Notes under the pieces: generated by a model
Database searches by the model: none
Told to the model about the DNA's origin: nothing
Seen by the model: the letters and a program-made list of their open reading frames with translations, nothing else
Made by a program: the position numbers and the translations under genes
Source: Minisyncoccota bacterium
GTDB taxonomy: Bacteria > Patescibacteriota > Minisyncoccia > Phycocordibacterales > UBA918
Assembly: GCA_021734905.1 (NCBI GenBank)
Contig: JAIPIB010000004.1
Span: 6,743-70,742, forward strand
Direction of reading: 5' to 3'
Length of the DNA stretch: 64,000 bases
Part shown: in pieces, positions 1-64,000 of the stretch
How the letters are laid out: each line of letters starts with the position of its first letter
Position numbering within the stretch: the first letter of the stretch is position 1

Positions 1-128
1 CCTCGTTTCTTATTAGGATGTTTGCTTTCCATAATATATTTATAAAAATTTAAAGTGTCATATTGTTTTTTCTTTCCTAAAAAACAATATGTGTAACAAA
101 ACATAATCGTTATACTCGTATTGTTTGG

Positions 129-1217
129 TTATTTATTCATTGGCATAACAAGATACCGTAAGGATGTGTCATGAACATTTTGGATAACCATTGGGCGGCC
201 AACACCAGCACATTTTATAAGAATACTCTCATCATAAATATGTGGAACAACCTCAGCAACATATCGTTGGTTAAAATTCAAAGTAACATCGTCTCCATCA
301 ACATTTGCAGCAATTGCCTCAGTTGTTGCTCCCGCCTCTCCGCTCTGTGCTGAAAGCGTGAAAGTGCCACCTGAAATTGTTACTGTTAGTTGCATAAATT
401 TATTAAGAAAGATGTTTGTCTTTTTTAGTGCATGCGCAAGATCTTTTGTTAGCAGGGTTATTGTGGTTTTGTACTCTTTTGGAATTATTTGTTCATAATC
501 AGGAAATGTTCCACTAATTAAACGTGAAGTAATATAAATCTGTTTCGTTACTAACGCACATTGATTTTCATTTATATAAAGCTCAACATCATCTTCGTCT
601 TCCACAACGCGCGCTAATTCAAGGGCATTTTTATAAGGTATAAGAATGGAATCGTTTAAAATAAAGTTTTTTTGTGGAATTGTTTTTTCCATAAGACGGA
701 AAGAGTCAGTTGCAACAAAGGTTAGGGAGTGCTCTTTTTTTTGATGAATGTAAATACTTCCTAGTTCTGGTTTAATTGATGATTGTGATGCAGTATTTGC
801 TGTTGTTTTAATACCTAACGCAAACACTTTTCCAGTAATATGTGCTGCTTCACCAGTCACCTGTGGAATATTTGGAAAATCATCAACTGGAATACTTTTA
901 ATTTCTGTTTTTGATGTTTGTGATTCAACATGCAAAACATCTCCTTCACTAGTAAGAGTGATTGTTTGTTGTGTAATAAGATTTATTGTTTGTAAAAGAA
1001 TTTGTGCAGGAACAGCAATAACCCCTTCTTCTTCTTGTGTAACTGAAAGTTTCCCCTCAATACCAATCTCAAGATTTGTTGCTTTAATAATTAAAATGTT
1101 GTTTTTTACTTCCAAAAGAACACATTGAAGAATTGGTAGTGTTATATGTTTAGTGCTGATTTTAGAAATAATCTCAAGAAGATGTTGTAGGTCTTTTGTA
1201 TTAGTTGTTATGTGCAT
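129..1217 (-). CDS. dnaN: DNA polymerase III beta subunit (sliding clamp)
   Basis: The 362 aa product has typical DnaN N-terminal motifs (MHITTNTKDLQ...LPILQCVLLEV) and three-domain length. It lies directly downstream of dnaA on the same strand. Confidence 0.9.
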   Translation of the reverse strand: MHITTNTKDLQHLLEIISKISTKHITLPILQCVLLEVKNNILIIKATNLEIGIEGKLSVTQEEEGVIAVPAQILLQTINLITQQTITLTSEGDVLHVESQTSKTEIKSIPVDDFPNIPQVTGEAAHITGKVFALGIKTTANTASQSSIKPELGSIYIHQKKEHSLTFVATDSFRLMEKTIPQKNFILNDSILIPYKNALELARVVEDEDDVELYINENQCALVTKQIYITSRLISGTFPDYEQIIPKEYKTTITLLTKDLAHALKKTNIFLNKFMQLTVTISGGTFTLSAQSGEAGATTEAIAANVDGDDVTLNFNQRYVAEVVPHIYDESILIKCAGVGRPMVIQNVHDTSLRYLVMPMNK

Positions 1218-1254
1218 ATCTTTCTTTTAATTATTTTTTTAAAACCAATTCTTT

Positions 1255-1500
1255 ACTATTAGGGGTGTGGATGTGTGGATAGTCTGTAAGATATCCTAGA
1301 GATGTGGTATTTATTAAATCATTTTTATAACAAGAGTGTGTGTATAGAATGTGTGTGGTTAGTCAGAAAGTGTGAATAGGTAATTATTATTACTTTAATA
1401 AAAAAATTATTGTGGATTTAACTACTATAAAAAAGAAGTTATACGTAGTTATAGACAGGTGTATTATGATCTTTTTTAACACCTCTCCCCACACTATTCA
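1255..1500. promoter_or_regulatory. Candidate oriC segment with DnaA-box-like 9-mers in the AT-rich dnaA-dnaN spacer
   Basis: TGTGGATGT and TGTGGATAG sit in tandem near 1268-1285 and TGTGGTTAG near 1352. Each is 7-8/9 identical to TGTGGATAA, the complement of TTATCCACA. Long A/T runs flank them. No Z-curve or skew calculation was possible. Confidence 0.4.
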
Positions 1501-1502
1501 CA

Positions 1503-2894
1503 TTATTTAAGGAGCATTCGAATTTGAGAAATTTCTTCCTCCAACTCAGTATCCTCCTTTATTTCACGTTTAATTTTCTCACACGAATGAATAACAGTCG
1601 TATGATCCCTACCTCCCAATTTTTGACCTATTGCGGGGTATGAAACTTGAAAATCCTCACGAAGAATATACATAATAAGTTGTCGAGGTTTTACAACCTC
1701 CTTTCGGCGAGTTTTTTCATAAATACTCGCCGGCTCGATATCAAAATATCGTGCAACTTTATCCACAACATCAGAGACAGCGAGTGATTTTCGTGGACGG
1801 GTACTATTTTTAATAAGTAATTTAACCTCATCAAGCGTAAGTGTTCTTCCAAGTAGTTGAGACTGACAGAGAATTGTATTGAGTGCGCCTTCAAGTTCTC
1901 GAATATTTCCTTCAATCGTGTTCGAGAGGTGGTCAACCACATCATCGCTTAAAGTAAGGGTATTTTGGGCAGCTTTTGACTTAAGAATAGCACCACGAGA
2001 CTCAATATCAGGTTGTGGAATATCAACAATCATTCCTTGTGCAAAACGAGACTGTAAGCGCGCCTCCATATTTGACATAAGTGCAGGATGAACATCGCTT
2101 GAGAAGACAATTTGTTTATTGTTGTCGTGCATAGCATTAAAGAGATGGAAAAGTTCCTCTTGAGTTTTTTCCTTATTCATAAGGAATTGGACATCGTCCA
2201 TAATAAGAACATCGTACTGTCTATATTTATCTTTAAAACTATTAGCAGTTCCGTTTTGGAGTGAATTCATATAATCAACAGTAAAACGTTCACTTGTGAC
2301 ATAAAAAACTTTCTTCCCGACGCGCTTCAGTTGGTTTCCAACAGCTTGGATGAGGTGTGTTTTCCCATGTCCCGTTTTCCCGTAAATAAAAAGTGGGTTG
2401 TAGGCAATTCCAGGTTTGTTTACAACGGTACGAGCAGCAGCATTCGCCAACTCATTAAAAGGACCAACAACAAAAGAATCAAAAATATATTTTGGGTTGA
2501 GATTGTCGCTTTTATTGATGTAATATTCCTCAAGGGGGAGGGCTGCATTCACGGTTTGTTTTTTAGAAACCTCGTGCCGTTTATCATTACGTTGCACAAC
2601 AACATATTCAACACTTCTTGCGTGTGGAGAAAGTTCGCGGAGAGTTTTAAGGATTAAACTTTGGAATTTGTCTGACACCCAATCTCGAACAAAGACACTG
2701 GGTACCCCTAACGTAACTGTCCCATCTTCAAGAGCTACAATATGTGTGTCGCGGAACCATGTTTTAAAATTTGCTCCCGTTATAGAAAGTTCAATACTCA
2801 CCAGAGCATCATCCCACAGCTGTTTAACGTCGATTTGTTCAGTGTGAAGGATGCTTGTTGAGATATTTGAAATAGAACTCATAGTTGAAATCAC
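1503..2894 (-). CDS. dnaA: Chromosomal replication initiator DnaA
   Basis: The 463 aa product has a Walker A site (GKTGHGKTHL), a Walker B site (VLIMDDVQFL) and a C-terminal DNA-binding helix-turn-helix (QVSYPAIGQKLGGRDHTTVIHS). This is the classic DnaA architecture. Confidence 0.93.
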   Translation of the reverse strand: MISTMSSISNISTSILHTEQIDVKQLWDDALVSIELSITGANFKTWFRDTHIVALEDGTVTLGVPSVFVRDWVSDKFQSLILKTLRELSPHARSVEYVVVQRNDKRHEVSKKQTVNAALPLEEYYINKSDNLNPKYIFDSFVVGPFNELANAAARTVVNKPGIAYNPLFIYGKTGHGKTHLIQAVGNQLKRVGKKVFYVTSERFTVDYMNSLQNGTANSFKDKYRQYDVLIMDDVQFLMNKEKTQEELFHLFNAMHDNNKQIVFSSDVHPALMSNMEARLQSRFAQGMIVDIPQPDIESRGAILKSKAAQNTLTLSDDVVDHLSNTIEGNIRELEGALNTILCQSQLLGRTLTLDEVKLLIKNSTRPRKSLAVSDVVDKVARYFDIEPASIYEKTRRKEVVKPRQLIMYILREDFQVSYPAIGQKLGGRDHTTVIHSCEKIKREIKEDTELEEEISQIRMLLK

Positions 2895-3192
2895 TAAATT
2901 ACAAGAAGCATTATACTGTCCTGTGGAAAACTGTAAATACCAAATAGTAAAATGGCTTTAGTTCGTACTATCAGGCAGTACTGCTGTGTACAACATGTGG
3001 AGAACAATGTATACGCAGGACGTCAAACTAAATTTTAGTTAAAAATTAGGATTCCCTTTTAAGGGTAGGGTTTGTAGGGTAAAAATTGATAATAGGAGAA
3101 AAATGATGGGGAAAAAGAAACAAGAATTGTGTATGCTCTATGTTCTTGATTAAAAATAGGATTTAGTGTAGAGTGTGAGCCACAAACGTTAT

Positions 3193-3330
3193 ATGCCAAA
3201 ACGAACATATCAACCAAAGAAAAGAAAGAGAGCAACGACACATGGTTTTTTGGTGCGCTCTGCAACAACTCCTGGGTCTAAGGTACTTCAGGCAAGGAGA
3301 CGTAAAGGACGTGCGAAACTGAGCGTTTAG
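3193..3330 (+). CDS. rpmH: 50S ribosomal protein L34
   Basis: A 45 aa ORF, too short for the ORF track, translates to [45 protein letters not shown]. That is the canonical L34 sequence, and it sits immediately upstream of rnpA. Confidence 0.85.
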
Positions 3331-3345
3331 GGTAAACTTAGAAAG

Positions 3346-3681
3346 ATGCTTCCAAAAAAAGAACGATTGAGTAGAGAAGAATTCAATCGGTTTTTTTTAT
3401 TGGGGAAAAGACACCATACGCCATCTCTTCAAATCGTGTATGTCCCCCACCCAACACTTCAGGTGTCAGTTGTTGTTTCAAAAAAGATTGCAAAATTAGC
3501 CGTTGAAAGAAATAAGATTCGGCGGCGGATTTATGATATTGTTAAGAACTGTCGGCCGGAGAAGAAGCCTCACGGAATTTTTATTTTTATAGTGAAAACA
3601 CCCGTAAGTGCGGTTCCTTATGCGGCTCTACGAGATGAAGTTGTCGCGGGAATAGATGCAGTAGGAAAGAAGTTTACTTAG
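3346..3681 (+). CDS. rnpA: RNase P protein component
   Basis: 111 aa basic protein; it sits between rpmH and yidC, which is the conserved synteny, and contains an RNase P protein-like RR motif (KIRRRIYD). Confidence 0.8.
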   Translation: MLPKKERLSREEFNRFFLLGKRHHTPSLQIVYVPHPTLQVSVVVSKKIAKLAVERNKIRRRIYDIVKNCRPEKKPHGIFIFIVKTPVSAVPYAALRDEVVAGIDAVGKKFT

Positions 3682-3706
3682 ATATAAACGTGAGGAGCAT
3701 ACACAT

Positions 3707-4453
3707 ATGAACTTTATTTGGCATTCATTTTTTTTCGATCCAATTTACAACAGCCTTGTTTTTTTTATAGATATTATTCCCGGAGGTGATGTTGGGATAG
3801 CAATTATTTTTACAGTTATTTTAGTAAAGACAATTATCCTCCCCGTTTCACTAAAAGCAGCGCGGACACAGTTTGCTATGCAAGAACTAGAACCAAAACT
3901 TACAAAGATTAAAGAAGATTTTAAAGATAAGCGTGAACTACAGGCAGTTAAGACCATGGAACTCTTTAAGGAGGCGAAGGTAAATCCTTTCTCAAGTATT
4001 CTCCTTCTCTTTATTCAAATCCCGATTGTCCTTGCTTTATATTTTTCTGTATCTCGTGGTGGAGGAACCCTCCTTCCAGCCATTAATACCGACCTTCTGT
4101 ATTCGTTTATTCCTACACCAGAGACTGTGAATATGATTTTTTTGGGAATTATGGATATAACACAGAAAAGTATGCCACTCGCACTTCTTGCTGGTGTGAC
4201 TCAGTATATTCACACAAAACTTTCTCTCCCGCCGCGAAAAGCACGTGACCCAAAAGCAGAACCAAATTTTAAAGATGATTTTGCGCACAGTATGCAGATG
4301 CAGATGCGATATGTGATGCCCGTTATTATTATTGTTGTTGCATATACAATTTCAGCAGCCATTGCACTTTATTTCACCATAAGTAATCTTATGGCAATCG
4401 CACAGGAATATGTAGTTCGACACAAGGGTCTCAAGTTGCCAATACAAAAATAA
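3707..4453 (+). CDS. yidC: Membrane protein insertase YidC/Oxa1 (short form)
   Basis: The 248 aa protein has about five transmembrane segments. It follows rnpA and has conserved YidC-like hydrophilic loops (KLTKIKEDFKDKRELQ). Confidence 0.8.
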   Translation: MNFIWHSFFFDPIYNSLVFFIDIIPGGDVGIAIIFTVILVKTIILPVSLKAARTQFAMQELEPKLTKIKEDFKDKRELQAVKTMELFKEAKVNPFSSILLLFIQIPIVLALYFSVSRGGGTLLPAINTDLLYSFIPTPETVNMIFLGIMDITQKSMPLALLAGVTQYIHTKLSLPPRKARDPKAEPNFKDDFAHSMQMQMRYVMPVIIIVVAYTISAAIALYFTISNLMAIAQEYVVRHKGLKLPIQK

Positions 4454-4631
4454 CCTGCAGGAAAGAAACGAGGTAAATCTGCGAGAGATCAAAAATACAG
4501 AAAGCGAACTCCCCCTTTCTTCCTTATCGTCCTTCTTCTCCCACCCTTCCCTTATACTGCCCACACCCCTTACTCCACCTCGTCCACGTGGACGAGGTGG
4601 AGTAATTAAAAAAAGAAAAGGAGTTTTTCGG

Positions 4632-5792
4632 TTATCGTGCAGACACTTGGGAAGCGTACATCCAAAGTGTGTTGTCGTTTTTATTTATGAAATAGAGGCT
4701 GGTTTCGTCAGAAGAAATACCGATTTTTGAGACATCTATTTCACGACCACTTTCAAGCTCAAAATTACTAATAACAGCACTCTCACCGGCTGTTGTATCA
4801 ATCCCCCAGAGAATATCGCTATAAGAAATTACTCCTTTATACCAACTGTCTGGGTTACTATTAGGAATTTCAAGGTTATACGGAGAAGCGCAGTATAAAA
4901 AGAGCTTGCCGGCCACACACTTTTCAGGGAGGATCGGTATCGAGACTTCTTCAGTCCCACCAACAATGTACGACGTTAAGCTGCCCTCTCCCGAATACGT
5001 GACAATAGGATTATCATGGAACATAAACCCCATCAGGCCTTTTTCTCCTTCTGTAACATACGCAAGCTCATCTTTGTTTATTTTGTAAATATGCCCAACA
5101 ACGCCTGCGGCTGGAGTTGTGTATACATAGATATAGTCTCCCCAAAGTACTCGGACATCCTGTAGGGGTATCGTAAAAAGTCTCGTCGCATTTGATGTTG
5201 AAAGAGTGTAAGAATAACCAGAAGAGCCAGCGTCCTCCAGTAGTCGATAAAAGATAATATTTGGAGTTTTGCCAAAAGAAATATCACGTGCTCCTTTTGG
5301 TAAAAAAGAGCCCTTGAGTGCGGTGTCACCTGAGGTTCCTGTGGGTACTGTACTTACGAGAGTATTCCTGCCCATATTTTCATAAGTACTTATTGCAACA
5401 GAAATACCGTCGAGAGAGAAGACCGCTTCTATTGCCTGTGGAATAGTTGTGGCGCTAATAAGTGACTCTGTTCCTGTGGTGAGATTGATATTGTAAATAT
5501 GTCCTGTGCCTTGTTCTACATAGAGAATTTCGTTTGATGAAGTGAAGGAGGCTCCCGCAACTGGACGAGTGGTGAGTTGACGAAGATTTTGTGGTTTACC
5601 TGCCTCAGTCTGTGGCGAGACATCAACCGTGCCCTGTGGCTGATTCAATGAAGAATTTTGGGTATCGGGGCCACCGGTAAATTTTGTAAAGATGCCACCA
5701 CTTTGAGGTGCCCCATAGATAAAGAAAAATAACCAGATAGCAGTAACGATGATGATGAGTATGCTTCCAATGATAATGTAGATTTTTTTCAT
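4632..5792 (-). CDS. Membrane-anchored extracytoplasmic protein, last gene of the T4SS-like operon
   Basis: The 386 aa product has an N-terminal transmembrane anchor (IIIGSILIIIVTAIWLFFFIY) followed by a beta-rich domain rich in Thr/Ser/Gly. It is co-oriented with the VirB4 cluster and tightly spaced from it. Confidence 0.5.
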   Translation of the reverse strand: MKKIYIIIGSILIIIVTAIWLFFFIYGAPQSGGIFTKFTGGPDTQNSSLNQPQGTVDVSPQTEAGKPQNLRQLTTRPVAGASFTSSNEILYVEQGTGHIYNINLTTGTESLISATTIPQAIEAVFSLDGISVAISTYENMGRNTLVSTVPTGTSGDTALKGSFLPKGARDISFGKTPNIIFYRLLEDAGSSGYSYTLSTSNATRLFTIPLQDVRVLWGDYIYVYTTPAAGVVGHIYKINKDELAYVTEGEKGLMGFMFHDNPIVTYSGEGSLTSYIVGGTEEVSIPILPEKCVAGKLFLYCASPYNLEIPNSNPDSWYKGVISYSDILWGIDTTAGESAVISNFELESGREIDVSKIGISSDETSLYFINKNDNTLWMYASQVSAR

Positions 5793-5795
5793 ATA

Positions 5796-6545
5796 CTAAT
5801 TATGAATAACACATTTTGTTGATCCTAAAAAACCAACTTCCACTAACATTCCAGAGGGGCAAGTCATGACACCATCCGTCTTTGTCTTATCGAAATAGAG
5901 GCACTCTGCAACACCATCAGATATTGAAAATGTACTACCTTGCCTTGCATCACATTCTGCTTTAGTATCGCTCATCTTTTGAATATTATAGGTAAGATCT
6001 TTGTTACCAGCACAACCTTCTTCTAAATGACAATATGCAATTGTTGTTTTTGTTACTCGGGTACCAGTTGGATAATTGGTAATATTTTGGTTAGACCCTG
6101 AACCCGAAGGGCCACCTCCACTTGAAATTGGTGTGGGAAGAGCTATATCTGATGCGGTTCGAAGGACATCAATATTAGTAAGATTTGGGTTAATTTCGTT
6201 CAGGACTAAGTATGGAGCGAGAAGAAGAATAAGCCCAAAGAGGACACCTTTTATATCACTTTTTGCAGATGATTTCCCCGAGACACTGTCTGTTGTGCTG
6301 TATCGGACTCCGGCCCATGAGATACGAATGACAGCAAACATAGCACCAAGCCCAATAGCTAATTTGTAGACAGCATTTATATAGTCAGGAATTGTCGCTC
6401 CAGATGTTGGAAGTCCAGGGAGCCCAACAAGAGGAGTAAAGTCAGGTGTCGCTCCATGAATAAAAACAAAAGGGAAAAAGAAAAACGAAAGTACAAAAAT
6501 TAGGAATCTCCAACAGCTATGTAATAAAGTTTGTGAAGTTTTCAT
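5796..6545 (-). CDS. VirB2/TrbC-like pilin fused to a C-terminal cysteine-rich domain
   Basis: The N-terminal ~130 aa have a signal-like segment, a hydrophobic helix (AVYKLAIGLGAMFAVIRISWAGV), a short polar loop and a second hydrophobic helix (GVLFGLILLLAPYLVL). This matches T4SS pilin topology. The C-terminal 110 aa carry six Cys residues. Confidence 0.4.
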   Translation of the reverse strand: MKTSQTLLHSCWRFLIFVLSFFFFPFVFIHGATPDFTPLVGLPGLPTSGATIPDYINAVYKLAIGLGAMFAVIRISWAGVRYSTTDSVSGKSSAKSDIKGVLFGLILLLAPYLVLNEINPNLTNIDVLRTASDIALPTPISSGGGPSGSGSNQNITNYPTGTRVTKTTIAYCHLEEGCAGNKDLTYNIQKMSDTKAECDARQGSTFSISDGVAECLYFDKTKTDGVMTCPSGMLVEVGFLGSTKCVIHN

Positions 6546-6548
6546 ATA

Positions 6549-7538
6549 TTAGTCAAAAAATAATTTGAAGGCCTTTTCTACAAATTGAGGTATCCGTTGC
6601 TTTGTGACAATACGTAGGTCAATTTCCGCAGTACCTGATTCTCCAACACGGCGTAATGTTATTGCATTCGGAAACGAAAGATCAGAGGAAGCTGGAACAT
6701 TATTAATTTTCCAAGTGAAATCAGCATCATTACTGGAAAGAGCAGTATTCATATAATATGGCTCTCCAGAGATTGTCGTCTCCTCACCAAGAAGTGAAAA
6801 AGGACTCACAAGCTCTCGTTGTGAAAGGCCACGTAATGGATTTTGTTCATAAAAATGAAGCTCTGGGGAAACAGTGATTAGAGAAATATCACCCCCTCCA
6901 ACTAGGGTACCTTTTGCATTAAAAATTTCTACCGATAAAAGACCATTGTCATAATGTGGCATCGTAAAGTCGAGCACATTTTTACCATTAACAGGGCCAC
7001 CAAAAAGAACGGAACTACCTTGAGACCATTTATAGGTGTAGGATTTTTGAGAAGCGCCAGACCCGTCATGAATAATAGCAATTGCACGGAGGGCTGAATC
7101 AGTACTTGGAAGAGCTCTTCCCTTGTAAAAAAGAGGTACGTACGTCTTTGCTTCCAAAATAAGATCAGTAACAGTTGGGGCAATTATAATTGAAGAAGTA
7201 AGTGGAAGAGACCCCGCTCGGGTAAGTGCTACTTGGACAACAACTTCTTCTCCAAGTGCCCCTGTAGTAATCGTACATGAGCGCTCATTTCGACAATGAG
7301 ATTGAGCAACATCATTTGTATACCATCGAATATATGCGCCTGTAGTTTCAAGGCTATAAGCATCAAGGGAGATTTCCACTAAAGAGTGCGGCGCGGGGAA
7401 CTGTGGGTTTGGGATAAGATTCACACCCGCAGCATTTGTAGGAAGCGACTGAGCATGAAGGAAAGATATTCCAAGCCCAAAAAATAGGAAAAGTAAGACA
7501 CTATGCCCTAAAAAACGCCATGATTGCTTCATAGACAT
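6549..7538 (-). CDS. Secreted protein with signal peptide
   Basis: Cleavable signal peptide MSMKQSWRFLGHSVLLFLFFGLGISFLHAQS. The 329 aa extracytoplasmic protein sits inside the T4SS-like operon. Confidence 0.5.
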   Translation of the reverse strand: MSMKQSWRFLGHSVLLFLFFGLGISFLHAQSLPTNAAGVNLIPNPQFPAPHSLVEISLDAYSLETTGAYIRWYTNDVAQSHCRNERSCTITTGALGEEVVVQVALTRAGSLPLTSSIIIAPTVTDLILEAKTYVPLFYKGRALPSTDSALRAIAIIHDGSGASQKSYTYKWSQGSSVLFGGPVNGKNVLDFTMPHYDNGLLSVEIFNAKGTLVGGGDISLITVSPELHFYEQNPLRGLSQRELVSPFSLLGEETTISGEPYYMNTALSSNDADFTWKINNVPASSDLSFPNAITLRRVGESGTAEIDLRIVTKQRIPQFVEKAFKLFFD

Positions 7539-7565
7539 ACCTATAGTTTATCACACGAGACAAGG

Positions 7566-8276
7566 TCAAGATTGTTCAGAACTGAATAATGACTGAAAGT
7601 TCATGTACACAACCCAGAGTATCAATGAAGGGAGTAAGTTTGTTACAGGAATAAGGCTTAATGCAATTACCAATAAGGTTATTCCTGTAGACATGCCTGT
7701 TGCAAAAGGATCATTCCCTAAAAATTTATACCAAATCCAAAAACCAAGAAAAGTTACTATCGCAATCAGAGAAGTCACTCCCCAAAATAATATTCCAATT
7801 TCTTGTGCGGGGAAAGGAGTGCTGAGATCAACAAACCAATTGAGAACTTTCCCTGTTATCGTGCTGGTACTAAAATCTTCATAGATAGAAACAAGAACGA
7901 AAGGTGTGAGGCTTAATACCCCAAAAATGAATTGCCATGTGTAACTTGTACATGCCACACCGATTCCCATCCATTTAGAAAACGAAGTAATTTTACGGGG
8001 CTTTGCGAGGCCTCCTTTTTGCATACGTGCCCTTTCAACAAGGTGCTTTGCGAAAGAACCTTTTCGTGAAGGAGAAGGAGCTTCCTCTGAAGAAGTACCT
8101 CGAAAGCGCGAGGCACCGTTTGCAGATTCTCTCCCGTCACGAAGGCTTGGGCGGGCAGACCGAAGACGTTCACTAGTGAGATGAGAACGAGCTCTATCTC
8201 CAAAACGCATCTGTGCATTTCGAATACCTCCTGTAGTATTTCGAGAGTCTTCTGTCTGTGACGAAGATTGTTCCAT
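7566..8276 (-). CDS. Membrane protein with Arg/Ser-rich disordered N-terminus and four C-terminal TM helices
   Basis: The N-terminal ~100 aa are low-complexity and Arg/Ser/Gly-rich, encoded by locally GC-rich DNA. The C-terminal half has four hydrophobic helices. Confidence 0.45.
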   Translation of the reverse strand: MEQSSSQTEDSRNTTGGIRNAQMRFGDRARSHLTSERLRSARPSLRDGRESANGASRFRGTSSEEAPSPSRKGSFAKHLVERARMQKGGLAKPRKITSFSKWMGIGVACTSYTWQFIFGVLSLTPFVLVSIYEDFSTSTITGKVLNWFVDLSTPFPAQEIGILFWGVTSLIAIVTFLGFWIWYKFLGNDPFATGMSTGITLLVIALSLIPVTNLLPSLILWVVYMNFQSLFSSEQS

Positions 8277-8280
8277 AGAG

Positions 8281-10074
8281 TTATGGTGTGCCTAAAAGTT
8301 CTGCACGAGCTTGTTTAATTTGAAGAATTTGTGAAGGATCAGAGGTGATAATTTGATCTTCAGTGTATGAGGCAATAATTTTAATAGCAACATGTTTAAG
8401 ACCGACAAAGAAGATCCCCTCCCCTACTCCCGATTCAAGAAGCATAAATTTCTCTTCATCGGTAAGGTTGAAGACATCCTTAAGAGTATCAACCGCAGTT
8501 GGCGACTGTTTCATTAAGAGCTGAATGGAGGAGTTGGTAATCATCGGAACGCCATACGGTGAACGAAGAAAATCGTCAACATCCTGTGTGATTGTGGCAA
8601 GACCAAGATAATATTTTCGACCACGTTTAGCGATATTGTGAAGGAATGCGGCTGTGTCTTCTGACTTAAGCATCCACCAAGCTTCATCTATAACGAGAAG
8701 GCGTTTTTTTAATTCACGACGGACAGCCCCCCAGATATGATTTGTAATGATGTACATCGCGATAGTTTTCAGCTCTTCTTCCATGTCACGGAGTGAGAAA
8801 ACAACAAACTTTTGGTTGATGTCGACGTTTGTTGGCTCATTCATGAATCCAGACCATGTGCCTGAGGTGTATTTTGTAAGACGTTGGACAAGAGACTCAC
8901 TTCCCTCCATTCCAGCAAGAACCATTTCAAAATCAGAGAGGAGTGGCGGAGGGAGATCGCGATAATCACCCGACCCCGTTATGTCTTTTAGTGCGTATAC
9001 TTCATGGAGAGCTGTGTCGATAATAGCGTCTTCCTCAGGAGTAAGCCCCCCAAGCATAAGTTTAAAAAGCCCCACAAGTTCAATAATGTGTGAACGAAGT
9101 AGATCTTTCGGGTTCTCATCAGGAAGAGGAACAGGAAGATCAAAGGGGTTGATATGGTGATTTGATGAGAGAGAAATATTAAAAAATCTGCCTCCAGTAG
9201 CCTGTGCAAGATATTCATATTCATGTTCAGGGTCAATGACGAGTACTTCAGTACCAAACATGAGTGATCGGAGAATTTCGAGTTTAACTGCGTACGATTT
9301 TCCAGCACCAGATGTCGCAAAGGTCACTGAGTTGTAGTTGGTGAGAGAGAAACGGTCAAAAAGAACGAGCGAGCTGTTGTGTCGATTTACACCATAGAGT
9401 ATCCCCGTGTCTGATGTGAGATCAAAGGAGGTGAATGGAAAGAAACTTGAAAGAGGAGAGGAATTGAACTTACTGTGCACCATAAGTTTGTCTGAAAGAG
9501 TAGGAATGATGCTCCTGAAACCATCTTCTTGTTGAAAGAAAGCGGGCTTTATGTAGACCAATCGAGTGTCGAGCATTCCTTTTACTTCCCCTTCAATTTT
9601 GTTGAGTTCGGCTTCAGTATCCGCGTAGAGGGCAATATAAAGTCCAACATTAAAAAGCTTTTCCTCGGCTTGCTGGAGTTTGTCTCGAAGATCCTCGAGG
9701 TTGCGGTACGCAGCATCAAGTTGCGGATCTCTAACCATCCCCTTCTCGGCACGTTCATTGATTTGACTTTGCACTTCAGCTACCTTTTTTTGGAATTTCT
9801 TCAAGGTTTCGGCGGTATCAATAGGATGAATCACAATAGAGACATCGAGCTCACGTTCAATATTTAATACTGGCTCTAACCAACCATCATTGAGGTATCG
9901 TGGGTATGAAACTGCAAAAAAGATTCTAGAAAGCTTTCCGCTAATGTTAATGCTTTTTGGATTAACGCTAATTGCAGAGGGGGCAATAACGTCAGGTAAA
10001 GAAAGTGGCGCAGAATTAACCCCCTCTTCAAGGGCACCTTTTTTATTTTGTTGTATGAAATCAAAAAGCCCCAT
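8281..10074 (-). CDS. VirB4/TrbE-family conjugation or secretion ATPase, ATPase-domain portion
   Basis: 597 aa. Walker A-like FATSGAGKSYAV, Walker B-like LLVIDEAWWML, and a VirB4-typical motif (VLVIDPEHEYEYLAQATGGRFFNISL). Confidence 0.75.
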   Translation of the reverse strand: MGLFDFIQQNKKGALEEGVNSAPLSLPDVIAPSAISVNPKSINISGKLSRIFFAVSYPRYLNDGWLEPVLNIERELDVSIVIHPIDTAETLKKFQKKVAEVQSQINERAEKGMVRDPQLDAAYRNLEDLRDKLQQAEEKLFNVGLYIALYADTEAELNKIEGEVKGMLDTRLVYIKPAFFQQEDGFRSIIPTLSDKLMVHSKFNSSPLSSFFPFTSFDLTSDTGILYGVNRHNSSLVLFDRFSLTNYNSVTFATSGAGKSYAVKLEILRSLMFGTEVLVIDPEHEYEYLAQATGGRFFNISLSSNHHINPFDLPVPLPDENPKDLLRSHIIELVGLFKLMLGGLTPEEDAIIDTALHEVYALKDITGSGDYRDLPPPLLSDFEMVLAGMEGSESLVQRLTKYTSGTWSGFMNEPTNVDINQKFVVFSLRDMEEELKTIAMYIITNHIWGAVRRELKKRLLVIDEAWWMLKSEDTAAFLHNIAKRGRKYYLGLATITQDVDDFLRSPYGVPMITNSSIQLLMKQSPTAVDTLKDVFNLTDEEKFMLLESGVGEGIFFVGLKHVAIKIIASYTEDQIITSDPSQILQIKQARAELLGTP

Positions 10075-10163
10075 AATACGTTATCTCAAAGGTTAAACAA
10101 CCAATGATGAAATGTAACTACTCATAACTATATTATACATGGTTTGCTTTGGAACAAATTCCT

Positions 10164-10823
10164 CTATCGTTGCGGTGCATGGGATAGGTCTTCAGGATTA
10201 AATATATGATAGAAAAGCTCCGTGAGTTCCTCTGTGCCAAGAGGAGCCGTTCGAATACCGATTCTTGAAAGTCCTTGTTCAACAACAGAGACACGTTGGT
10301 CGAGTTGTGTACGGTCTTCAAAAAACTTATCTTGCGATTCAACGGGAGTTTTAACTTTTGGCCGTAAAAATTGCTTAATACCTTTTACCTCAAGATTTGA
10401 TGGTGTGTACGGGACGACAATAAAAAAGTTCTTCGTCATAATATCCACCTGGCTTGTGAATGTTTGGATAAATTCCATATATTCACGAAGTTGAATTTTC
10501 ATAAGATCATTGTCCTGAAGGGGCTGCCTTGAAGTAAGTACTTCAAGATAAGGACGAATATCGAGCCGTCTTGATTGGATATATATTTGAATAGAAAAAT
10601 CAATGGAATTTAAAAATGATTGAAATTGAGAAAGTATTGCCTGCTGTTCATCGGTCGATTTTAAAGCGAAGTTTATCGATGAGGCAAGGAGTACCATACA
10701 CATCTGACCATCCTTTAAAATAACCACATCATCATGGATGTCATTTATTGGGACGAACTGTTGTGTTGCATTTTGTGTTGCCATGATATTAATCAGCAGT
10801 AGGATTTTCGAGTTTATGAGCAA
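10164..10823 (-). CDS. VirB4 N-terminal domain encoded as a separate ORF (split or frameshifted VirB4)
   Basis: 219 aa. The motif pattern (PINDIHDDVVILKDGQMCMVLLASSINFALKSTDEQQAILSQFQSFLNSIDFSIQIYIQSRRLD) matches the conserved N-terminal region of VirB4/CagE/TraC ATPases. Summed with the 597 aa downstream ORF it gives ~816 aa, the typical VirB4 length. Confidence 0.5.
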   Translation of the reverse strand: MLINSKILLLINIMATQNATQQFVPINDIHDDVVILKDGQMCMVLLASSINFALKSTDEQQAILSQFQSFLNSIDFSIQIYIQSRRLDIRPYLEVLTSRQPLQDNDLMKIQLREYMEFIQTFTSQVDIMTKNFFIVVPYTPSNLEVKGIKQFLRPKVKTPVESQDKFFEDRTQLDQRVSVVEQGLSRIGIRTAPLGTEELTELFYHIFNPEDLSHAPQR

Positions 10824-11208
10824 GGGCCGTCAATGTGCGTTTTTGAGAAGGAAGAGAAGCTTCTTCCGAAGGAAGTTGAGGTGAAGATTTTGATGAGATA
10901 GTTTGCTCTTGCTCTTTCCTCCAAAAATACAACTTACTCTTGGTTGTATAATTGATAAAAGATTCTAAAAATATTGAGAAGGGTCGGTTGTTTATGCGAT
11001 GGAATGCAAGCGACGCAGAAAGAACTCCAAGTGGTACGCCGAACATAACAAAAAATATAAACGGAAGACTAATATAGAGCACAATAAGAGTTCCAGCACC
11101 GCCAGCGAGATAAATGAACTGACGCCATGTGAGGGGGCCAATGATTTTATCCTCGATCTCTATAAATTGTGGAACTTCAAATCGCATAGGTTTATTGTAC
11201 ATCATCAC
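10789..11208 (-). CDS. VirB3-like small two-TM membrane protein
   Basis: 139 aa with two adjacent hydrophobic helices (FIYLAGGAGTLIVLYISLPFIFFVMFGVPLGVLSASLAF). Its 3' end overlaps the VirB4 N-domain ORF, which is the usual VirB3-VirB4 order. Confidence 0.45.
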   Translation of the reverse strand: MMMYNKPMRFEVPQFIEIEDKIIGPLTWRQFIYLAGGAGTLIVLYISLPFIFFVMFGVPLGVLSASLAFHRINNRPFSIFLESFINYTTKSKLYFWRKEQEQTISSKSSPQLPSEEASLPSQKRTLTALAHKLENPTAD

Positions 11209-11240
11209 GGCACCCAGTCATGATGGATGTCTGGATTAAT

Positions 11241-11831
11241 TTATGAACTCTTCTCTTCAGTATCGTGAGTGGCGGCGCTTGTATTTTCCGTTTTAGTATC
11301 AGTGCCCTTGATTTGCTTAGAGTCACTTGCCATTGTCCGATTTGGTGCTAGAGCTTTAAGTACTTCTTCTCGGGTAAGGGGTTTTGGACCCACTCCCCCA
11401 CCACCGATTGGGGAACTTTCCCCTTTTGGCCAATGCTCAGTATGCCCACCATTCCCTTCCGTCACATCTGGAAGTGAAGTATTTTCCTCAAGTTCCTTCT
11501 TCCAGAGATATTCAAATGCTTGGAGGTCGTCAATGACTGGAGAAAGGACCAATGTTTCTATAAGTGTCGCAAGGTGCTCACTTGTTTCAAGTGAGAGAGA
11601 GGTGCTTTCTTGGATATGTTGAGTAAGCTCAAAAAGAGGAGAATAGAAAGTGAGGACAAGCATCACCTCGTTTTCTATTGACTCGTAGAGTGCCACATCC
11701 ACACTTTCAAATTCAAGGATATCGAGGAGCTCTTTTTTAAAAGATTGTGCAGAGACAATGGCATTACACTGTGGGTACTCAAGAAGACGTTTCTTGAGGA
11801 GGATTTCAGCTTCTTGGCGTGTTATTTCCAT
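11241..11831 (-). CDS. Acidic cytoplasmic protein of the T4SS-like operon
   Basis: 196 aa with no TM segments and a Gly-rich C-terminal tail. Translational coupling is suggested: its start ends 5 bp before the upstream gene's stop. Confidence 0.4.
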   Translation of the reverse strand: MEITRQEAEILLKKRLLEYPQCNAIVSAQSFKKELLDILEFESVDVALYESIENEVMLVLTFYSPLFELTQHIQESTSLSLETSEHLATLIETLVLSPVIDDLQAFEYLWKKELEENTSLPDVTEGNGGHTEHWPKGESSPIGGGGVGPKPLTREEVLKALAPNRTMASDSKQIKGTDTKTENTSAATHDTEEKSS

Positions 11832-11836
11832 AATGT

Positions 11837-13930
11837 TTAACTTTTATTTTTAAGCGCATCAACAAGGGCATCATTTCGAGCGTCTTCCTTTGTCTTCTTG
11901 ATCAGCTTGTTAAAAGCCTTTCGTATTGCTTTTCCAGCCGCGTGTTCATGAGACAGAAGACGCCCAACTGGCCATGTGGATAGGAAGTTGCTTTTTTCAA
12001 GAACCGCTGCGTATCCTTCAATACCTTGTGAGGAAATTTCTCGTTTGAGGTTAGTCGCCTGCTTTTCCATTGTCTCTATAAGACCACGGGCTAGCTTACG
12101 TTCTTCAGCATTAGTAATTTTCTTGAAATCATCCCATGATTTCTTAATGTCAGCTCGCAATTCCTTATACTTGTTCTTCATCTCGTCCGTTTTGCCAAAA
12201 TTGGTACTACCAAGGACGCGACGTTGCTTTTCTTGTTCATATTTCTGTTTGTTTTCTTTGATTGTATTTTCGATAGTTCTAATTGCTGTCCTCTGCGCTG
12301 CTCGTCCCGGGTCACCCTTAGGAAGGTCGTCAAGTTTTTCTTTAGCCCGCACAAGAGCAGCTTCGCCTGTTGTGACCAAATCCTTATACCGTGCCACAAC
12401 TGGATCCGTATCATCAACCTCACCTAAAGATTTAGCAAATTTCATCTCCTTTTCCTCAACTTCTTTTTTAACGGTTGTGTACCCGCCCTTCCTCCCATCT
12501 CCTATACCAAGTGCCCTTCCGACACCGCCGACATTCCGTGCATCAAATGAAGCGTCTCCTACAGCACGAGTCCCCTTAAGGGCGCGACGCGCCAAAAAGC
12601 CAACAGCACCTCTTTTGCTGGCGGTGTCTTTAAGAGATTCCCTTTCTGATATTTTATGTGCCCCCCATCCAATCGTTGCTCTTCCAGTACGTGCGGCGAG
12701 GCCAGCCGTCGTTGCACCAATCATTTCTTTTGTTTTACCAACCACCATGTCCCCGCCTTTGATTCCCATTTTTTGTGCAAGTTGGAGAGAGAAGATGAGG
12801 AACATGATGACGATAACAAAGTTGAGGATAACGTTGAGGCTTCCACTTCCGGTAAAAGCATTCACAAATGAGTCGCCCGAACTTATGTTAAGTGCCGCCG
12901 TTACTGAGGAAAGGACGGAAATGGAGATAAGGAGAAGGAGTAGGTATGCTGGAGCGAAGAAGGAGTAGCTTATGAGTTTTCCCCAAAGATTACCCGCCTG
13001 CGCTGCTGTTTTTGGAAAAACTGTTGCAGCAAAGAGAATTGGCGAAAAAATCATTATAAGAATGAGTGCAACAAAACGCACAATGAGAAGAACACCTCCT
13101 GCGGCAAGAACAAAGCCAGCTACGACAAGCATTATTGATGCCATGACATAGAACCAGAGACTGTTGTCAGACGTTAATCTATTGAGAACTTCGGGATTTT
13201 TTGGTTGTGTATAAAAAGTAGTGATTCCAAGCTGTTGGGCAAATTTTGAAGAAATGTCGCTGTCTCTTGTGTCAGAAATTATCGACGTATAAATTTGCGA
13301 TGCGGTGAGATTTGAGAAATCGATGACAACTTTTGTAAAGAAGAGACTGAAGTTAATAAGAAGCGCGCCAATAATAATTTTTGAAAGGATAGATTTAAAT
13401 GAAGAATTTCCAGGGTCAAGGATCGTCCGAATTCCGAGAAAAATGAATCCAAAAATGAAGGCGAGATTTGCAATATCACGGATAAGTTTCCATATATTGT
13501 TTACAGTCTCGCCAAGGGGCGATTTTGTCATTTTGTCACCCATTTTGAAGACCAGTTCTTCAACAGCTGTTTCAAGGATATTCCCACCGAGCCAAGTAAC
13601 CATCGCGGCTGTGGAGAGTATAGCAAGACCGAATTTTGCTTCCCATGAGGTAGAGGGAGCATTTCCTTCAGCCTTCGGAGCCGATGGCTTTGCCTTAGTA
13701 GCAGCGGGTGCAGCAGCAGCATTTCTTTTTGCAGCATCGGCAGTTACTTCAGTAGGATCCATATCTGCAATTTGTGCAGAGACGCGAGATGTTTGTAGAG
13801 AGATTGCCTGAGTGGAATTATTTGATGCAACTGCGAAAAGAGAGACAGACACTGGAGCAAAAATAATACAAAATACCAAAAACCCTGGAAGGATTTTTTT
13901 GAGTATCATGTTGTTTGTATTTTTTGTCAT
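11837..13930 (-). CDS. VirB6/TrbL-like polytopic inner-membrane protein
   Basis: 697 aa. It has a signal/anchor, an Ala-rich linker, at least six central hydrophobic helices, then a charged coiled-coil-like C-terminal third. This is the architecture typical of VirB6-family channel subunits. Confidence 0.5.
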   Translation of the reverse strand: MTKNTNNMILKKILPGFLVFCIIFAPVSVSLFAVASNNSTQAISLQTSRVSAQIADMDPTEVTADAAKRNAAAAPAATKAKPSAPKAEGNAPSTSWEAKFGLAILSTAAMVTWLGGNILETAVEELVFKMGDKMTKSPLGETVNNIWKLIRDIANLAFIFGFIFLGIRTILDPGNSSFKSILSKIIIGALLINFSLFFTKVVIDFSNLTASQIYTSIISDTRDSDISSKFAQQLGITTFYTQPKNPEVLNRLTSDNSLWFYVMASIMLVVAGFVLAAGGVLLIVRFVALILIMIFSPILFAATVFPKTAAQAGNLWGKLISYSFFAPAYLLLLLISISVLSSVTAALNISSGDSFVNAFTGSGSLNVILNFVIVIMFLIFSLQLAQKMGIKGGDMVVGKTKEMIGATTAGLAARTGRATIGWGAHKISERESLKDTASKRGAVGFLARRALKGTRAVGDASFDARNVGGVGRALGIGDGRKGGYTTVKKEVEEKEMKFAKSLGEVDDTDPVVARYKDLVTTGEAALVRAKEKLDDLPKGDPGRAAQRTAIRTIENTIKENKQKYEQEKQRRVLGSTNFGKTDEMKNKYKELRADIKKSWDDFKKITNAEERKLARGLIETMEKQATNLKREISSQGIEGYAAVLEKSNFLSTWPVGRLLSHEHAAGKAIRKAFNKLIKKTKEDARNDALVDALKNKS

Positions 13931-13945
13931 GTGTTTGTAGTGGCT

Positions 13946-15391
13946 CTAGAAGTCTACTTTGCGACAAGCAACGTCAACGGAATTCGTGAAAGTTTGAATT
14001 TGTGTACCAATGTCAGGAATAGTGATTCGTTCGAGACGAACGGTATCGGCAGCAGAATGTATTTGTCCTGCAGTTCTGTAGGAGTTGAAAATGTTAATTA
14101 AATTAAGCTCAGCTTCGGGGATGTTCGTTCCATGGTATTTCGTAAGTAGGCCTGAGGTAATAGATGCAGATGTTGCACTATTTCTGAGAAGATTGTAATC
14201 GTCACGAAGCGTCGTTAGTTTTGCTATGCGAATCGTTGTTGTTGCTGCTTCATTTTGGGCACCTGACTGGATTGAACTTAATGATGAAGACAGTGCACCA
14301 GAATGACATTTCGCTTCTTCCCCATACATACGCACTTTGTAGCCACGAGCATTATTTAAGGTACTGATGATCTGGTTTTGGAGTGCGAGATACTTCGTCT
14401 CGTCAATAATTGGCGTAGCAAAGACATCCTCAGGAGCAGTAGCTGCACTCCGTGGAATAGCCTCAGCAGACATTCGATCAAAGTAATTACCAGAGCCATT
14501 TTGGGAGTTGGTAAGTCCAAGGAGCCCTCCAGCTCCTGAGAGAACTGTTCCTGCAAGTTGAGAGAAGAGTGCTCCAACAAGTTCGTTCATTTCGTCTGCG
14601 ACTTCAAGTCTCCGTCCGGGGCTTCCAATAGCATCGTTGAGGGTGTTTTGAATAATATTTCCTGGGGTGGTAATGTTCCCTTTTTCATCTTTGAAAGAGA
14701 GGAATCCTTGGCCAAAATCAAGAAGCTTTACCTCGCGACCTTGGGCATTACGAATGCTGAGAGCTAGCGCGGTCTGTGCCTCAAGTACAGCACCATACGG
14801 ATTGTTTTGTGGAGTGAGTGTCATACTTCGCCATCCATCCCATCCTCCAGCAGCAAAGTCACCATTAACAAAAGCGTCGACATTTTTGACGACATCACTA
14901 AGTCGACATTGGGTAGTGTAAGTTCGACTCTTTCTATATTGAAGATCAACGGCAAATTGAACATTGAGCTTAAAGGGCGAACAGAGTCCTGCAAGATTTG
15001 ATCCATAGATGAAATCTCCTGCAATTTTGTCTGCTATATCAGTAAGGAATCCCTCAAGATCAGTTATGAACGCAGGACTTCCCTTGAAACCAGAATTCAC
15101 CCACTGTGTTGTGCTCCGTATCATTTCTTTAAGCATGATATTGATTAGCGCCCATGCAATCATGTCAAATGTAAACTCTTTAAGTACGATAGCGTCAGTA
15201 GCTTGGCTTGTAAGTTTAAGTATTGTTTGTCCAACAACAGTTTCTACAATGTGCGCTGGGTCAATAACGACTTCCCAGGCCTCAACTTTATTAAGTGAAA
15301 ACGTCTGAGAAACCGGAGAAAAAACAAAACTACAGACGAGAAGTAGTGTCGTGCATGAAAAGAATAATTTTTTATACGGAATTTTTTTCAT
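13946..15391 (-). CDS. Secreted protein with signal peptide, in the T4SS-like operon
   Basis: 481 aa. N-terminal signal (LFFSCTTLLLVCSFVFSPVSQTFS); the start overlaps the stop of the upstream gene by 4 bp. Confidence 0.5.
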   Translation of the reverse strand: MKKIPYKKLFFSCTTLLLVCSFVFSPVSQTFSLNKVEAWEVVIDPAHIVETVVGQTILKLTSQATDAIVLKEFTFDMIAWALINIMLKEMIRSTTQWVNSGFKGSPAFITDLEGFLTDIADKIAGDFIYGSNLAGLCSPFKLNVQFAVDLQYRKSRTYTTQCRLSDVVKNVDAFVNGDFAAGGWDGWRSMTLTPQNNPYGAVLEAQTALALSIRNAQGREVKLLDFGQGFLSFKDEKGNITTPGNIIQNTLNDAIGSPGRRLEVADEMNELVGALFSQLAGTVLSGAGGLLGLTNSQNGSGNYFDRMSAEAIPRSAATAPEDVFATPIIDETKYLALQNQIISTLNNARGYKVRMYGEEAKCHSGALSSSLSSIQSGAQNEAATTTIRIAKLTTLRDDYNLLRNSATSASITSGLLTKYHGTNIPEAELNLINIFNSYRTAGQIHSAADTVRLERITIPDIGTQIQTFTNSVDVACRKVDF

Positions 15392-16275
15392 GGTGTGTCA
15401 AAAAGGTAAAAAGCTGCCCCCGGCTCGTCATTCGTATAAGCAACCCCCTGCGCGGTGAGAGCGGAGCCAATTGTTTGAAGGGCAAAGAAAAGTGACTGTG
15501 TATCATCTTCATAACCACGTACACGCGCCAATGAATAGAGTGGGTCAGTAAACGAAACTTGCATTGCACCGATGTCGGTTAGGATTGATTCATATGCATT
15601 CACGAGATCGAGATGCATGAGTGCAAGACTTACAGGTACCTGCATCGCAAGTGTGTCCCTAATAATGTTGGTATAAGCTTGATAGATTGGAGTAAGTGCA
15701 TCAAGCTCTCTTGAATCATTTGTTTCAAGTGCCCGCTGGAGTATAAGTGCTTCATTTTCATTATTGATTGAATATCTCAGTATTATCTCAGTGACTTGAT
15801 TACCATAATCTCGAATTGCTTCAGGCGAATCAGGAATAAGTGCGAGCTCAAGTCTTGTGTGTCGCACGCTGAGGGTGTTTTGGTCGATGGCATCAACAGC
15901 TTTTCCAACAAATGCAGAAGGATCACTAAAATCAACACCTTGCATTTTACCCGTCAGGTAATCCTGGAAAAAAGCTTCTGAAAATTTACCGGTAAGTGTT
16001 GTTGGAGATTGGTACTCATCGTCTCCATAAACTGGAATCGTTGAAGATGGGGTGATAATGGTATCAAAAGCCTTTGCCTCAAGAGCTTTTTGCCAATCTT
16101 GGACGCCGTCGCCGTCGCTATCTTTTGCGTCAATAAGAGTACGTGTCGAAGGTGGGGCAGCAACTACTGATCCTTGCAATGAGGCTTCGTTCGAAGTGTT
16201 CCCCACATACAAAGCACTAAGGATTACTACAATCCCTACCGCGAGCGCACCTCCTATACTAATGATGCCTTTCAC
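15388..16275 (-). CDS. Membrane-anchored extracytoplasmic protein, first gene of the T4SS-like operon
   Basis: 295 aa. Single N-terminal TM (IISIGGALAVGIVVILSALYVG). Confidence 0.5.
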   Translation of the reverse strand: MKGIISIGGALAVGIVVILSALYVGNTSNEASLQGSVVAAPPSTRTLIDAKDSDGDGVQDWQKALEAKAFDTIITPSSTIPVYGDDEYQSPTTLTGKFSEAFFQDYLTGKMQGVDFSDPSAFVGKAVDAIDQNTLSVRHTRLELALIPDSPEAIRDYGNQVTEIILRYSINNENEALILQRALETNDSRELDALTPIYQAYTNIIRDTLAMQVPVSLALMHLDLVNAYESILTDIGAMQVSFTDPLYSLARVRGYEDDTQSLFFALQTIGSALTAQGVAYTNDEPGAAFYLFDTP

Positions 16276-16440
16276 ATGAAATGCTTACTTATAAAGTATA
16301 CCAATTACATACGTAAACTGTTGGTAGTTTATGTATAAACTGTGGTTAACTCACTAAGTTTTTGTGTATTGTGTGTGGAAAAAAATTATCAAAAATAAAG
16401 CCTCTTGGAGGAGAAAGTTGGCAGGTTTTTTTCGGTATAA

Positions 16441-17283
16441 TTATCGTGGTATTTTTGTTTTCTCTAGAATTTTCTTACAGAGATTAATCCAGATAGGCAA
16501 AGCCAGGTCCTCTCCCCTGACCTTCAAAGAAATATTGAGTGTGGAAAAGATGTGAATAAGTGAGCCCCTATCGAGGATTATCAGTAAATTCCCTATAAGT
16601 TGCTTCCTTTTTGACTTAAATCCTTCGTGAAGAATAGCGAAAAAATCTTCTTGGGTAATCCCCTCAAGGCGGTCCTTAGAAATGTCTGAAATAGCGATAA
16701 TCGCTGAGTCAATTTTAGGTTGAGGAGTGAAATTCCCCCTCCCAACCGTTTTTACATACTTTGGCTCACCAAAAACCTTAACAGAAAGAGAAAGGAGGGA
16801 CTCTTTTTTATCTCTCACGATACGCACAGCGACCTCTTTCTGTACTAAAAAAACCAAGGTTGCGGGTTGTATATTGTGTTCTAGAAAAAAACGGAAAAGA
16901 AAACCAGATAGGTAATAGGGGATGTTGGCGATTATCTTGTAGGCGCGAGGCCGAAGGCCGAGCGCTTCCAAATCTACCTCACGAATATCTCTATCCACAA
17001 TAACTAGCTTTTTAGCCGTTATTTCAGCAAAAAATGTTGTGTTAAGGGCCTCTATAGCACGATGATCAGTTTCTATCGCTACCACTTTCGCCCCTCGTTC
17101 AAGGAGCTCTCGAGTGAGAGCTCCTGTTCCCGGTCCGATTTCAAGCACAATATCCGCCTCCATCACCTCGCCTGCATCTGCCATCGCTCGAGGAATCCCT
17201 GCATTATTAAGAAAATTCTGCCCCAATGATTTTTTCGCATCGATTTTAGTTAGATTTTCATGCATAGAGACAAGTATAGGCAC
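16441..17283 (-). CDS. rsmA: 16S rRNA (adenine1518-N6/adenine1519-N6)-dimethyltransferase
   Basis: LGQNFL motif, a SAM-binding site (VLEIGPGTGALT) and the KsgA-family length. The true start may be the internal Met at MHENLTKID. Confidence 0.85.
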   Translation of the reverse strand: MPILVSMHENLTKIDAKKSLGQNFLNNAGIPRAMADAGEVMEADIVLEIGPGTGALTRELLERGAKVVAIETDHRAIEALNTTFFAEITAKKLVIVDRDIREVDLEALGLRPRAYKIIANIPYYLSGFLFRFFLEHNIQPATLVFLVQKEVAVRIVRDKKESLLSLSVKVFGEPKYVKTVGRGNFTPQPKIDSAIIAISDISKDRLEGITQEDFFAILHEGFKSKRKQLIGNLLIILDRGSLIHIFSTLNISLKVRGEDLALPIWINLCKKILEKTKIPR

Positions 17284-17342
17284 GCATTCTTAAAAAGCAA
17301 AGGAATTCAATGCTTGTCTTGTCACAAATTGACATGCTAATA

Positions 17343-17362
17343 TATAGCGATTAATCGCTATA
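17343..17362. promoter_or_regulatory. Perfect 20-bp palindrome TATAGCGATTAATCGCTATA, 13 bp upstream of the TrpR-like gene
   Basis: The sequence is its own reverse complement. A related palindrome (ACTATCGCGATAAATCGCGATAGT) forms the stem of the terminator just downstream of the same gene. Confidence 0.5.
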
Positions 17363-17374
17363 TAAGTTTTGCAT

Positions 17375-17782
17375 ATGACTCGCATTTCAAAAGAAACACT
17401 TGATCCAAAAGTGCAGAAGCAACTTTTTTCTCAGTTCAGTGGACTACTCATGGCGAAAAACAAAAAAGCTCTCGGAGAAATACTCAGGTCTTTGTTCACT
17501 GATGCGGAGATAGTTATGCTTACAAAACGTCTAGCAGTTATCTACTTGCTCATTGAAGGATATTCTTCGTATGCAATTTCCAAGCAGCTTCTTGTTAGTG
17601 ATTCTACCGTTAGGAACCTTAAAAGACAGCTTGAAGTAGGAAGATTTGATGCAATGACAGCAAGCCTGAGAAACAAAAAATTTAATAAGGAAGAATTTTG
17701 GAAGACGGTCGACCTCCTTCTTAGAGCAGGATTACCACCACGAGGAAAAGGAAGGTGGAAATGGCTTTATGAGGGTCAGTAA
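17375..17782 (+). CDS. TrpR/YerC-family helix-turn-helix protein
   Basis: The segment LTKRLAVIYLLIEGYSSYAISKQLLVSDSTVRNLKRQL resembles the Trp-repressor-like HTH. The ORF track start at 17369 is a TTG; the first ATG is at 17375. Confidence 0.45.
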   Translation: MTRISKETLDPKVQKQLFSQFSGLLMAKNKKALGEILRSLFTDAEIVMLTKRLAVIYLLIEGYSSYAISKQLLVSDSTVRNLKRQLEVGRFDAMTASLRNKKFNKEEFWKTVDLLLRAGLPPRGKGRWKWLYEGQ

Positions 17783-17796
17783 TGCTGTTTAAAAAA

Positions 17797-17845
17797 AGCC
17801 CCCACACTATCGCGATAAATCGCGATAGTGTGAGGACTTTTTTAA
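17797..17845. terminator. Bidirectional intrinsic terminator between the TrpR-like gene and uvrD
   Basis: A 14-bp stem (CACACTATCGCGAT / ATCGCGATAGTGTG) is flanked by an A-run on one side and a T-run on the other. Confidence 0.6.
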
Positions 17846-17847
17846 AC

Positions 17848-19782
17848 CTAGTCAAGGTAAACGGTACGTTCGTATCCTGATTCCGTGGGGTTCTCACTTT
17901 CAATGAGATCGCTTCGAATGTCACTAAGAAATGACGATGGAGAGTTAATGCGCTGACTTCCAAAAATAGTTCGAATGTGTGCATAGGAAAGAAATATTTT
18001 TTTCTTTGCTCGGGTAAGAGCAACATAAAAGAGGCGTCGTTCTTCTTCATTATCAATCCGTTCATCACCAAGTCGTTCATGGGGAAATAGCCCTTCTTCC
18101 AGTCCAGTAATAAACACGTATGGAAATTCGAGTCCTTTAGCAGAGTGAATTGTCATGAGACGGACCGCATCAAACTCTTCTTTCTCTTTGAGTTCATCCT
18201 GATCACTTCCAAGTGCTGCATCCTCAAGGAGGTGTTCAATTGCAACAAGAGGTTCCTCCTCATGGTATTTTGTTCCAAGGGAAACAAGCTCACGAATATT
18301 TTCAAGACGTTCAAGCCCCTCCTCTCCGTCGTGTTTGTAGCCCTCTTCTATGCCAGTATGTCTCATGATAAACGTCAATGTCTCATGCACAGGATGCTCA
18401 CCTGCAAACGTAGCAATTTCCTCAACAAGGCGATTAAAAGAATCAACTTTTTCTCGAGTCTTCGCAGGTAGTTCAGCAGTTCTCCCTTCAACAACTTTGA
18501 GAAGGGTTACTTTTCCGATGCCTCGTGGTGGAGTGTTAATAATGCGAACGAGGTCGTTTGTACTACTTGGGTTGAGTGCATACCGCAAAAAAGAGAGGAT
18601 GTTTTTAATTTCTTTTCTCTCGAAAAATTTTGTTCCAAGCATTTGATAAGGGACGTCGTAGTTGATGAAGGCTTCTTCAAGAGCGCGAGATTGGAAGTTT
18701 GTACGGAAGAGAACCGCAATTTCTGAAGGAGATACGTCATTTTTTACTAAGTCTTTTGCGGTAAGTGCCACATATTCCGCCTCCTCTTGTCCACCCATTG
18801 CCGCGTAGAGAAGAATTTTTTCTCCGACGTGATTGTTTGTAAAAACTTTTTTTGGTGGGCGGTTGAAGTTTTTTTCGATGATGTCATTAGAAGCTTCAAT
18901 GATGGTTTGTGTAGAACGATAATTTTCTTCGAGCATAATAATTTTTGCCTCAGGAAAATGACGCTCAAATTGTAAAATATTTTTTATGTCCGCACCGCGC
19001 CATGAATAAATATTTTGATCGACATCGCCAACGACACAGAGGTTTGCTTTATCGCCTACAATGAGCCGAGCGATCTCATACTGCACACGATTTGTATCTT
19101 GGTACTCATCTATGTGTACATGGGTGTATCGCATCCTATATTTTTCCAAGATCGAAGGATGACTTTTGAGCATGGAGAGCGTCTTCGCAAGAAGATCATC
19201 AAAATCGAGAGCATGTTCTTCTCGTAGAATATCCTCATAGTGTTTCCAGACATCACCTGCAACACGGTCAGGATAGGTCTTTGCATCTCCAGCAAATTCT
19301 GATTGAGGAACCGCATCACCCTTTGCTCGAGAAATGATACTCAGCATTTTTCGAGGTTCAAATTGTTTTGGGTCAAACCCTGCACGAGTGAGGGCTTTTT
19401 TAATGGCGCTCGTCGAGTCACTTCTGTCGTAAATTGTAAATTGTTTTCGAAGTCCAAATACCTCATGGTCTTCACGGAGCATACGAACGCCGAGTGCGTG
19501 GAATGTTGTGACGGTTGGAGACGAGTCAATCCCCGCTCGCATGGTTCCGGTAAAAGTGTGAAGTAAGTGAGTGACCCGTTCACGCATTTCTTTTGCTGCC
19601 TTGTTTGTAAAGGTAACCGCAAGGATCTTCTCAGGAGAAGTTCCTTCAAGAATAAGGTTAATGATACGGTGTGTAATGACACGAGTCTTCCCTGAACCAG
19701 CACCCGCAAGGACAAGTAAAGGGCCGGCCGTTGTTAAGACGGCATTTTTTTGAGCATCGTTTAATCCTTCGAGGTGATTCAT
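17848..19782 (-). CDS. pcrA: ATP-dependent DNA helicase UvrD/PcrA family
   Basis: 644 aa. Helicase motif I (AGAGSGKTRVITHR), plus motifs II-VI and the UvrD-like C-terminal region. Confidence 0.9.
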   Translation of the reverse strand: MNHLEGLNDAQKNAVLTTAGPLLVLAGAGSGKTRVITHRIINLILEGTSPEKILAVTFTNKAAKEMRERVTHLLHTFTGTMRAGIDSSPTVTTFHALGVRMLREDHEVFGLRKQFTIYDRSDSTSAIKKALTRAGFDPKQFEPRKMLSIISRAKGDAVPQSEFAGDAKTYPDRVAGDVWKHYEDILREEHALDFDDLLAKTLSMLKSHPSILEKYRMRYTHVHIDEYQDTNRVQYEIARLIVGDKANLCVVGDVDQNIYSWRGADIKNILQFERHFPEAKIIMLEENYRSTQTIIEASNDIIEKNFNRPPKKVFTNNHVGEKILLYAAMGGQEEAEYVALTAKDLVKNDVSPSEIAVLFRTNFQSRALEEAFINYDVPYQMLGTKFFERKEIKNILSFLRYALNPSSTNDLVRIINTPPRGIGKVTLLKVVEGRTAELPAKTREKVDSFNRLVEEIATFAGEHPVHETLTFIMRHTGIEEGYKHDGEEGLERLENIRELVSLGTKYHEEEPLVAIEHLLEDAALGSDQDELKEKEEFDAVRLMTIHSAKGLEFPYVFITGLEEGLFPHERLGDERIDNEEERRLFYVALTRAKKKIFLSYAHIRTIFGSQRINSPSSFLSDIRSDLIESENPTESGYERTVYLD

Positions 19783-20292
19783 GAGTAATTTTTAGTTTCT
19801 CGGGATCAACTATAGCACAGGAGACAGACCGACTCTTTTTAAGAAGAGAAATAACATGAAAATATTACACAACAAATTTTTACATTCACAAATAGCCTAA
19901 ATATGGCTGGCTGCATGAGTGAAATGACCCTTTTTATCTGACTGTGGACAATGTGATTTGGCAAGGTTGCCCCATTTTTTCACTCAGATATCATAGTAGT
20001 GTGCTCGTGTAAGGCACCAATGGAGCGTTTCAAGAACCGCTTTTTTTGTTTCAGAAAATACCGTAATGGTTGTGTGGCGGAGAGTCCATAAAATACGCAT
20101 ATTAAACAAAACTCACACGAATCTCGTTCCCTACTTCATCGCAAGAATGAGGAACAGAGGATATATAGACCTTCCCAATGGCTTGTTATAGAGCTTGTAG
20201 TTTTTTGTATTGTCATCGTTCTTCCTCTTTCTGTTCATGCCGGGGTTTTCTCGCTCTTTTTTGATACAGCCTCAGCAGTTTCAAAAGAAGAA

Positions 20293-21189
20293 GTGGTCTA
20301 TGACTACGATACAAATGCACAGATGGTTCCCCTTCTCAAGGCTGCCCTCCATACTGATCCTAATCCAGCGAAGGGTGGAGGTGATATTATTGTTGCAGAT
20401 GGAGCACTTGTACCAAGTGGAGACAGTAATGGAAAAACAGATTTAGTTAACACGAAAACCAGTAATGGAGAAATAAGTGTATATATAGTAAGAGAAGGAG
20501 ATACTCTTTCACAAATCGCACAGATGTATGACGTAAGTTCTAAGACTGTCCTTTGGGCAAATAATATTTCAAACCCGAGTAAAATTCGTCCAGGTGACGC
20601 ACTCGTTATCCTTCCAATTACAGGAATCCGCCATGTTGTTAAAAGTGGTGACTCACTTGAATCAATCGCCAAGAAATACGAAGGTGATGTTGAAGATATT
20701 ATGGAGTACAATCAACTTGCATCAACAGAAAGTATTCATATCGGAGACACGATTGTGATCCCTGATGGAATGATGAGTGTCCCTCCACCAGTAAGGAAAT
20801 CTTCAGCATCAAAAACGAGTGGAGGCACTGCCACTGGCGGAGCATCATCATTCAGTAAGCCAATACCGGGAGCTATCCGTACACAGGGAATTCATGGGTA
20901 TAATGGCGTCGATTTAGCAGGAGTTCCCGCAGGGACAGCCGTTCTTGCTGCACTCAGTGGTGAAGTTATTGTTGCAAAAGGCTCTGGATGGAATGGTGGT
21001 TACGGTTCATATGTTGTTATCAAACACGCCAATGGAACACAGACACTTTACGGGCACCTTGCAAAAGTGTACGTTTCTACTGGACAAAAGGTTTCGACGG
21101 GAGTACCGATTGGAAGTATGGGTAATTCAGGAAGATCAACGGGACCACATCTCCACTTCGAGGTTCGTGGTGCCAGAAACCCATTTTAG
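20293..21189 (+). CDS. LysM-domain M23 family metallopeptidase
   Basis: Two LysM repeats (YIVREGDTLSQIAQMYDV..., HVVKSGDSLESIAKKYEG...) and a C-terminal M23 signature (HLHFEVR). The start annotated by the ORF track is a GTG. An in-frame hydrophobic segment lies upstream with no canonical start codon. Confidence 0.8.
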   Translation: MVYDYDTNAQMVPLLKAALHTDPNPAKGGGDIIVADGALVPSGDSNGKTDLVNTKTSNGEISVYIVREGDTLSQIAQMYDVSSKTVLWANNISNPSKIRPGDALVILPITGIRHVVKSGDSLESIAKKYEGDVEDIMEYNQLASTESIHIGDTIVIPDGMMSVPPPVRKSSASKTSGGTATGGASSFSKPIPGAIRTQGIHGYNGVDLAGVPAGTAVLAALSGEVIVAKGSGWNGGYGSYVVIKHANGTQTLYGHLAKVYVSTGQKVSTGVPIGSMGNSGRSTGPHLHFEVRGARNPF

Positions 21190-21378
21190 GCGTCGCGCTT
21201 TGTCGATTACTCAAAAAAGCTACTTCAATGTACATGTGTACACCTCGTAGCTTTTTTTGTCTGTCTCCTCACGCTATACTCTAAAATTGGTTTCTGAAAC
21301 CCACAATCCTTTCTAGTGTAACGGATACTATTGTAAAAACCCTGCGAGCCTTTGGCTCGCAGGGTTTTTATTAAGTTC

Positions 21379-22905
21379 TTACGTCTTTACCCTAAAGTGC
21401 AAAGCTTCAAGCACATGTGTTTCTTTCAATTCGTCCGAATCCTCGAGGTCGGCTATAGTGCGCGCAACTTTAATAAGGCGATGATAGCTTCTTGGCGAGA
21501 GCTGAAGTTTTTGTGCTGATTGTTTGAGGAGCTCACTTACACTCTTGCCCAACTCAATACATTCTTCTATATCTCTCGCTGACATTTCGCCGTTTGTTGA
21601 TATCCCTCTACTGGTAAAGCGGATGCGCTCACGTTCACGGGCTCGAAGAATTCTGGCTCGGATCTCTTCAGTCTCATTCCGCTCTGATGTAGTGGTAGGA
21701 TCGCGTTTTTCAACAAGTGTTTCAAAATCGACATGAGGAACCTGAAGCCAAAGGTCAATGCGATCGAGGATTGGTCCTGAGATTTTGTTTTTGTACGTTT
21801 CAAGCATTTGTGCGGCGTAGTCATTGCCCGCATCTCCTCCTCGACTTGGATTCATTGCAGCAACAAGAATGAAGTCTGCTGGAAATATTGCTGTTGAATG
21901 AACGCGAGAAATTGACACCACTCGATCTTCAAGAGGTTGCCTGAGTGCGTCAATTGCACGTCTCTCAAACTCGGGAAATTCATCGAGAAAGAGTACTCCA
22001 TGATGTGCGAGCGTTACTTCACCTGGCTTTGGATGAGTTCCTCCTCCAACAAGGGCTGTGTAGGAAGCAGTGTGATGAGGAGATCGAAACGGAGGACGTG
22101 AAGAGACACCATTTCCAGTGCCAGCGACAGAGTGGATCGATGTGACTTCAAGCGCTTCATCTACCGAGAGTGGAGGAAGAATGCCTTGAAAAGCTCTAGC
22201 GAGCATCGTCTTCCCAGTGCCAGGTGGCCCGACCATTATGATGTTGTGTCGCCCTGCTGCAGCGATCATGAGTCCGCGTTTCGCAGATTCCTGCCCACGA
22301 ATATCTTCAAGACGAACAGTGGCATCATCCCAGAGAGTTGGAATTTGTGTCGGCGGCTCAGGCTCCTTGAGTACGTGGCCATCACGATGGGTGTCGATAT
22401 GCGAGATAACTTCCGACAGTGATCGTGCGGCAATAACTCGTATCCCTGGTATGAGAGCAGACTCCTCTCTGTTTTCGTACGGAACAATAATTTCAGAAAA
22501 ACCTTTGTCGCGTGCAGTTCGCACGATAGGAAGAACACCTCGAATCGGGCGCAATGCACCATCAAGGCCAAGCTCACCAATAAAAATAGTTTTTTCAATC
22601 TGAGCCTCGATTGAGCCTGAAGAAATGAGATAAGAAATTGCCATTGGAAGATCGAACAGCGGGCCGTCTTTTTTTAGGTCTGCTGGGGCAAGAGAAATAA
22701 TTACTCGATGGTTCTGACTCTTTGGCGATTTAAATCCAGAATTTTTTATAGCACTATTTACTCTGTCACGAGCTTCTTCGATTGCTTTTCCCGGGAGACC
22801 AACAACTGCAAATGAAAACAGACCTCGAGAGAGATCTGTTTCGATAGTGACAACGTCGGCTCCGATGAGTGATGGTTGTGCTGCGTATACTCGTGCAATG
22901 TTCAT
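21379..22905 (-). CDS. comM: Mg-chelatase-like AAA+ ATPase YifB/ComM
   Basis: 508 aa. N-terminal Lon-like domain, Walker A (MVGPPGTGKTMLA) and a C-terminal ChlI-like region. Confidence 0.85.
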   Translation of the reverse strand: MNIARVYAAQPSLIGADVVTIETDLSRGLFSFAVVGLPGKAIEEARDRVNSAIKNSGFKSPKSQNHRVIISLAPADLKKDGPLFDLPMAISYLISSGSIEAQIEKTIFIGELGLDGALRPIRGVLPIVRTARDKGFSEIIVPYENREESALIPGIRVIAARSLSEVISHIDTHRDGHVLKEPEPPTQIPTLWDDATVRLEDIRGQESAKRGLMIAAAGRHNIIMVGPPGTGKTMLARAFQGILPPLSVDEALEVTSIHSVAGTGNGVSSRPPFRSPHHTASYTALVGGGTHPKPGEVTLAHHGVLFLDEFPEFERRAIDALRQPLEDRVVSISRVHSTAIFPADFILVAAMNPSRGGDAGNDYAAQMLETYKNKISGPILDRIDLWLQVPHVDFETLVEKRDPTTTSERNETEEIRARILRARERERIRFTSRGISTNGEMSARDIEECIELGKSVSELLKQSAQKLQLSPRSYHRLIKVARTIADLEDSDELKETHVLEALHFRVKT

Positions 22906-22908
22906 AGG

Positions 22909-23277
22909 TTAGATAGTGTGAGTATCATTGAGATGTGCAATGCAAGTGCGTGCGCTTGGGTTTGCATCAAGGCGAGCTTCCTCGATTGGATTTTCACACG
23001 TCTCGCAAAGACCAAATGTTTTTGTATCGATGCGAGCGAGAGCTGCGACAATATTATTGTAGCGGGGCTCGAGTGTTGCGATAAGTGCTCGACGTTCATT
23101 CCACTCTTCAACCGCATCCGCTGCAAGATTGGCATCAGGTTCTTCTGCATCAAGTTCTTCGGGGACAGCTATCCAGTCTTGAGGGTTATCGGGATTGTGT
23201 ATACCAATAGATTTGAGTTCTTCAGCAAGCTCTGTTTTCATCTGTTCTAGACGGACTTTATATATATCAATTTCCAT
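22909..23277 (-). CDS. DksA/TraR family C4-type zinc-finger protein
   Basis: The C-terminal CETCENPIEEARLDANPSARTCIAH motif gives a four-Cys DksA/TraR-type finger. An acidic coiled-coil region lies upstream. Confidence 0.7.
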   Translation of the reverse strand: MEIDIYKVRLEQMKTELAEELKSIGIHNPDNPQDWIAVPEELDAEEPDANLAADAVEEWNERRALIATLEPRYNNIVAALARIDTKTFGLCETCENPIEEARLDANPSARTCIAHLNDTHTI

Positions 23278-23310
23278 AATACAAAAAGTATACCATGGAC
23301 AAATGTACCG

Positions 23311-25203
23311 TTAAAAATTTTGAAGAAGCTTCGAGAGGGCGTTTGAGGAGCTTGTGAGAATAACAGTATTTTGGTTTATAAATGCAGAAAGAAGGATTTC
23401 ATTACCAAATGTGTCTTTAAGAATTCGAATCGACTTATTATTTTGTACAGCATCGACAAAGTTTGAAGCTGGCACTTTGTCTGACATAAAGAGAGGTCGT
23501 AGATCTTCATAGAGGTATTGTTCCCATGCGAGCAATCCAGAAAAAAGAACATCAAAATTGTACGATCGTAGCACGACGTAGGGCTCATTTTTAGTAGTCA
23601 TAACAGACCCAATCATAAAATTTTCATCGAACGAATCCAGAGTTTTCAAAGGAAGTCTTGCATCGAGAAAGACAAGGACCTCTTCCGTTGTTGCTAGACG
23701 GTGTGTGTTTTCGTCTGAAATTACTGGATATAGTTGTGTCGTTTCGGCTTGGGCATTCTGAATTGAAGATGTGAGTAGTGTGAGGAAGTTTTCCCGCGAG
23801 TCTTTTAATTGAATCGAAGTTTGGATTTTTGTTTTGAAGAACTGGGAAACAACAATTTCAGTTTCTGAAACTTGGGATGACGATGAATCACTTGTGCTTC
23901 GTACAAAGAAAAAAGTAAGTAGGGCAAGTATCACGCCAAGTACTGCTACACCAAGGAGAATGAGCCATTTGGCGAGTGACCCAACACCAGCTTTTTGAGG
24001 TATGGAGGACGATGCATCTTTTCCAAGGGAAGTAGTCGGTGTTTTTTGTGTAGTGTGTTCTGCAGGATTTTGCCGATCAACACCGCGGAACATTGCTTGT
24101 GAGGAGCGATGGTATTCAACTTCGGAAGTTGTCGTTGAGGGTTGTTGAGGTGTTGCGAGTTTGTCCGCAATGTGTTCCACGGGTTCACGCGATTTTTGTG
24201 GTTCAGATTCTTCGATTGCTGCGTAACCGTGTTTCGGCTGGTTAGGTGCTAGCGGGGCAACTGACGAAGGGGATGTAGAAACAAGTTCTTTCTGCGAATC
24301 CCGAGCTTCTCGTTTGTACGGAGGATTCGTTTTTACATTATTTTGTGAACTCGGGTATTTTTTTTGTCCAGAATTACCAGTGTCGCGTTTAATAACAGGA
24401 GCAACCATTTCTTTACGGAAATCGACTGACTCAATTTTCGGCGCGGGAGTTATTTGGTTTTCCTGAGGTTTCCCTTCAGCTTCAATAGGAAGATCAAGAG
24501 GGATCTTTTCAGAAGAACTTTCTTGAATTTTCACATCGGGTTGTCCCCCTTGGAGTTGAGCAACATCACTCGAGTATGTTCGCATTTTCTGGATAATCGG
24601 AGTTGATTGTTTGGAGACGATATGGTCTGTCGTCTCAGGTTCAGGAGGTTGAGGTTTTTCTACAACATGCGTCCATGCGGCTTTCTTTTTCTCGAGTTCT
24701 TTTTTTATGACAAGCGGTACAGGCGTCGCGGGAGAGAGACCCTCAGATACTTTTTTGAGTTTTTCAGCAATATGCTCATGGTCATCTTTTGGAACTTGCC
24801 TTGTGTGAGTTGAGGCTTCTTTGATTGTGTCGATCCGAGTTTCTGCTTTCTCAATCACCGGTTCTTCATGGTGACGTATCTCCTCAACAGTTTCAAGTGT
24901 CCCTTCTAATTTTTTTTGGGTATGACCCCACCACTCTGAAAATGCCTCATGGAGATTCTTGCCAAGCGATTGTCGCTGTCCGCGTTTATCCGAGACTATC
25001 GTACCCGTTTCCGTACCATCACTTTTATACGCTTTTGTGACATTAAAGACATCGTCATGGTTAGTGAGGTGAGAGTTTCCTGTTCCGGATTTTTCAGCAG
25101 CTCCAGACTCTTCCGCAGGAGTTGGAATATTGCTAAACGTAATTCCAAGACGGTCGTCTTCTTTAGGGGGGATGCTGGATTGTTTGTCGGAGTCTGTATT
25201 CAT
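23311..25203 (-). CDS. Large membrane-anchored protein with long disordered N-terminal half
   Basis: 630 aa. The N-terminal ~400 aa are low-complexity, rich in Pro/Glu/Lys/Ser/Thr. A single TM follows (LAKWLILLGVAVLGVILALLTFFFV), then a C-terminal ~200 aa folded domain. Confidence 0.5.
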   Translation of the reverse strand: MNTDSDKQSSIPPKEDDRLGITFSNIPTPAEESGAAEKSGTGNSHLTNHDDVFNVTKAYKSDGTETGTIVSDKRGQRQSLGKNLHEAFSEWWGHTQKKLEGTLETVEEIRHHEEPVIEKAETRIDTIKEASTHTRQVPKDDHEHIAEKLKKVSEGLSPATPVPLVIKKELEKKKAAWTHVVEKPQPPEPETTDHIVSKQSTPIIQKMRTYSSDVAQLQGGQPDVKIQESSSEKIPLDLPIEAEGKPQENQITPAPKIESVDFRKEMVAPVIKRDTGNSGQKKYPSSQNNVKTNPPYKREARDSQKELVSTSPSSVAPLAPNQPKHGYAAIEESEPQKSREPVEHIADKLATPQQPSTTTSEVEYHRSSQAMFRGVDRQNPAEHTTQKTPTTSLGKDASSSIPQKAGVGSLAKWLILLGVAVLGVILALLTFFFVRSTSDSSSSQVSETEIVVSQFFKTKIQTSIQLKDSRENFLTLLTSSIQNAQAETTQLYPVISDENTHRLATTEEVLVFLDARLPLKTLDSFDENFMIGSVMTTKNEPYVVLRSYNFDVLFSGLLAWEQYLYEDLRPLFMSDKVPASNFVDAVQNNKSIRILKDTFGNEILLSAFINQNTVILTSSSNALSKLLQNF

Positions 25204-25256
25204 ACAAGGTAATAGTACTATACGAAACTATTCTTGCTAGGGGTACTGGAGGAATT

Positions 25257-25291
25257 AAAAAATACCCGCACGATTATGCGGGTATTTTTTT
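25257..25291. terminator. Intrinsic terminator downstream of pnp
   Basis: Stem TACCCGCA/TGCGGGTA with loop CGATTA, then a T7 run. An A-run on the other side makes it bidirectional. Confidence 0.65.
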
Positions 25292-25301
25292 GTAACGAAA
25301 G

Positions 25302-27437
25302 TTATTTTTTCTCAGGAGCTTTGAGTCCACGTTTTCGCGCAAATTCTGGGTCTGCTTTTTTTATAGAGAGACCAATTTTTCCATCTTCAACTTTTGACAC
25401 AATAACATCAACACGATCACCAACCGCAAGAATTCCGTCAAGATTTTCAAGTCGCCATGGCACAATTTCTGATATATGAATGAGACCTTCGTTTTGACCA
25501 GTCAATCTTGCGAAAGCACCGAAGGTTGCAACACGAGTAATTTCAGCATTGAAGCGTTCTCCAATCTCAAACACTTTTGTAAGGTCAGCGATACGAGTGC
25601 GCGCTAGTTCTGGAGCATCACCCTTTCCTGTTATGTAGACTGTCCCGTCATCTTCGATGGTGATTTCGTCAACACCAGTTTCATCCTTAATACCATTAAT
25701 AGTTTTCCCTCCCCCACCAATGACGAGTCCTATTTGGTCAGGTAAAATTTGCATAACGATAATTTTAGGAGCTCGCGGTGAAATATCTGCACGGTGAGTT
25801 TGAATCTCAGCTTCCATAACATCAAGAATATGCATTCGAGCTAGGCGAGCTTTTTCAAGTGCTTCTCGAAGGATTTTTACTGGGATTCCACCGACTTTTA
25901 CGTCCATCTGAATTGCGGTGATTCCCTCTCGTGTTCCTGCAACTTTGAAGTCCATGTCGCCATGTTCGTCCTCAGGACCTTGGATGTCAGTAATGAGTTG
26001 GTAGGTTTCATGATTTTCCATCATGAGCCCTGAAGCGATACCTGCAACAGGTCGTGTTATCGGCACACCACCATCCATAAGTGCAAGCGTTGAAGCGCAA
26101 ACAGAACCCATTGAGCTTGAACCATTTGACGCCATTGTTTCAGAGACCAATCGAATCGTGTACGGGAAAGACGTTTTTGATGGAATAACAGCAGCAAGCG
26201 CTTTTTCAGCAAGCGCACCATGCCCGATCATCCGACGGTTCGTCCCACCAATTCGCCCAGTTTCTCCCACTGAGAAAGGCGGGAAGTTGTAATGATGCAT
26301 AAAATTTTTCTTGGTACCATTTTCTTCAATAGAGTCGAGTATTTGTGAATCATCTGGGCCACCAAGTGTTAGTGCGGCAAATATGTGTGTCTCCCCTCTG
26401 TAGAAAATACCACTCCCGTGAAGTGCTGGTGAAATTCCTCCTGCTTGAGCGAAGAGTGAACGGACATCATCCATTCCTCGTCCATCAGGGCGAACTTTCT
26501 CATGAATCGTGCCATGGTGGAGTGTTTCATCGATAGCGTGCTCGTAGTATTCGCTTGCAAGTCCGGTATCCTCATCAGGCAGCTCCTCTTTAAGTAGAGC
26601 AAGCCATGTATCTTTGAGTTCATAAAGGTGCACTTTCCCTGAACGGTTTGAAAAAAGCACTTCTTTCAATTTTGCTGCAATGTTGTTTGTAAAGAGAGCA
26701 AGAGCTCCATCACTAAGTGATGGAAGTGAGAGGTCTCGTTTTATTTTGCCAATTTCAGTGATGATGTTCTTTTGGAACACCTCAAGTTGTTCGTTTATAA
26801 GAAGTGCCTGATCGAGAGCGTTACCTATTTCGTCTTCTGATATTTCGAAACCGGCGGACTCAATCATGTTGACTTTTTTTTCTTGTCCGCAAACTAGAAC
26901 CTCATAAGAAAGAAGTCCTGTTGCTCGTTCTAAATATGTTGGGTTAATGATTATTCCACCAGTTTCGATTGATTTCCCAATACGAACAGCACCGATAGGG
27001 CCTGCCCATGGAATGTCTGAGACTCCAAGCGCTAGTGATGCACCAATGATGCTGAGAACATCAGGGTCATCTTCTCCAGCACTTAAGACCGTTGCAATTA
27101 CTTGTATTTCGTTACGGAGAGCGTGGTTAAAAAGTGGACGAACGGTTCGATCAATCATGCGTGCAGAAAGCACAGCCCCGTCGCTTGGTCGCCCTTCTCT
27201 TCGCTGAAATCTGCTCCCTAGAATTTGCCCCGTCGCATAAAATTTTTCCTCAAATTCTACAGAAAGTGGAAAATATGACATTCCACTCGCACTACGACTA
27301 CTCATAACGGCGGTAACTAAAACGACAGTCTCACCCATAGTGATCATGACTGAACCATGTGCCTGATTAGTAAGATCTGTAAAATTTGCAGTCAACGTCT
27401 TTCCAGCGATTTCGATACTATATGATTTTTTCTCCAT
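25302..27437 (-). CDS. pnp: Polyribonucleotide nucleotidyltransferase (PNPase)
   Basis: 711 aa. Two RNase PH-like domains followed by C-terminal KH and S1 domains (GDRVDVIVSKVEDGKIGLSIK). Confidence 0.93.
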   Translation of the reverse strand: MEKKSYSIEIAGKTLTANFTDLTNQAHGSVMITMGETVVLVTAVMSSRSASGMSYFPLSVEFEEKFYATGQILGSRFQRREGRPSDGAVLSARMIDRTVRPLFNHALRNEIQVIATVLSAGEDDPDVLSIIGASLALGVSDIPWAGPIGAVRIGKSIETGGIIINPTYLERATGLLSYEVLVCGQEKKVNMIESAGFEISEDEIGNALDQALLINEQLEVFQKNIITEIGKIKRDLSLPSLSDGALALFTNNIAAKLKEVLFSNRSGKVHLYELKDTWLALLKEELPDEDTGLASEYYEHAIDETLHHGTIHEKVRPDGRGMDDVRSLFAQAGGISPALHGSGIFYRGETHIFAALTLGGPDDSQILDSIEENGTKKNFMHHYNFPPFSVGETGRIGGTNRRMIGHGALAEKALAAVIPSKTSFPYTIRLVSETMASNGSSSMGSVCASTLALMDGGVPITRPVAGIASGLMMENHETYQLITDIQGPEDEHGDMDFKVAGTREGITAIQMDVKVGGIPVKILREALEKARLARMHILDVMEAEIQTHRADISPRAPKIIVMQILPDQIGLVIGGGGKTINGIKDETGVDEITIEDDGTVYITGKGDAPELARTRIADLTKVFEIGERFNAEITRVATFGAFARLTGQNEGLIHISEIVPWRLENLDGILAVGDRVDVIVSKVEDGKIGLSIKKADPEFARKRGLKAPEKK

Positions 27438-27552
27438 ATAACTTCATGATGGTTGCGAGCGATCCAGATTTCAGATTTCAAACAGCATTGAAGCTTGAAA
27501 TCCACCTATCTGCATCGCTCATGAATAATGTGCACAGTGTAGCAAAACCTAT

Positions 27553-27597
27553 CAAAAAAAACACCTATCGAGATACGGTCTCGATAGGTGTTTTTTA
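27553..27597. terminator. Intrinsic terminator between the NYN gene and pnp
   Basis: Perfect 12-bp stem CACCTATCGAGA / TCTCGATAGGTG with loop TACGG, flanked by an A8 run and a T6 run. Confidence 0.65.
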
Positions 27598-27619
27598 ACG
27601 CTATACAAAGGACGAATAA

Positions 27620-28189
27620 TTAATCGTCGTCTGTATCAGTGCCGACAATTTTTCGAATTTGTTTACGAAGGCGATTGTTTCCCTTTAGTCCAATCAGAAA
27701 TTGACTTGGAGTATCATCCATATCAATAAAGTCGTCAACACATTCTTTAAGTCGTGATGAACTCGATTTTCCAAATGCAATACACTCAACCTGACACCCT
27801 TGTGATTTTACGTATTCAACGAGAGGAACGAAGTCCCCGTCTCCTGTTGCGATTATGATTGAATCAACTTTGTTTGAATGCTTAATAGCATCAACAGCAA
27901 GGCCGACGTCCCAGTCTGCTTTTTTGGCACCGCCAAAAAATATTTGAAGGTCCTTCGTTTTTACTTCGATACCGATTTTTTCAAGGGCTTCGAAAAACGA
28001 CTGTTCCTCACCGCTCTCTGTGGTAACAACATAGGCTATTGCTCGTACGAGTTTTCTATCTCCAAGTGCAGCTTTAACGACCGCATCAAAGTTAACCTTT
28101 GCTCGGTATATGTTTTTCGCACAGTGGTAGAGGTTCTGTGTATCGATAAAAATAGCGACACGTTGTTCTTTATGTTTTATAACTGACAT
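27620..28189 (-). CDS. NYN-domain (LabA-like, PIN-related) putative RNase
   Basis: 189 aa. Motif pattern IFIDTQNLY...ATGDGDFVPLV is typical of NYN/DUF88 nucleases. Confidence 0.75.
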   Translation of the reverse strand: MSVIKHKEQRVAIFIDTQNLYHCAKNIYRAKVNFDAVVKAALGDRKLVRAIAYVVTTESGEEQSFFEALEKIGIEVKTKDLQIFFGGAKKADWDVGLAVDAIKHSNKVDSIIIATGDGDFVPLVEYVKSQGCQVECIAFGKSSSSRLKECVDDFIDMDDTPSQFLIGLKGNNRLRKQIRKIVGTDTDDD

Positions 28190-28323
28190 GTTATTCGGGA
28201 CTATTGTATATAAAAATGTACATTCACTTCACAGCTTCTCTTAATTAGTATAGCAGAAATAGCAGCGTGAAGAGAAACACGCACATTCCTTTTAGGAATG
28301 TGCGTGTTTCGAGTTCCTCGCAA

Positions 28324-28590
28324 TTACTTCTTGAGATTGAGTTTCTTGAGGAGAGACTTATACGCCTTCTCATCATGTAGTGCAAGATACTTAAGATGCT
28401 TGCGTCTATCAGCAACCATTTGAAGTAGACCTCGACGAGAATGAAAATCTTTCAGATTCTTTTTGAGGTGCTTCGAAAGTTCGTCTATCTGCTTTGTGAG
28501 AATAGCAACCTGCGCTTCAGGCGAGCCTGTATCGCTGTCATGCCGACGAACTTCCTTTATTACGTTTTCTTTCTTTCGTTTTGTAAGCAT
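28324..28590 (-). CDS. rpsO: 30S ribosomal protein S15
   Basis: 88 aa. The C-terminal HLKKNLKDFHSRRGLLQMVADRRKHLKYL region is highly conserved in S15; the gene is upstream of pnp, as in the canonical operon. Confidence 0.9.
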   Translation of the reverse strand: MLTKRKKENVIKEVRRHDSDTGSPEAQVAILTKQIDELSKHLKKNLKDFHSRRGLLQMVADRRKHLKYLALHDEKAYKSLLKKLNLKK

Positions 28591-28710
28591 AATGTTTTAA
28601 AAATGCGCCTCAATGTGTAGATAGCACACGGACGCTATTAAATCGTAACCTGCGAAGGTTATAACTACTCTACCACAGATTGACATATTTTGCAAGCTCT
28701 GCTCTAGTCA

Positions 28711-28992
28711 TCATTCATGAGCAGAAAGAGTGGATTTTCTCACCACAATATAGGTTCCAACCCATGAGCCCATAGCGAGAGGTACTATATAGAGGTAGTT
28801 TTGCACGTAGTTAAGAACCCCAAATGCGAGGAGAAAGTGCATGAGTGCCCCGGTTGTTGCGGCTTGAAATGGTCTTTTCCCAGCCACAGCGAGTGTGTAG
28901 TGAGCGTACATACCATCAATGATTATGTAAACAACAAAAATGAGAAATGCTGTTGTGATTTGAAGCTCTTGCCAATGCAAACCAATATCCAT
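28711..28992 (-). CDS. Small three-TM membrane protein
   Basis: 93 aa ORF, hydrophobic throughout; no other support. Confidence 0.35.
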   Translation of the reverse strand: MDIGLHWQELQITTAFLIFVVYIIIDGMYAHYTLAVAGKRPFQAATTGALMHFLLAFGVLNYVQNYLYIVPLAMGSWVGTYIVVRKSTLSAHE

Positions 28993-29063
28993 GAATAAAA
29001 TTATACACGATTCCGTAGGCGCATTCTGTTATTGTGCGACACTCCTCATGTACTATATATAGT

Positions 29064-29990
29064 ATGAAACTATCTGAGCTCAAACGAGAATTTCTTGAGT
29101 ACTTAGAAATCGAAAAAGGACGAAGTATTCTTACGATTTCAAATTACGATAGATACTTGGCTCGGTTTTTGACGTATGCAAATACAGAAGATCCCCAAAA
29201 ACTCACGGAGCAGACTGTTAGAGAATATCGTCTCTGGCTTAATAGACAGCCTGGGACAAAAACAGGACGTCAGATTGATACTTTAAAACGAAAAACGCAA
29301 AACTACTACCTCATTGCACTCCGCGCATTCCTTAAGTACCTCCGAAAGCGGAGTATTGAATCACTTAACCCAGAACTTATTGAACTTGCGAAAGTTCCTG
29401 ATAGATCACTTGATCTCATCTCCACACAAGAACTTAACCGACTTATGGATGCGCCTGATGTAAACACTACTCGGGGACTTCGTGACCATGCCATACTCGA
29501 GCTTCTTTTTTCAACAGGGCTTCGTGTTTCTGAATTATGTTCGTTATCACAAGAGGATGTCGATCTTTCGCGAGATGAGTTTTCTGTTCGAGGAAAAGGA
29601 GACAAGGTTCGCGTCGTCTTTCTTTCTGACACAGCACGTAATGCAATCAAAGAATATTTGAAAGTGCGAAAGGACTTTGACGATGCAATGTTTGTTCAGT
29701 ATGGAAAAAATAGTAAAAAAGAGGAAGTGAAAAACAAAGACCTGCGACTTACTCCACGAAGTGTGCAACGTATTATTAAACAGTACGCAACGATTGCTGG
29801 CATTACGCGGAAAGTAACCCCGCATGTTATTCGACACTCTTTCGCCACTGACCTTCTCAGTAATGGCGCTGATATTCGTTCGGTGCAGGCGCTCCTCGGA
29901 CACGCCAATATTGCAACGACGCAAATATACACCCATGTCACTGACAAACACCTCCGCGACATCCACAAGAAATTTCATTCGCGGGGGTAA
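29064..29990 (+). CDS. xerC: Tyrosine recombinase XerC/XerD family
   Basis: Catalytic residues (RHSFATDLL...LGHANIATTQIYTHV) and an N-terminal core-binding domain. The start is taken at the ATG of MKLSELKREF; the ORF track start at 29034 adds 10 aa. Confidence 0.85.
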   Translation: MKLSELKREFLEYLEIEKGRSILTISNYDRYLARFLTYANTEDPQKLTEQTVREYRLWLNRQPGTKTGRQIDTLKRKTQNYYLIALRAFLKYLRKRSIESLNPELIELAKVPDRSLDLISTQELNRLMDAPDVNTTRGLRDHAILELLFSTGLRVSELCSLSQEDVDLSRDEFSVRGKGDKVRVVFLSDTARNAIKEYLKVRKDFDDAMFVQYGKNSKKEEVKNKDLRLTPRSVQRIIKQYATIAGITRKVTPHVIRHSFATDLLSNGADIRSVQALLGHANIATTQIYTHVTDKHLRDIHKKFHSRG

Positions 29991-30130
29991 GTACTATTTT
30001 AAAAAATCCGCGCATGACTTTGTTATAAGTAGGTTTTGTTGACCAAATGAGTCCTTCAGAGTACTCTTCTCCCCAGATTACATAGTTCATTTCGGGCTGT
30101 GATCTTCGACAACTTTCGAGGAGTAATTCC

Positions 30131-31558
30131 ATGAAATATATATCAACCCGTGGAGGAGGAGAACCGAAGTCATTTTGTGACATTCTCCTCGGAGGACTGG
30201 CACCAGATGGAGGTCTTTATCTGCCAGAGACATATCCACGAGTAACAAAAGAAATGCTCACAGAATGGCGCAAACTTTCGTACGCAAAGCTTGCGTTTCG
30301 AATCTTCTCGCTCTTCATCGATGACATTCCGCGAAGAGACCTGTGGGCAATTTGCAGGAAGACGTACACGTCCGATGTCTACCAGTACTGTCGAGAAGGA
30401 TGCAATCCTGCAGACATCACGCCACTCGTTACGCTCGAACCGTGGCTCCATCTTTTGGAACTTTCGAACGGGCCGACACTGGCCTTCAAAGACATTGCCT
30501 TGCAACTTTTGGGCAATCTGTTCGAGTACGAGCTCGGGCGGCGTGGTGAGGTCATGAACATCCTCGGTGCGACATCGGGGGATACGGGTTCGGCGGCAGA
30601 GTATGCAATGCTCGGCAAGAAGGGTGTCAAGGTCTTCATGCTTTCGCCAGAGGGAAAGATGAGTGCCTTTCAACGGGCACAGATGTACTCACTTCAAGAT
30701 CCCAACATCCTCAACCTTGCCGTCCGTGGCATGTTTGATGATGCACAGGATATCGTGAAGGCGGTCTCTGACGATGCCGAGTTCAAGGCAAGGTACAAAA
30801 TCGCTGCGGTGAACTCCATCAATTGGGCTCGCGTCATGGCGCAAATTGTCTACTACTTCAAGGGATATTTTTCCGCGACAAAAAGCAATGACGAGTTTGT
30901 CAATTTTGCGGTTCCGACCGGAAACTTCGGCAATATCTGTGCAGGGCATATCGCACGCATGATGGGACTTCCAATCAAACGTTTGATTCTCGCAACCAAC
31001 GAGAATGACGTTCTCGACGAGTTTTTCCGCACCGGTATGTATCGGCCGAGAAGCTCCGCGAATACGCTCGTCACATCGAGTCCATCGATGGACATCTCGA
31101 AGGCCTCCAACTTCGAGCGGTTCGTCTTTGATTTTGTCGGGAGAGACTCCGACATTGTGTGGAGTCTTTGGCATTCGCTCGGTACTCAAGGATCGTTCGA
31201 TCTCGTGGGAGTCACTCGAAATGATGTTCAGGATTTCGGTTTCGTGTCCGGGGTAAGTACTCACGCCGACCGCCTTGCCACGATTCGCTCGGTGTGGGAA
31301 ACCTACGGCATCATGATTGACACGCACACCGCCGACGCACTCGCCGTTGCACGGCGCCTTCGTCGCCCAGGCGACAACATCGTCGCCCTCGAGACGGCAC
31401 AAGCCATGAAGTTCGAAGAAGCGATTAGTGAGGCTCTCGGTAGTAACCCCGGGCGCAGGCATTCGGATTTCGTCGGTATTGAAAAGCTTCCTCAACGTGT
31501 CGTGGTTATCCCCGCAAGTTCTGCAGAAGTAAAGTCGTACATTGCGAGTAACACCTGA
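30131..31558 (+). CDS. thrC: Threonine synthase (long form), PLP-dependent
   Basis: 475 aa. PLP-lysine motif (SNGPTLAFKDIALQLLG) and the ThrC N-terminal motif (LPETYP). The gene's GC content is clearly higher than its neighbours; overlapping spurious ORFs are dense here. Confidence 0.85.
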   Translation: MKYISTRGGGEPKSFCDILLGGLAPDGGLYLPETYPRVTKEMLTEWRKLSYAKLAFRIFSLFIDDIPRRDLWAICRKTYTSDVYQYCREGCNPADITPLVTLEPWLHLLELSNGPTLAFKDIALQLLGNLFEYELGRRGEVMNILGATSGDTGSAAEYAMLGKKGVKVFMLSPEGKMSAFQRAQMYSLQDPNILNLAVRGMFDDAQDIVKAVSDDAEFKARYKIAAVNSINWARVMAQIVYYFKGYFSATKSNDEFVNFAVPTGNFGNICAGHIARMMGLPIKRLILATNENDVLDEFFRTGMYRPRSSANTLVTSSPSMDISKASNFERFVFDFVGRDSDIVWSLWHSLGTQGSFDLVGVTRNDVQDFGFVSGVSTHADRLATIRSVWETYGIMIDTHTADALAVARRLRRPGDNIVALETAQAMKFEEAISEALGSNPGRRHSDFVGIEKLPQRVVVIPASSAEVKSYIASNT

Positions 31559-31584
31559 TTTGTTTTGGGTACAGTTCCCAGTTC

Positions 31585-31626
31585 AAAAAGCCTGCAACGC
31601 ATTGCGTTGCAGGCTTTCTTTTTTAA
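31585..31626. terminator. Bidirectional intrinsic terminator between thrC and the cupredoxin gene
   Basis: Stem AAGCCTGCAACGC / GCGTTGCAGGCTT followed by a T-run. Confidence 0.65.
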
Positions 31627-31639
31627 TACGAAATTTAGA

Positions 31640-32152
31640 CTACTTAACGACCAAAGTCCCCACCATACCGCTTGCTCTATGTGAACCCACGGAGCAATAG
31701 TATTCAAATGTTCCAACTTCGTCTGCAACAAAGGTAACTTTAGAACTATTCCCTGTTTGCACTTTCTCTGTGCGCGCACTGAACTCATCAAGTACCCAAT
31801 CATGGAAGCCCTCAGTACTTATGAAGTTAATAGTAACGACGTCTCCCTTTGTTACATGAATTTCCTTGAGGTTAAAACTGAAATTTTCACCAGCTACTTC
31901 AAATACTTTTGTCTGCGGGGCCTCAGTTGTTGGGAGTTCAGTATCAACCACTACATCAGCAATCGGCAGTTCCATACCAACATCGCTTCCCGGCACCTCA
32001 TCGGTAAGTGCGTCGATTGTTTCGCTTTCTGGTACAAGGTAAGAATTTTCTGTCGATGGTTCTTGTAAGGAAGATTGTGAACTATCAGAAGTCATCCAGA
32101 GTAAACCGGAGGTTAGCACAAGCGCTATTAGAGCAATATATAGTAGTTTCAT
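31640..32152 (-). CDS. Cupredoxin (plastocyanin/azurin-like blue copper protein) with signal peptide
   Basis: Type-1 copper ligand pattern: an upstream His (EGFHDW) plus C-x2-G-x-H-x4-M (YYCSVGSHRASGM). The N-terminal signal/anchor is MKLLYIALIALVLTSGLLW. Confidence 0.7.
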   Translation of the reverse strand: MKLLYIALIALVLTSGLLWMTSDSSQSSLQEPSTENSYLVPESETIDALTDEVPGSDVGMELPIADVVVDTELPTTEAPQTKVFEVAGENFSFNLKEIHVTKGDVVTINFISTEGFHDWVLDEFSARTEKVQTGNSSKVTFVADEVGTFEYYCSVGSHRASGMVGTLVVK

Positions 32153-32219
32153 AGAAAAAATTATTGATTCAGGAAAGTATTATTTTATCATGTACATAAA
32201 CATGAAGATAATCAAAATA

Positions 32220-32507
32220 TTACTCAACGAGCAAAGTCTCTGGTTGAGGAGGAAGACTGTTTTTTCGAGAAAAGAGTCGTTTAAATTTGTTTGTAAAAAC
32301 GATACGTAAACCGAGGATTTCTAATCCAACAAAGAAAAGAGTTCCTCCAGGAGTGAGTGGTGTTACGAGCATAAGAAAGCCGAACACAACAAGAAACCAA
32401 CCAGCGATTTTTCGAAGTCGTGGCCTTGTGAGGGTATAATTATTAAATCGTTCGCGCATATACTCATGGTGACGCACAACCATGATCGTTCTTACAAGAG
32501 TGAACAA
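32220..32507 (-). CDS. Small two-TM membrane protein
   Basis: 95 aa; hydrophobic segments WFLVVFGFLMLVTPL and LFFVGLEILGLRIVF. Confidence 0.35.
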   Translation of the reverse strand: MFTLVRTIMVVRHHEYMRERFNNYTLTRPRLRKIAGWFLVVFGFLMLVTPLTPGGTLFFVGLEILGLRIVFTNKFKRLFSRKNSLPPQPETLLVE

Positions 32508-32619
32508 GTAAACATTAATAAATCATTTTGTGTTAAATGCCGAGGAATAGAAATACAAAAAAACGAGGACGAGCCTCGTTTTTTTACAATAGATCTAAAG
32601 ATCCAAAAGTGACGATATG

Positions 32620-33414
32620 TCAGATCTTTAACTCAATCGTTGCATCTTCCCGTAGGCTACTGATTAAGTCAGCGACAACTTGTTGCTGTTTCTGACTAAG
32701 AATTTGAGCTTCGATTTGTGGTTTGATTTCATCGAGTGGAGGAAGTTCATTTTCGCCAGCATCAATTCCATCCAAAAATGCCGCTACCTCATCATCCGTT
32801 ACGGTAAGAGCATTGATTGAGGTTTTTGATTCAATATACTTATCTGCAAGTACGCGTTCCTCGATATTGCTTCGAAGTTTTTCTTCCGTAAGTCCTATTT
32901 CAATCATCTTTGATTTGAGAGCATCTTCTCCTCCAAGTTCTGTTGCGAGCTCATCATATTTTTCTTGAACCTCTGCATCGGTAACTTCTATTTTGGCAGC
33001 ATTTGCTGCAGAGATGAGAAGTGCATTATTGACGAGGATCTCAAGTGCTTGATTCTTTACTTCTTTCTGAATTGTTTCTTGGGTAAGGTCTATCCCTTGA
33101 GCAACAGCATTTTTTTCAATAAGGGAAACACTGTCTTCATATTCAGTCTGACTGATTTTATGACCATTTACTATGGCGACGGTCTGGCTATTTACGCGCT
33201 GGGCATATGTGTAGTAGCCAGCACCAACAAGAATGAGTATTGCTACTACTGTAGCACTGACAATGCGTTTATCTTTGTAAAATGGCAGTATCGATGATGA
33301 GCCAGCCCCAGCACTTTGAGTTGTTTCCGTCGGAACCTCTTCAGAAACGGCACATACAGGACTCACAACTTCTGGGGCAATATTTTGTTCGTCTTTTTCT
33401 TGTTTAGTATCCAT
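32620..33414 (-). CDS. SurA N-terminal domain-like periplasmic chaperone-type protein, membrane anchored
   Basis: 264 aa. TM anchor (VVAILILVGAGYYTYA) followed by a region resembling the SurA/PpiD N-terminal domain (VATVNGHKISQTEYEDS...). No PPIase domain is present. Confidence 0.5.
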   Translation of the reverse strand: MDTKQEKDEQNIAPEVVSPVCAVSEEVPTETTQSAGAGSSSILPFYKDKRIVSATVVAILILVGAGYYTYAQRVNSQTVAIVNGHKISQTEYEDSVSLIEKNAVAQGIDLTQETIQKEVKNQALEILVNNALLISAANAAKIEVTDAEVQEKYDELATELGGEDALKSKMIEIGLTEEKLRSNIEERVLADKYIESKTSINALTVTDDEVAAFLDGIDAGENELPPLDEIKPQIEAQILSQKQQQVVADLISSLREDATIELKI

Positions 33415-33481
33415 AGGGTGTTAGGTGATTACAATAAAATATTAGTACAGACTACCATGGGTGGTATTGATTGCACAGAAA

Positions 33482-33817
33482 TCAGTGTGAGCTTTGATCC
33501 TCATGAGTTTTTGAGTCCTCGTCTGAAATTCCCCATTGCCACTTAGGAGACTCTCCTTTTTTGTAGCATATAACAATAAGAATAACGATGAGAATAACGG
33601 CGTGAGGGGCAAAAGCTATAAGCGTGTCGCTTTCTGAGTGTGAGTTTCTATCAATTCTTATAAAATCCCCTAATACGACAGCAATCCAAAGAAGTGTGAC
33701 TCCCCATCCCTCCCTTGTTGCTGGAGTCCACCCCCAGCCGTAGAGCTTTCGTTTGAACCAATATCCTTCAGGATTGTCCTGCATATAGGCGAGATGCTTT
33801 TTGAGAAAGTCTTTCAT
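33482..33817 (-). CDS. Small membrane protein
   Basis: 111 aa; two TM helices. Confidence 0.35.
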   Translation of the reverse strand: MKDFLKKHLAYMQDNPEGYWFKRKLYGWGWTPATREGWGVTLLWIAVVLGDFIRIDRNSHSESDTLIAFAPHAVILIVILIVICYKKGESPKWQWGISDEDSKTHEDQSSH

Positions 33818-34107
33818 GAAAAATAAATTAGTTTTATAAAGAATTGAGTGTGTCTCAGTACATACCTTATATAGTATGAAGGATAGTCAGTGAAGCGCAA
33901 TGGGTGGATGTATTTACGCAAGTTTAGCGTTCACATGTCTGTTGATGTCGATATGTTTAATCTGATCAGAAAAGGTAAAAAAGAGCTTCATATCCTTTAA
34001 TTTCCAGTACGCACTTTAAGTGTGTGTAAAGTCGTCGGCTATTTCTATTTTAAATAAGAAATATCGACGGAAGAAGAATTATAGTCGCGATGCTCGTTAA
34101 TTCTTCT

Positions 34108-35562
34108 TCATTTCTTTCCTAAATCGAGAACTTCATCGATTCGTATCTTTTCAACAAAATCAGGAACGTGAGAGACGAGAATCATCGCGCCTTCGTATTT
34201 ATTGAGCGCTTCAGCAATCACTGGTAGGTGACGGAAGTTTATATGGTTGGTAGGTTCATCGAGGATGAGAAGCCCGGGTTTCATGAGAACAAGTTGTGCA
34301 AATGCAACAAGACCTTTCTGCCCTTCCGAGAGACTCCCGATTTTTGTACGCATAACATCTTGACCGAGGAGAAAGCCAGCAGCGCATGACCTCATGTCCT
34401 CCTCAATCTTACGCTCCATAACCGACATAAGCGCGTCAAAAACTGTATCATCAAAATTGAGCGTAGAAAAATCTTGTCGATAGTATCCAATCTTTACCTG
34501 GGGTGAAACGGTCTCCCCTTTTGCGTGTCCAGAAGCAAGAGTCTCGAGAAGCGTACTTTTGCCAATACCGTTTGGTCCGACTAACTGCAGGTGCCATCCC
34601 TTCTTAAGGGTAATGTCGCACTTTTTTTCTGTCGGCTTGTGATTTCTAATTACTTTGAATGACGTAATTGTTAAAACTTTTGGAGGTATATCTTTCGGGA
34701 TACTTATAACAAACGGACGGATAGTTTTATCTTCACGTCGCACATCAACTTTGTTTTCCTCATAATCTTCCGCTTTCTCACGCATTCGCTTTGCAACAAG
34801 ACGCATCTGGCCCCCTTTCATTGCAAAAAAGTTTGCTTTGTCTTTGTTTGCCTGAATCTCTTTTGCATATTGAGCATTCTTTCTATTTTCTTTTTCAATA
34901 CGAAGAGCAATCTCTCGAACTACATCGTGGTAGTTTCCATCGTATTGCTCGACTGTGTGCGTATGGACGTCGAGGTAAAGAACGCCATGGGTGAATGCAT
35001 TGAGAAAATCAGCATCATGAGAAATAACCACAACAGTTTTCTTGTAGGTTCTTAAAAATTCAGTAAGGTGTTCGATTCCATCGACGTCGAGATTATTGGT
35101 TGGTTCATCAAGGAGGAGAAGGTCTGGATTTTGGATAAGTGCTGACGCAAGAAGAAGTCGTGCCTGCTGTCCCCCTGAAAAAGAGCTAATGAGGCGATCG
35201 TGTGGAGTAGCAAAATTTACCACCTCAAGCACCGCATCAATTTTAGGGTCAATGTCGTACATCTTTTCTGTGAAACACTTTTCAAAAAATTCTTTAATGG
35301 TAAGTGAAAGTTCTTCACGAGGTATTACCTGCCGCGAAACAGCGATGGTTGTTCGCGGCATGACGTTGAGATCACCGCTACTCGTGCGTAGGGTGCCGGT
35401 GATTAAATCAAAGATGGTACTCTTTCCTGCACCGTTCTGGCCCATGAGGGTAAATTTCGCTCCGCGTCGAATAACAAAATTTGCACCAATGAGAATTGGT
35501 TTGTTGTGTGTGTACTCAAACGAGACATCACTAAAGGTAATGAGACCGGCTTCGCGTGACAT
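34108..35562 (-). CDS. ABC-F family ATPase (tandem ABC domains, no TM domain)
   Basis: Two Walker A sites (GQNGAGKST, GPNGIGKST) and two ABC signatures (LSGGQQARLLL, LSEGQKGLVAF) with an inter-domain linker. Confidence 0.85.
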   Translation of the reverse strand: MSREAGLITFSDVSFEYTHNKPILIGANFVIRRGAKFTLMGQNGAGKSTIFDLITGTLRTSSGDLNVMPRTTIAVSRQVIPREELSLTIKEFFEKCFTEKMYDIDPKIDAVLEVVNFATPHDRLISSFSGGQQARLLLASALIQNPDLLLLDEPTNNLDVDGIEHLTEFLRTYKKTVVVISHDADFLNAFTHGVLYLDVHTHTVEQYDGNYHDVVREIALRIEKENRKNAQYAKEIQANKDKANFFAMKGGQMRLVAKRMREKAEDYEENKVDVRREDKTIRPFVISIPKDIPPKVLTITSFKVIRNHKPTEKKCDITLKKGWHLQLVGPNGIGKSTLLETLASGHAKGETVSPQVKIGYYRQDFSTLNFDDTVFDALMSVMERKIEEDMRSCAAGFLLGQDVMRTKIGSLSEGQKGLVAFAQLVLMKPGLLILDEPTNHINFRHLPVIAEALNKYEGAMILVSHVPDFVEKIRIDEVLDLGKK

Positions 35563-35882
35563 AAGTGTGTAGACTAACGTATTTTTAGAGATATTGGAAG
35601 CATAATAAAATAAAACAACTCGTCACATGTATGACGAGTTGTTTTATTCAGGCTCTATTTCTTGTCGCTCTTTTTTGGTTTCTTCTTTTCTTTTCGATGA
35701 CCATCTCCTTTTGCCATGGTGATTTCTTATTTCAATAATACCTATACTGTATCATGCGGTGATCGGGTAAAGGTTATTCATGTGTGCAGAATGGCGGGCT
35801 TTGAATAGAGATCAGTATAAAAAATGCGACAGACAAAAGAAAAGGCGCTGGCGGCGCCTTTTTGGGTTGAAGAACATTTGAA

Positions 35883-36248
35883 TCATTTACGTTTGTGCAT
35901 TCTTGGTCCATGTATACGTAGACGTGCAACATTCGTCTGACCAAAGGTTGTCGTTTCAAGCCTTGGGTCATTGGTTAGTACACAATACATGTCAGCCCTC
36001 AAATGCTTCGCGATAGGTTCACTGTCAGAATCGAACTCATCACCATCGTCATCGGGTGTTCCTGAACGAAGAGCCGATATGTCATCATCATGCAAGTAGC
36101 CTTCATGAGGATCTACCCAATCCCTGAGAGGATCTTTTCTTACCTCTCCGAGTCCATCATCACTCCCTGGGTAGCAATTCGTCAAATCTGCATCACTTAG
36201 TGCAACAAGTGATGGGTACATCATTTTTGAAAAACAGTCGACAGGCAT
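35883..36248 (-). CDS. Acidic hypothetical protein
   Basis: 121 aa ORF with no recognisable motifs. Confidence 0.3.
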   Translation of the reverse strand: MPVDCFSKMMYPSLVALSDADLTNCYPGSDDGLGEVRKDPLRDWVDPHEGYLHDDDISALRSGTPDDDGDEFDSDSEPIAKHLRADMYCVLTNDPRLETTTFGQTNVARLRIHGPRMHKRK

Positions 36249-36427
36249 GACAGTCCTCCTTGGTGAATTATTATTGAGGTGATTTCGTGTTTACAACAAA
36301 AAAACGGTGCTTCTAAGTGCCATAATGCTACTAGATGAAAATTTGTCAATAATATACGAAGGATAGGGATCTTAATTGAAGTTATGAAGAATTCGAAGTT
36401 TATCTTGTTACTTGATACACTAAAGGT

Positions 36428-37219
36428 ATGAAAATCTTCTCATGGAACGTCAACGGCATCCGTGCAGTGTTAAAAAAAGGTGAATTACAGCGGTTTATTG
36501 CAAAACATAACCCGGATATTCTTTGTTTGCAGGAAACGAAAGCATCTGAGGATCAAGTTGATATAGATTTTCCTGAGTATGATGGGTATTGGAGCTCGGC
36601 GGTAAAAAAAGGATACGCAGGAACCGCAATTTTCACAAAAATAGCGCCAATACAGGTGATTTTAGGAATTCCGGAGGATATTGCCTCAAAATATTCACTT
36701 GAGGATAAGTACGGAGACACTATGAAGGAGGGGCGAGTAACAACGCTTGAATTTGATGATTATTATGTAAGTACCGTATACACTCCGAATGCAAAAGAAG
36801 ATCTTTCGCGCATTCCAATGAGGCAAGCATGGGATCCTGCATATTTAGAATATATGAGCACTCTCGAAAAAAAGAAACCGGTAATATTTTGTGGTGATCT
36901 AAATGTCGCACATACTGAAGACGATCTTGCTCGACCAAAAGAAAATGAGGGGAATAAAGGTTTTACAAAAGAGGAACGAGCTGGTATAGACAATATTGTT
37001 GAATCAGGATTTGTTGATACGTTTAGGCTTTATAATTCAGGAAATGGATTTTATACGTGGTGGTCACACTGGGGTGGAGCACGTGATAGAAATGTCGGGT
37101 GGAGGATTGATTATGTGATGGCTTCAAAAAGTTTAGTTCCAATAATAAAGAAAGCAAATATTCATAGTGATGTGATGGGAAGCGACCACTGCCCTGTTTC
37201 AATCGAAATACAGGATTGA
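36428..37219 (+). CDS. xth: Exodeoxyribonuclease III (AP endonuclease)
   Basis: 263 aa with ExoIII-family signatures (SWNVNGIRA, DILCLQETK) and a C-terminal motif (SDHCPVSIE). Confidence 0.9.
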   Translation: MKIFSWNVNGIRAVLKKGELQRFIAKHNPDILCLQETKASEDQVDIDFPEYDGYWSSAVKKGYAGTAIFTKIAPIQVILGIPEDIASKYSLEDKYGDTMKEGRVTTLEFDDYYVSTVYTPNAKEDLSRIPMRQAWDPAYLEYMSTLEKKKPVIFCGDLNVAHTEDDLARPKENEGNKGFTKEERAGIDNIVESGFVDTFRLYNSGNGFYTWWSHWGGARDRNVGWRIDYVMASKSLVPIIKKANIHSDVMGSDHCPVSIEIQD

Positions 37220-37244
37220 GTAAATATCGCAGTATTTAAGCCGT

Positions 37245-37282
37245 AAAATGAGCGTGTCCTTTATAAAGGACACGCTCATTTT
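37245..37282. terminator. Perfect 38-bp palindrome / bidirectional terminator after xth, carrying the TGTCCTTTA...TAAAGGACA motif
   Basis: AAAATGAGCGTGTCCTTTATAAAGGACACGCTCATTTT is perfectly self-complementary. A second inverted repeat with the same arms (ATGTCCTTTA-n10-TAAAGGACAT) lies 30 bp downstream. Confidence 0.6.
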
Positions 37283-37963
37283 AGTTATCCCCAGTTATAC
37301 ACAGGTATGTCCTTTACAGTAATTTATAAAGGACATACTATAGTGATAGGCCCAGAAAGGGCGAGCAGGTAACACAGGGTTACCCCTTAAAGAGATCGTT
37401 ATAAAATTGAGTTAATACCTCCAAAAAAACTCTTAGTACATCACACCGGTGAGGGACGTCGAACAAACTTAGTTCGCGCGCAAATCACCAAAACTATATG
37501 AGTCACATTTATGGAATTGAACCTCACTTGGTTCATCCACTTGAAACCTTATGTTTCAGCAATGACTCAGACCAAACCAAATAGACCGACCAGACCCAAT
37601 AAAGCCCGTAGGACTGGACGCTGAAATACCACATTTCGGCTTCCGATCCCACGGGCTTTTTTTAAATGAAGCATAGAGCGTAGCGACAATGCTGAATTTA
37701 TGTCCCGATTTGTCCTTCCTTGGGCAAATCGCTGGACGAAGTGAGCAAACGAGCACAGCGACTATTGCGAACTTATACAGAAACTCGTAGATATTTTTGA
37801 GAACATAGTGAAAAAATATCACGAGTTGTTGGATTTTGAGACAAGGAACGTAGTGACTGTGCTGTATTTGATCGTATTTTTAATGATTGAAAGGAATGCA
37901 AAAATTAAAGTGAATTACGTAGCAAGAGGAGATATTGTGATGAAGGAAACGTTCCTGTGATGT

Positions 37964-38257
37964 ATGATTAAAATAGATAGAAAGGAGTTCATCATGTCCA
38001 AAAAAATTAAGGATTTGGAACCAAAAGTTGAGCCAACCGAAGAAGAAGTTGCGGCTTATGAAAAATTACTTCGTTTACAAGTAGATTCCTGGGGATATTT
38101 GGTAGTACAACAAGAAAAGCCAGACGTATCTAACAAAAAGCAGCCATGGATTCGACGCAAACCACCAGGAATTCAGGTTACAGGGAAGGTAACGAAAAGG
38201 AGAATGGTTCAAAAAGTATTCCAGTTCCTACTTTTGCTTAAAAAAAGAAAAAGGTAA
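37964..38257 (+). CDS. Hypothetical small basic protein
   Basis: 97 aa ORF with a Lys-rich C-terminus; coding status uncertain. Confidence 0.25.
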   Translation: MIKIDRKEFIMSKKIKDLEPKVEPTEEEVAAYEKLLRLQVDSWGYLVVQQEKPDVSNKKQPWIRRKPPGIQVTGKVTKRRMVQKVFQFLLLLKKRKR

Positions 38258-38317
38258 AAAGCCCAAATAGTGATTACTATATTGGGCTTTTTTAATAAAT
38301 TTTGATCTACTGAAAAC

Positions 38318-39790
38318 TCAGGTCACCTTGTGCTTCTTGTGTAGTTCCGCCACTGCTTCAGCTTCCTCTTTTTCTTTCTTGTCTTTTCCCTTCTTACCTA
38401 ACACATCAAGTTCTATTTCGGTCATCGCCATGAGTTCAAGCGCCCTTTTCTCTAAGTATTCAGTGGTATTTTTAAGAGGGTCGTCGAGAACTTCCTCAAG
38501 GAGTGCGTTTAGCGTGTCACCAAGTTTTTTACTTGGTTTTTCGTTAGTTATTTCCATAATACGAGAACCATCAATTTTGAGCATCTTTACTGAAATAGGG
38601 TCGCGGAGGGCTTCTTCAACCATCGCTGTATATTTCCTAAGTCGAAATGGCTGCTCTTTTGGTCTCCCTGTTCCTATTCGGTCACATCGGCGAAGCTTTA
38701 GAAGATCCCAGATATTCTCTTGCCCAACATTTGCTATGGTTCTTCGTACAGCAGAAAGTGTTATTTCAGCAGGGTCAGAGAAGAACATGTGCCATCGTAT
38801 AAGTGTGGTGATGCGGTCAATTCTTTCCCGAGGAAATTTAAGTTCTTGCAATGCTTTTTTCGCAACGCGAGCACCAACAACCTCATGTCCATGGAATGTC
38901 CAGTCATTCTTTTCTTTCGACCATCTGCGTGTTTCTGGCTTTGAAATGTCGTGATAAAGCCCTGCAAGGCGAATGTCGAATTCCCAATCTTTGTCAGCAG
39001 CATGCTGCATGGTGCGGAGGAGGTGTTCGTAGACATCAAATGCATGTGCTTGGTTCTGTGCTACTCCAATTCCGCGAAGAAGATCGGGAGCAACATGCGT
39101 GAGAAGCTTGAGTTTTTCAAGAAGGATAATTCCCTGCATTGGCTGTTTCGAATTAAGGATGCGAGTGAATTCATCGCGGATACGCTCCTTTGAAATTCGT
39201 CCGAGGTTATCACTACTTTCTGCGATTGCGGACATCGTATCGCTTTCAATAACGAACCCGAGTTCAACCGCAAGGCGTACCGCTCGCATCATGCGGAGAG
39301 CGTCTTCCTGGAAGCGTTCAGAAGCAGTTCCAACAGCACGAAGACGCTTATGGAGGATATCCTTTTCCCCGTTGAATAGATCAACGATTTTTTCATCTTT
39401 AAGCCGATATGCGATCGCATTTACAGTAAAGTCACGGCGTTTCAGGTCTTCCTCAAGCGATACACCAAAATTAACCGAGTCCGGTCGCCGTGAATCAGAA
39501 TATTCGGATTCAGTACGATACGGTGTTACTTCAACAACCTTAAGTGTTGGATCTTCTGTCTCTGGGTTTACAATACCAACCGTACCATAATCGTTATTAA
39601 GGAATGTCTCAGGAAAAAGACTTTCAATTTCTGTTGGGTGAGCAGTAGTGGTAATGTCCCAGTCCTTGGGGGTTTTACCGATGAGGAGATCACGAACACA
39701 TCCACCAACAAGGTACGCTTCAAAACCTCGGTGTTCGAGGGTGTCAGCAATGTGTTGAACTTCCTTTGGTATCTCGCTTCGCGTGATCAT
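38318..39790 (-). CDS. cca: CCA-adding tRNA nucleotidyltransferase / poly(A) polymerase family with HD domain
   Basis: N-terminal pol-beta nucleotidyltransferase motif (GGCVRDLLIGKTPKDWD), an HD domain (LYHDISK) and a ~90 aa charged C-terminal extension. Confidence 0.85.
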   Translation of the reverse strand: MITRSEIPKEVQHIADTLEHRGFEAYLVGGCVRDLLIGKTPKDWDITTTAHPTEIESLFPETFLNNDYGTVGIVNPETEDPTLKVVEVTPYRTESEYSDSRRPDSVNFGVSLEEDLKRRDFTVNAIAYRLKDEKIVDLFNGEKDILHKRLRAVGTASERFQEDALRMMRAVRLAVELGFVIESDTMSAIAESSDNLGRISKERIRDEFTRILNSKQPMQGIILLEKLKLLTHVAPDLLRGIGVAQNQAHAFDVYEHLLRTMQHAADKDWEFDIRLAGLYHDISKPETRRWSKEKNDWTFHGHEVVGARVAKKALQELKFPRERIDRITTLIRWHMFFSDPAEITLSAVRRTIANVGQENIWDLLKLRRCDRIGTGRPKEQPFRLRKYTAMVEEALRDPISVKMLKIDGSRIMEITNEKPSKKLGDTLNALLEEVLDDPLKNTTEYLEKRALELMAMTEIELDVLGKKGKDKKEKEEAEAVAELHKKHKVT

Positions 39791-39860
39791 AATTATATGA
39801 TTGTAGCAGAAAACCGTTGCAATTTCGCCTTACTAACCGTATGATAGCCAAGTCGCTATC

Positions 39861-39932
39861 GCACCCATAGTGAAATGGATATCATAACTGACTTCGGATC
39901 AGTCGTTGGGGGTTCGAGTCCCTCTGGGTGCA
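39861..39932 (+). tRNA. tRNA-Arg (anticodon TCG)
   Basis: Manual cloverleaf: acceptor GCACCCA/TGGGTGC, D-arm GTGA-AATGGATA-TCAT, anticodon stem ACTGA/TCAGT with loop CTTCGGA, T-arm GGGGG-TTCGAGT-CCCTC, discriminator A. No CCA is encoded. Confidence 0.85.
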
Positions 39933-40064
39933 CAAAATGCCAAGCGCAACACGAAAGTGTTGCGCTTGTTGCGTTTTGGCACTCAGAGGGACTCGAGAAG
40001 GTTGCCAGCTATTTTGTAAAAATAGCGACAACCTGTACTGAAACTGTAAGTTTCGAGTCCCTCC
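39929..40064 (+). repeat. tRNA-linked structured repeat unit, copy 1 (136 bp)
   Basis: Begins in the last 4 nt of tRNA-Arg. It contains a terminator hairpin with a GAAA loop, an antisense copy of the tRNA 3' half (GGCACTCAGAGGGACTCGAG), a nested core (AGGTTG...CAACCT with GCTATTTT/AAAATAGC inside) and a sense copy of the T-arm (TTTCGAGTCCCTCC). It is 135/136 identical to copy 2. Confidence 0.85.
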
Positions 40065-40246
40065 AATAATAGACTTCAAGCTCAGAAGTAAGGTTTTTTA
40101 AGGTATTGGTACACAGAATGTACCAATTACAAGAAATATGGCAATTCCTTACTTCGCTATATAAAAGTATAAGTACAACTATTGTTTAATACAAATTAAT
40201 GTATAAACTTGCATATATAGGAACAATAAGATATAATTGATGCAAT

Positions 40247-41410
40247 ATGATAAGAAAACTTAAGTTCAAAAACTTTTATTCCTTTAAGGAAGAGCAGGTT
40301 CTAGATTTCACTGTTACCAAGAAGAAAAGTGACGAATACTATGAATCTCTTGACGGAACTCAAATAAGCAAAGTGATGGCTTTTGTTGGTCCGAATGCTT
40401 CTGGAAAAACAAGTGTCATGAAGTTGTTTGGGTTTCTGAGCTATTTTCTTACATCAGCTTCCAGAGATATCAAAGATACAAATGACACTGGCTTTAACCA
40501 ATATGCATTTTCAAAACCAGAAACAAGCCTTTTGAGTATAGAATTTGAGACTGCTGAAAATCTATTTACTTATGAATTAGAGTTAGACCCTAAACAGGTA
40601 TACCAAGAAACACTTCATAAGAAGATTTTAAAGAAACGAGCACGACCCCTCTTAGTCTTCCATCGAACAATTGAGGGAGTTGAACTAAATAAAAAAGTTC
40701 TTAAAAATATTCCCAAAAAACAACTTGCGTTGTTGCGAAGTGACATTTCCTTAATTGCTTTTTTAAAAGCTAACTTTGATGTGCCGATAATTAATGAAGT
40801 ATATGAATATTTCAATTTATGGTTTGCAAATAATATAAACGAGTCAGGGTATATTGCTTCCCCAGAAACTAAAATGGACGATGCTGCGCAAAGTTACTTA
40901 AAGATTCCGTCATTGAAAGAAAAAATGGAAGAATTTATTAGAAACTTTGATGTTGGAATTGATAAGTTTCTTATTGAAAAGATAGATAGCAAAATTGTAA
41001 TTAAAGGCTGTCATAAAATTAATGACAAAGAACATAATATTCCTTTCCAGTATGAATCTCGTGGCACAAAAACGTTATTTGTAGATTTACTCCCTATTCT
41101 AGGAGGGTTAGAAATTGGAAATTGCTTAATAATTGATGAAATTGAAACAGGACTTCATCCTCAGGCGGTTGATAAATTAATAAGCTATATCGTAGATCAC
41201 ATAAGAAGATCAAAAAAACAGTTTATTTTTTCCTCTCACTCTTTTAACTTTTTAGAGTTATTCGATGCACCACAAATTTATTTAGTTGAAAAGAATGAAA
41301 ACAAAAGTGAAGTCTTTAGATTAGACTCTCTAGGTGTACGACCAGATGAGAATTTCTACTCTAAATATATGAGTGGTGCTTATGGCGCATTTCCTAAAAT
41401 AAGAGTGTAA
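40247..41410 (+). CDS. AAA_21/ABC-type ATPase, AbiLi/OLD-N-terminal-like (putative abortive-infection ATPase)
   Basis: 387 aa. RecF/SMC-like N-terminus (IRKLKFKNFYSFKEE), Walker A (GPNASGKTS), Walker B (LIIDEIETGLHP) and a signature-like FSSHS motif. Confidence 0.7.
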   Translation: MIRKLKFKNFYSFKEEQVLDFTVTKKKSDEYYESLDGTQISKVMAFVGPNASGKTSVMKLFGFLSYFLTSASRDIKDTNDTGFNQYAFSKPETSLLSIEFETAENLFTYELELDPKQVYQETLHKKILKKRARPLLVFHRTIEGVELNKKVLKNIPKKQLALLRSDISLIAFLKANFDVPIINEVYEYFNLWFANNINESGYIASPETKMDDAAQSYLKIPSLKEKMEEFIRNFDVGIDKFLIEKIDSKIVIKGCHKINDKEHNIPFQYESRGTKTLFVDLLPILGGLEIGNCLIIDEIETGLHPQAVDKLISYIVDHIRRSKKQFIFSSHSFNFLELFDAPQIYLVEKNENKSEVFRLDSLGVRPDENFYSKYMSGAYGAFPKIRV

Positions 41411-41412
41411 AT

Positions 41413-41883
41413 ATGAAAGTTCGCCAAATAAAGAAAATGTGCCTCTTGTTTGGCGAAGGCGGGAAAGAAGAAATCTTCTTTCGGTTCTTAGAAAACAGTA
41501 ACAGGTTCAAGAATCGCTTCCCGGATTGGGGAATAGAAATGTCGCATGCGTCTGGGGAAGCGTGCTCAGTTATACTTCAAAAATGTATAAATTTCACATC
41601 CAAGCGTGGTTTCGATTTGGTAATATGCTTTATTGATACAGATAAACTGCAAGAACATGGAAGTCGAAGTGAAGAAGAAAAGAATCGTTTAGAACAGTTA
41701 GCAACAGAACACAGGATTAAAATAATATGGCAAGATCCTGACCATGAGTCAGAGTTAAGTAGGGCTACAAATGGTCGAATAAAAGGAAAAGCTGGTATGC
41801 GGCGGCGGCTAGAAAATAACCTTCAAGCTATCTCAAAAAGCGCTTTTATCCGTAGGATTTTCGCCTTTTTCCCAAATGAGTAA
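41413..41883 (+). CDS. DUF4276/RloB-like small TOPRIM-like protein (putative AbiLii-like partner)
   Basis: 156 aa. The N-terminal LLFGEGGKEEIFFRFL fits the EGxTE-type motif and ICFIDTD supplies a DxD motif. It starts 2 bp after the ATPase gene stop, suggesting translational coupling. Confidence 0.5.
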   Translation: MKVRQIKKMCLLFGEGGKEEIFFRFLENSNRFKNRFPDWGIEMSHASGEACSVILQKCINFTSKRGFDLVICFIDTDKLQEHGSRSEEEKNRLEQLATEHRIKIIWQDPDHESELSRATNGRIKGKAGMRRRLENNLQAISKSAFIRRIFAFFPNE

Positions 41884-41917
41884 GTCTATACTCTTGTTCC
41901 AACGTCGTCCCATAACC

Positions 41918-42053
41918 TGCACAAAATGCCAAGCGCAACACGAAAGTGTTGCGCTTGTTGCGTTTTGGCACCCAGAGGGACTCGAGAAGGTTGCCAGCTA
42001 TTTTGTAAAAATAGCGACAACCTGTACTGAAACTGTAAGTTTCGAGTCCCTCC
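41918..42053 (+). repeat. tRNA-linked structured repeat unit, copy 2 (136 bp direct repeat of 39929-40064)
   Basis: One mismatch to copy 1 (GGCACCCAGAGGG here versus GGCACTCAGAGGG). This copy has the perfect antisense match to the tRNA-Arg 3' half. Together with copy 1 it brackets the two-gene cargo. Confidence 0.85.
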
Positions 42054-42085
42054 TGCCACACACGATAGCATGCTATTATTTTCTT

Positions 42086-43639
42086 ATGAGTGAAGGCACT
42101 TTTAATAAATTATTCAGTGGTCCCAAAGAGAAAAAATCTGAAAAACAACTACCAGTAGATGGTAATGAGCCAGCAAATCCTGCAAGAAGAAAATTTTTGA
42201 TTGGGAGCGCGGCGCTAGCCGGTTCTGCCCTAGCTGGGGCGTATTTAATCGGTCGAGAAAATGATGACGTGGACGAAAGTATTTCTGAAGACAGTCCATC
42301 GTTTCCGTCAGCTGAAAAGTTGAGTGAACTCCAATTTGCACGTGAGAAGATACGAGCATGTGTAGAGAGTATTCAGAAAAGTCCCTTTATGGAGAAGCCA
42401 CAAGAGGCTAAAAACGCACTAGAAAATGTCGTGGTTAATACCGACCACACTTCAGTTGTTCTTGGCATAGAAGAAGCTGACGTTATGAGCACTCTTCATA
42501 TTCAAGATGTTCGAGAACTTTCAGAACAAATTCGAAACAGAAATGGTAAAGGTGATGGAGGGTACACACATCAAGAAGGAAACAACGTGTACAATATTTC
42601 ACTCGAAGATACAGTGGTTGATATTGGAGTGTCGAATCGGTTTTTGGTAAAGAAATATTCGAGTGATGGAACTTTGAGCAGCAGTTCCCTTCCGGTATAT
42701 GCAGTTAAAAGATCTCGTTACGAGAAAAAACAAACAACCCATACAACTGTAGGTAAAAATGGTAAAGAGAAAAAAGTAAAAGAAACCACCGGAGATTATG
42801 TTGAATATGTACCATACATACCACCATCTTCCCATCTTGTGAGCAAAGAGAGCGTCGGATCTGGAAAGGAATATGTGGGTACGGTACTTGAAGCAGCACA
42901 TTCAGTACTTTCTCATCGTATGCTGAAGTCAAACCAAAGAGTCTTGAGTATCTGTCACGACATCTGCAAGCGACTTGCTATTGTTGAGCACGTAGATCCG
43001 ATTGCGCTTATAAAATCTGAGAAAAAAGAAGGCAATGAAACAGAATTGCATGTAGAGGACCGGAGGAAGACATTTTACCAAAAAATGTATGCAGAATACG
43101 GACTCAATCAGGATGCCTCATTCAACCACCTCATCAACTCTCTTGGCGCAGGCGGTATGATGCAGATAATGCGAAAAACATACGAGGACATACGAGCTCG
43201 TATGATTGTTCGGAAAATATTTCTTCCAGATGAAATTCCTGAAGACGCAAACGAAGGAAGGAAAGACCCACTCATTTCTGCAATAATTGCAATGTATCTC
43301 TGCTATGATAACTACCTGGTAAAAGGCAAGGTCCTTACCGGAAAACGTGATGATGAAATAGAATTGGCGCTTGTCTCTATGTATAACGGGAGTCCTAATC
43401 TTTTTAGAAAGATATTGAAAGGTGAAGAAGTGAAAAAAGCAAAAAGAGGTAAAAAAGTAAAAAATAAAAGTTTAGTTAGTGGGAAAAAACCGTCGGTGTC
43501 ATATCCCAACGCAACACCCTTCATATACAAGCTCTTAACACACAACCAAGGTGCAAAATTACCAGGGAGTAGCCAATCAGAAAATGGGAATTATCTTCGA
43601 AAGTATCTCTGGCTCAAAATGAATGAAGGGAAAGTGTAA
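42086..43639 (+). CDS. Secreted SLT-domain (lytic transglycosylase-like) protein with twin-arginine-like signal
   Basis: Start is set at MSEGTF, since the ORF track start lies inside the repeat. The signal region RRKFLIGSAALAGSALAGAYL looks Tat-like. The C-terminal region has SLT-like motifs (NSLGAGGMMQIMRKTYEDI and SMYNGSPN). Confidence 0.5.
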   Translation: MSEGTFNKLFSGPKEKKSEKQLPVDGNEPANPARRKFLIGSAALAGSALAGAYLIGRENDDVDESISEDSPSFPSAEKLSELQFAREKIRACVESIQKSPFMEKPQEAKNALENVVVNTDHTSVVLGIEEADVMSTLHIQDVRELSEQIRNRNGKGDGGYTHQEGNNVYNISLEDTVVDIGVSNRFLVKKYSSDGTLSSSSLPVYAVKRSRYEKKQTTHTTVGKNGKEKKVKETTGDYVEYVPYIPPSSHLVSKESVGSGKEYVGTVLEAAHSVLSHRMLKSNQRVLSICHDICKRLAIVEHVDPIALIKSEKKEGNETELHVEDRRKTFYQKMYAEYGLNQDASFNHLINSLGAGGMMQIMRKTYEDIRARMIVRKIFLPDEIPEDANEGRKDPLISAIIAMYLCYDNYLVKGKVLTGKRDDEIELALVSMYNGSPNLFRKILKGEEVKKAKRGKKVKNKSLVSGKKPSVSYPNATPFIYKLLTHNQGAKLPGSSQSENGNYLRKYLWLKMNEGKV

Positions 43640-43762
43640 ACACGGACAATATGGTCCAATTATATAATCGACACCACCGTTGACTTTTTCGTCGCAAAAC
43701 TGTTTACTTTGCATATTCTCAATGTGTAGTGTATTTGAGTGTTCTTTTGAAAGGATAAGAAA

Positions 43763-44353
43763 ATGGACCAATACCGGACATCGTCATACCTTAGTCATCG
43801 TAGGAAACTCCTCAGACTTTTATCAGCGATGTGGAGTGATCCAAGGGTTCAGTTGTACCGTAACCATAATCTGCCGATTATAAAAGAGTTAGCCGAGGGG
43901 TCAGTCTTTTTGGCGGGCCCGACCTCGCGCCACCAAATTCTTGAGCATAATTGGAGGTGCCTCGCTGTCTACTATTTACGCCGTGCGGGTTTCAGGGGTT
44001 ATATTTACGTTCCTGAACCACACGGACAGGAACAATCTGGTGATTTCACTGAAAAGAGTTTTATTCACTATTGGGAATCTTCACGATTGAATGATGCAAA
44101 GTGTGTTGCGTTTTGGATTCCTAGAAAAGCTGATGAACTTCTGGGTCTAAATACCAACCTTGAACTCGGAATCTTTTTGGGCAAATATAGCAACTTGTCT
44201 AAGGAAGAAAAGGAGAAGAAACTGTTCATTGGTTGGCCTAGAGATGCCGAGCGTATGGGGTTACCACACCATTATGCACACGAACTTGGAGAACATCGTA
44301 TCTACCAAGAAATCAAGCAATTATGCGAGGCGATTGCGCAACAAATGATATGA
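43763..44353 (+). CDS. Nucleoside 2-deoxyribosyltransferase-like (Rcl/DNPH1-like Rossmann) protein
   Basis: 196 aa. FLAGP motif near the N-terminus and GLNTNLELGIFLG, which resembles the DxGTxxELG motif of the PF05014 family. Assignment is tentative. Confidence 0.4.
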   Translation: MDQYRTSSYLSHRRKLLRLLSAMWSDPRVQLYRNHNLPIIKELAEGSVFLAGPTSRHQILEHNWRCLAVYYLRRAGFRGYIYVPEPHGQEQSGDFTEKSFIHYWESSRLNDAKCVAFWIPRKADELLGLNTNLELGIFLGKYSNLSKEEKEKKLFIGWPRDAERMGLPHHYAHELGEHRIYQEIKQLCEAIAQQMI

Positions 44354-44525
44354 CCACGATATCTCACCCAGTCGACTAACAAGTCGTCCAACAGGAAAAG
44401 CCATCTGGAGGACGGCTTTTTCTATGTTTTACTGACCATTTTAATGGCCACGGGCATCCCGTAGTCCGCAAAGTTGACTTCCAGCAAAACCATGGTACAG
44501 TAAACGCGGATAAAAAAGGAGAAGA

Positions 44526-44921
44526 GTGATGGTAAATGAAAAACGCGGTTCTGTGATTGAAGGTTTCGTTTTTGCAGTAACTCTTGCGGCGATTGTGGGG
44601 ATTGTGTGCAAAGTTGCAATCCCTTCCGATGGTTTGAGTGCTTTGTTTGCATACCTTACTGCTGTACTGTATGGGGCAGCAGTGTATGAGCTCTGGGTTT
44701 TCCTCATGAACAACTGCTCATCCCTGGTATGGGAAGACGGCGCCGAACCAGTCGAATTGGACCTAAGACAGACAATCATCGCGCCATTCCTGCCTATTGC
44801 AGTTCTTCTTGCGGTATTTGCCATAGCCATTTTGTTTTTGATGGCGTACTTAAAGTACTTGTACGACAAAGCCCAAGGTCGCCATGATGTGGTAACGAAA
44901 AATCCCCCGACTACAAGTTGA
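44526..44921 (+). CDS. Four-TM small membrane protein
   Basis: 131 aa. Strong RBS (AAAGGAGAAGAGTG ATG) and a downstream terminator hairpin at ~44950-44990. The opposite-strand 162 aa ORF is judged less likely. Confidence 0.4.
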   Translation: MMVNEKRGSVIEGFVFAVTLAAIVGIVCKVAIPSDGLSALFAYLTAVLYGAAVYELWVFLMNNCSSLVWEDGAEPVELDLRQTIIAPFLPIAVLLAVFAIAILFLMAYLKYLYDKAQGRHDVVTKNPPTTS

Positions 44922-45018
44922 CCGAACACATCTCAGTAGAAGGCGCAGTTGTCCACCAACTGCGCTTTGTTTTTATATTAAATCGAACACATGAGACTGT
45001 ATACTATATATAGTTACT

Positions 45019-45681
45019 ATGATACGCAAATCTGCACAGTATGAACAGGCAAAAGAACTACGAATGCGTGGTTTTACATACGCCGAGGTTGCAAAGATTG
45101 TCGGTGTCGCTAAAAGCACTGTTTCTCTATGGTTTTCACGTGAAACATGGTCTGCGAATGTTGCAGAAGACAACACGAAACGTGCGGCGAAGGAAAATAA
45201 AAAACGTATTACTCTTCTAAACAAAGCCCGAAGTAACCAATTTAGAAAGCTCTATACGGAAGCTGAGCGTTCAGCAACTACAGAATTTAAACATTATAAG
45301 AGCAATCCCCTTTTTATAGCTGGTCTTATGCTTTACTTGAGTAAGGGGGATCATTCAAACAGTCCAGTGATTTGTATTTCAAGCTCACGTAAGGAAATTC
45401 ATCGCTTATTCATTAGGTTTTCAACTGAATTTCTTGGTGTTCAAAAAGAAAAAATGAGATTTTGGTTATTACTTAATTCAAGCCATTCAGCCGAGACATG
45501 TTCACGTTCATGGTCGAAGGAGATAGGTCTTTCCGTGAAACAGTTTCACAAGAATCAGATTACTAAGAACAATAATATAGGTAGTACATTGCATGATGGT
45601 GTTGGAAATACTATAATCGGAGGCACACTCATGAAGAAAAAGCTTCAGAAGTGGGTTGAAACAGCTCTTTTGGAGCTGTAG
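45019..45681 (+). CDS. Hypothetical protein with N-terminal helix-turn-helix
   Basis: 220 aa. HTH-like GFTYAEVAKIVGVAKSTVSLWF. It lies immediately upstream of tRNA-Gly(GCC), in the accessory region. Confidence 0.45.
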   Translation: MIRKSAQYEQAKELRMRGFTYAEVAKIVGVAKSTVSLWFSRETWSANVAEDNTKRAAKENKKRITLLNKARSNQFRKLYTEAERSATTEFKHYKSNPLFIAGLMLYLSKGDHSNSPVICISSSRKEIHRLFIRFSTEFLGVQKEKMRFWLLLNSSHSAETCSRSWSKEIGLSVKQFHKNQITKNNNIGSTLHDGVGNTIIGGTLMKKKLQKWVETALLEL

Positions 45682-45690
45682 ATCACATAT

Positions 45691-45761
45691 GCGGCCATGG
45701 TTAAGTGGTATAACGAGTCCTTGCCAAGGATTAGTCGGGGTTTCGATTACCCCTGGCCGCA
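45691..45761 (+). tRNA. tRNA-Gly (anticodon GCC)
   Basis: Manual cloverleaf: acceptor GCGGCCA/TGGCCGC, anticodon stem AGTCC/GGATT with loop TTGCCAA, T-arm GGGGT-TTCGATT-ACCCC, discriminator A. Confidence 0.85.
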
Positions 45762-46260
45762 CAAAATGCCCCGAAAGGGGTTTTTCTGTGGCCAGGAGAA
45801 AGGTGCCGTGCACCTTTCGTGGTAATCGAAACCGCCGGAACGATGTGAGGTACGAACAAGTGAGGCGTGACCCGTGGCACTTATGAGCGTAGCGAATTAG
45901 TGACCATCAGGTTTCAATTACCCCTGGCCGCACCATTAGATAAGTCGGGCTTTTGCCCGGCTTTTCTAATGGTGGTGGGTAATTGAAAAAGCTTTTAAGT
46001 TAGATTGTGAGGCGTATGCCGAAGCAATCTAGCCAAAAGGTGTACTGAAGCAGTATGCTTTCGATTCTTCTTACAGAAGCTGTCTACTTTGCGGGTGTGG
46101 AACACCTCACAAAGTCTTGCGGAATGATGTTAAATCATTCCTCACCCTGGCCACACCATGTGTAGAATAGGCGGGAGGCTGTGAGACCGCAAAGTGGAGC
46201 TAACAGTGAAATGCCGACTCATAGTACAATTACCCAAGTAACCACCCTTTCCACGGGTGG
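45762..46260 (+). repeat. tRNA-Gly(GCC)-linked repeat region with several sense and antisense copies of the tRNA 3' half
   Basis: Begins CAAAATGCC, as the tRNA-Arg unit does, then a terminator hairpin (CCCCGAAAGGGGTTTTT). Antisense tRNA pieces follow (TGTGGCCAGG, GGTAATCGAAACC, GGGTAATTGAAA). Sense copies are TTTCAATTACCCCTGGCCGCAC near 45915-45937 and CCTGGCCACACCA near 46138. Confidence 0.6.
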
Positions 46261-46437
46261 TTTTTATAAAAGACATCTTTAAGGACATTCAGATTTTTGA
46301 GTGGAAAATGTTGAAAACTGGGGAAAACTAAGTTGATATGTGGATAAAGGACACAAATTTATAATAAAATGTCCTTAAAAAATGGCTTAAGATATATGGA
46401 TCGTCAAAATCCAAGACATCTACCGCAATATGTGCAT

Positions 46438-47063
46438 GTTTCACGTGAAACATTTACGATTTGTGCCTATACACTATATAGTTTCATATGAAACCACATG
46501 GCAAAACACAATGAAATTGGTAAATTAGGAGAGGATTTGGCCGCAAAATGGCTTAGAAATATAGATTTTGCAATTCTGGAAAGGAACTACCTTAAAAAGT
46601 ATGGAGAAATTGATATTGTTGCACGTGAAACAGAAATAATTCACTTTATTGAGGTTAAAACTGTTTCATATGAAACAAAGCGTATACTTGAAGACTCTGT
46701 TTCTCGTGGAACGTGGCGCCCTGAGGAAAATGTTCATTTTGAGAAACAAAAACGACTTGCGCGGACCATTGAGGCATGGATTCATGAAAATGAATATTAT
46801 GGTGACTGGCAAATTGATGTCCTTACGGTACGAGTAGTTCCACGTGAAAAGTTTGCTAGTTTTATGATGATCGAGAACGTGATATTTGAATAGTTCCATG
46901 TGGAACAAAGGAATAACGTTCCACGTGAAACACATAATCTAATTATGTGACTAAAAATCAATGTTTTGAGTTTAGTTAACATAGGTCTGGCCTATGTAAC
47001 TATTTTTGAGTAGTAAAACAGTATGTTTCATATGAAACGTACCGTTTGTGTTCCGTGTGGAAC
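46438..47063. repeat. Array of at least 9 related 14-bp palindromes around and inside the YraN-like gene (GTTTCACGTGAAAC / GTTTCATATGAAAC / GTTCCACGTGGAAC-like)
   Basis: Perfect GTTTCACGTGAAAC at 46438. Perfect GTTTCATATGAAAC at 46481 (4 bp before the start codon), at ~46655 (inside the CDS) and at ~47025. Half-site hybrids occur at ~46621, ~46835, ~46893, ~46918 and ~47050. Confidence 0.7.
46498..46893 (+). CDS. YraN/UPF0102-family putative endonuclease
   Basis: 131 aa. The N-terminal GKLGEDLAAKWLRNIDFAILERNY...GEIDIVARE pattern is typical of YraN. Confidence 0.7.
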   Translation: MAKHNEIGKLGEDLAAKWLRNIDFAILERNYLKKYGEIDIVARETEIIHFIEVKTVSYETKRILEDSVSRGTWRPEENVHFEKQKRLARTIEAWIHENEYYGDWQIDVLTVRVVPREKFASFMMIENVIFE

Positions 47064-47065
47064 AA

Positions 47066-47684
47066 TTACAAGATTTTTCTTATTTCTTCGTTGATTTCTG
47101 GGAATTCAGGTCCAATAAAGTGTCCTCGGTCTGTGAAGGTTATTAGTTTTGCAGTAGGGATGTTTTGCTTGAAATACTCAGCGTGGGTAAATGGGACGAG
47201 GTGATCGTCGGTTGAGTGGTATATTAAGATCTTTTGCACTTTCTTTTCTAGAATCCCTATATTTTTGATGTCAAAATCAAAATCATTGCAGTCCCTGTAC
47301 CCATATTCCTTATTACTAAAGGGTGTAGCGACAAGAAAAAGCGCTTTAATAGGGGAAGGGTACATCGTTTTCGAGCAAATATTTCACCAAAAAGTATCCT
47401 CCTTGAGAATGTCCTATAAGAATGACCTCGCCTGTAAGAAACTCAAAGTATCGTTCAAATCATATTTTCCACTCAATGTACTTCGCGTTTTGCTTGTTGG
47501 GCATCGTGGGTAAGAATACATCATGATTTGATCCAAATTCTTCTCGAATTGTGTCTTTCCACCGTTTGGCATGTTCGTGGCCGAAGAGGTCGTAGATTGG
47601 CTCATTTCATAAGTATCCAAGAAAATCCTCGTATTTGTTAAAGGATTCAGCACCGTGAACAATTAATATTTGAGTTTTCATGGT
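47066..47684 (-). pseudogene. Frameshifted alpha/beta-hydrolase (YdeN/RBBP9-like) pseudogene, paralog of 51087-51713
   Basis: Homology to the intact paralog is spread over three reading frames: MKTQILIVHGAESFNKYEDFLGYL*, then ...LPTMPNKQNAKYIEWKI*, then ...ILIGHSQGGYFLVKYL..., then IKALFLVATPF...HFIGPEFPEI. At least three frameshifts are needed to rejoin them. Confidence 0.7.
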
Positions 47685-47783
47685 ATAAAAAGTGTAGCAC
47701 AGCTTTAAAGGTCGCGTGTTTATTGTACAAAAACAGAAACCGCCACCAACATTGATGACGGAATCCGTCGGATGTTGTGGCGG

Positions 47784-48173
47784 TTATGCCCGTTGAAGGG
47801 CTTGGACTTGTTGTGGCTGGGTTGCGGGTCGTACGGGACTTCTTTGACTTGGACGTTGTATTTCGTCTCCAGAATGCTCAAAAAGCGGAAGTTGCCCCAT
47901 CCGTTCTTCGTTTTCGGCTATCCATTTTGATAACTTAATGTATGGGCAGGAAGCCCAAAAAGCCTCCCATAAGAAACCTGCGCCCATCAAAAAGGCAAAT
48001 GCAACAGCCACGTATTTCCAGGTGCCTTCACTGGTTGAGGTCAGGAATGGTGTGACTCCAACAAAGAGGCTTGCGAGCACCAATTCGGGCAAAGTTGCTG
48101 TGAATCCTCGAAGAAAGAGCAGTTCGGAGCCGGAAAATTCGATCCCCGTTGTAATGCCAAATTTAAGTTTCAT
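47784..48173 (-). CDS. Small membrane protein
   Basis: Start is set at MKLKFGITTG, which has a strong RBS (AAGGAGGGTTTTCC ATG). Three hydrophobic segments. Confidence 0.4.
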   Translation of the reverse strand: MKLKFGITTGIEFSGSELLFLRGFTATLPELVLASLFVGVTPFLTSTSEGTWKYVAVAFAFLMGAGFLWEAFWASCPYIKLSKWIAENEERMGQLPLFEHSGDEIQRPSQRSPVRPATQPQQVQALQRA

Positions 48174-48317
48174 GGAAAACCCTCCTTGAAAAATTGTAAG
48201 TGGAGCTACGTTACTGTATATATTATGCAGGAGATAATGTATTTGGTCAACCAAGCAGTATGTGGTTAAAATTATCTTTATCTATGTAGGTGCAATATAA
48301 TTTTGATATAATCGAGT

Positions 48318-48749
48318 ATGATTTTTAAGAAGGAACCAGTTGATTTTAAAACTAAAATGGACGTTGTCGCATGTTATGTTCAACATAAAGGGAAGTTCCT
48401 TTTGCTCAAGAGACAGCCCCATAAGTCGCATGGTGGGAAGTGGGGTCTTCCGGCAGGGAAGGTAGGTGTGGGGGAAAGTTACGAGAGCGCTGTCGTAAGA
48501 GAAGTATCTGAAGAGACAGGTATTGAAATTAAAAAAGAAGATTTTAAACAACTTCAAACATTGTGGGTACGGATTGAAGGTTTGGATTTTCAGTATCACA
48601 CGTTTGCAGTAGAACTTGCTTCTTTGTTAGAGATAACCCTTAGTGATGAGGAACATCAAGAGTATGTTTGGGTATCACCAGAAGAATCACTTCAAGTTGA
48701 TACGATTCATGATTTAAGAGAATGTACGAAACTGTTTTTTAGTCTCTAA
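48318..48749 (+). CDS. NUDIX hydrolase
   Basis: Nudix box GKVGVGESYESAVVREVSEETGIEI (Gx5Ex7REVxEETG). Confidence 0.8.
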   Translation: MIFKKEPVDFKTKMDVVACYVQHKGKFLLLKRQPHKSHGGKWGLPAGKVGVGESYESAVVREVSEETGIEIKKEDFKQLQTLWVRIEGLDFQYHTFAVELASLLEITLSDEEHQEYVWVSPEESLQVDTIHDLRECTKLFFSL

Positions 48750-48764
48750 ATCATTCCTTCGTGG

Positions 48765-49352
48765 TTGATTTTTTTAAGGTATACTTCGTGTATGAATATA
48801 ATTTTTCTTATCATAGTTTTTCTTCTCGGGGTTGGGACGTATGCGGGCGTTAATTATCTAAATGACAAAAACCCTGTAGACTCAAGTATCGATACTGTTG
48901 AGATGATACCTAGTGAAAAAGCTGATATAAAGGTGGCTGAGCCAGCCGAAGAGACAAAAACTACTGTGTCCAAAGGTAGCCCAACGATAGATCTAAGTAA
49001 TCAAGGGCTCGTCAAAGTCCAAGGATCTATTTTTGATAAAATAAACACGGAAGTACTCAATCTTTCAAACAATAACCTCAGTGGGTCATTGTCATCAGAG
49101 ATCGGGCACTTAAAAAATCTCCGCATTTTGGATCTCAGCAACAATAACTTCACCGGTGTGCCGGCAGAAATTGGACAACTTTCGAATCTCGAAGTGCTTG
49201 ATTTGTCAGGGAATCCAATCACCGGCCTTCCGTATGAGCTTGGAAACCTTAAGAATTTGAAAATCCTTGATCTCAGAAATACCAATTATTCAGAGCAGGA
49301 CCTCACGGTCATTAAAGCAGGACTTCCTCAAAATATTGAAATCCTTAAATGA
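48765..49352 (+). CDS. Leucine-rich-repeat protein with N-terminal TM anchor
   Basis: At least six LRR units (LNLSNNNLSGSL, LDLSNNNFTGVP, LDLSGNPITGLP, LDLRNTN...). Confidence 0.7.
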   Translation: MIFLRYTSCMNIIFLIIVFLLGVGTYAGVNYLNDKNPVDSSIDTVEMIPSEKADIKVAEPAEETKTTVSKGSPTIDLSNQGLVKVQGSIFDKINTEVLNLSNNNLSGSLSSEIGHLKNLRILDLSNNNFTGVPAEIGQLSNLEVLDLSGNPITGLPYELGNLKNLKILDLRNTNYSEQDLTVIKAGLPQNIEILK

Positions 49353-49689
49353 GAATAAGGAACACTGAAACTTACAGTTTCAGTACCCATTCAGGATAAT
49401 CTTCTTCGCTTCACTCGAAAAGATATCTCTGAATAGCTTCAGTTCCATATTGTCGTGGAGTCAGGGATCTTTCATTACATGAACGGTTCAGGTTGTATGA
49501 CCGTTTCTTCTTTTAGTATTTGTCGGGGAGCCGGGTGAGACAGTCCTGGAGGCTGTCGCAAGACCTTGAGCAGTTGTTGCGAAAGGTGTACAGCGTCTGT
49601 AAGACGGAATCCGGACCACTCCTTTCTCCGAAAGCCACAATAATCTCCCAGATTATTGGTTCAATTTGGTGTCTTTGTCCTAGTCTGGG

Positions 49690-49760
49690 TCGGGGAGCCG
49701 GGAATCGAACCCGGACCACTCGGTCCCAAACCGAGTACACTACCACTATGCTACACCCCG
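49690..49760 (-). tRNA. tRNA-Pro (anticodon TGG)
   Basis: Minus-strand cloverleaf with anticodon stem CTCGG/CCGAG and loop TTTGGGA, T-arm CCGGG-TTCGATT-CCCGG and a 3' acceptor CTCCCCG+A. One T:T mismatch in the acceptor stem (position 6:67) and a 3-bp D-stem lower the confidence. Confidence 0.65.
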
Positions 49761-49804
49761 ACCAAGACAGGGACGAGATCTAAGACCAAGACACCAAACT
49801 GAAC

Positions 49805-49841
49805 CCCAAACCGAGTACACTACCACTATGCTACACCCCGA
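49805..49841 (-). repeat. 37-bp exact duplicate of the tRNA-Pro 5' half (acceptor through anticodon loop), 44 bp upstream of the gene
   Basis: CCCAAACCGAGTACACTACCACTATGCTACACCCCGA occurs at 49725-49761 (within the tRNA) and again at 49805-49841. The tRNA 3' end (TCGGGGAGCCGGG) is also copied at 49524-49536. Confidence 0.8.
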
Positions 49842-49854
49842 TGCAGCGAGAGAA

Positions 49855-49958
49855 GTCACAAGGCTGTAATTCACTCTCGCAAATATCTTAAATCAAAGTT
49901 TACTTGGATTTAAGATATTTGCGAGAGTGAAAGTATGCTTTGCATACGCCTTGTGACT
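49855..49958. repeat. 104-bp composite palindrome (outer 11-bp and inner 23-bp perfect inverted repeats)
   Basis: Outer arms are AGTCACAAGGC...GCCTTGTGACT. Inner arms are CACTCTCGCAAATATCTTAAATC / GATTTAAGATATTTGCGAGAGTG around a 13-nt centre. Confidence 0.7.
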
Positions 49959-50175
49959 TCCGAGCAAAGAGGGAATGTATCGAGCCGTCAGGCGAGGATA
50001 CACCTCAACTTACCCAATTACGAAATCAGAATGTCTAACTTCGTGACCACGATAATACCATCCGTAGGCTAAAAATGCGAATACCAGCCCATGTGTTTGA
50101 AGAAGATTCATGAGTGTCACATTCTAGGAATTTAGTATTTTTGGATGTATTCAAAACTCTGTTACAATACCGCCG

Positions 50176-51096
50176 ATGATTACACATTATTTTAAGACAA
50201 CAGAGGATACACAGCTTTCCACATGTCCTGAACCAAGAGTTGGAATCTGGACGCATGTTGTTGCTCCGAAAGAGGAGGAGCTTGAGGCACTTTCGGAACT
50301 CTATGGACTTGATGAAACAATTATCAAGGACATTGAAGACTTTTTTGAGGTGCCCCGTTTTGAACAAGAGGGAACTGCTTCATACTTTTTTACGAGATAC
50401 CCCTATGATCTTGAAGATATTGATATTGATACAGTACCTATTCTGATCGTTCTCGGTGAAACATTTTTGATCACCATAGCAGAACAGGAAGTGCCGTTTT
50501 TAAAACCTTTTTTAGATGGGAAGAGAATTTTTTCTACAACACATAAAACAAAATTGTTTTTGGAATTTGTATCAGAACTCATGATTACTTATGAGCGTAA
50601 ACTGACACGAACACGAAAGATGGTGCTCCGAGACACGGGAAGAGTTCGATCAATTAAAGCTCGAGATATTCAGAGGCTGGTATTTTTTGAACAGGAAATC
50701 AATGAGACTATCTCAGCGCTTGTTCCAACACATGATTGGCTGAAGCAACTTACCAAAGGGAATTACATTCAGATGTTTAGTGAAGACCGCGAACTTCTTG
50801 AGGATCTTCTCATTGCGAACAATCAGTTAGTTGATTCATCAAAGTCGATTCTCAAGACAATTCAAAATATTCGTGGAGCAAGTGAATCGATCCTGACACA
50901 GAAATTGAATAGCACTATCAGAATGCTTACAGGATTGACGATTGTTCTTACTATCCCAACACTGATCTCGTCACTGTTTGGTATGAACGTACCACTTCCA
51001 TTGCAAAACAACCCATATGGCTTCTGGTTAATCATTACAATCATTGTTGTGGCGGTAGCGTTCACAATCTACTTCTTACGTAATCGTTGGATATGA
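50176..51096 (+). CDS. corA: Magnesium/cobalt transporter CorA
   Basis: 306 aa. GMN motif (FGMNVPLP) between two C-terminal TM helices, plus the CorA cytoplasmic domain. Confidence 0.85.
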   Translation: MITHYFKTTEDTQLSTCPEPRVGIWTHVVAPKEEELEALSELYGLDETIIKDIEDFFEVPRFEQEGTASYFFTRYPYDLEDIDIDTVPILIVLGETFLITIAEQEVPFLKPFLDGKRIFSTTHKTKLFLEFVSELMITYERKLTRTRKMVLRDTGRVRSIKARDIQRLVFFEQEINETISALVPTHDWLKQLTKGNYIQMFSEDRELLEDLLIANNQLVDSSKSILKTIQNIRGASESILTQKLNSTIRMLTGLTIVLTIPTLISSLFGMNVPLPLQNNPYGFWLIITIIVVAVAFTIYFLRNRWI

Positions 51097-51713
51097 ATAT
51101 AGAGAAGAAACAAATTGTATTCATTCACGGTGGAAATGCATATAGCGAGTATAAAAATTTTCTTGAATGGCTACGCGTAAAAGAAATTGAAGACCCGCTT
51201 GAAGAAGGTGTTTTTAAAAAATGGCAACCAACGTTGCGTACATCACTTTCGCAATCATATGACGTTTATTACCCAGCAATGCCGAATAGTAAAAATGCGA
51301 AGTATGAGGAGTGGAAGATATGGTTTGAGCGGCATCACGCGTTTCTCCGGGACGGCGTCACTCTCATAGGGCACTCGCTCGGGGGATACTTTTTGGCAAA
51401 GTACCTTAGTGAAGAAAAAATGCCAGTTTCGGTACACGCGCTGTATTTCCTCGCGGCACCTTTCGAGAATGATGATTTTGGTGGGGAAGATGGAGGAGAC
51501 TTTGCGTTTGATTCACAAAATCTCCATCGACTTGCTCTGCAAGTCGATGGAGTGTACATTTTTCATTCCAAAGATGACTCTGTTGTTCCATACACACACG
51601 CACTAAAGTATGCAGAAGCACTCCCCGGTGCAGAGCTTGTATCATTTGAAGATAAAAATCATTTTCTCCATGAAAAATTTCCTGAAATTATTGAACATAT
51701 TCAGAAACATTAA
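51087..51713 (+). CDS. Alpha/beta-hydrolase, YdeN/RBBP9-like serine hydrolase
   Basis: 208 aa. Nucleophile elbow GHSLGG and a Ser-Asp-His arrangement (HSKDD...NHFL). Confidence 0.7.
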   Translation: MDMNIEKKQIVFIHGGNAYSEYKNFLEWLRVKEIEDPLEEGVFKKWQPTLRTSLSQSYDVYYPAMPNSKNAKYEEWKIWFERHHAFLRDGVTLIGHSLGGYFLAKYLSEEKMPVSVHALYFLAAPFENDDFGGEDGGDFAFDSQNLHRLALQVDGVYIFHSKDDSVVPYTHALKYAEALPGAELVSFEDKNHFLHEKFPEIIEHIQKH

Positions 51714-52510
51714 TCTTCCTTAGAAGATTTGTCACCCAAAATATTTGTTGATTCCCCGTACTCACCTTGGGTTTTTTTCCAGAGGAGCTCAAATATTTGT
51801 TGCATTGCATGGGCAAATTCAGTGCTTTCAATAATAATTGCTTGCTTGGAGTGCATAATGACGATACGGACACCCCACCCAAACATTTCAAAAGAACAGT
51901 CTGCACTATAAATTGATTCAGGGAGGAATTTTGCATTGATACTCCCTACCGAAGTACCAAAAAATCTTTTATAAGGCTGTAGGTCTTTGTCGTCGGGGGT
52001 GAACCCACGCACGCTGATGTTGAGTTTTATTTTTGCTTCATTCCATGGGATAAAGACCTCGTTGTGTACTTCTTGTTCAATATCGCGCGCTCGAGCAAAA
52101 AACCCAACAATCTCCGTACCTTCAAAATCCTTTAACTTATATTCATAAGCTTGTTTGAGTCCTGCAGTTCCTTCAAAGTAAAGAATATTCGGCTTGTCGC
52201 TCTTCTTTCGTTGCATTGCGAGAAGTTCGGGGATTACTTTCTTTGCTTCTTTCACTCGTTGCTCCACATCCTCAACATAACTTTCGGGGGAGCGTGCTAT
52301 ATACATGCGTTTTTTCTCACCCGTCATCTGCACAATGAGTCCTTTTTCTACGAGTTCCTCCGCAATAACGTACGCAGTGGGGCGTTTAAGCCGAGATTTT
52401 TTTGCAATTTTATATGGTGTAGATGGGCCAAGTTCAAGAAGGGCAAGGTAGACGCGTGCCTCCTTTTCGGTGAGATTTAGTTTCTTCAGAGCTTGAATAA
52501 GTGGTTCCAT
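51710..52510 (-). CDS. TrmB-family transcriptional regulator
   Basis: N-terminal winged HTH (LTEKEARVYLALLELGPSTPYKIAKKSRLKRPTAYVIAEELVEKGLI), typical of TrmB. Confidence 0.65.
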   Translation of the reverse strand: MEPLIQALKKLNLTEKEARVYLALLELGPSTPYKIAKKSRLKRPTAYVIAEELVEKGLIVQMTGEKKRMYIARSPESYVEDVEQRVKEAKKVIPELLAMQRKKSDKPNILYFEGTAGLKQAYEYKLKDFEGTEIVGFFARARDIEQEVHNEVFIPWNEAKIKLNISVRGFTPDDKDLQPYKRFFGTSVGSINAKFLPESIYSADCSFEMFGWGVRIVIMHSKQAIIIESTEFAHAMQQIFELLWKKTQGEYGESTNILGDKSSKED

Positions 52511-52645
52511 AGAGCAAGTATAGCGAATATATAAAAATAGTCAATAATTTTGACAAATACAAAGTAGATATTGAATATATCTATATTTATAAACATAAAA
52601 TAAAGAATTAAGCAGATACATTCTGTTTTAAAATAGACAGTAATA

Positions 52646-52674
52646 TTGACATAGCGCAAATACTCCGGTATTAT
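52646..52674 (+). promoter_or_regulatory. Sigma-70-like promoter (TTGACA-17 bp-TATTAT) upstream of the receiver-domain gene
   Basis: Perfect -35 hexamer, 17-bp spacer and a near-consensus -10, about 90 bp before the ATG at 52767. Confidence 0.5.
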
Positions 52675-52766
52675 ATTGCACAGTTGATAAGCAAGAAATT
52701 ATCAGATCTTTCAAATCCGCGAATTTTTCGCAACCTACATGCCTGGGGGTCAAACTGGGTAAGGAG

Positions 52767-53291
52767 ATGAGCATGGAAAAGCTGAACATTCTGGTGATTG
52801 AAGACAACGTCGCCCACCAACAAGCCGCTCAGGAGCAGCTTTCTGAGCATAATCTAACAATCGTCGGTAGTTTCCCCGAGGCATTGCGAATCTTAGGATC
52901 GTACTCCTTTGTGCGAATAGGGAAAGAAGGATACACATACGAGGGAAACTTCGATGTTGTACTCACCGACATGGAAATGCCTGTTTGTCGCCTTGATAAT
53001 CTTGATCGATCTGTTGTGAAAGATATATCAGCGCCATATGGGTTAGTCCTCGCACTGCGAGCGGCTCAAGTTGGAGTTAAGTACGTTGCGATGATCACTG
53101 ATACAAATCATCACCAGGGAGCAATGAGTAACGCTCTCGATATGGTTACCGGTGCATACTGGAGCCATGGTGGCGGAATGTTTCAGATTGGTCAATCAAA
53201 AGTACTCTTTGCACATGCCGAGACTAAAGCCAACACGGAAAACGTGCGGGTAAAGCAGTGGCATGAAGCATTGAAACTTCTTCTTGGATGA
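52767..53291 (+). CDS. Stand-alone CheY-like receiver-domain protein
   Basis: ILVIEDN at the N-terminus and DVVLTDMEMP at the phospho-acceptor Asp position. No output domain is recognisable. Confidence 0.6.
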   Translation: MSMEKLNILVIEDNVAHQQAAQEQLSEHNLTIVGSFPEALRILGSYSFVRIGKEGYTYEGNFDVVLTDMEMPVCRLDNLDRSVVKDISAPYGLVLALRAAQVGVKYVAMITDTNHHQGAMSNALDMVTGAYWSHGGGMFQIGQSKVLFAHAETKANTENVRVKQWHEALKLLLG

Positions 53292-53596
53292 TTTCCACAC
53301 GCAGACCCCAGTCTGACTGCGTGTAATAAATGAATGGGACGCTCGTAGCGAAGAAAAGTACGAGCACGACAGAGGGATAAGAGACCGAAGCCCTGTCAAA
53401 AGCTTTCTGGTAGATCAGCTTAAACTACCCGTTCGCCCAAACGTGATTGGTGCATTGGCGAGTTGAGTGTTTACTCCTCCTCGCCATCTTTATACAGTTT
53501 CTGAAATTGTCGGAAACTTTTAGAGATTTGTTCTTTCACATTGAACACCGGCATACTGCCAACCGCACCCCAGGTGAGTGGGTAAAGGAGATTGGG

Positions 53597-53746
53597 ATGG
53601 ACAAACAAGAGATTATTGACCAGATCAGTATGCTGCTCGGTCAACTTCTCGCTGAATCTCGCGGGAACAAAGCGGCGATTGCGCTCATCACTGAAATGAT
53701 GAGTTTGATCGGTAAAATTTTTGATTCATTTACTTCGGGAGAATAA
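53597..53746 (+). CDS. Small ORF (49 aa) behind the conserved leader motif
   Basis: RBS TAAAGGAGATTGGG ATG, translation MDKQEIIDQISMLLGQLL... The longer upstream extension in the ORF track runs through the conserved non-coding leader and is probably not translated. Confidence 0.35.
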   Translation: MDKQEIIDQISMLLGQLLAESRGNKAAIALITEMMSLIGKIFDSFTSGE

Positions 53747-53748
53747 AA

Positions 53749-54120
53749 ATGGAAAAGATTCTCGTTGTGGACGACGAAGCACCGATGCTTGATGGGTTGC
53801 TTCGCGTTTCAGGGTTTGAGATTGTTTTTGCCGAAAATGAAAAACAGGCAAGGGCAGTGCTCGAGACGCAACAGATTTCCATCATACTTATGGATGGGAA
53901 TCTTGATCCAGGGAATGATCTCTGGGGGCGCGATGTAGTGAAGCGCCTGCGTTCGTCTGGGTACACACTTCTGATTTGCATGTTTAGCTCCGATAAGGGG
54001 ATGAATGTGGAAGGTGTGGAAGCTGGGGCAGATTCGTCGTTCAAGAAAGACTGGAATGATGATGAAATGTCCGAGCGACTCGGTGAGCATCTCAAAACTT
54101 TGATGCGGGGATCCCAGTGA
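53749..54120 (+). CDS. Stand-alone CheY-like receiver-domain protein
   Basis: 123 aa. ILVVDDE, the phospho-acceptor-position Asp (IILMDGNLDPG) and a conserved K region. Confidence 0.65.
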   Translation: MEKILVVDDEAPMLDGLLRVSGFEIVFAENEKQARAVLETQQISIILMDGNLDPGNDLWGRDVVKRLRSSGYTLLICMFSSDKGMNVEGVEAGADSSFKKDWNDDEMSERLGEHLKTLMRGSQ

Positions 54121-54280
54121 AAAAATAATCTGGGGCGAGACCGTGGTGGAAACAAAAAACGTTTCCACCTTCTTATCAGGATTTTAAATTAAAGTTTGAA
54201 ATTCTGTAGGGATAGTTCTTTTACATTAAACATCGGCATATTGCCAACTGCACCTCGGGCACAGGGGTAAGGAGACGAGT

Positions 54281-54538
54281 ATGAGTACAACGTACTGGCG
54301 TGAAAATACTCTTGTTCGCCACAAGGGAGAGATCGTCTCCGTGCAGAAAAATGGAGATGACCGCCGCGAACTAGACAATGTATCGTCTGGAGACCGTCGT
54401 TCCCGTCAAATCGGGAAGAGGCACTGGCTCCGCAAGGAATCTAATGGGTGGAATTCTGGTGGTGGCTATTGGGACTATGTTTCCATGAAGCTGCCTGGCA
54501 AACCAGAACGAAACCTACGGAGACCTGTAGACAGCTAG
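54281..54538 (+). CDS. Hypothetical small basic protein behind the second copy of the leader motif
   Basis: 85 aa. RBS GGGGTAAGGAGACGAGT ATG. The leader is about 80% identical to the one preceding the 53597 ORF. Confidence 0.3.
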   Translation: MSTTYWRENTLVRHKGEIVSVQKNGDDRRELDNVSSGDRRSRQIGKRHWLRKESNGWNSGGGYWDYVSMKLPGKPERNLRRPVDS

Positions 54539-55312
54539 GGCATGAGCGGGGATCTGGGGCAACACATAACCCTCAGGCGAGACCGCATTTCGAATGAATG
54601 GTCTGCGACGGCAGATTGCGCGGGGTTTCGAAAGATCCTCGAAGGCACAGACCAAGTTAATGTCAGAGTAACGACGTTAACCCAGTGATGGCCAATGTCA
54701 TATCTTCTCCTCGACGAGAAGATATGACCTTAGATAAACCAAAGATTTTGGGTTTATCAGGCATCGAGTCTGTGTAATTCTTCCACTATTCATACCCAAT
54801 GACCTGTAGCGGGTTCCATACATATGAATAGTTGGCGTAGCTTTTCAAGCTATGTGAGGCTGAGCGTCCTCAGTCAATTCCCAAGAGGACTTACAACCTC
54901 CTCTTGGGATCTTCATGAAGTTTCTGAAATCGTCGGAAACTTTTAGAGATTTTGTTCTTTCCAAACTAACACAAGGAGATTGCTATGTTGATCGATTCTG
55001 CTGAGGCATGGGAAGCGTGTAAGGTTCTCATGTTCATGTCTGGGGTCCTCGGGTTTGCAGTCGGGTTTTTTCTTCGCGATCGTTTCTGGGATGTAAAACA
55101 GAAAAATTCGCGACCGAAAGCAGACGTATATCAATTTCCGAAGCGAGGAAGTTAGGACCTTCCTCGGCTTTATACAGTTTCTGAATTTTCGGGAGTTGTT
55201 AGAGAGAAAGTTCATTTCAACATCAAATTTTCAAATCTGTTCAAGTTCGAAAATTGCAAAGATTTTATCTTGTCTGGTTAGTACAAGAATTAGTAATTAT
55301 AGTAAATTTATT

Positions 55313-56680
55313 ATGACAAGCTCGTATTATGTAATTGGTGCAGTACTACTCTACTTTGTCGCGCTGACTGTCGTATCGTATGTAACTGGAAAGAAACATA
55401 ACAATGCGCAGTTTATTTCTGGTGGGTACAAAATACCCGCATTGGGGACATTTTCATCATTGTTCGTGAGCACGATTGATGGTGTCGGTTTGGTCTTCCT
55501 AGTCACACTCGCGGCCTCTATCGGATTTGGTTTGTACTGGTTTGCTATCGGTATTTTTCTCACCGCCCTCCTGTTCTGTATCCAAGCACCTCGAATTAGA
55601 AAACTGAGTGAAGAGAAAAAATTTCTTAACATCACCGACTTACTTAAGTCACAGCTGGGTACAGTTACAGCGGGACTCGCCGTTATTATTGTTACGATTC
55701 TTATAGCAGCGCATTCTGCTTCACTCCTCTATATCTGTGGGCAAATATTTTCCGCAATTTTTGGTTCGACGTTGACGGTGAGCATAATCGTCACTTCGGT
55801 AGTCGTTGGAGGGTACATTTACTTTGGTGGATATAAGGCAGTCATTGCTACTGATATTGTACAATTTTTAGCAATCATTCTTTTACTCGGGGCATCATTA
55901 TTTATTGTTGATTTTCCTTCGGTTAGCTTTGCCCAGCATTCATTTCTTATGAATGATAGTCTCAGTGGTGTTTTTGGAATCATTGTTTTTTCTCTGATTA
56001 TGTTCTATACCGTTCCTGCCATATGGCAGAGGATATTTACTTCGCAGGATCTACGTTCTACGAAAAAATCGCTACTCCTGTTTGGGTTAGCGTATGTCCC
56101 CGTATACTTTGTCATAATTGTGTTAGCCCTAACACTTTTTAGCATGTTCTCAACTATTGATCCGAGTCAGTTGCTCTACACGCTTTCTAGTGGTCAGGCG
56201 AGCCCTTTCCTTGGTGTCATACTGAGTGTGTCGCTTCTTGCGTTAACAATGTCATCACTGGATACACAGGTATATATTTTCCTTTCAACAATTGCATCGA
56301 ATTGGCTCAAGATTGATAAAGAAAGTAATTCTGAAAAGTATGTATCGGTGCTTAAGGTGTTGATCGCAATTTCATTTATCCTTATGACAGTGATTGCGCT
56401 TACGATATCGAACGTTGTGTCATTTGTACTCAGCGCGTTCTCACTATTGAGTGTCTTAGCACCGGCCTTGTTTGTTGCCGTGTATAGTGAAAAAGAAAGT
56501 CGAGTACTGGATTATTCAATGGCTACAGTTACCATCTTTGGTATAGCCGTATTCTTCTACATGATGGCCAACGCGATGTTTGTCGATTTATTTACAAGCG
56601 CAATCCCGGGCCTTGCGACCATCATTGTCACCTTTGTGGGTTGGCTAGCATGGGAATTATTCGACCTAGAAGGTAATTAA
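55313..56680 (+). CDS. Sodium:solute symporter family transporter
   Basis: About 13 TM helices with an SSF-like N-terminal pattern (GKKHNNAQFISGGYKIPALG). The start is taken at MTSSYYVIG; the ORF track start is 39 codons upstream. Confidence 0.7.
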   Translation: MTSSYYVIGAVLLYFVALTVVSYVTGKKHNNAQFISGGYKIPALGTFSSLFVSTIDGVGLVFLVTLAASIGFGLYWFAIGIFLTALLFCIQAPRIRKLSEEKKFLNITDLLKSQLGTVTAGLAVIIVTILIAAHSASLLYICGQIFSAIFGSTLTVSIIVTSVVVGGYIYFGGYKAVIATDIVQFLAIILLLGASLFIVDFPSVSFAQHSFLMNDSLSGVFGIIVFSLIMFYTVPAIWQRIFTSQDLRSTKKSLLLFGLAYVPVYFVIIVLALTLFSMFSTIDPSQLLYTLSSGQASPFLGVILSVSLLALTMSSLDTQVYIFLSTIASNWLKIDKESNSEKYVSVLKVLIAISFILMTVIALTISNVVSFVLSAFSLLSVLAPALFVAVYSEKESRVLDYSMATVTIFGIAVFFYMMANAMFVDLFTSAIPGLATIIVTFVGWLAWELFDLEGN

Positions 56681-56714
56681 TTACTTTTCAGCTCTGACCT
56701 GATAGAGTCTTAGT

Positions 56715-57248
56715 ATGAGTGTTGTACCAAAAATAATTTTACTAGGAGGTCCTCAAGCAACGGGAAAAACTACTTTAGCCAAAGAGCTTTCGTCTCGGTT
56801 GGATGTACCTTGGATCTCAACAGACCAGATACGAACAATTTGTGGCATCATCCCTAAAGGAACGAGGTTACTGTCGGAAGAAATTGAGAACAATGAAGAG
56901 ATATGGAAAGGGGTGGAACGTTTCATCAAAAGCCCTTTCCCTTGGGAGGCTGTGATTATTGAGGGAGTAGCTGTTTTACCGCATTTTGTTTCCTCGTTAG
57001 ACATTGAGGTTAGCCCAGTCTTTATTATTGATACTGACGCGAAAAGAATTGCAGAAACAATTTATCAAAGAAGTTTACTCTCGTGGATAAATACAAAGAC
57101 AGAGGAGCAGCAGAGTAAAAAGGTTGCAGACATCATTGAGTTCAATAATTTTATAAAAAAAGAAACACAGAAATACAACCTTCCAATAATAGAAGTTTCA
57201 AAATCAAATCAAGATATTGAAAAAGTGATGGAATTGCTTGTTGGTTGA
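56715..57248 (+). CDS. P-loop NTPase / small-molecule kinase-like protein
   Basis: 177 aa. Walker A (LLGGPQATGKTT). Confidence 0.55.
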   Translation: MSVVPKIILLGGPQATGKTTLAKELSSRLDVPWISTDQIRTICGIIPKGTRLLSEEIENNEEIWKGVERFIKSPFPWEAVIIEGVAVLPHFVSSLDIEVSPVFIIDTDAKRIAETIYQRSLLSWINTKTEEQQSKKVADIIEFNNFIKKETQKYNLPIIEVSKSNQDIEKVMELLVG

Positions 57249-57440
57249 AAGTAGGAATATATACTCGCATTACCCGAGCGTGATCGCGACATTGGCGAGT
57301 TGAGTGTATTCATCTCCTCGCCATCTTTATCAAGGTTTTAACTTAGGTTGAAGGTTTGATAGAGGGTAAACAGGCGGTTCCTGGAGGGAATCGTCTGTTT
57401 TTTGCAAAAAAACAGACGCAAAAATGATATACTTGTACAT

Positions 57441-57845
57441 ATGGAACATTCGCCAAAATTTCACTCTGATAAAGAAGAATTATCGAAACCAGTACCGTAT
57501 GGAAGGGAGGCGCTTTCTGTGGAGTCAGCACTTGTTACTCAAATTGCACTTATGAGGCACATGATTCCTTCAGAATTGAGAAAATTCATGAGTCAGAGCG
57601 ACGGTGTACATGTTAGTGCAGAGGACTTCTTTTTTGAAAAATGGCAAAAAAAATATGCAATACCGTTTTCTGATTATTGCGATATCCATGCTGATGACAC
57701 AGAACTGATTGAGAGAATGCAGAATCAAGAACTTAAGCCGGAGGACATTCAGACACTTCATGGGTATTTGGAAGGCGAAGCTTTAGAAAGACCATTTTTT
57801 ACACAAGAGGAAAAAGATGAATTTATGAGGAGGAACGTCCATTAA
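57441..57845 (+). CDS. Hypothetical protein
   Basis: Start is taken at MEHSPKF. The upstream ATG of the ORF track lies inside a perfect hairpin (CGTCTGTTTTTTGCAAAAAAACAGACG). Confidence 0.35.
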   Translation: MEHSPKFHSDKEELSKPVPYGREALSVESALVTQIALMRHMIPSELRKFMSQSDGVHVSAEDFFFEKWQKKYAIPFSDYCDIHADDTELIERMQNQELKPEDIQTLHGYLEGEALERPFFTQEEKDEFMRRNVH

Positions 57846-58000
57846 ACGCGAGGATTTTTTGGATGGAGAAGAGTGTCTAGACATGATTTCCTTCCTAAAA
57901 TACCGTGTTTTTGAGTATAAAGTATGGTAATTTAAGTATTCTAGTGAATTCTGTGAAAGAAGTGGGTTTTTTCACCGTCATCGCTTATAATGGGTTCCAC

Positions 58001-58612
58001 ATGGCTTCAGAAGAACAAAAGAAGACAAAAAGGAAAACAGGGACTGACTCCATCGTGGAAGGGCACGAGGAGCGTTTTTTGAAAGCATTTGACGAGTATT
58101 CTGATGCACTGTTTCGTCATGCAATATACAGACTTTCTGATCGCGAAAGAGCGATTGAGATTGTCCACGACACCTTCACAAAGGTGTGGAGCTATTTACG
58201 CTCTGGGCATGAAGTCGATACATACAAGCCATTTTTATATAAGGTCATCAACAATCTTATTATCGATGAATATCGAAGGAGAAAAGAACTTTCTCTCGAT
58301 TCGATACTGGCTGAAGAAGGTGTCGATGAAGGTTCATTTCCTGAACTGTATGAAGGGGGAATCGAGGAACTTACGTTTATGCTCGATGCAAAGAAAGCAA
58401 GCTTGCTCATTTGCGAATTACCCATCGTATACCGAGAAGTCCTCACGCTTCGGTTTGTTGACGGACTTGGACCAAAGGAGATAAGTGAACTCACCGAAGA
58501 AACAGAGAATGTCGTCTCTGTCCGCATCCACCGAGCTCTCAAGATCCTCAAGGGCCTTATTCAGAAGAATGAGGAAGAGGCAGAGACAAAACGCTTAAAT
58601 ACAACACTATGA
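58001..58612 (+). CDS. ECF-type sigma-70 family RNA polymerase sigma factor
   Basis: Region 2 (FDEYSDALFRHAIYRL...NNLIIDEYRRR) and region 4 (VLTLRFVDGLGPKEISELTEETENVVSVRIHRALKIL). The start is taken at MASEEQKK. Confidence 0.75.
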   Translation: MASEEQKKTKRKTGTDSIVEGHEERFLKAFDEYSDALFRHAIYRLSDRERAIEIVHDTFTKVWSYLRSGHEVDTYKPFLYKVINNLIIDEYRRRKELSLDSILAEEGVDEGSFPELYEGGIEELTFMLDAKKASLLICELPIVYREVLTLRFVDGLGPKEISELTEETENVVSVRIHRALKILKGLIQKNEEEAETKRLNTTL

Positions 58613-59961
58613 AATCTTTTGAAAACGACTTAAAAAAATACGCAGAAAAAATACATCTTAAAGTCTCAGAGAGACGGGAGCTTCGTGAGCGTGTTTTGTC
58701 GTACATGGAATATCACCCACTTCCAAAGCAAACACATACTATTGAGAAGCACGCGCAAGGGATTCTCTCAGAGTCTTTTGTTATGTTTCATTTTAATACA
58801 AAGTACATGCGTATAGCTGGAGGCTTTTTCGCTCTGGTATTGATCGTCGCTCCTTTTGTTGCCGAGAAGTCTGTTCCGGGTGACGCTCTCTATCTTGTTA
58901 AGACAGGTTTTAATGAAACCATTCAAGAGCAGTTTGCTAATTCTCCATATAAGAAGATTGAGTTTGAAACAAAACTTATGGAGCGACGTATTGCAGAAGC
59001 GAGAGTCCTTGCAAGCGAAGGAAAACTTACTCAAGAAGTTACGACCCAGCTCGCAGCAACAGTGAAAGAGCACACGGATGCAGTACAAACTGGCCTTGCT
59101 GAACTCCGTACTCAAGACGCTGACGGTGCCGCAATTGCAGAAATTGCTTTCAATTCGTCACTGGAGGTTCAGTCAGCAGTTCTTGGAGCAAATGAAAGTA
59201 CAAATAGCACGTCATCAATTGATTCGATTCTTACTGTCGTGAATGATGCTCGTGATGTGGTTGTCTTGAATCAAGGATCGGTACCGTCATTTGAGGGACT
59301 AAGTGCTCGTGTAGAAATCGAGACGACACGTGCTTATGAATTATTGAAGACTATACGACTGACAGCTACACCTGAAGAGATTGTTGATATTGAGCGTCGA
59401 CTTTCAGACGGCGATAGGCTTTTATTTGAGGCAAAAGAGCGATATTTAACAGAACCTGATCGTGCAATAGAGGATCTTGCAGCAACGCTGAAGCTCTACC
59501 AAAAACTCATTGTTTTCATGGCTGATATAAATATTCAAAAGACTGTTTCGTTGGAATCTATCGTTCCGGTAGTCTTAAGTTACGAAGAGAGGGTCACTAC
59601 AGTGAACGCCGAAATTCAGAAAATTGGTGAGGTTGCCACAACAGTTGTACAACGTCTTGAGTTAATTGATGATAAAGGAGTTCAAGAAAAGGTGGAGAGT
59701 GGAGTTTCTCGAGTCTATGAATTGCTTGGTCAAGCAGCGGCAGCGATTGAGATTAAGGAAGTAAAGAATGCTGAAAGTAGTATTGGTGAAGCACGAGCAC
59801 TTGTTACAGATTTGAATACGATGACAGTGTTTTCGAAAGAATCTGAAGATAATGACTTGATTCCTGCGGATGGGGGAAAGGACACTGAAGAGAAGACGTC
59901 TAGCGAGCAAAGTTTGATCAACAAAGCCTCAAGTACAAAAAGTATAGAACCACTATCTTAA
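58609..59961 (+). CDS. Putative anti-sigma factor (cytoplasmic N-domain, one TM, large extracytoplasmic domain)
   Basis: Start overlaps the sigma gene stop by 4 bp (ATGA). N-terminal ~60 aa, then TM (IAGGFFALVLIVAPFV), then a ~350 aa alpha-helical extracytoplasmic domain. Confidence 0.45.
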   Translation: MKSFENDLKKYAEKIHLKVSERRELRERVLSYMEYHPLPKQTHTIEKHAQGILSESFVMFHFNTKYMRIAGGFFALVLIVAPFVAEKSVPGDALYLVKTGFNETIQEQFANSPYKKIEFETKLMERRIAEARVLASEGKLTQEVTTQLAATVKEHTDAVQTGLAELRTQDADGAAIAEIAFNSSLEVQSAVLGANESTNSTSSIDSILTVVNDARDVVVLNQGSVPSFEGLSARVEIETTRAYELLKTIRLTATPEEIVDIERRLSDGDRLLFEAKERYLTEPDRAIEDLAATLKLYQKLIVFMADINIQKTVSLESIVPVVLSYEERVTTVNAEIQKIGEVATTVVQRLELIDDKGVQEKVESGVSRVYELLGQAAAAIEIKEVKNAESSIGEARALVTDLNTMTVFSKESEDNDLIPADGGKDTEEKTSSEQSLINKASSTKSIEPLS

Positions 59962-59972
59962 AAAGTATACGT

Positions 59973-60010
59973 AAAAAGCACAGTTGGACTTTTGTCAATT
60001 GTGCTTTTTA
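59973..60010. terminator. Bidirectional intrinsic terminator between the anti-sigma gene and the protease gene
   Basis: Stem AAAAGCACAGTTG / CAATTGTGCTTTTT. Confidence 0.55.
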
Positions 60011-60029
60011 CGTATTGCAGAAAAATTTA

Positions 60030-61193
60030 TTATTGATTACCTGCATCAAGTTCTTCTTCGAGAAGGCCAGCAAGAAAGGGCACCATTGCAATTTTGAAGA
60101 TATTTCCTCGAAGGGCAGGATCACCTTGCATGTTTTGGAAAAGTGAAAAACCAGTTTCTTCAATAATAGTCCTATCAACATATGAAAGTGTAATTGCGCG
60201 GAGACTGTGTTCACCTTCCGTTCTCTCATCTCCTTTTGTTGCAATGAGTCCAATGACGTTATGAGTATCTCTTGTCACAATAGGGCCTCCTGAAGCACCC
60301 TGCTCTCCTACAGGCGACTCTGAGATAGAGAATATGTCTGCATAGTTACTTCCAAAAGTATAGAGAGTGCCGATTGTTGTTGGAGCAAGTACAGGGAAGA
60401 TTTTTGTATCTGCACCGTTCCGTATGAGTGCTTCGGCAGGATAACCCGCCGTAACGACAGAGGATCCACTCATTGCGCGAGAAAGTAAGGCAACATCAAT
60501 TTGGATTGAAGGGAACCTGGCGGGCAGAGGTGCTGAGTCGATGGATTTTGAAACATATAACAGAGCATAATCCCGTTCGCCAGTACCTCGTGGAGTTTCG
60601 CTTGTAATTAGGTTTGCGTTTTCAAATATCCATGTTGGAGAAATATACAGAAGCTCTGCTTTATATTTCGGAGACGCTGGATTACCAGATCGTATTACGC
60701 AGTCAATGTTTTTTGTAGAACCCTGTGCATCTTTAAGAAGTAAAAATTGTGCGACGTGAGCATTTGTAAGAATGATGCCCTTTTGGTTAATAAAAAAACC
60801 AGTACCAGTAGTTGTCCTGATATATTTGTCTGTTTTATATTGGCAGTAGATATTTACAAGGGCGTTAGTTATCTTTGTATCAAGAGGGACGTTGTTGTCC
60901 TGTGTGGATGCGTCCTCAGTGTCTGTGCTCGCAATTACTGCTGCTTTTTGGAACCCTACGTGCTCAAGAAGAATTCGAGGGATAGCTCCAGTAGGTGTGA
61001 CGCTTCTTTCCTGACCGGCATTTGAAATTTTTGTGAGAGGGGTATCCTCGATATGTGTAGCAACCTCTTTTGAATTTGAAACTTGTTCGGGCAGGAGTAA
61101 TGACTCAATGTGCCCTGAGAGAGAGTTTGTAAAAGCAAGATATCCAACAAGGATGCTTGTGACAATGTTTCCAATAAAGGTTAGAAATACCAT
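60030..61193 (-). CDS. Trypsin-like (S1 family) serine protease, membrane anchored
   Basis: Catalytic triad context: His (ILTNAHVA), Asp (DYALL) and Ser (GASGGP). N-terminal TM; no PDZ domain evident. Confidence 0.7.
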   Translation of the reverse strand: MVFLTFIGNIVTSILVGYLAFTNSLSGHIESLLLPEQVSNSKEVATHIEDTPLTKISNAGQERSVTPTGAIPRILLEHVGFQKAAVIASTDTEDASTQDNNVPLDTKITNALVNIYCQYKTDKYIRTTTGTGFFINQKGIILTNAHVAQFLLLKDAQGSTKNIDCVIRSGNPASPKYKAELLYISPTWIFENANLITSETPRGTGERDYALLYVSKSIDSAPLPARFPSIQIDVALLSRAMSGSSVVTAGYPAEALIRNGADTKIFPVLAPTTIGTLYTFGSNYADIFSISESPVGEQGASGGPIVTRDTHNVIGLIATKGDERTEGEHSLRAITLSYVDRTIIEETGFSLFQNMQGDPALRGNIFKIAMVPFLAGLLEEELDAGNQ

Positions 61194-61303
61194 GTTGTCA
61201 TTGATTGTATCATGGGGTTTAAAGTGGGAACTGTTTATGCTAGAATCATCCGGGATAAGTGTGTGATGGTTGTGGCGACTATTTCACTGTATCTTCTTCA
61301 CTC

Positions 61304-61374
61304 GCGGGTGTAGTTTAGTGGTAAAACGACTGCCTTCCAAGCAGTAGTTGGGGGTTCGATTCCTCTCGCCCGCA
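61304..61374 (+). tRNA. tRNA-Gly (anticodon TCC)
   Basis: Manual cloverleaf: acceptor GCGGGTG/CGCCCGC, anticodon stem ACTGC/GCAGT with loop CTTCCAA, T-arm GGGGG-TTCGATT-CCTCT, discriminator A. Confidence 0.85.
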
Positions 61375-61553
61375 CATTTGAAAGACCGCCTTAGGGCGGT
61401 TTTTCAGTGTGCGGGCGAAGCAACCTGCTGGGAGCAGGTTGCGCGAGGAATCGAAAAGGTTGTCAGATATTTTAGGAACGAAGTAAACTAAAATATCGAC
61501 AACCTGTACTGACCATGTAATGGTCGATTCCTCTCGCCCGCACAAACTGTAAG
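61375..61553 (+). repeat. tRNA-linked structured repeat unit at tRNA-Gly(TCC), same family as the tRNA-Arg units
   Basis: Terminator hairpin (GACCGCC/GGCGGT plus T5). Antisense tRNA 3' half (TGTGCGGGCGA...GAGGAATCGAAA) split by a 9-bp hairpin. Core AGGTTGTC...GACAACCT enclosing GATATTTTA/TAAAATATC. Then GTACTGA and an exact sense copy of the tRNA 3' end (TCGATTCCTCTCGCCCGCACA) at 61533-61553. Confidence 0.8.
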
Positions 61554-61819
61554 ACTCAAAAATTAGATGTACTTTCAGCAATTTGATTGCAATATAAAAA
61601 CCCCTCACAAGGGGGTTTTTATAGTGGTGGGAACTAATGGATGTATACCCATCGTCTCCTTGATAGCGTTACTTGGTGTACATGTACCAAGTTAATACCT
61701 CCGCTATAAATACATGATAACATTTTTTTAATAAAAACAAATATGGGGATAAAGTTTTATGTGTCTGAAATATAAAATCCCCGCAGGCATAAGCCTGCGG
61801 GGATTTTAAAAGGAGAAGA

Positions 61820-62092
61820 TTATTTCACTGCATCCTTAAGTGCCTTTGCTGCGCGGAACTTTGGTACACGCATTGCTGGAATATCAATAGACTCACCAGT
61901 ACGTGGGTTACGTCCTGTGCGAGCATTTCGAGTCTTCGATGAGAAGATACCAAGCCCAGCGATTGATACTTCATTTCCTTTCTTCAAGGAATCAACGATA
62001 CAATCGATTGATGTTTCTACTGCTCGTTCTGCGTCTGCACGAGTTCCACCTACTGTCTCGTGTACTTTGTCAATTATGTCTGCCTTATTCAT
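61820..62092 (-). CDS. hup: HU/IHF-family DNA-binding protein
   Basis: Starts at MNKADIIDKV. It has the HU arm motif (RNARTGRNPRTGE) and ends with KFRAAKALKDAV. Confidence 0.85.
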   Translation of the reverse strand: MNKADIIDKVHETVGGTRADAERAVETSIDCIVDSLKKGNEVSIAGLGIFSSKTRNARTGRNPRTGESIDIPAMRVPKFRAAKALKDAVK

Positions 62093-62229
62093 AGTGTATG
62101 AAATTGTAACTAGTGGCGTATAATAATTTGTGCGATGCACTTGATGCCATAATGTGGCTACAAACAATTATATAGTACGGTTTCAGTTGTGCAATACACT
62201 ACCGCACTATAATATTGTGTGGTGTAATA

Positions 62230-63753
62230 TTATCTCGCGTATTCAATTGCCCTTGATTCTCGTATCACATTCACTTTAATTTCCCCAGGATAGCGAAGTT
62301 TTTCCTCAATATCAGTCGCAATACTTCGTGCAAGACTGAGTGCTTCGAGGTCAGTGATTTTTTCAGGGTTTACAATAACGCGTACTTCACGGCCTGCTTG
62401 AATTGCAAATGCCTTCTCTACGCCAGGCATAGAGGTTGCGATTTCTTCGAGTTCAGCAAGTCTTTTTATATAGTTTTCAATTGAATCACGTCGTGCTCCA
62501 GGCCGTCCTCCAGATATCGCGTCAGCAACTTGTACAATGATCGATTCAAGAGTGTCGAAAGGATATTCTTCGTGGTGGGCACGCATTGCAATGATAACTT
62601 TCTCATCAACCTCATATTTCTGAAGGATACGAATACCAATCTCTACATGGGTTCCTTGAACTTCCTGACTTACTGTTTTCCCAATGTCATGAAGAAGTGC
62701 ACCAGCACGAGCGACAGCGACATCTGCTCCTACTTCCTCAGCAATAATGGCTGCTATGTGTGCCATTTCGACTGAATGCCAGAGAACGTTCTGGCCGTAA
62801 CTGGTACGGAAATGAAGACGTCCGAGGATTTTTACAAGGTCGGGGTGAAGGTTTGAGACACCAGCTTCGTATGCTGCCTTCTCACCCATCTTGCGGACAA
62901 TGGTACCAACTTCACCCCGAGCTTTCTCAACAACCTCCTCGATTTTTGCTGGCTGGATTCTTCCATCAGCAAGAAGACTCTCAAGTGCTACGCGTGCAAT
63001 CTCGCGGCGTACTGGATCAAATGATGAAAGGGTAATGTGCCCAGGAACATCATCAATGAGTACATCAACGCCAGTCGCTCGTTCAAAAGCTCTCACATTA
63101 CGACCTTCCTTACCAATAATTTTACCCTTCATGTCGTCACTCGGTAGCTCAATGGTTGAGCTCATGATGTCGACACGGAGTGTGTTTCCGATACGGTGAA
63201 TTGCAGACGTAATTATATTACGAGCCTGTTCATCAAATTGTTCGTCACCACGCACTTGAAGCTTTTGGAGCCGTGCAAGAATATCTGACTCACGTTCTTT
63301 TTCAACAACCGTAACGAGTTTCTCGTAGGCTTCTTCTTTTGAAAGTCCAGAAATAGCCTCAATTTTTGCATTGATCTCTGTTTCATGTCCGTCAAGACGC
63401 GTCTTGATTTCTTTGATCTGATCTATTTTTTCACGAACTGACTCGATTTGTGAGTCGACGTCTATTTGACGTTTGTCGAGAAGCTCTTCTTTGCGAATAA
63501 ATCGTTCTTCGGTTTTAGCTAGTTTTTCTTCCTGTTCTTTAAACTCTTGCTTCTTTTCTTTTTCTAGCGCTTCGACTTTTGCTTCAGCTTTTTCAATTAT
63601 CTTAAGGGCTTTTCCTTCCGCATCAATAACACGTTCTTTAATCGAGATTTCAAGTGATTCTTTCTGACTAATTGCGTGTATGTACCTGAGATAATATCCT
63701 AAAGCAATGCCGAGTACTCCTGCGCCAAGGAATATAAGTATTGTGGCTGGCAT
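62230..63753 (-). CDS. rny: Ribonuclease Y
   Basis: N-terminal TM, long coiled coil, KH domain (GKIIGKEGRNVRAFE) and HD domain (HDIGK). The start is taken at MPATILIFLGAG. Confidence 0.85.
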   Translation of the reverse strand: MPATILIFLGAGVLGIALGYYLRYIHAISQKESLEISIKERVIDAEGKALKIIEKAEAKVEALEKEKKQEFKEQEEKLAKTEERFIRKEELLDKRQIDVDSQIESVREKIDQIKEIKTRLDGHETEINAKIEAISGLSKEEAYEKLVTVVEKERESDILARLQKLQVRGDEQFDEQARNIITSAIHRIGNTLRVDIMSSTIELPSDDMKGKIIGKEGRNVRAFERATGVDVLIDDVPGHITLSSFDPVRREIARVALESLLADGRIQPAKIEEVVEKARGEVGTIVRKMGEKAAYEAGVSNLHPDLVKILGRLHFRTSYGQNVLWHSVEMAHIAAIIAEEVGADVAVARAGALLHDIGKTVSQEVQGTHVEIGIRILQKYEVDEKVIIAMRAHHEEYPFDTLESIIVQVADAISGGRPGARRDSIENYIKRLAELEEIATSMPGVEKAFAIQAGREVRVIVNPEKITDLEALSLARSIATDIEEKLRYPGEIKVNVIRESRAIEYAR

Positions 63754-63881
63754 ACTGGATATGCGACGGTGGATATGTCTGTGTCGTGAACTGACCCCAT
63801 CCAACCATCTGGGTTATGTTTATTCAATAATCGACACTCTCACAGTAACAGAAGAAATGATGAGTGTCGAATAAAATACAC

Positions 63882-63927
63882 AAAACCGTCAGACCTCTGG
63901 TCTGACGGTTTTAGGTGTTGGTTTTTT
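63882..63927. terminator. Intrinsic terminator after clpP
   Basis: Stem AAACCGTCAGACC / GGTCTGACGGTTT with loop TCTG and a T-run. Confidence 0.55.
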
Positions 63928-64000
63928 ACTTAAGGATCGTATCCACTAGACCGTAACGTTTGGCTTCGTCGGCCGACATGAAGAAATCGCGGTCAGTATC
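63926..64000 (-). CDS. clpP: ATP-dependent Clp protease proteolytic subunit, 3' end only (truncated by the window edge)
   Basis: The minus-strand translation ...DTDRDFFMSADEAKRYGLVDTILK* matches the conserved ClpP C-terminus. Confidence 0.6.
   Translation of the reverse strand, partial: DTDRDFFMSADEAKRYGLVDTILK

Follow-up and report, generated by a model that had tools for sequence, protein, structure and literature searches.

The stretch of DNA analysed here (the window, 64 kb in length) is chromosomal and encodes PNPase, RNase Y, the CCA-adding enzyme (cca), UvrD, KsgA and four tRNAs. One end carries the classical origin gene cluster of dnaN, dnaA, rpmH, rnpA and yidC (at 0.1-4.5 kb of the window). 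Further along lie cca on the minus strand and yraN on the plus strand, a divergent pair that is conserved in relatives, and a gene for a helix-turn-helix (HTH) protein. Ten short dyads are packed in and around yraN, and an eleventh lies inside the HTH gene (Table 1).

Table 1. Positions of the dyads and of the genes discussed in the text, in coordinates of the window
Feature	Position	Strand	Sequence or family match	Remarks
dnaN	129-1217			Member of the origin gene cluster
dnaA	1503-2894	-		Probable marker of the origin region
rpmH-rnpA-yidC	3195-4453			Members of the origin gene cluster
cca	38318-39790	-	CCA-adding enzyme	Divergent partner of yraN; in relatives, bounds the site-rich interval on the other side
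HTH gene	45019-45681			Upstream of the array; carries the outlying site
Outlying site (parS-like)	45133-45146		TTTTCACGTGAAAC	Inside the HTH/LAGLIDADG-like gene (peptide FSRET)
Site 1 (parS match)	46437-46452		16-mer TGTTTCACGTGAAACA; 14-bp core GTTTCACGTGAAAC at 46438	Perfect 16-bp consensus; 60 bp upstream of the yraN ATG
Site 2 (parS-like)	46481-46494		GTTTCATATGAAAC	TA-centred perfect palindrome; end is 3 bp before the yraN ATG
yraN	46498-46893	+	UPF0102 family; Pfam PF02021 (4e-19) and NCBIfam YraN models	131 aa; host gene of the array
Site 3 (parS match)	46618-46631		(T)GTTGCACGTGAAAC(A)	yraN codons 41-45 (VARET); exact fit to TGTTNCACGTGAAACA
Site 4 (parS-like)	46663-46676		GTTTCATATGAAAC	TA-centred; yraN codons 56-60 (VSYET), immediately 3' of the catalytic E-V-K
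Site 5 (parS-like)	46699-46712		GTTTCTCGTGGAAC	yraN codons 68-72 (VSRGT)
Site 6 (parS-like)	46837-46850		GTTCCACGTGAAAA	yraN codons 114-118 (VPREK)
Site 7 (parS-like)	46893-46906		GTTCCATGTGGAAC	First base is the final base of the yraN stop codon
Site 8 (parS match)	46918-46931		(C)GTTCCACGTGAAAC(A)	Matches the B. subtilis-type parS at 15 of 16 positions
Site 9 (parS-like)	47025-47038		GTTTCATATGAAAC	TA-centred perfect palindrome; intergenic, downstream of yraN
Site 10 (parS-like)	47050-47063		GTTCCGTGTGGAAC	Weakest site; lies 3 bp ahead of the stop codon of a convergent hydrolase remnant

A dense array of dyads in and around yraN

The exact pattern GTTYCANNTGRAAC has six matches in the 64-kb window, every one of them between 46438 and 47038, against 0.04 expected from shuffled sequence, and none of 100 shuffles reached six. 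Searching with the degenerate pattern GTTYCAYRTGRAAC (GTTYCA-YR-TGRAAC, with Y/R degeneracy and at most one mismatch) yielded 11 sites, all at 45133-47063, that is, within 1.9 kb or 3% of the window, and no site at this threshold anywhere in the rest of the 64 kb. Ten of the 11 fall in 46438-47063, giving a density of 16 sites per kb over 0.63 kb, and the eleventh starts at 45133. An earlier note on this DNA had described a palindrome density beyond chance; the strong local enrichment bears this out, and within the 64 kb the motif is confined to one place, with no copies elsewhere, instead of being uniformly frequent. The repeated dyads that the note counted as at least nine copies are real and number ten in 626 bp, and its description of them as perfect 14-bp palindromes holds for four sites only (starting at 46438, 46481, 46663 and 47025) and fails for the other six of the array. 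The gene positions given there also need correction: two sites lie upstream of yraN, four inside it (where two or three had been counted), a fifth across its stop codon and three downstream, and the nearest upstream site ends 3 bp, not 4 bp, before the ATG.

The central dinucleotide is CG in five of the ten array sites (six of all 11), TA in three and TG in two. Start-to-start spacings of 43, 137, 45, 36, 138, 56, 25, 107 and 25 bp are irregular, Tandem Repeats Finder detected no tandem array or period in the site cluster, and no longer repeat unit was found in the array, repetition being confined to the 14-16 bp core. Rfam searches of the array and its flanks gave no match except tRNA, and promoter and terminator scans remained at background level.

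Likeness to parS and proximity to dnaA

The consensus of parS, the bacterial centromere site to which the partition protein ParB binds, is TGTTTCAC-GTGAAACA, with the 14-bp core GTTTCACGTGAAAC (10.1101/724823). Among characterised chromosomal sites, TGTTNCACGTGAAACA is the consensus in both B. subtilis and C. glutamicum, and GTTTCACGTGAAAC is listed for M. smegmatis (PMC7022226 Table 1); the data reanalysed in that paper include ChIP-seq of 17 ParB proteins in E. coli. Site 1 (46437-46452, TGTTTCACGTGAAACA) matches this consensus at 16 of 16 positions (10.1101/724823), and the same 16-mer recurs in publications on ParB/parS or origin finding. With its flanking bases, site 3 (46617-46632, TGTTGCACGTGAAACA) is an exact fit to the N-containing consensus TGTTNCACGTGAAACA, and the remaining sites have one to three mismatches to the 16-bp parS consensus. 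The earlier proposal of operator sites for a dimeric regulator thus stands as far as the sites of a dimeric DNA-binding protein are concerned, but not as operators of a local regulator, as the motif is canonical parS.

The motif is associated with parAB elsewhere. A control scan of metagenomes for two close sites, with a CG or TA centre allowed, returned at least 120 loci; such paired-site patterns were used for the sequence collections, a scan with the bare 14-mer having given single chance matches that were uninformative. Among the 120 paired-site metagenomic loci listed, which are often on short DNA, a ParB box-II motif was present in 62 and a ParA Walker A motif in 67, and the sampled ParB-motif proteins carry ParB names in their source records. 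At one of these loci (L307), Pfam ParB_N and HTH_ParB domains adjoin a ten-site array. Seven low-GC ParB proteins from the metagenomic loci come with taxon names other than CPR.

The array is also close to dnaA, at a distance of 43.5 kb. A relative with a complete genome of 1,054,716 bp (CP064968.1) encodes a DnaA that is 90% identical and has the same gene order in the dnaA region, and measured against this 1.05-Mb chromosome the array is separated from dnaA by about 4% of the chromosome length. With the origin placed by dnaA synteny, this falls within the usual 'ori domain', which covers up to 20% of the chromosome (PMC7022226). The origin position is drawn from dnaA synteny only, since cumulative GC skew and gene orientation in the 64-kb window give no sharp or clean origin signal.

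Based on this likeness and setting, and on the conservation described below, the array is probably the parS centromere of the chromosome, that is, a cluster for ParB binding and loading, in an uncultured member of the Patescibacteria (Paceibacteria/'Pacebacteria'). Like the chromosomal parS sites of B. subtilis (Spo0J/parS) and Caulobacter (ParB/parS), the array sites share the 16-bp palindrome TGTTNCACGTGAAACA and occur as several copies clustered near the origin, and copies in those systems may likewise sit inside genes. However, model species have 1-22 parS sites per chromosome (PMC7022226 Table 1), compared with ten in 0.63 kb here; parAB is not nearby, three of the ten sites are TA-centred, and throughout a whole bacterial class the array stays anchored in a single gene, yraN. 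Arrays with many canonical sites per kb were also found in uncultured bacteria at L282, L278 (29 sites in 6 kb) and L307, but these are CG-centred and mostly intergenic, whereas the array in the window lies largely within or overlapping coding sequence and mixes CG, TA and TG centres.

Plasmid centromere arrays, such as F sopC with its tandem 43-bp repeats, similarly pack many ParB-family sites into less than 1 kb. They are built of regular tandem copies of longer units, unlike the irregularly spaced, core-only repetition seen here, and the replicon in this case is a chromosome with dnaA, tRNAs and RNases. A plasmid-type tandem centromere or iteron array was rejected on the absence of a constant period (Tandem Repeats Finder; spacings of 25-138 bp).

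Conservation and selection among related loci

Orthologous yraN loci were gathered in two ways, through exact-protein look-up and through scanning a single genome of each species. The orthologues carry sites at the same offsets from the yraN start, at about -60, -17, +120, +165, +201, +339, +395/420 and +480-530. At the offset of site 1, the CACGTG core is held in 10 of 11 orthologues and is CACATG in the other (L016); site 4 (+165) is unchanged in all 11 close orthologues. Across 61 Patescibacteria yraN loci, 265 sites lie at -4.5 to +0.8 kb of the yraN start, compared with three in the other 693 kb, corresponding to 0.97 sites per kb inside the interval (with a peak at -500 to +500) versus 0.004 outside. 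No sites were found at 23 yraN loci from non-CPR bacteria (Bacteroidota and Clostridia). The same yraN locus is present in the MAG GCA_021734385.1 ('Candidatus Pacebacteria bacterium').

In more distant relatives, the sites are inside cca or in intergenic DNA, and a metagenomic contig with a GC content of 35% (L282, cca 46% identical) carries 15 perfect parS 16-mers in the 1 kb between cca and dnaA. Because the sites of distant relatives sit in cca or intergenic DNA, the conserved object is a site-rich chromosomal interval and not a property of YraN, and the same distribution leaves the link to a YraN nuclease role in DNA structure, suggested earlier, unsupported.

These data also bear on two further ideas of the earlier note, a dispersed family of small palindromic repeats (or a miniature mobile element) and a cluster of restriction-modification targets. 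CACGTG and CATATG are indeed 6-bp palindromes of the restriction-site type, and the repeats are short and numerous. However, both hexamers occur at chance frequency in the window (CACGTG 11 times versus 9.2 expected, CATATG 16 versus 14.0), and Pfam searches found no methyltransferase or endonuclease adjoining the array. A repeat family is likewise at odds with the fixed orthologous offsets, with repetition that stops at the 14-16 bp core without a tandem period, and with the near absence of copies outside the cca-yraN interval (none in the rest of the 64 kb and only those three in the relatives' flanking DNA). An origin of either kind is extremely unlikely.

The possibility that the sites are operators of a local transcription factor, with the likeness to parS being a coincidence, was considered for a dimeric regulator such as the HTH protein at 45019-45681, which would control yraN and its neighbours. 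Two sites fall downstream of a conserved promoter-like element and upstream of the yraN start codon, and in many relatives the HTH gene adjoins the array and has a site within its coding region; the outlying site at 45133 is identical base for base in L005, L008, L009 and L013. Nevertheless, eight of the ten sites occur within yraN or beyond its end instead of at its promoter, and arrays are present without an HTH gene between cca and yraN (L014, L022, L031, L044 and L054). The HTH gene itself varies from 0 to 2 copies across relatives, and its alignment displays a LAGLIDADG-like motif typical of selfish elements. Distant relatives have their sites in cca or beside dnaA, and a 16/16 match, in a motif that accompanies parAB elsewhere, makes coincidence implausible. 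Control by such a local regulator is therefore considered very unlikely.

Within yraN, the constraint acts at the level of DNA. A codon alignment of 11 orthologues with 61-76% protein identity revealed a conservation of third-codon positions of 0.95 within the four intragenic sites, compared with 0.60 in the rest of the gene (Mann-Whitney p = 3e-9), indicating from the sequence comparison that DNA, not peptide, is under selection at these sites. The intergenic flanks up- and downstream cannot be aligned among the orthologues except for the sites and the one promoter-like element. After the catalytic E-V-K, YraN proteins of CPR bacteria read (T/S)-V-S-[Y/H/C/R/W]-E-(T/N), encoded by GTTTCA-YR-TGAAA, and in wider relatives the variable residue tracks the centre dinucleotide (TAT, CAT, TGT, CGT and also TGG) while the arms are fixed. 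Non-CPR YraN proteins have 'TR...' at this position, and the CPR proteins contain an insertion of 12-15 residues after E-V-K that is encoded by the +165 and +201 sites. An AlphaFold2 model of YraN (pLDDT 87.7) places each of the four intragenic sites at a strand or helix end and the loop that follows it.

A coding by-product, in which YraN would repeatedly need the peptide V-S-R/Y-E-T, would fit the fact that the four intragenic sites share one reading frame and encode similar pentapeptides. Yet the palindrome contains TGA in one of its three frames, which leaves two usable, so the shared frame (a chance of about 1 in 8) is unremarkable. Six of the ten sites do not lie within coding sequence, the middle residue varies radically (Y/H/C/R/W) over constant DNA arms, and peptides of the V-S-R/Y-E-T type are wholly absent from non-CPR YraN. 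This explanation is refuted by the conservation of synonymous positions (95% in the sites against 60% outside) and has virtually no chance of being correct.

Site centres, candidate readers and a probable centromere

The TA-centred sites form a subclass with the 14-mer GTTTCATATGAAAC (16-mer form TGTTTCATATGAAACA). Among the metagenomic matches listed, 379 sites of generic parS pairs comprise 338 with a CG centre, one with TA and 30 with CA or TG, whereas 98 sites of the 11 close relatives comprise 50, 26 and 19, and 181 sites of 46 more distant loci comprise 77, 18 and 66, respectively. The TA centre thus accounts for 27% of sites in the close relatives versus 0.3% of generic parS among the matches listed (p = 1.6e-18); it has no counterpart among the paired sites of a viral collection or among the characterised chromosomal parS of PMC7022226 Table 1. 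In the close relatives, 25 of 26 TA-centred sites have perfect arms, all being exactly GTTTCATATGAAAC, compared with 9 of 50 CG-centred sites (p = 1.4e-11), the other 41 of which carry an arm mismatch. Particular non-coding offsets also keep a TA centre, with 8 of 11 orthologues having it at -17 (site 2) and 6 of 11 having an aligned TA-centred site downstream of yraN (site 9).

These features could be explained by two readers, with the CG-centred sites being parS for ParB and the TA-centred GTTTCATATGAAAC being read by a second protein, for example a paralogue of the ParB/Noc type or a different dimeric HTH protein. ParB and Noc show that paralogues can come to read related palindromes, as Noc-binding sites (NBS) are also 16-bp palindromes read by a ParB-family paralogue and exemplify a changed or duplicated parS-type specificity (10.1101/724823). 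The NBS sequence is TATTTCCCGGGAAATA, with A at position 1 and C at position 6 of the half-site (ATTTCCCGGGAAAT) (10.1101/724823), but every site here begins its half-site with G and has A (or T/G) at position 6 and hence lacks the NBS half-site. By and large the G and A of parS are retained at these two positions and the difference lies in the central dinucleotide; NBS are also dispersed over the chromosome, whereas the array sites are clustered. Against two readers, the orthologous post-EVK site spans CG, TA, CA and TG centres in wider relatives, and CA/TG centres are frequent in the 46 distant loci (66 of 181), which resembles a single reader tolerant of Y-R centres. Searches with Pfam, NCBIfam and a ParB HMM detected no candidate second reader near the array, and two readers appear quite unlikely. 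The simplest reading is that one protein may accept any Y-R centre, with perfect arms offsetting a weaker centre; binding of the TA-centred sites by a canonical ParB is here an assumption.

Neither ParB nor ParA was found in the 64-kb window (six-frame motif scans, and Pfam on about 50 ORFs), in the DNA reached beyond either end of the window (including 7 kb past dnaN), or within 10 kb on either side of the 61 related yraN loci (six-frame motif scans). An HMM built from 35 metagenomic ParB proteins identified no ParB among 6,110 ORFs, and gene tables of the dnaA region with Pfam families from two relatives, one of them the complete 1.05-Mb genome, contain no ParB family. The earlier note had proposed looking for a cognate regulator or methyltransferase; an HTH gene is present next to the array, but its product matches nothing ParB-like or otherwise informative in NCBIfam or among PDB sequences, and no methyltransferase adjoins the array. 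The searched literature held no link of parS or ParB to Patescibacteria/Parcubacteria, nor of parS to YraN. A TM7x transcriptome paper matched in the literature search concerns host genes only.

For the probable centromere, a ParB encoded elsewhere in the genome would bind both the CG- and the TA-centred sites. By analogy with ParB-parS systems elsewhere, ParB dimers would use their helix-turn-helix domains to recognise each 16-bp palindrome, and would bind CTP, close into clamps and slide onto the flanking DNA. A partition complex would then form near the origin, load SMC and, where ParA is present, be moved by it. Ten sites in 0.63 kb may make this stretch a very efficient zone for ParB loading. 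The sites have long been fixed in the cca-yraN interval, with several written into yraN in one of the two stop-free frames, at loop positions tolerant of the peptide V-x-(R/Y/H/C)-E-T.

A bolder, rather unlikely version of the parS centromere is that in this class of Patescibacteria it comprises two functionally distinct site classes, CG-centred parS and TA-centred GTTTCATATGAAAC. The reader of the TA class could then be a second protein or a ParB whose centre specificity has changed; in the extreme case, the lineage could lack a canonical ParB, with another protein reading the parS-like code. The embedding in yraN may itself be functional, for example by coupling expression of the nuclease to ParB occupancy.

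The array represents a known kind of element, and the finding leaves the nature of parS unchanged. It is found, however, in a lineage for which the searched literature holds no earlier description, and several of its features are unusual: the sites are densely packed, they have long been anchored in and around yraN, parAB is not beside them in the sampled DNA, and TA-centred sites are conserved. The intragenic sites offer a clean natural case of a DNA-binding code laid over coding sequence, in which the post-EVK residue of YraN follows the centre of the site, and the TA-centred subclass, which is specific to the lineage, poses the question of how the centre of parS is read by ParB. Patescibacteria/CPR are among the largest bacterial radiations, and their segregation signals are undescribed in the searched literature. 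The cca-yraN interval would provide a conserved centromere for the whole class, which may help in orienting and checking MAGs and in predicting the origin side, and could guide the design of experiments with ParB fusions or ChIP in those few members that have been cultured.

The DNA between cca and the parS array

Upstream of yraN lies a conserved element composed of an AAGGACA-N15-21-TGTCCTT dyad followed by TGTCCTTAAAAAATGGCT...ATATA, which can be aligned partly or wholly in 11/11 orthologues within surroundings that have diverged, and which is probably the yraN promoter or an operator. Next to it is a perfect DnaA box (TTATCCACA), one of only two in the 64 kb, the other being within dnaA itself. 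This box is partially conserved in L016, the yraN locus of a related member of the Patescibacteria, and may be a chance occurrence, since ~0.5 perfect boxes are expected per window.

The structured element that follows tRNA-Gly(GCC) is predicted to fold with a closing stem of 10 bp (MFE -62.8 kcal/mol; z = -5.2), and the 3' end of the tRNA gene is duplicated at its own 3' end (...ATTACCCCTGGCCGCACCA). Among the related yraN loci, L015 shares 80% identity with it over ~300 nt, and portions are also kept in L005, L019, and L012. Neither an Rfam match nor an ARAGORN call was obtained for this element, which may represent a new kind of tRNA-like RNA or, alternatively, the scar of an old integration event (att). 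On the other side of tRNA-Gly, the 220-aa protein carrying an HTH and a LAGLIDADG-like motif has no Pfam family except weak HTH matches. Its gene occurs in 0, 1, or 2 copies within the cca-yraN interval of relatives, adjoining tRNA-Gly, and this variable copy number and location suggest that it is selfish or mobile.

Features flanking the parS array and dnaA
Feature	Position	Strand	Remarks
Type-IV-secretion-like cluster	4632-16275	-	directly adjoins yidC-rnpA-rpmH-dnaA
AAA_21/AAA_15 ATPase and RloB-like protein	40247-41880	+	between cca and the array
220-aa protein gene	45019-45681	+	N-terminal HTH; LAGLIDADG-like motif PLFIAGLMLYxGEGD
Structured non-coding element	45763-46060 (core 45786-45938)	+	directly 3' of tRNA-Gly(GCC)
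Perfect DnaA box	46339-46347	-	first parS site lies 90 bp downstream
Conserved element upstream of yraN	46351-46400		dyad and downstream motif
Alpha/beta-hydrolase gene, probably broken	47066-47700	-	convergent to yraN
Alpha/beta-hydrolase paralogue, intact	51087-51713

Genes flanking the array and dnaA

All that survives of the hydrolase gene facing yraN is a 99-aa ORF resembling the C-terminal portion of Abhydrolase_1. Nearer to cca, the ATPase and RloB-like protein form a combination typical of OLD/Abi-type defence modules. The secretion-like cluster beside dnaA encodes TrbL/VirB6, PrgI, a TraC-like protein, a TraG-type P-loop ATPase, and a T4SS pilin, and occupies the same position in two relatives (L332 and L334), one of them a complete genome. 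Every gene in the cluster is oriented towards dnaA, a direction expected to be head-on to replication if the origin adjoins dnaA.

parS arrays in other contigs

A denser parS array still is found in the metagenomic contig L282 (GC 35%), probably from another Patescibacteria lineage, where 15 perfect copies of TGTTTCACGTGAAACA occupy 1 kb of non-coding DNA (1045-2028), flanked by cca on one side and by a 173-aa ORF and then dnaA-dnaN on the other. In addition, many IMG/VR "viral" contigs of ~11-12 kb, most from a single sample series (3300045988), carry a parS pair at each end, the two pairs being inverted relative to each other (L345, L348, L368, L377, L381, L382, L389, L392, L395, L396, L410, and others). 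They resemble small linear elements whose terminal inverted repeats contain parS.

What the first reader, a model, noticed from the sequence alone, without database searches (positions are those of the whole stretch)
52646..55215. Two orphan CheY-like receiver proteins plus small ORFs sharing a repeated ~100-nt leader motif; the motif recurs near 57290
The string GTTTCTGAAATYGTCGGAAACTTTTAGAGATTTGTTCTTT occurs at ~53497 and ~54917, and partially at ~55175. At 53541 and 54224 it is followed by a second conserved block containing a GGCATAYTGCC hairpin and an RBS-proximal hairpin, which precedes the small ORFs at 53597 and 54281. A separate 45-nt element (CATTGGCGAGTTGAGTGT...CTCCTCGCCATCTTTAT, with a GGCGAG/CTCGCC stem) occurs at 53447 and 57290. 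Two stand-alone receiver domains without a kinase or an output domain sit among these. Together this looks like a family of co-regulated small genes with a shared cis-regulatory leader (riboswitch- or attenuator-like), possibly under phosphorelay control.
Basis: seen in the sequence. Interest (0 to 1): 0.55.

Follow-up and report, generated by a model that had tools for sequence, protein, structure and literature searches.

The report
RNA punctuation marks between gene cassettes
The repeats are real: they are a conserved pair of RNA hairpins between the small genes of one operon in an ultra-small (CPR) bacterium, and in related genomes a self-cleaving hammerhead ribozyme sits in exactly the same place, so they most likely mark where a long transcript is cut into single-gene messages.

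Summary
All three repeated strings exist, none is expected by chance, and none is translated.

They form one modular unit, present five times at 52.6-57.4 kb. The unit is HP1, a GC-rich stem-loop of variable sequence. It is abutted by HP2, an 18-19 bp hairpin with a conserved base (UCUUUAU/AUAGAGAU). GUUCUUU follows, then either a short unstructured leader or a two-hairpin leader ("block C") and a strong ribosome-binding site.

The module is conserved in about 30 copies from about 20 other Patescibacteria contigs. It shows compensatory changes and pairing that favours the + strand. It always lies next to a divergent TrmB regulator gene, downstream of a single sigma-70 promoter.

The genes between modules differ between strains. 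Orthologues of the window's ORF85, and of a related 92-aa cargo gene, have a type III hammerhead ribozyme where other genomes have HP2.

Best reading (0.6): these are intercistronic RNA processing and insulation signals of a shuffled cassette operon. It is not a riboswitch. The two CheY-like proteins are cargo, with no sign that they control the array. The module is absent from Rfam 15. I rate it a new variant of a known kind.

The parts
51710..52510 (-). TrmB-family transcriptional regulator gene, divergent from the array. It is the only protein seen next to every array whose upstream flank was recovered.
   Evidence: Pfam PF01978 at 58 bits. The same TrmB(-)/array(+) arrangement occurs in L002, L006, L008, L018, L032, L013, L022 and L104.
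52517..52554 (-). TrmB promoter (TTGACT-16-TATACT), overlapping the conserved palindrome GTCAATAATTTTGAC (52540-52554). The palindrome is a likely TrmB operator.
   Evidence: Promoter scan scores 10/12. The palindrome is also seen in L002, L101 and L032. The operator role is an inference.
52646..52674 (+). Sigma-70 promoter of the array: TTGACA-17-TATTAT.
   Evidence: It scores 11/12 and is the only strong + strand promoter in 52300-57600. Equivalent promoters occur in L002, L006, L008, L014, L018, L032 and L101.
52685..52767 (+). Leader of cassette 1. It comprises a 5' hairpin (52685-52704), AUCUUUC, block C with HP3 (52719-52731) and HP4 (~52742-52759), and the ribosome-binding site AAGGAG.
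52773..53291 (+). Rec1: a divergent stand-alone REC-like protein (172 aa) with the family motif TDTNHH. It is cargo of cassette 1.
53292..53452 (+). T3: a conserved, structured RNA of about 165 nt that follows the first cassette.
   Evidence: RNAalifold on 6 sequences gives 5 helices, 10 pairs of which carry compensatory changes. It follows non-homologous ORFs in L018 and L032.
53457..53536 (+). Punctuation module 1: HP1 (53457-53485), HP2 (53486-53527), GUUCUUU (53530-53536).
   Evidence: (77 bits).
53538..53596 (+). Block C leader, copy 2: HP3 (53550-53560), HP4 (53569-53582), ribosome-binding site.
53597..54120 (+). Cassette 2 cargo: a 49-aa ORF (53597-53746) and Rec2, a canonical stand-alone REC domain (53749-54120).
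   Evidence: A Rec2-like cargo follows a module in L008.
54145..54221 (+). Punctuation module 2, with a diverged upper stem: HP1 (54145-54169), HP2 (54170-54212), GUUCUUU (54215-54221).
   Evidence: (32 bits).
54222..54280 (+). Block C leader, copy 3: HP3 (54235-54245), HP4 (54253-54267), ribosome-binding site.
54281..54538 (+). ORF85, the cargo of cassette 3. Its orthologues in L110 and L111 are preceded by a hammerhead ribozyme instead of HP2.
54539..54878 (+). Conserved non-coding region 3' of ORF85. Its first ~180 nt form a multi-stem structure.
   Evidence: Alignment with L110 and L111 gives 55 predicted pairs, 9 of them with compensatory changes.
54879..54960 (+). Punctuation module 3: HP1 (54879-54909), HP2 (54910-54950), GUUCUUU (54954-54960). 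A short G-poor leader and a ribosome-binding site follow.
   Evidence: (68 bits).
54985..55155 (+). ORF56, a predicted membrane peptide and the cargo of cassette 4.
   Evidence: It is 93% identical (aa) in L018, where the adjacent TrmB is only 66% identical.
55144..55206 (+). Punctuation module 4, degenerate and at the array's right end: HP1 (55144-55166) and HP2 (55168-55206).
   Evidence: 30 bits. Homology with L018 stops at 55208.
57273..57408 (+). Isolated fifth module behind the kinase gene: T3 tail, HP1 (57293-57323), an HP2 variant (57324-57366), then a strong intrinsic terminator (57368-57408).
   Evidence: (z = -5.7).

Best explanation
The region 52646-55206 is one operon. It is driven by a single sigma-70 promoter and lies next to a divergent TrmB regulator gene. 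It is built from exchangeable cassettes.

Each cassette is [structured 5' element]-GUUCUUU-[G-poor leader, or two-hairpin block C]-ribosome-binding site-ORF-[structured 3' element]-HP1.

I propose that this junction is an RNA punctuation mark. The polycistronic transcript is cut at or next to HP2 by a host endoribonuclease. RNase III acting on the long helix is one candidate. RNase Y cutting at the HP1/HP2 boundary is the other. I cannot tell which.

Cutting would leave the upstream message capped by HP1 at its 3' end. The downstream message would have a standard, context-independent 5' end and an open ribosome-binding site. HP1, with its interrupted U-tract, may also act as a leaky terminator that grades expression along the array.

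Shown here:
- the module's conservation and pairing;
- its stronger pairing on the + strand;
- the single promoter;
- the swap between hammerhead and HP2.

Inferred, not shown:
- that cleavage occurs at HP2;
- which nuclease does it;
- the effects on stability and translation.
For: 1. RNA rather than DNA. In 27 of 29 copies the + strand folds better than its reverse complement (sum -860 vs -680 kcal/mol; 72 G.U pairs). On a model-fitted alignment of 31 copies, 93% of cells are paired and 8 of 18 pairs carry double-sided changes; 0 of 500 shuffles reach this. The upper stem varies in length and sequence while pairing is kept.

2. One transcription unit. The only strong + strand promoter is at 52646. 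All genes lie on the + strand. The arrays in L002, L006, L032, L098 and L104 end in a canonical terminator with a long U-run, and a strong terminator follows the window's detached fifth module. Internal HP1s are followed by the interrupted tract UCUUUAUAAAG.

3. Functional substitution.
- A type III hammerhead ribozyme occupies the HP2 slot, 0-4 nt upstream of the same GUUCUUU-type motif, leader and ribosome-binding site. This is seen in L019 (45.3 bits, E=6e-7, full core), L021, L110 and L111, twice.
- Its helices I and II are 100% paired, with 7 covarying pairs in total.
- In L021 and L110 the ribozyme directly follows an HP1-type hairpin.
- The 92-aa cargo has HP2 in L006 and L103-L106 but a hammerhead in L021, and the downstream leaders are homologous.
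- The window's own ORF85 has HP2 where its orthologues have hammerheads.
- L111 alternates both kinds in one array.
- A hammerhead only makes sense if transcription reads through HP1.

4. Leader design. Short leaders contain almost no G until the ribosome-binding site.

5. An RNase Y gene is present in the window at 62230-63804. RNase Y is annotated next to the array in L104-L106.

6. Precedent. Clustered hammerheads that flank single genes in prophage polycistronic RNAs cleave in vitro (PMC3088659).
Against: - No transcript data were available, so cleavage at HP2 is inferred only from the ribozyme swap.
- HP1 and HP2 abut with 0-1 nt between them. That leaves little single-stranded RNA for RNase Y.
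- HP2 is slightly shorter than the ~20-22 bp that classic RNase III substrates have.
- No RNase III gene was seen in the 64-kb window, though most of the genome is outside it.
- RNase III cleavage would remove the 5' hairpin from the downstream message. The hammerhead product keeps its 5' structure, so the two outcomes are not strictly parallel.
- The sequence conservation of the HP2 base and of GUUCUUU is not explained by a non-specific nuclease.
- A very short helix III in three of the hammerheads may mean low activity.
Confidence: 0.6

Rival explanations
1. The module is a structural spacer only and is never cut. HP1 acts as a leaky terminator or 3' stabiliser. HP2 acts as a folding insulator that keeps each ribosome-binding site independent of upstream sequence.
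For: Both hairpins are stable and conserved. The U-rich tract after HP1 forms the 5' arm of HP2, which would explain its sequence conservation. The leaders are unstructured.
Against: A self-cleaving ribozyme in the same slot of orthologous cassettes points to cleavage as the selected function. An insulator alone would not need the conserved GUUCUUU.
Confidence: 0.15
2. Each cassette is an autonomous transcription unit. HP1 is its terminator, and the HP2/TAGAGAT/GTTCTTT region is a promoter or a palindromic operator for a dedicated factor such as TrmB or the nearby ECF sigma factor.
For: HP1 resembles a terminator stem, and the scan flags one of them (54145). The common form of HP2 is a near-perfect 12-bp inverted repeat. 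TAGAGAT lies 36-42 nt upstream of the start codon in short-leader cassettes. TrmB is always adjacent.
Against: - No sigma-70-like -35/-10 pair occurs in any module.
- The spacing between the conserved half-sites varies from about 43 to 52 nt, and the upper-stem sequence is replaced while pairing is kept. A DNA operator would not behave this way.
- The G.U pairs would be C.A mismatches on the other strand.
- Hammerhead-bearing junctions carry no promoter-like sequence and require read-through.
Confidence: 0.1
3. The module is primarily a DNA recombination site. It would be attC-like, or simply a homology block, and would mediate capture and shuffling of cassettes.
For: - Cargo differs between close relatives while the modules stay in place.
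- The ORF56 cassette is 94% identical (nt) to its L018 copy, and homology ends at module edges: it starts at 54910 and stops at 55208. TrmB DNA is only 69% identical.
- The same cargo occurs in different array positions.
- The array has 45-50% GC against 38-42% in the flanks.
Against: - No integrase or transposase lies beside the array in the window or in the arrays examined closely. The one integrase fragment, in L095, lies 6 kb from a Rec1 homologue that has no modules.
- No R''/R' core sites of the RYYYAAC/GTTRRRY type are present (read from the sequence).
- Replacement by a ribozyme argues for an RNA function.
- Shuffling could be a by-product of homologous recombination between repeated RNA modules.
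Confidence: 0.1
4. One reading: the shared leader, especially block C with its two small hairpins before the ribosome-binding site, is a riboswitch- or attenuator-like sensor that co-regulates the small genes, possibly through the receiver proteins.
For: Block C is conserved in 14 copies from 9 contigs. HP3 shows compensatory variants: GCGAA/UUCGC, GCGGA/UCCGC, GGCA/UGCC, GCCA/UGGC. The linker AACCGCAC is conserved. Block C follows the primary promoter in all seven arrays whose promoter-proximal leader was read.
Against: - It is very small (about 45 nt, two simple hairpins).
- It matches no Rfam family.
- It is optional, because many cassettes lack it.
- Its downstream genes are unrelated.
- No alternative pairing with the ribosome-binding site appears in the folds.
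- The receiver proteins have no RNA- or DNA-binding domain and are absent from many arrays.
Confidence: 0.07
5. HP1-HP2-GUUCUUU is itself a new class of self-cleaving ribozyme.
For: It shares its slot and flanks with hammerheads. Other ribozyme classes were discovered through exactly this kind of genomic association (own knowledge). The bulged U and the 3' tail are invariant.
Against: The architecture is two plain hairpins. Loop sequences vary, and no conserved junction or pseudoknot partner for the tail is apparent. Conservation sits mostly in paired positions.
Confidence: 0.04

Closest known systems
Hammerhead-ribozyme-punctuated polycistronic transcripts of prophages (Perreault et al. 2011, PMC3088659)
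   Same: Structured elements flank single genes or short gene blocks of variable identity in one transcription direction. The proposed role is to cut a long RNA into gene-length mRNAs. Related arrays here carry type III hammerheads in that role.
   Different: In the window, and in most copies, the slot holds a plain hairpin pair rather than a ribozyme. The arrays lie among chromosomal housekeeping-type genes of CPR bacteria next to a TrmB regulator gene, not in prophages.
RNase III processing hairpins between early genes of phages T7 and SP82 (own knowledge)
   Same: These are conserved long hairpins, often with a bulge or internal loop. They lie between small genes of one operon driven by host-type promoters. 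After cutting, the hairpins stay at mRNA ends.
   Different: HP2 is a little shorter (18-19 bp). It is always paired with a second, variable hairpin and followed by a fixed GUUCUUU. Cleavage is untested, and the RNase III gene has not been located.
RNase Y-dependent operon maturation in Firmicutes, e.g. cggR-gapA (own knowledge)
   Same: An endonucleolytic cut between cistrons, upstream of a stem-loop that then protects the downstream mRNA. RNase Y is encoded in the window and is annotated near related arrays.
   Different: No repeated, sequence-conserved module is known for RNase Y sites. Here almost no single-stranded linker exists between HP1 and HP2.
Synthetic ribozyme insulators such as RiboJ (own knowledge)
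   Same: A hammerhead or hairpin placed just upstream of the ribosome-binding site standardises the 5' UTR, so that expression is independent of upstream context.
   Different: Those are engineered parts. This would be a natural, evolved equivalent used repeatedly within one operon.
Integron gene-cassette arrays with attC sites
   Same: Both are same-orientation arrays of small, mostly unknown genes behind one promoter. Cassette content varies between relatives, and the repeats between cassettes are conserved in structure.
   Different: No integrase was found and no attC core sites are present. The repeats lie 5' of each gene together with a leader. Pairing and the ribozyme swap point to RNA function.
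REP/BIME extragenic palindromes
   Same: Both are intercistronic stem-loops that can stabilise upstream mRNA.
   Different: REP elements are dispersed genome-wide in both orientations. These modules are confined to one island per locus and always face the same way as the genes.

Membership tests
Hammerhead ribozyme, type III (RF00008) | Three helices around the core CUGANGA...GAAA, with an NUH cleavage triplet | tested here: not met
   For the window's modules there is no match at E<=10 in 52400-57600 and none with the locus-derived model R2. The feature is met only in related loci: L019, L021, L110 and L111.
RNase III processing site (T7 early type) | Intercistronic hairpin of about two helical turns in a polycistronic RNA | tested here: inconclusive
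   HP2 has 18-19 bp and one bulge, is 93% paired across 31 copies, and is intercistronic. That is slightly short of 20-22 bp.
RNase III processing site (T7 early type) | Cleavage by RNase III, and the enzyme encoded in the genome | not testable with these tools
   No RNA data were available. No RNase III signature occurs in the 64-kb window. The rest of the genome was not available.
Intrinsic (Rho-independent) terminator (tested on HP1) | GC-rich stem-loop | tested here: met
   All 29 copies have a stable HP1 of variable sequence.
Intrinsic (Rho-independent) terminator (tested on HP1) | An uninterrupted U-tract directly after the stem | tested here: not met
   The tail is UCUUUAUAAAG. Only the HP1 at 54145 passes the scan. 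True array ends carry U-runs of 6 or more.
Riboswitch / transcription attenuator | Match to a known aptamer class | tested here: not met
   Rfam 15 gives nothing at gathering or E-value thresholds.
Riboswitch / transcription attenuator | Mutually exclusive terminator/antiterminator pairing, or sequestration of the ribosome-binding site | tested here: not met
   In the minimum-energy folds the ribosome-binding site is unpaired in three of the four leaders and only partly paired in the Rec1 leader. No alternative pairing was evident on inspection.
Riboswitch / transcription attenuator | Association with functionally coherent genes | tested here: not met
   The downstream genes are unrelated ORFans, REC domains and one RpoA-CTD protein.
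Integron (attC cassette array) | Adjacent IntI tyrosine recombinase | tested here: not met
   None was found among the window ORFs at 40-64 kb or in the gene tables of the arrays examined.
Integron (attC cassette array) | attC core sites RYYYAAC/GTTRRRY flanking an imperfect palindrome | tested here: not met
   The module consensus (CTCTTTATAAAG...TTTTAGAGAT) has no such cores (read directly from the sequence).
Integron (attC cassette array) | Same-orientation cassettes whose content varies between relatives | tested here: met
REP/BIME or MITE repeats | Dispersed through the genome in many intergenic regions and in both orientations | tested here: not met
   The window has 5 copies, all within 52.6-57.4 kb and all on the + strand. 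Related loci carry 1-5 copies each, beside TrmB wherever the flank was recovered.
Response-regulator receiver domain (PF00072) | Profile match above the curated cut-off | tested here: met
   Rec2 scores 48.7 bits against a cut-off of 30.2. Rec1 scores only 18.2 bits, so for Rec1 this feature is not met.
Response-regulator receiver domain (PF00072) | The (beta-alpha)5 fold with the acidic pocket, Thr/Ser and Lys | tested here: met
   In the Rec1 family D13, D68, T111 and K163 are invariant. The family profile hits REC chains in PDB at E=1e-4. The top Foldseek hits are REC domains, though TM-scores are modest at 0.4-0.68.

The most novel reading that the evidence does not exclude
HP1-HP2-GUUCUUU would be a previously undescribed RNA-processing signal. 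It would be recognised by a dedicated or host nuclease or, least likely, would cleave itself. Together with hammerheads it would define 'RNA-punctuated' gene cassettes. The same conserved RNA modules would then supply the homology by which CPR bacteria exchange small genes and structured RNAs between genomes. That would make the array a recombinase-free counterpart of an integron, with built-in standard expression parts.
Probability: 0.25. Interest if true: 0.8.

Novelty: new variant of a known kind. Interest (0 to 1): 0.62.

Why it matters
Almost nothing is known about gene expression and RNA processing in CPR/Patescibacteria, which are largely uncultured.

This locus offers a compact, testable system: one promoter, a regulator gene alongside, and repeated RNA junctions. 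A known self-cleaving ribozyme in the same slot points to what those junctions do.

If the junctions are cut, they are natural standard parts that make each gene's translation independent of its neighbours. Synthetic biology had to invent that design with ribozyme insulators.

The same blocks may explain how small ORFan genes move between these reduced genomes.

The arrays also hold several uncatalogued structured RNAs (T1, T2, T3 and block C) that merit study.

Tried and rejected
- **Known RNA families.** Rfam 15 gave nothing but tRNAs over the whole window at gathering cut-offs, and nothing credible over 52400-57600 at E<=10.
- **Phage origin.** blastn of 52600-55250 against 50,697 phage records found no match. 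PHROGs gave nothing informative. Two scans of viral contigs with HP2 motifs gave 0 hits.
- **Hammerhead-plus-GTTCTTT pattern in viral contigs.** It returned 59 loci, but all lie in the coding region of one gut-phage gene family (...KHGLERNREFFVRDF...). They lack the CUGANGA core, so they are false positives.
- **Chance hits of the collection scans.** L012, L015/L017/L027, L031 and L035 lack the hairpins.
- **Sigma-70 promoter inside the modules.** Rejected.
- **ECF-type promoter (GGAAAC...GTTC).** Rejected on reading the sequence: the spacer is only 12 nt, and GGAAAC is lost in diverged copies.
- **CRISPR-like repeat (GTTTC...GAAAC).** Rejected because the spacings are irregular, at 1423 and 257 nt.
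- **boxA/nut-like antiterminator.** TCTTTATACA resembles boxA, from my own knowledge. Not pursued, because this stretch is the paired 5' arm of HP2.
- **MITE or REP element.** Rejected on distribution.
- **Rec1 as the array's own nuclease.** Rejected. It models as a REC fold and is absent from many arrays.
- **Hammerhead-like string at window 24261.** It lies in what appears to be coding sequence and has no helix II. It is a chance match.
- **Weak R1 hit at window 46580-46656.** It lies inside an ORF and is a chance match.
- **RNase III signature.** Not found in the window.

Full report
**What is in the sequence**

None is expected by chance.
- The 30-mer GTTTCTGAAATYGTCGGAAACTTTTAGAGA lies at 53497 and 54920.
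- Its 5' part recurs at 55166.
- The block with the GGCATAYTGCC hairpin lies at 53538 and 54223.
- CATTGGCGAGTTGAGTGT lies at 53453 and 57290.

Folding the intergenic regions shows that these are pieces of one unit, repeated five times.
- **HP1** is a GC-rich stem-loop whose sequence differs from copy to copy.
- **HP2** abuts HP1 with 0-1 nt between. It has a lower stem AUCUUUA/UAGAGAU, one bulged U or a small internal loop, and an upper stem of 9-13 bp.
- **GUUCUUU** follows 2-3 nt later in four of the five copies. The detached copy at 57293 has a terminator there instead.

The five units are at 53457-53536, 54145-54221, 54879-54960, 55144-55206 and 57293-57366.

After GUUCUUU comes one of two leaders. 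One is short, with almost no G before the ribosome-binding site (54961-54984). The other is "block C", two small hairpins (HP3 and HP4) ending at the ribosome-binding site (53538-53596 and 54222-54280). A third block C lies upstream of the first receiver gene at 52706-52767.

The array has 45-50% GC against 38-42% in the flanks.

**The genes**

The organism is a Candidatus Pacebacteria MAG (CPR/Patescibacteria).
- Rec2 (53749-54120) is a canonical stand-alone receiver.
- Rec1 (52773-53291) falls below the Pfam cut-off. Its family keeps the Asp, Asp, Thr and Lys positions and an unusual TDTNHH motif.
- The Rec1 family profile hits REC chains in PDB, and its model matches REC domains.
- The 49-, 85- and 56-aa ORFs match no family.
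- ORF85 and ORF56 have homologues elsewhere.

The module is not coding. It sits in all three frames relative to the next start codon, and two of its frames contain stop codons. The 98-99-aa ORF that runs across module 1 is a caller artefact.

**Conservation beyond this strain**

Contigs carrying Rec1 homologues show the same layout. A TrmB gene lies on the minus strand, followed by a sigma-70 promoter, block C, the first gene, and then modules between further genes. The cargo genes differ (L002, L006, L008).

A metagenome scan with a 3'-base pattern returned 21 loci, 17 of them genuine. The same scan of species-representative genomes returned three genuine loci.

There are 29 distinct copies, counting the window's own. 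In all of them HP1 is a different stem-loop placed directly against a conserved HP2.

A covariance model of HP2 finds 1-5 copies per locus, in one orientation. They lie beside TrmB wherever that flank was recovered.

On the model-fitted alignment of 31 copies, 93% of cells pair and 8 of 18 pairs show double-sided changes. No shuffle out of 500 reaches these values, and slid registers collapse to 28-62% paired. That alignment is fitted to the structure, so it leans towards it.

Independent support comes from copies whose upper stem is entirely different or longer yet still pairs. Examples are window 54170 and 57324, L002 11040, L008 2335 and 2900, and L101 1529.

**RNA, and which strand**

In 27 of 29 copies the + strand folds more stably than its reverse complement. 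The sums are -860 and -680 kcal/mol, and the + strand folds hold 72 G.U pairs. Two U.G pairs are conserved. This fits a transcript made in the direction of the genes. It does not fit a double-stranded DNA operator.

**One operon**

Between 52300 and 57600 the only strong + strand promoter is TTGACA-17-TATTAT at 52646. Its mirror image on the minus strand serves TrmB.

The modules hold no -35/-10 pair. Internal HP1s are followed by an interrupted U-tract, and only one passes a terminator scan.

The related arrays end in textbook terminators with long U-runs: L002, L006, L032, L098 and L104. In the window the strong terminator at 57368-57408 stands behind the detached fifth module.

**The decisive observation**

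An E-value scan of related loci against Rfam found type III hammerhead ribozymes in array orientation. L019 scored 45.3 bits (E=6e-7) and has the GUC site with the CUGAUGAG and CGAAAC cores. L021 scored 28.8 bits.

Both ribozymes sit exactly where HP2 sits elsewhere. They lie 0-4 nt upstream of GUUCUUU, the leader, the ribosome-binding site and the ORF. In L021 the ribozyme directly follows an HP1-type hairpin.

The cargo behind the L021 ribozyme is a 92-aa protein. Its orthologues in L006 and L103-L106 are preceded by HP1+HP2, and the leader sequence downstream is the same.

The window's own ORF85 is preceded by HP1+HP2. Its orthologues in L110 (64% identity) and L111 (58%) are preceded by hammerheads. 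L111 alternates hammerhead and HP1+HP2 junctions within one array.

The five ribozymes share an invariant core. Helices I and II are 100% paired, and seven pairs covary. A model built from them finds no copy in the window.

A hammerhead acts only as part of a transcript that runs through it. So these arrays are read through HP1, and the slot is a site of RNA cleavage. Hammerheads flanking single genes in polycistronic prophage RNAs are known and are active in vitro (PMC3088659).

**Mechanism proposed**

*Shown:* a conserved hairpin pair with stronger + strand pairing between cistrons of a single-promoter array, interchangeable with a self-cleaving ribozyme.

*Inferred:* HP1-HP2 is cut by a host endoribonuclease.
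- The upstream mRNA would end in HP1.
- The downstream mRNA would start with a standard structure or tail, followed by an unstructured leader.
- Each cassette would then be expressed independently of its neighbours.
- HP1 may also terminate part of the transcripts.

The candidate nucleases are RNase III, acting on the long helix, and RNase Y. An RNase Y gene lies at 62230-63804, and RNase Y is annotated beside the arrays in L104-L106. I cannot choose between the two.

The conserved identity of the HP2 base and of GUUCUUU remains unexplained. The 5' arm may be constrained because it doubles as the U-rich tract after HP1.

**Cassette turnover**

Against L018 the conserved blocks are the non-coding parts: promoter, T3, HP1, HP2 and block C. 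The ORFs are swapped.

The ORF56 cassette is 94% identical (nt) from the start of HP2 at 54910 to the 3' base of the next HP2 at 55208, where synteny ends. The adjacent TrmB is 69% identical at the DNA level and 66% at the protein level.

First cassettes encode Rec1, another REC-like protein, or unrelated ORFs in different genomes. One cargo carries an RNA polymerase alpha C-terminal domain. No recombinase lies beside the array in the window or in the arrays examined closely.

Exchange by recombination between the repeated RNA modules is plausible but unproven.

**Other structured RNAs in the arrays**
- **T3** (53292-53452) has five helices, ten pairs of which carry compensatory changes. It follows unrelated first ORFs.
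- The **region 3' of ORF85** is conserved and structured in L110 and L111.
- A **pseudoknot-like 3' element, T1**, recurs in L006, L008, L022, L024 and L032.
- **Block C** shows compensatory HP3 variants in 14 copies. It remains the best candidate for a true regulatory leader, but no feature of a riboswitch was met.

**Comparison and verdict**

The module is not a member of any Rfam family. It is not an integron attC site, not a REP element, and not a canonical terminator.

It works most like the processing hairpins between phage early genes, and like the hammerheads with which it alternates.

I rate it a new variant of a known kind, of moderate to high interest. It gives a concrete entry point into RNA processing and gene exchange in CPR bacteria.

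Noticed in passing
window 53292-53452 (also L002 10524-10692, L008 2138-2306, L018 2930-3090, L030 1236-1400, L032 1732-1898): T3 is a conserved RNA of about 165 nt directly after the first cassette's stop codon. It has five helices, 10 pairs of which carry compensatory changes. It follows non-homologous ORFs in different genomes and matches no Rfam family.
   Followed up: partly
window 54539-54878 (also L111 387-748, L110 1866-2029); short form at window 54105-54145: A conserved non-coding region lies 3' of ORF85. Its first ~180 nt form a multi-stem structure (GCGGGGAUC...GAUCCUCG enclosing two or three hairpins), with 9 compensatory pairs across only three sequences. Its function is unknown.
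   Followed up: partly
L006 1650-1725 and 2590-2665; L008 2800-2870; L022 ~1500-1570 (-); L024 (two copies); L032 2270-2320: T1 is a 3'-UTR element, CGCGAUUCUCUUCCGCG...GAGACAGGUUCCGAGGCNNACCUGACAAAAGGCCUCG. It has the look of an H-type pseudoknot, and both stems covary (CAGGU/ACCUG to UAGGU/ACCUA; GAGGC/GCCUC to GAAGC/GCUUC). It always lies just upstream of HP1 or of the final terminator.
   Followed up: partly
L019 1371-1425(+), L021 1361-1415(-), L110 1474-1545(+), L111 1-43 and 985-1055(+): A small family of type III hammerhead ribozymes in CPR cassette arrays. Most have a very short helix III (3-4 bp) and fall below the Rfam gathering score, so standard annotation would miss them.
   Followed up: yes
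window 52540-52554 (also L002 ~9802, L101 ~697, L032 ~1257): The palindrome GTCAATAATTTTGAC overlaps the TrmB promoter and is conserved between arrays. It is a likely TrmB autoregulatory operator.
   Followed up: no
window 52773-53291 and alignment A5: The Rec1 family has an invariant motif, TDTNHH(Q)GAMS, at the end of strand beta-4. Some members carry a Cys-rich insert resembling a zinc ribbon. The TrmB-Rec1 gene pair is kept in relatives down to about 38-46% identity that lack the hairpin modules (L095, L097, L098).
   Followed up: partly
L011 ~7340 and ~5530 (minus strand); L098 1290-1350 and 1830-1935: More distant relatives use other hairpins in the same slot, e.g. CCCAUCAGA...UCUGAUGGG AGAAAU. 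GUUC(U/C)UU, a CA-rich leader and the ribosome-binding site still follow. The GUUCUUU tail is therefore older than HP2 itself.
   Followed up: partly
window 55217-55315: The sodium:solute symporter gene (55313-56680) has no ribosome-binding site. TATAGT lies 9 nt upstream of its ATG, so it may be a leaderless mRNA with its own promoter. L018 shows a similar TATAGA-TTTT-ATG upstream of a NUDIX-like gene.
   Followed up: no
window 48000-62000: The array (52.8-55.0 kb) is 45-50% GC, against 38-42% for the flanking genes. This fits foreign origin, a high content of structured RNA, or both.
   Followed up: partly
window 40247-41883: A two-gene pair between tRNA genes: a 387-aa ATPase with an N-terminal KFKNFYSF-type P-loop region, and a 156-aa partner. 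It resembles ATPase-plus-small-partner anti-phage defence modules. It was not analysed.
   Followed up: no
L020 1457-1903: One array cargo is a 148-aa protein with an RNA polymerase alpha C-terminal domain (Pfam 56 bits). It is a free-standing alpha-CTD in a cassette.
   Followed up: no
L033 (CAYHNT010000044.1, labelled 'uncultured archaeon') and L032 (labelled Saccharibacteria): Genuine modules occur on contigs binned as an archaeon and as Saccharibacteria. This may reflect mis-binning, or transfer of the arrays between lineages.
   Followed up: no

Follow-up and report, generated by a model that had tools for sequence, protein, structure and literature searches.

A family of tRNA-matched, covarying units behind tRNA genes of Patescibacteria with the appearance of an insertable cassette

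Results and discussion

Downstream of the tRNA-Gly(TCC) gene in the 64,000-nt stretch of DNA analysed here (the window), we identified a structured unit of a large family of which the databases and literature searched have no record; it looks like a small insertable cassette and not like a fixed part of the gene. Using a pattern scan and a covariance model, we found ~140 units in ~100 Patescibacteria loci. Nearly all of them are located 17-90 nt downstream of a tRNA, whatever its isotype; their arms match this tRNA and, in essentially all loci, they are oriented as it is. The element is phylum-wide, modular and rapidly exchanged, has at least two unrelated cores, and is not a local duplication common to two tRNAs. 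A simple tandem duplication without conservation elsewhere, named in the preliminary description as an alternative, is ruled out by the occurrence of units in many other Patescibacteria loci. We place at about 0.45, somewhat short of an even chance, the probability that a non-autonomous cassette has been inserted at the T-loop of the tRNA and that it corresponds to a small circle with a dumbbell fold, opened into linear form at this site in the manner of CTXphi attP or integron attC.

Anatomy of the unit behind tRNA-Gly(TCC)

The tRNA-Gly(TCC) gene (61304-61374/5, on the forward strand, as are all features of its unit) was identified by ARAGORN and by the Rfam tRNA model (72 bits). It has no encoded CCA end; its T-loop, TTCGATT, is located at 61355-61361 and its discriminator, A, at 61374. 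A promoter-like sequence, TTTAAA-17-TAGAAT, was observed near the gene at 61218-61246. On the 3′ side of the tRNA, the unit consists, in this order, of a terminator-like hairpin, a split antisense copy of the tRNA end, a three-way core (AAGGTT..AACCT, GTAC and TGAnnnnGTAnnnnTCGA) and an exact 21-nt sense copy. The latter closes a direct repeat with a period of 168 bp: positions 61356-61376 (S), which start in the T-loop and end 2 nt beyond the tRNA 3′ end, recur unchanged downstream as the sense copy TCGATTCCTCTCGCCCGCACA at 61524-61544 (S_R).

Based on its sequence and predicted folds, the terminator-like hairpin, AAAGACCGCC-TTAG-GGCGGTTTTT (61381-61404), is preceded by an A-tract and followed by a T-run (5 T), although the T-run rule of a simple terminator scan did not flag it. 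This hairpin is the tip of a long palindrome formed by S and the antisense copy (S′), which is unbroken from the tRNA acceptor via the trailer and the terminator into S′. Nearly all units of the family have a GC hairpin and a T-run in the same position. A second terminator-like hairpin, CCCCTCACAAGGGG, also followed by a T-run, is located at 61601-61621 and is a candidate for the original terminator of the tRNA, which the insertion would have pushed downstream. The features of an intrinsic terminator, i.e., a GC-rich hairpin with a T-run, were found at 61381-61404 and 61601-61621 only, and not in the rest of the unit.

The first part of S′, TGTGCGGGCGA (61408-61418), is antisense to the acceptor 3′ strand, the discriminator and CA, and it covaries with the tRNA in a relative's locus, L142 (TGTGCGGGTGA versus ..CACCCGCACA in the tRNA). 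The second part, GAGGAATCGAA (61445-61455), is antisense to the T-loop and the T-stem 3′ strand, and forms helix P1. Together, TGTGCGGGCGA and GAGGAATCGAA provide 22 nt that are complementary to TTCGATTCCTCTCGCCCGCACA of tRNA-Gly(TCC); thus, both the 22-nt antisense copy and the exact sense copy of the preliminary description were confirmed by their coordinates. The acceptor and T-stem portions of the antisense arm are split by a side hairpin, P0, with sequence GCAACCTGC-TGGGA-GCAGGTTGC (61420-61442). L142 has an orthologous P0 hairpin, and the loop YTGGGAR is seen again in many units.

The three-way core starts with P2 (61457-61505), in which alignment, alifold and pair counts delimited a conserved base, AGGTT/AACCT, and a variable, covarying inner hairpin. 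P2 is followed in the alignment of units by a conserved GTAC at the three-way junction (61506-61509), which is unpaired, and by P3, TGACCAT-GTA-ATGGTCG (61510-61526), which has a GTA triloop and four variable pairs, all of which covary family-wide. The invariance of GTAC and of the GTA loop among the units of the pattern scan is a result of selection because the scan required both; in units that only the model detected, ATAC or TATAC also occurs in place of GTAC, while the GTA loop is also present in two model-found units of the window (45976-46072 and 49357-49447).

Fold and covariation

The RNA fold of 61376-61560 has a free energy of -98.1 kcal/mol (z = -12.4), and none of 200 shuffles was as good; the DNA fold that includes the tRNA 3′ part has a z of -13.5. 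The minimum free energies of both strands are equal. When circularly permuted, the module folds as a rod (-94 kcal/mol, z = -13.5).

The unit behind tRNA-Gly(TCC) scored 95 bits (E = 6e-24) against a covariance model of 94 units which, together with the alignment, supports the earlier proposal that it is of the same family as the unit behind tRNA-Arg and matched to its own tRNA. Covariation is strong in three helices, and the junction nucleotides are highly conserved. Over the 94 units, 90.5% of the helix cells are paired, compared with 75% in shuffled alignments and 33-47% with partners slid; double-change cells numbered 318, versus 110 in shuffles. The conserved fold with real covariation that had been proposed from two units is, in this respect, well founded, although the detail of that proposal was correct in part. 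Covarying changes had been claimed for both inner stems; GCTATTTT/AAAATAGC versus GATATTTT/AAAATATC does contain one true compensatory pair, whereas in AGGTTGCC versus AGGTTGTC, both of which face an identical GACAACCT, only one side is altered, from C.A to T-A, which is not compensatory. The clearest case had been overlooked: TGA-AACT-GTA-AGTT-TCG in the Arg unit versus TGA-CCAT-GTA-ATGG-TCG in the Gly unit, with three two-sided pair changes. Additionally, the conserved TGTAAG of the preliminary description matches at 61548, outside the unit, where its actual counterpart is the GTA loop (61517-61519) inside; the single-stranded string in which it had been placed reduces to GTAC (61506-61509), with CCT and TGA located in helices.

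A second core (type 2), unrelated to the one described above (type 1), occupies the same slot in other units and also covaries. In the helices, the mismatches G.T and A.C are about equally frequent (51 versus 37 in P1; 41 versus 67 in the inner P2), and an early impression of a large excess of G.U over A.C, obtained with few alignment columns, failed once all helix columns were counted. The loops of the units are mostly GNA triloops, and the mini-hairpins GCGAAGC and ACGAAGT recur. Such triloops and mini-hairpins are typical of stable DNA hairpins.

Match of the arms to the neighbouring tRNA

For 90 of the 153 tRNAs of the fetched loci, the 200 nt downstream contain an antisense copy of 9 nt or more, compared with 3 in the upstream control flanks; many tRNAs and some genomes are without a unit. 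S′ pairs better with the live tRNA end and trailer in 42 loci and with S_R in 5, while both are equal in 11. Moreover, S′ follows the substitutions of the tRNA between relatives, by 1 nt between the window and L142 and by 2 nt between loci L181 and L184.

Over the 27 nt compared, i.e., the tRNA end and a few trailer bases, S and S_R are identical in at least 21 positions in 39 of 58 loci, and in all 27 in 6. S_R is often truncated after the T-stem, as in L142, L098, L109 and copy 1 of the Arg unit in the window, and it sometimes ends in CCA when the live gene does not (45910-45935 in the window, L131, L162 and L197). In some loci (L088, L144 and L173), S_R contains a small junction hairpin, which suggests that the downstream helix matters too.

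Other members of the family in the window

The module downstream of tRNA-Arg is present twice on the forward strand as a 136-bp repeat that includes the terminator, the antisense arm, a type-1 core and part of S_R. Copy 1 (39929-40064; covariance-model match at 39986-40064, 88.9 bits) and copy 2 (41918-42053), which has one mismatch to copy 1, flank a cargo at 40247-41883 that encodes an AAA_21 ATPase and an RloB-like protein. The old 3′ ends within this array (AACCTGC and CTGCCAC) do not fit the acceptor of the present tRNA-Arg, and its terminator is homologous to the tRNA-Gly(TCC) terminator of L181 and L184.

After tRNA-Gly(GCC), a module with a type-2 core is located at 45789-45935 of the forward strand; it comprises an antisense arm, a side hairpin, CGGAACGATG..GAGGCGTGACC..GTGACC and a sense copy ending in CCA. 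This module is 83% identical to that of L186 at tRNA-Gly(TCC), with the arms fitted to each tRNA. The model also detected diverged type-1 cores as second element of the tRNA-Gly(GCC) array (45976-46072, forward strand, 35.6 bits, E = 1.5e-7) and downstream of tRNA-Pro(TGG) (49357-49447, reverse strand, 34.3 bits, E = 3.4e-7).

Exchange and replacement among relatives

Relatives whose RNase Y is 86-89% identical have the same gene order and a differing module content: type 1 only in the window, type 2 plus type 1 in L181 and L184, and type 2 only in L186. In L181, the older type-1 unit is separated from the tRNA by a newer module, and in L186, S′ matches S_R and not the live tRNA. Presence and absence also vary among metagenome contigs with an identical 25-nt tRNA end, of which 9 of 11 carry differing modules and 2 of 11 carry none. 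L193 and L196 have S, the terminator and S′ in common, with a type-2 core in one and a type-1 core in the other, while L188 and L193 have the downstream flank in common and different modules. Modules are shuffled between tRNA loci and replaced within them. Tandem arrays of units were found in L073, L150 and L165, and arrays interleaved with cargo in the Arg locus of the window and in L148.

The module at tRNA-Gly(TCC) is old; it is common to the window and L142, whose flanking proteins are just 46-77% identical, and compensatory changes are present between the two. The cargo of relatives starts inside or directly after S_R, and the tRNA is left intact. The idea that the unit marks an acceptor site fits these relatives, which have differing cargo genes right after the downstream tRNA-end copy (L142 and L181-L186).

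Searches for an enzyme, known families and a promoter

At the gathering score, Rfam detected four tRNAs only in the whole window, and permissive scans of 61250-61700 and 45650-46250 with Rfam 15, whose models include hammerhead, twister, pistol, hatchet and tRNA-like RNAs, returned matches at chance level only. In a hammerhead, three stems meet at a junction where CUGANGA links stem I to stem II and GAAA links stem II to stem III, and stem I is preceded by a cleavage triplet. Manual mapping of this or another ribozyme onto the unit alignment failed on junction order and register: the unit does contain GAAA and GUA/CUGA, yet GUA runs directly into CUGA, which leaves no place for stem I, and the 15.1-16.1 pair is out of register. 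As a promoter for the unit itself, the sole match lies inside P2, whose stem length varies between units; the module stands directly behind the terminator, with no space for a promoter.

Copies on phages or plasmids, suggested earlier as recombination partners, were looked for by blastn against phage and plasmid collections, which found nothing, and by a pattern scan of IMG/VR, whose 56 matches were all unrelated sequences without the matching hairpin. When 882 ORFs from ~100 loci were clustered, only housekeeping families recurred near units, and no recombinase, HUH nuclease or transposase did. In the window, no recombinase adjoins the units, whose neighbouring ORFs are accessory or housekeeping genes, and a Y1 (HUH) transposase is absent among the 40 ORFs scanned against Pfam. 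The sole tyrosine recombinase of the window (29034-29990) lies ~10 kb away from any unit; by its scores it is of Xer type, and it does not reach the cut-offs for integron integrases (133 versus 265 bits).

The element is not described in the databases and literature searched, including a study of group I introns in the tRNAs of Patescibacteria (PMC13011429).

Insertion at the T-loop and its alternatives

The direct repeat that brackets the module is the signature of an insertion into the tRNA gene with its 3′ end restored. In the reading that we favour, the module would be the 168 bp at 61356-61523, comprising S, the trailer and terminator hairpin, S′ with P0, and the structured core; S (61356-61376) would be the portion of the tRNA that the module supplies, and S_R (61524-61544) the displaced original 3′ end of the gene. 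The locus would then read as the tRNA 5′ part, followed by S, terminator, S′ and core, followed by S_R, which is exactly the layout expected if a small circle of S, terminator, S′ and core recombined with the tRNA gene inside the T-loop. By this event, the tRNA would acquire a new working 3′ end and terminator, while the old 3′ end would be shifted downstream as S_R. As a single strand, the circle would form a dumbbell in which the S:S′ stem copies the 3′ duplex of the tRNA gene and the ends are closed by the terminator hairpin on one side and by the three-way core on the other; the joining point, between P3-TCGA and the T-stem, would be located at the junction of this fold. The predicted circle junction leads from P3 into S, between ...ATGG and TCGATTCCTCTCGCCCGCACATTTG, and the predicted empty site is GGGGGTTCGATTCC...GCACAAACTG. 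Repetition of T-loop and tRNA-end sequences would make the locus a hot spot, in which modules are stacked, swapped and replaced and cargo builds up beside S_R.

We infer the circular intermediate, the T-loop crossover and the single-stranded DNA form from this layout, and the Xer-family recombinase at 29034-29990 is only a candidate for the enzyme. S_R behaves as a displaced relic, as indicated by its truncations, by CCA ends that mismatch the live gene and, here, by the second terminator that follows it. The cassette reading is also favoured by the better pairing of S′ with the live tRNA end, the exchange and modular make-up of the units, their arrays, the stable fold of the circular permutation, the two unrelated covarying cores in one slot, the loop types and the position behind a terminator with no space for a promoter. 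Nevertheless, the S_R of the window is still identical to S despite the age of the module, for which a pure relic does not account. Against a cassette also stand the absence of a recombinase beside the units and the failure to find a circle, an excision junction or the predicted empty site: no small contig with terminal overlap, circular form or excision junction was seen, and a 30-mer search of metagenomes for the empty-site junction of this species had no match. The match of S′ to S_R in L186, the old 3′ ends of the Arg array that do not fit the present acceptor, and the junction hairpin of some S_R copies count against it too. The model also leaves unexplained by which route S′ comes to fit a new tRNA, and replacement between S and S_R could result from ordinary homologous recombination of imported DNA as well. 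In a more specific version, which we regard as distinctly doubtful, the antisense arm (~22-30 nt) would be a programmable guide that pairs, as single-stranded DNA or RNA, with the sense strand of a chosen tRNA 3′ end, and the core, of type 1 or type 2, would be catalytic or would recruit a recombinase; such gene-less mobile modules would seed cassette arrays by tRNA-addressed integration, with no integrase in cis. Two other accounts of the palindrome were rejected: an inversion model, in which recombination between inverted T-loops keeps S′ equal to the reverse complement of S, since an inversion would leave the tRNA interrupted by the P0 insertion, and a fold-back or hairpin-opening origin because the palindrome centres are asymmetric loops.

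A different reading, which we consider unlikely although it deserves more weight than those that follow it, is that of a functional structured RNA, transcribed by read-through of the tRNA terminator and acting on or with the cognate tRNA or pre-tRNA. Its shape would be that of a tRNA-like top half, with acceptor and T-stem helices formed with S_R or the tRNA, P0 in the place of the D and anticodon arms, and the three-way junction in that of the T-loop; possible roles include an RNase P/RNase Z processing or punctuation signal, an antisense regulator of the pre-tRNA 3′ end and a small self-cleaving ribozyme. The covariation of three helices around highly conserved junction nucleotides is what such an RNA would show, as is the conservation of the tRNA-Gly(TCC) module, with compensatory changes, between distant relatives. 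The type-2 core, covarying in the same context, would represent an interchangeable class, and different self-cleaving ribozyme classes share contexts likewise. The orientation of the units and an antisense arm complementary to the tRNA 3′ end plus trailer, i.e., to the precursor, point in the same direction. The position of the unit directly behind a terminator-like hairpin and T-run does not, there being no room for a promoter and no promoter-like match other than that in the length-variable P2 stem, nor do the empty sites and the wholesale replacement among close relatives, which indicate that the unit is not essential. G.U and A.C mismatches show no strand asymmetry, GNA triloops and not GNRA tetraloops predominate, and neither Rfam, with all known ribozyme classes, nor the hammerhead mapping by hand gave a match.

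Two further explanations appear improbable to us. The units could be passive, CIME-like scars of integrase-carrying islands or prophages at tRNA 3′ ends, i.e., attL/attR with a piece of arm left after deletion of the integrase and cargo; islands linked to tRNA genes typically have direct repeats of the tRNA 3′ end, accrete in tandem and lie next to accessory or defence-like genes. However, the same compact architecture is present in ~140 units with no integrase nearby, compensatory changes preserve its structure across the classes of the phylum, unlike what decaying scars would show, ordinary attP arms have no inverted target copy, and the IMG/VR, phage and plasmid collections contain no match. 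With just as little probability, the unit would be a feature of the host DNA, either an extended bidirectional terminator or insulator palindrome or a decoy landing pad, whose S_R would imitate the attB site used by tRNA-targeting elements and divert incoming DNA to a position behind the tRNA and not inside it. In favour of such a feature are the palindrome, which extends without a break from the acceptor across trailer and terminator to S′, and the cargo of relatives, which begins inside or right after S_R, next to an intact tRNA; nevertheless, the conserved three-way cores, their two classes and the rapid exchange of modules would be left unexplained, and the many tRNAs and some genomes that do without a unit also argue against it.

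Relationship to known systems

A close parallel to the cassette reading is the attP(+) of CTXphi-type IMEX. CTXphi is a phage whose single-stranded DNA forms a hairpin attP and is integrated by the host XerCD at dif. In both cases, the target is present in two inverted copies with ~70-100 nt of spacer between them, and the single strand can be folded into a duplex mimic of the target; S′ lies 66-100 nt from S or S_R and the folding z is -12 to -13.5, in agreement with the inverted-sites hairpin of these elements. The predicted integration product (target-left, then copy, rest, inverted copy and spacer, then target-right) has the order of the module, and the catalyst is encoded elsewhere in the host, as we propose for the module. 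Unlike CTXphi, the module has the tRNA T-loop or 3′ end as its target and not dif, is ~140-170 bp long with no genes and no Rep protein, and has a conserved three-way structure as spacer; its single-stranded form is a prediction, and the use of Xer is hypothetical.

The cassettes of integrons are bounded by core sites R″/R′, with consensus RYYYAAC ... GTTRRRY. Like attC sites, the units are imperfect palindromes in which structure is conserved over sequence, and folding as a single strand and recognition in trans may be presumed by analogy; as in integron arrays, units can separate short gene cassettes (the Arg locus of the window and L148), while most are solitary and without a cassette. In contrast, the unit alignment has no R/L box GTTRRRY, the boundaries are those of the tRNA T-loop and T-stem, TCGATTCC..., no intI, attI or Pc is adjacent, the arms are derived from the neighbouring tRNA, and the core has long invariant motifs.

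The modules resemble tRNA-targeting islands, CIMEs and tycheposon-like islands in their proposed insertion at the tRNA 3′ part, by which the gene is regenerated and a partial copy of it displaced, in their accretion in tandem, in their accessory or defence cargo and, here and family-wide, in direct repeats of the tRNA 3′ end. They differ in being miniature, in having no integrase in cis, an inverted target copy and a covarying core, and in existing in a version for nearly every isotype. REP/REPIN elements (RAYT) and the ends of IS200/IS605 are also short, gene-less, intergenic palindromes behind genes, with a hairpin and an adjacent conserved tetranucleotide, to which P3 with TCGA at its foot and the conserved GTAC bear a resemblance; yet such elements insert without target duplication, and here a target repeat of ~21-27 nt is present. 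Mobilisation in trans as single strands would be a further likeness, proposed for the module. Unlike the case of these elements, no RAYT/TnpA was found in the window, the copies are not near-identical, and each unit is matched to one tRNA by ~22 nt. Finally, guide-bearing elements, such as group II introns (EBS/IBS) and IS110 (bridge RNA), carry a complement of their flanking target, as S′ does for the tRNA end and trailer. However, Rfam detected neither a group II intron nor any further known RNA family at the unit loci, no reverse transcriptase or IS110 (DEDD-type) transposase was present in the scanned ORFs of the window or recurrent near units, and the complementarity of the module, ~22-30 nt, is also self-paired within the unit.

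If the cassette reading is true, the T-loops of many tRNA genes in a phylum with reduced genomes receive small structured cassettes, which are stacked there and exchanged for one another; this would explain why accessory and defence genes concentrate at the tRNA loci of Patescibacteria. Integron attC and CTXphi attP would then be joined by a folded-hairpin recombination site that is addressed to tRNA genes, which would point to an enzyme acting in trans. If, instead, the RNA reading is right, the two cores would be new covarying motifs with tRNA-matched arms and potential ribozymes or processing signals. The units may also contribute to assembly breaks near such loci. In either case, the covariance model is a ready annotation marker for these loci.

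In the assembly of this organism, breaks near unit loci were observed in three contigs.

Anatomy and fold of the unit behind tRNA-Gly(TCC)

The tRNA-Gly(TCC) gene, recognized by ARAGORN and Rfam, occupies positions 61304-61374/5 of the window and is followed by a terminator-like hairpin, AAAGACCGCC-TTAG-GGCGGTTTTT (61381-61404). Downstream lies an antisense arm, S′, which is split by a side hairpin, P0 (61420-61442), into TGTGCGGGCGA (61408-61418), antisense to the acceptor 3′ strand, and GAGGAATCGAA (61445-61455), antisense to the T-loop and T-stem. The core consists of the P2 helix, with its conserved base AGGTT/AACCT (61457-61505), an unpaired GTAC (61506-61509) and the small P3 hairpin, TGACCAT-GTA-ATGGTCG (61510-61526). 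A sense copy of the tRNA 3′ end, S_R (61524-61544), repeats 61356-61376 exactly over 21 nt, giving a direct-repeat period of 168 bp. Folded as RNA, the unit reaches -98.1 kcal/mol (z = -12.4), much stabler than shuffled sequences; as DNA, together with the 3′ part of the tRNA, it scores z = -13.5 against shuffles.

The preliminary description of this unit, which reported antisense parts, an exact sense copy and a conserved fold, was right in substance, since these parts are found at defined coordinates and shuffled sequences fold much less stably. Its interpretation, a repeat-unit family with a fold under selection and perhaps an empty acceptor site, is supported in part. One of the two stems said to covary does so, while the other is changed on one side only, and the TGTAAG string at 61548 that was taken as the match is not part of the unit, its true counterpart being the GTA loop of P3. 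Three pairs of the P3 stem are altered on both sides when the Arg and Gly units are compared.

Units behind tRNA genes in Patescibacteria

Units of this kind follow all four tRNA genes of the window. A pattern scan with CCTGTACTGANNNNGTANNNNTCRA, using one genome per species, returned at least 120 loci, about 100 of which are genuine units whose P3 arms are complementary. Among the matches listed, essentially all real units carry a Patescibacteria label (Paceibacterota, 'Saccharibacteria', Nomura-, Kaiser-, Taylor- and Campbellbacteria). The few matches in other phyla either have no hairpin or lie in bins labelled Patiriisocius or Acidimicrobiales; as these bins also contain several further unit-bearing contigs, we suspect that the contigs concerned are mis-binned Patescibacteria.

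In an alignment of 94 units, 90.5% of the cells in helices P1 (the T-loop/T-stem helix of S′), P2 and P3 were paired, compared with 75.3% after shuffling and 33-47% when the partners were slid, and double-change cells numbered 318 vs 110 in shuffles. The covariance model detected 5 units in the window and 139 in 100 loci, nearly all located 17-90 nt downstream of a tRNA of any isotype, on the same strand. A test independent of the core agrees with this picture: an antisense copy of the tRNA's own 3′ end, at least 9 nt long and at most 200 nt downstream, was present for 90 of 153 tRNAs, against 3 in the upstream control flanks.

Some tRNAs have both arms and no core of this first type. In its place, flanked by the antisense and sense copies of the tRNA end, they carry a structured and unrelated type-2 core, CGGARCGATG .. 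GAGNCGGGG .. GTGACC, found in the window at 45789-45935 and in 13 other loci. Across 14 examples, 19 of its 21 predicted pairs show compensatory changes. Neither core matched Rfam, no relative of the unit was found in IMG/VR or in phage and plasmid collections, and the element was nowhere described in the literature searched.

Partner of the antisense arm

The best partner of S′ is the live tRNA 3′ end with its trailer in 42 loci and S_R in 5, with a tie in 11. The complementarity continues across the trailer and reaches the terminator stem. Where relatives differ in the tRNA acceptor, S′ differs correspondingly (1 nt between the window and locus L142; 2 nt between L181 and L184). Locus L186 is an exception, in which S′ matches S_R. 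The downstream copy is frequently truncated past the T-stem, and it sometimes has a CCA where the live gene has none. Between TCGAN and the T-stem of this copy, some units carry a mini-hairpin of ~14 nt (e.g., AAGCGTACTCGCGG or AAGGCGAAGCCGG) and others a 2-nt insertion at the same point (TCGAG-AC-TCC); these features, observed in nine loci, could reflect variation of the junction or be scars left by crossover.

Turnover and exchange of modules

Relatives of the window were picked by their RNase Y (86-89% identity), independently of the motif. They share the gene order protease, tRNA-Gly(TCC), units, variable genes, HU and RNase Y, and despite this shared order their unit content varies. The window has type 1 only and L186 has type 2 only; L183 has type 2 and a type-1 variant, and in L181 and L184 an inserted type-2 module separates the tRNA from a truncated, window-like type-1 unit. 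The genes between S_R and HU are different in each genome (L142, L181-L186). Searching metagenomes with the 25-nt tRNA 3′ end yielded 11 contigs, of which 9 contain differing modules and 2 (L190 and L191) contain none.

The modules recombine with one another. Contigs L193 and L196 have the tRNA 3′ end, terminator and S′ in common, followed by a type-2 core in L193 and a type-1 core in L196; the two diverge at the antisense T-loop. L188 and L193 have different modules and a common downstream flank. The tRNA-Gly(GCC) module of the window is 83% identical to the tRNA-Gly(TCC) module of L186, each with arms fitted to its own tRNA, and the terminator of the window's tRNA-Arg is homologous to the tRNA-Gly(TCC) terminator of L181 and L184. 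Arrays are either tandem or interleaved with cargo. Two 136-bp module copies (39929-40064 and 41918-42053), one mismatch apart, enclose what looks like a defence gene pair (40247-41883), encoding an AAA_21/AAA_15 ATPase together with a small RloB-like protein. The two old tRNA-end remnants in the Arg array (..AACCTGCACA and ..CTGCCACACA) are unlike the present tRNA-Arg acceptor.

In L088, the Gly(TCC), Pro(TGG), Arg(TCG) and Gly(GCC) tRNAs lie within ~1.5 kb; in the window the same four are spread over 21 kb (39861-61375), with many genes between them. Three further assemblies of this organism break off within a few hundred bases of tRNA-module loci, two near window position 61790, ~240 nt beyond S_R, and one, on the tRNA-Arg side, ~170 nt from the CCA-enzyme gene; thus, the repeats may contribute to assembly breaks.

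Origin and level of action

Our best explanation, to which we assign a probability of about 0.45, is that the 168 bp are an inserted module composed of S (the tRNA 3′ end from the T-loop onward), terminator, S′ and core, derived from a small circle that was linearized within the T-loop. A linear permutation of such a circle would give the order tRNA 5′ part, S, terminator, S′, core and S_R; the working tRNA 3′ end and terminator would come from the module, and S_R would be the former end of the gene, pushed downstream. In single-stranded form, the circle would fold into a dumbbell (predicted at -94 kcal/mol, z = -13.5), whose S:S′ stem would copy the 3′-end duplex of the tRNA gene and whose joining point would lie at a three-way junction. 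The CTXphi attP hairpin and integron attC sites follow the same logic, and their recombinase is encoded elsewhere. The circle would account for the match of S′ to the left copy, the decay or ancestral CCA of S_R, the second terminator present after S_R at tRNA-Gly(TCC), the position of newer modules nearest the tRNA (L181) and the module breaks at T-loop sequences. It does not explain the fit of S′ to a new tRNA, the S′-S_R match of L186, the odd acceptors of the Arg array or the enzyme.

Alternatively, the unit could be a structured RNA made by read-through, with a tRNA-like top half and a three-way junction, serving as a processing signal, antisense regulator or ribozyme. Constant orientation, conserved junction nucleotides and two interchangeable cores keep this doubtful alternative alive. 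The helices contain G.T and A.C mismatches at about the same frequency, and the two strands fold equally well. GNA triloops and GCGAAGC-type mini-hairpins are hallmarks of stable DNA hairpins; the former predominate in the unit loops and the latter recur. Because of these loops, the location directly behind a terminator with no promoter space and the dispensability of the units, we lean towards action at the DNA level, probably single-stranded.

That the units are passive scars of ordinary integrase-bearing islands seems very unlikely, as no recombinase family was found to recur near units. The genes adjoining the units of the window are accessory or housekeeping. We give equally little credence to a role on the side of the host, as a palindromic terminator or a decoy landing pad. 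Each known family considered fails at least one defining feature; attachment sites that fold into hairpins and miniature integrative elements of the non-autonomous type come closest by analogy. That the modules form an integration system of a new kind, bearing a guide and addressed to tRNAs, is an unlikely reading.

Recombinases and other features of the window

Searches for a circular form among small contigs and for an exact empty-site junction of this species found neither. The sole recombinase seen in the window, an Xer-family tyrosine recombinase (29034-29990, + strand; 263 bits with the XerD model and 241 bits, above the cut-off, with the XerA model), lies ~10 kb from the nearest unit and is a candidate trans-acting enzyme for the modules.

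The first ~37 nt of tRNA-Pro (49686-49761), up to the anticodon loop, are duplicated ~55 nt upstream (about 49800-49842, - strand), perhaps as the trace of another event, one that took place at the anticodon loop. At 49520-49640, a pseudo 3′ half of the same tRNA has its T-loop split by a ~70-nt insert that reads core-like on the opposite strand (GAAAGGT-GTAC-AGCGTCT-GTA-AGACG), so that a putative core-like element lies reversed inside a T-loop copy. Directly upstream of tRNA-Gly(GCC), a 220-aa protein (45019-45681, + strand) has only an N-terminal HTH, weakly matched by resolvase- and transposase-type models; this arrangement is kept in L108 (45% identity). The left end of the window carries dnaN and dnaA (129-2894) and the cumulative GC skew climbs along the window, as expected if a replication origin lies close by. 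A type IV secretion-like cluster with a pilin, a VirB4/TraG-like ATPase and a VirB6/TrbL-like protein, together with a ComM-like protein of the Mg-chelatase family, is found at 5796-13930 and 21379-22905.
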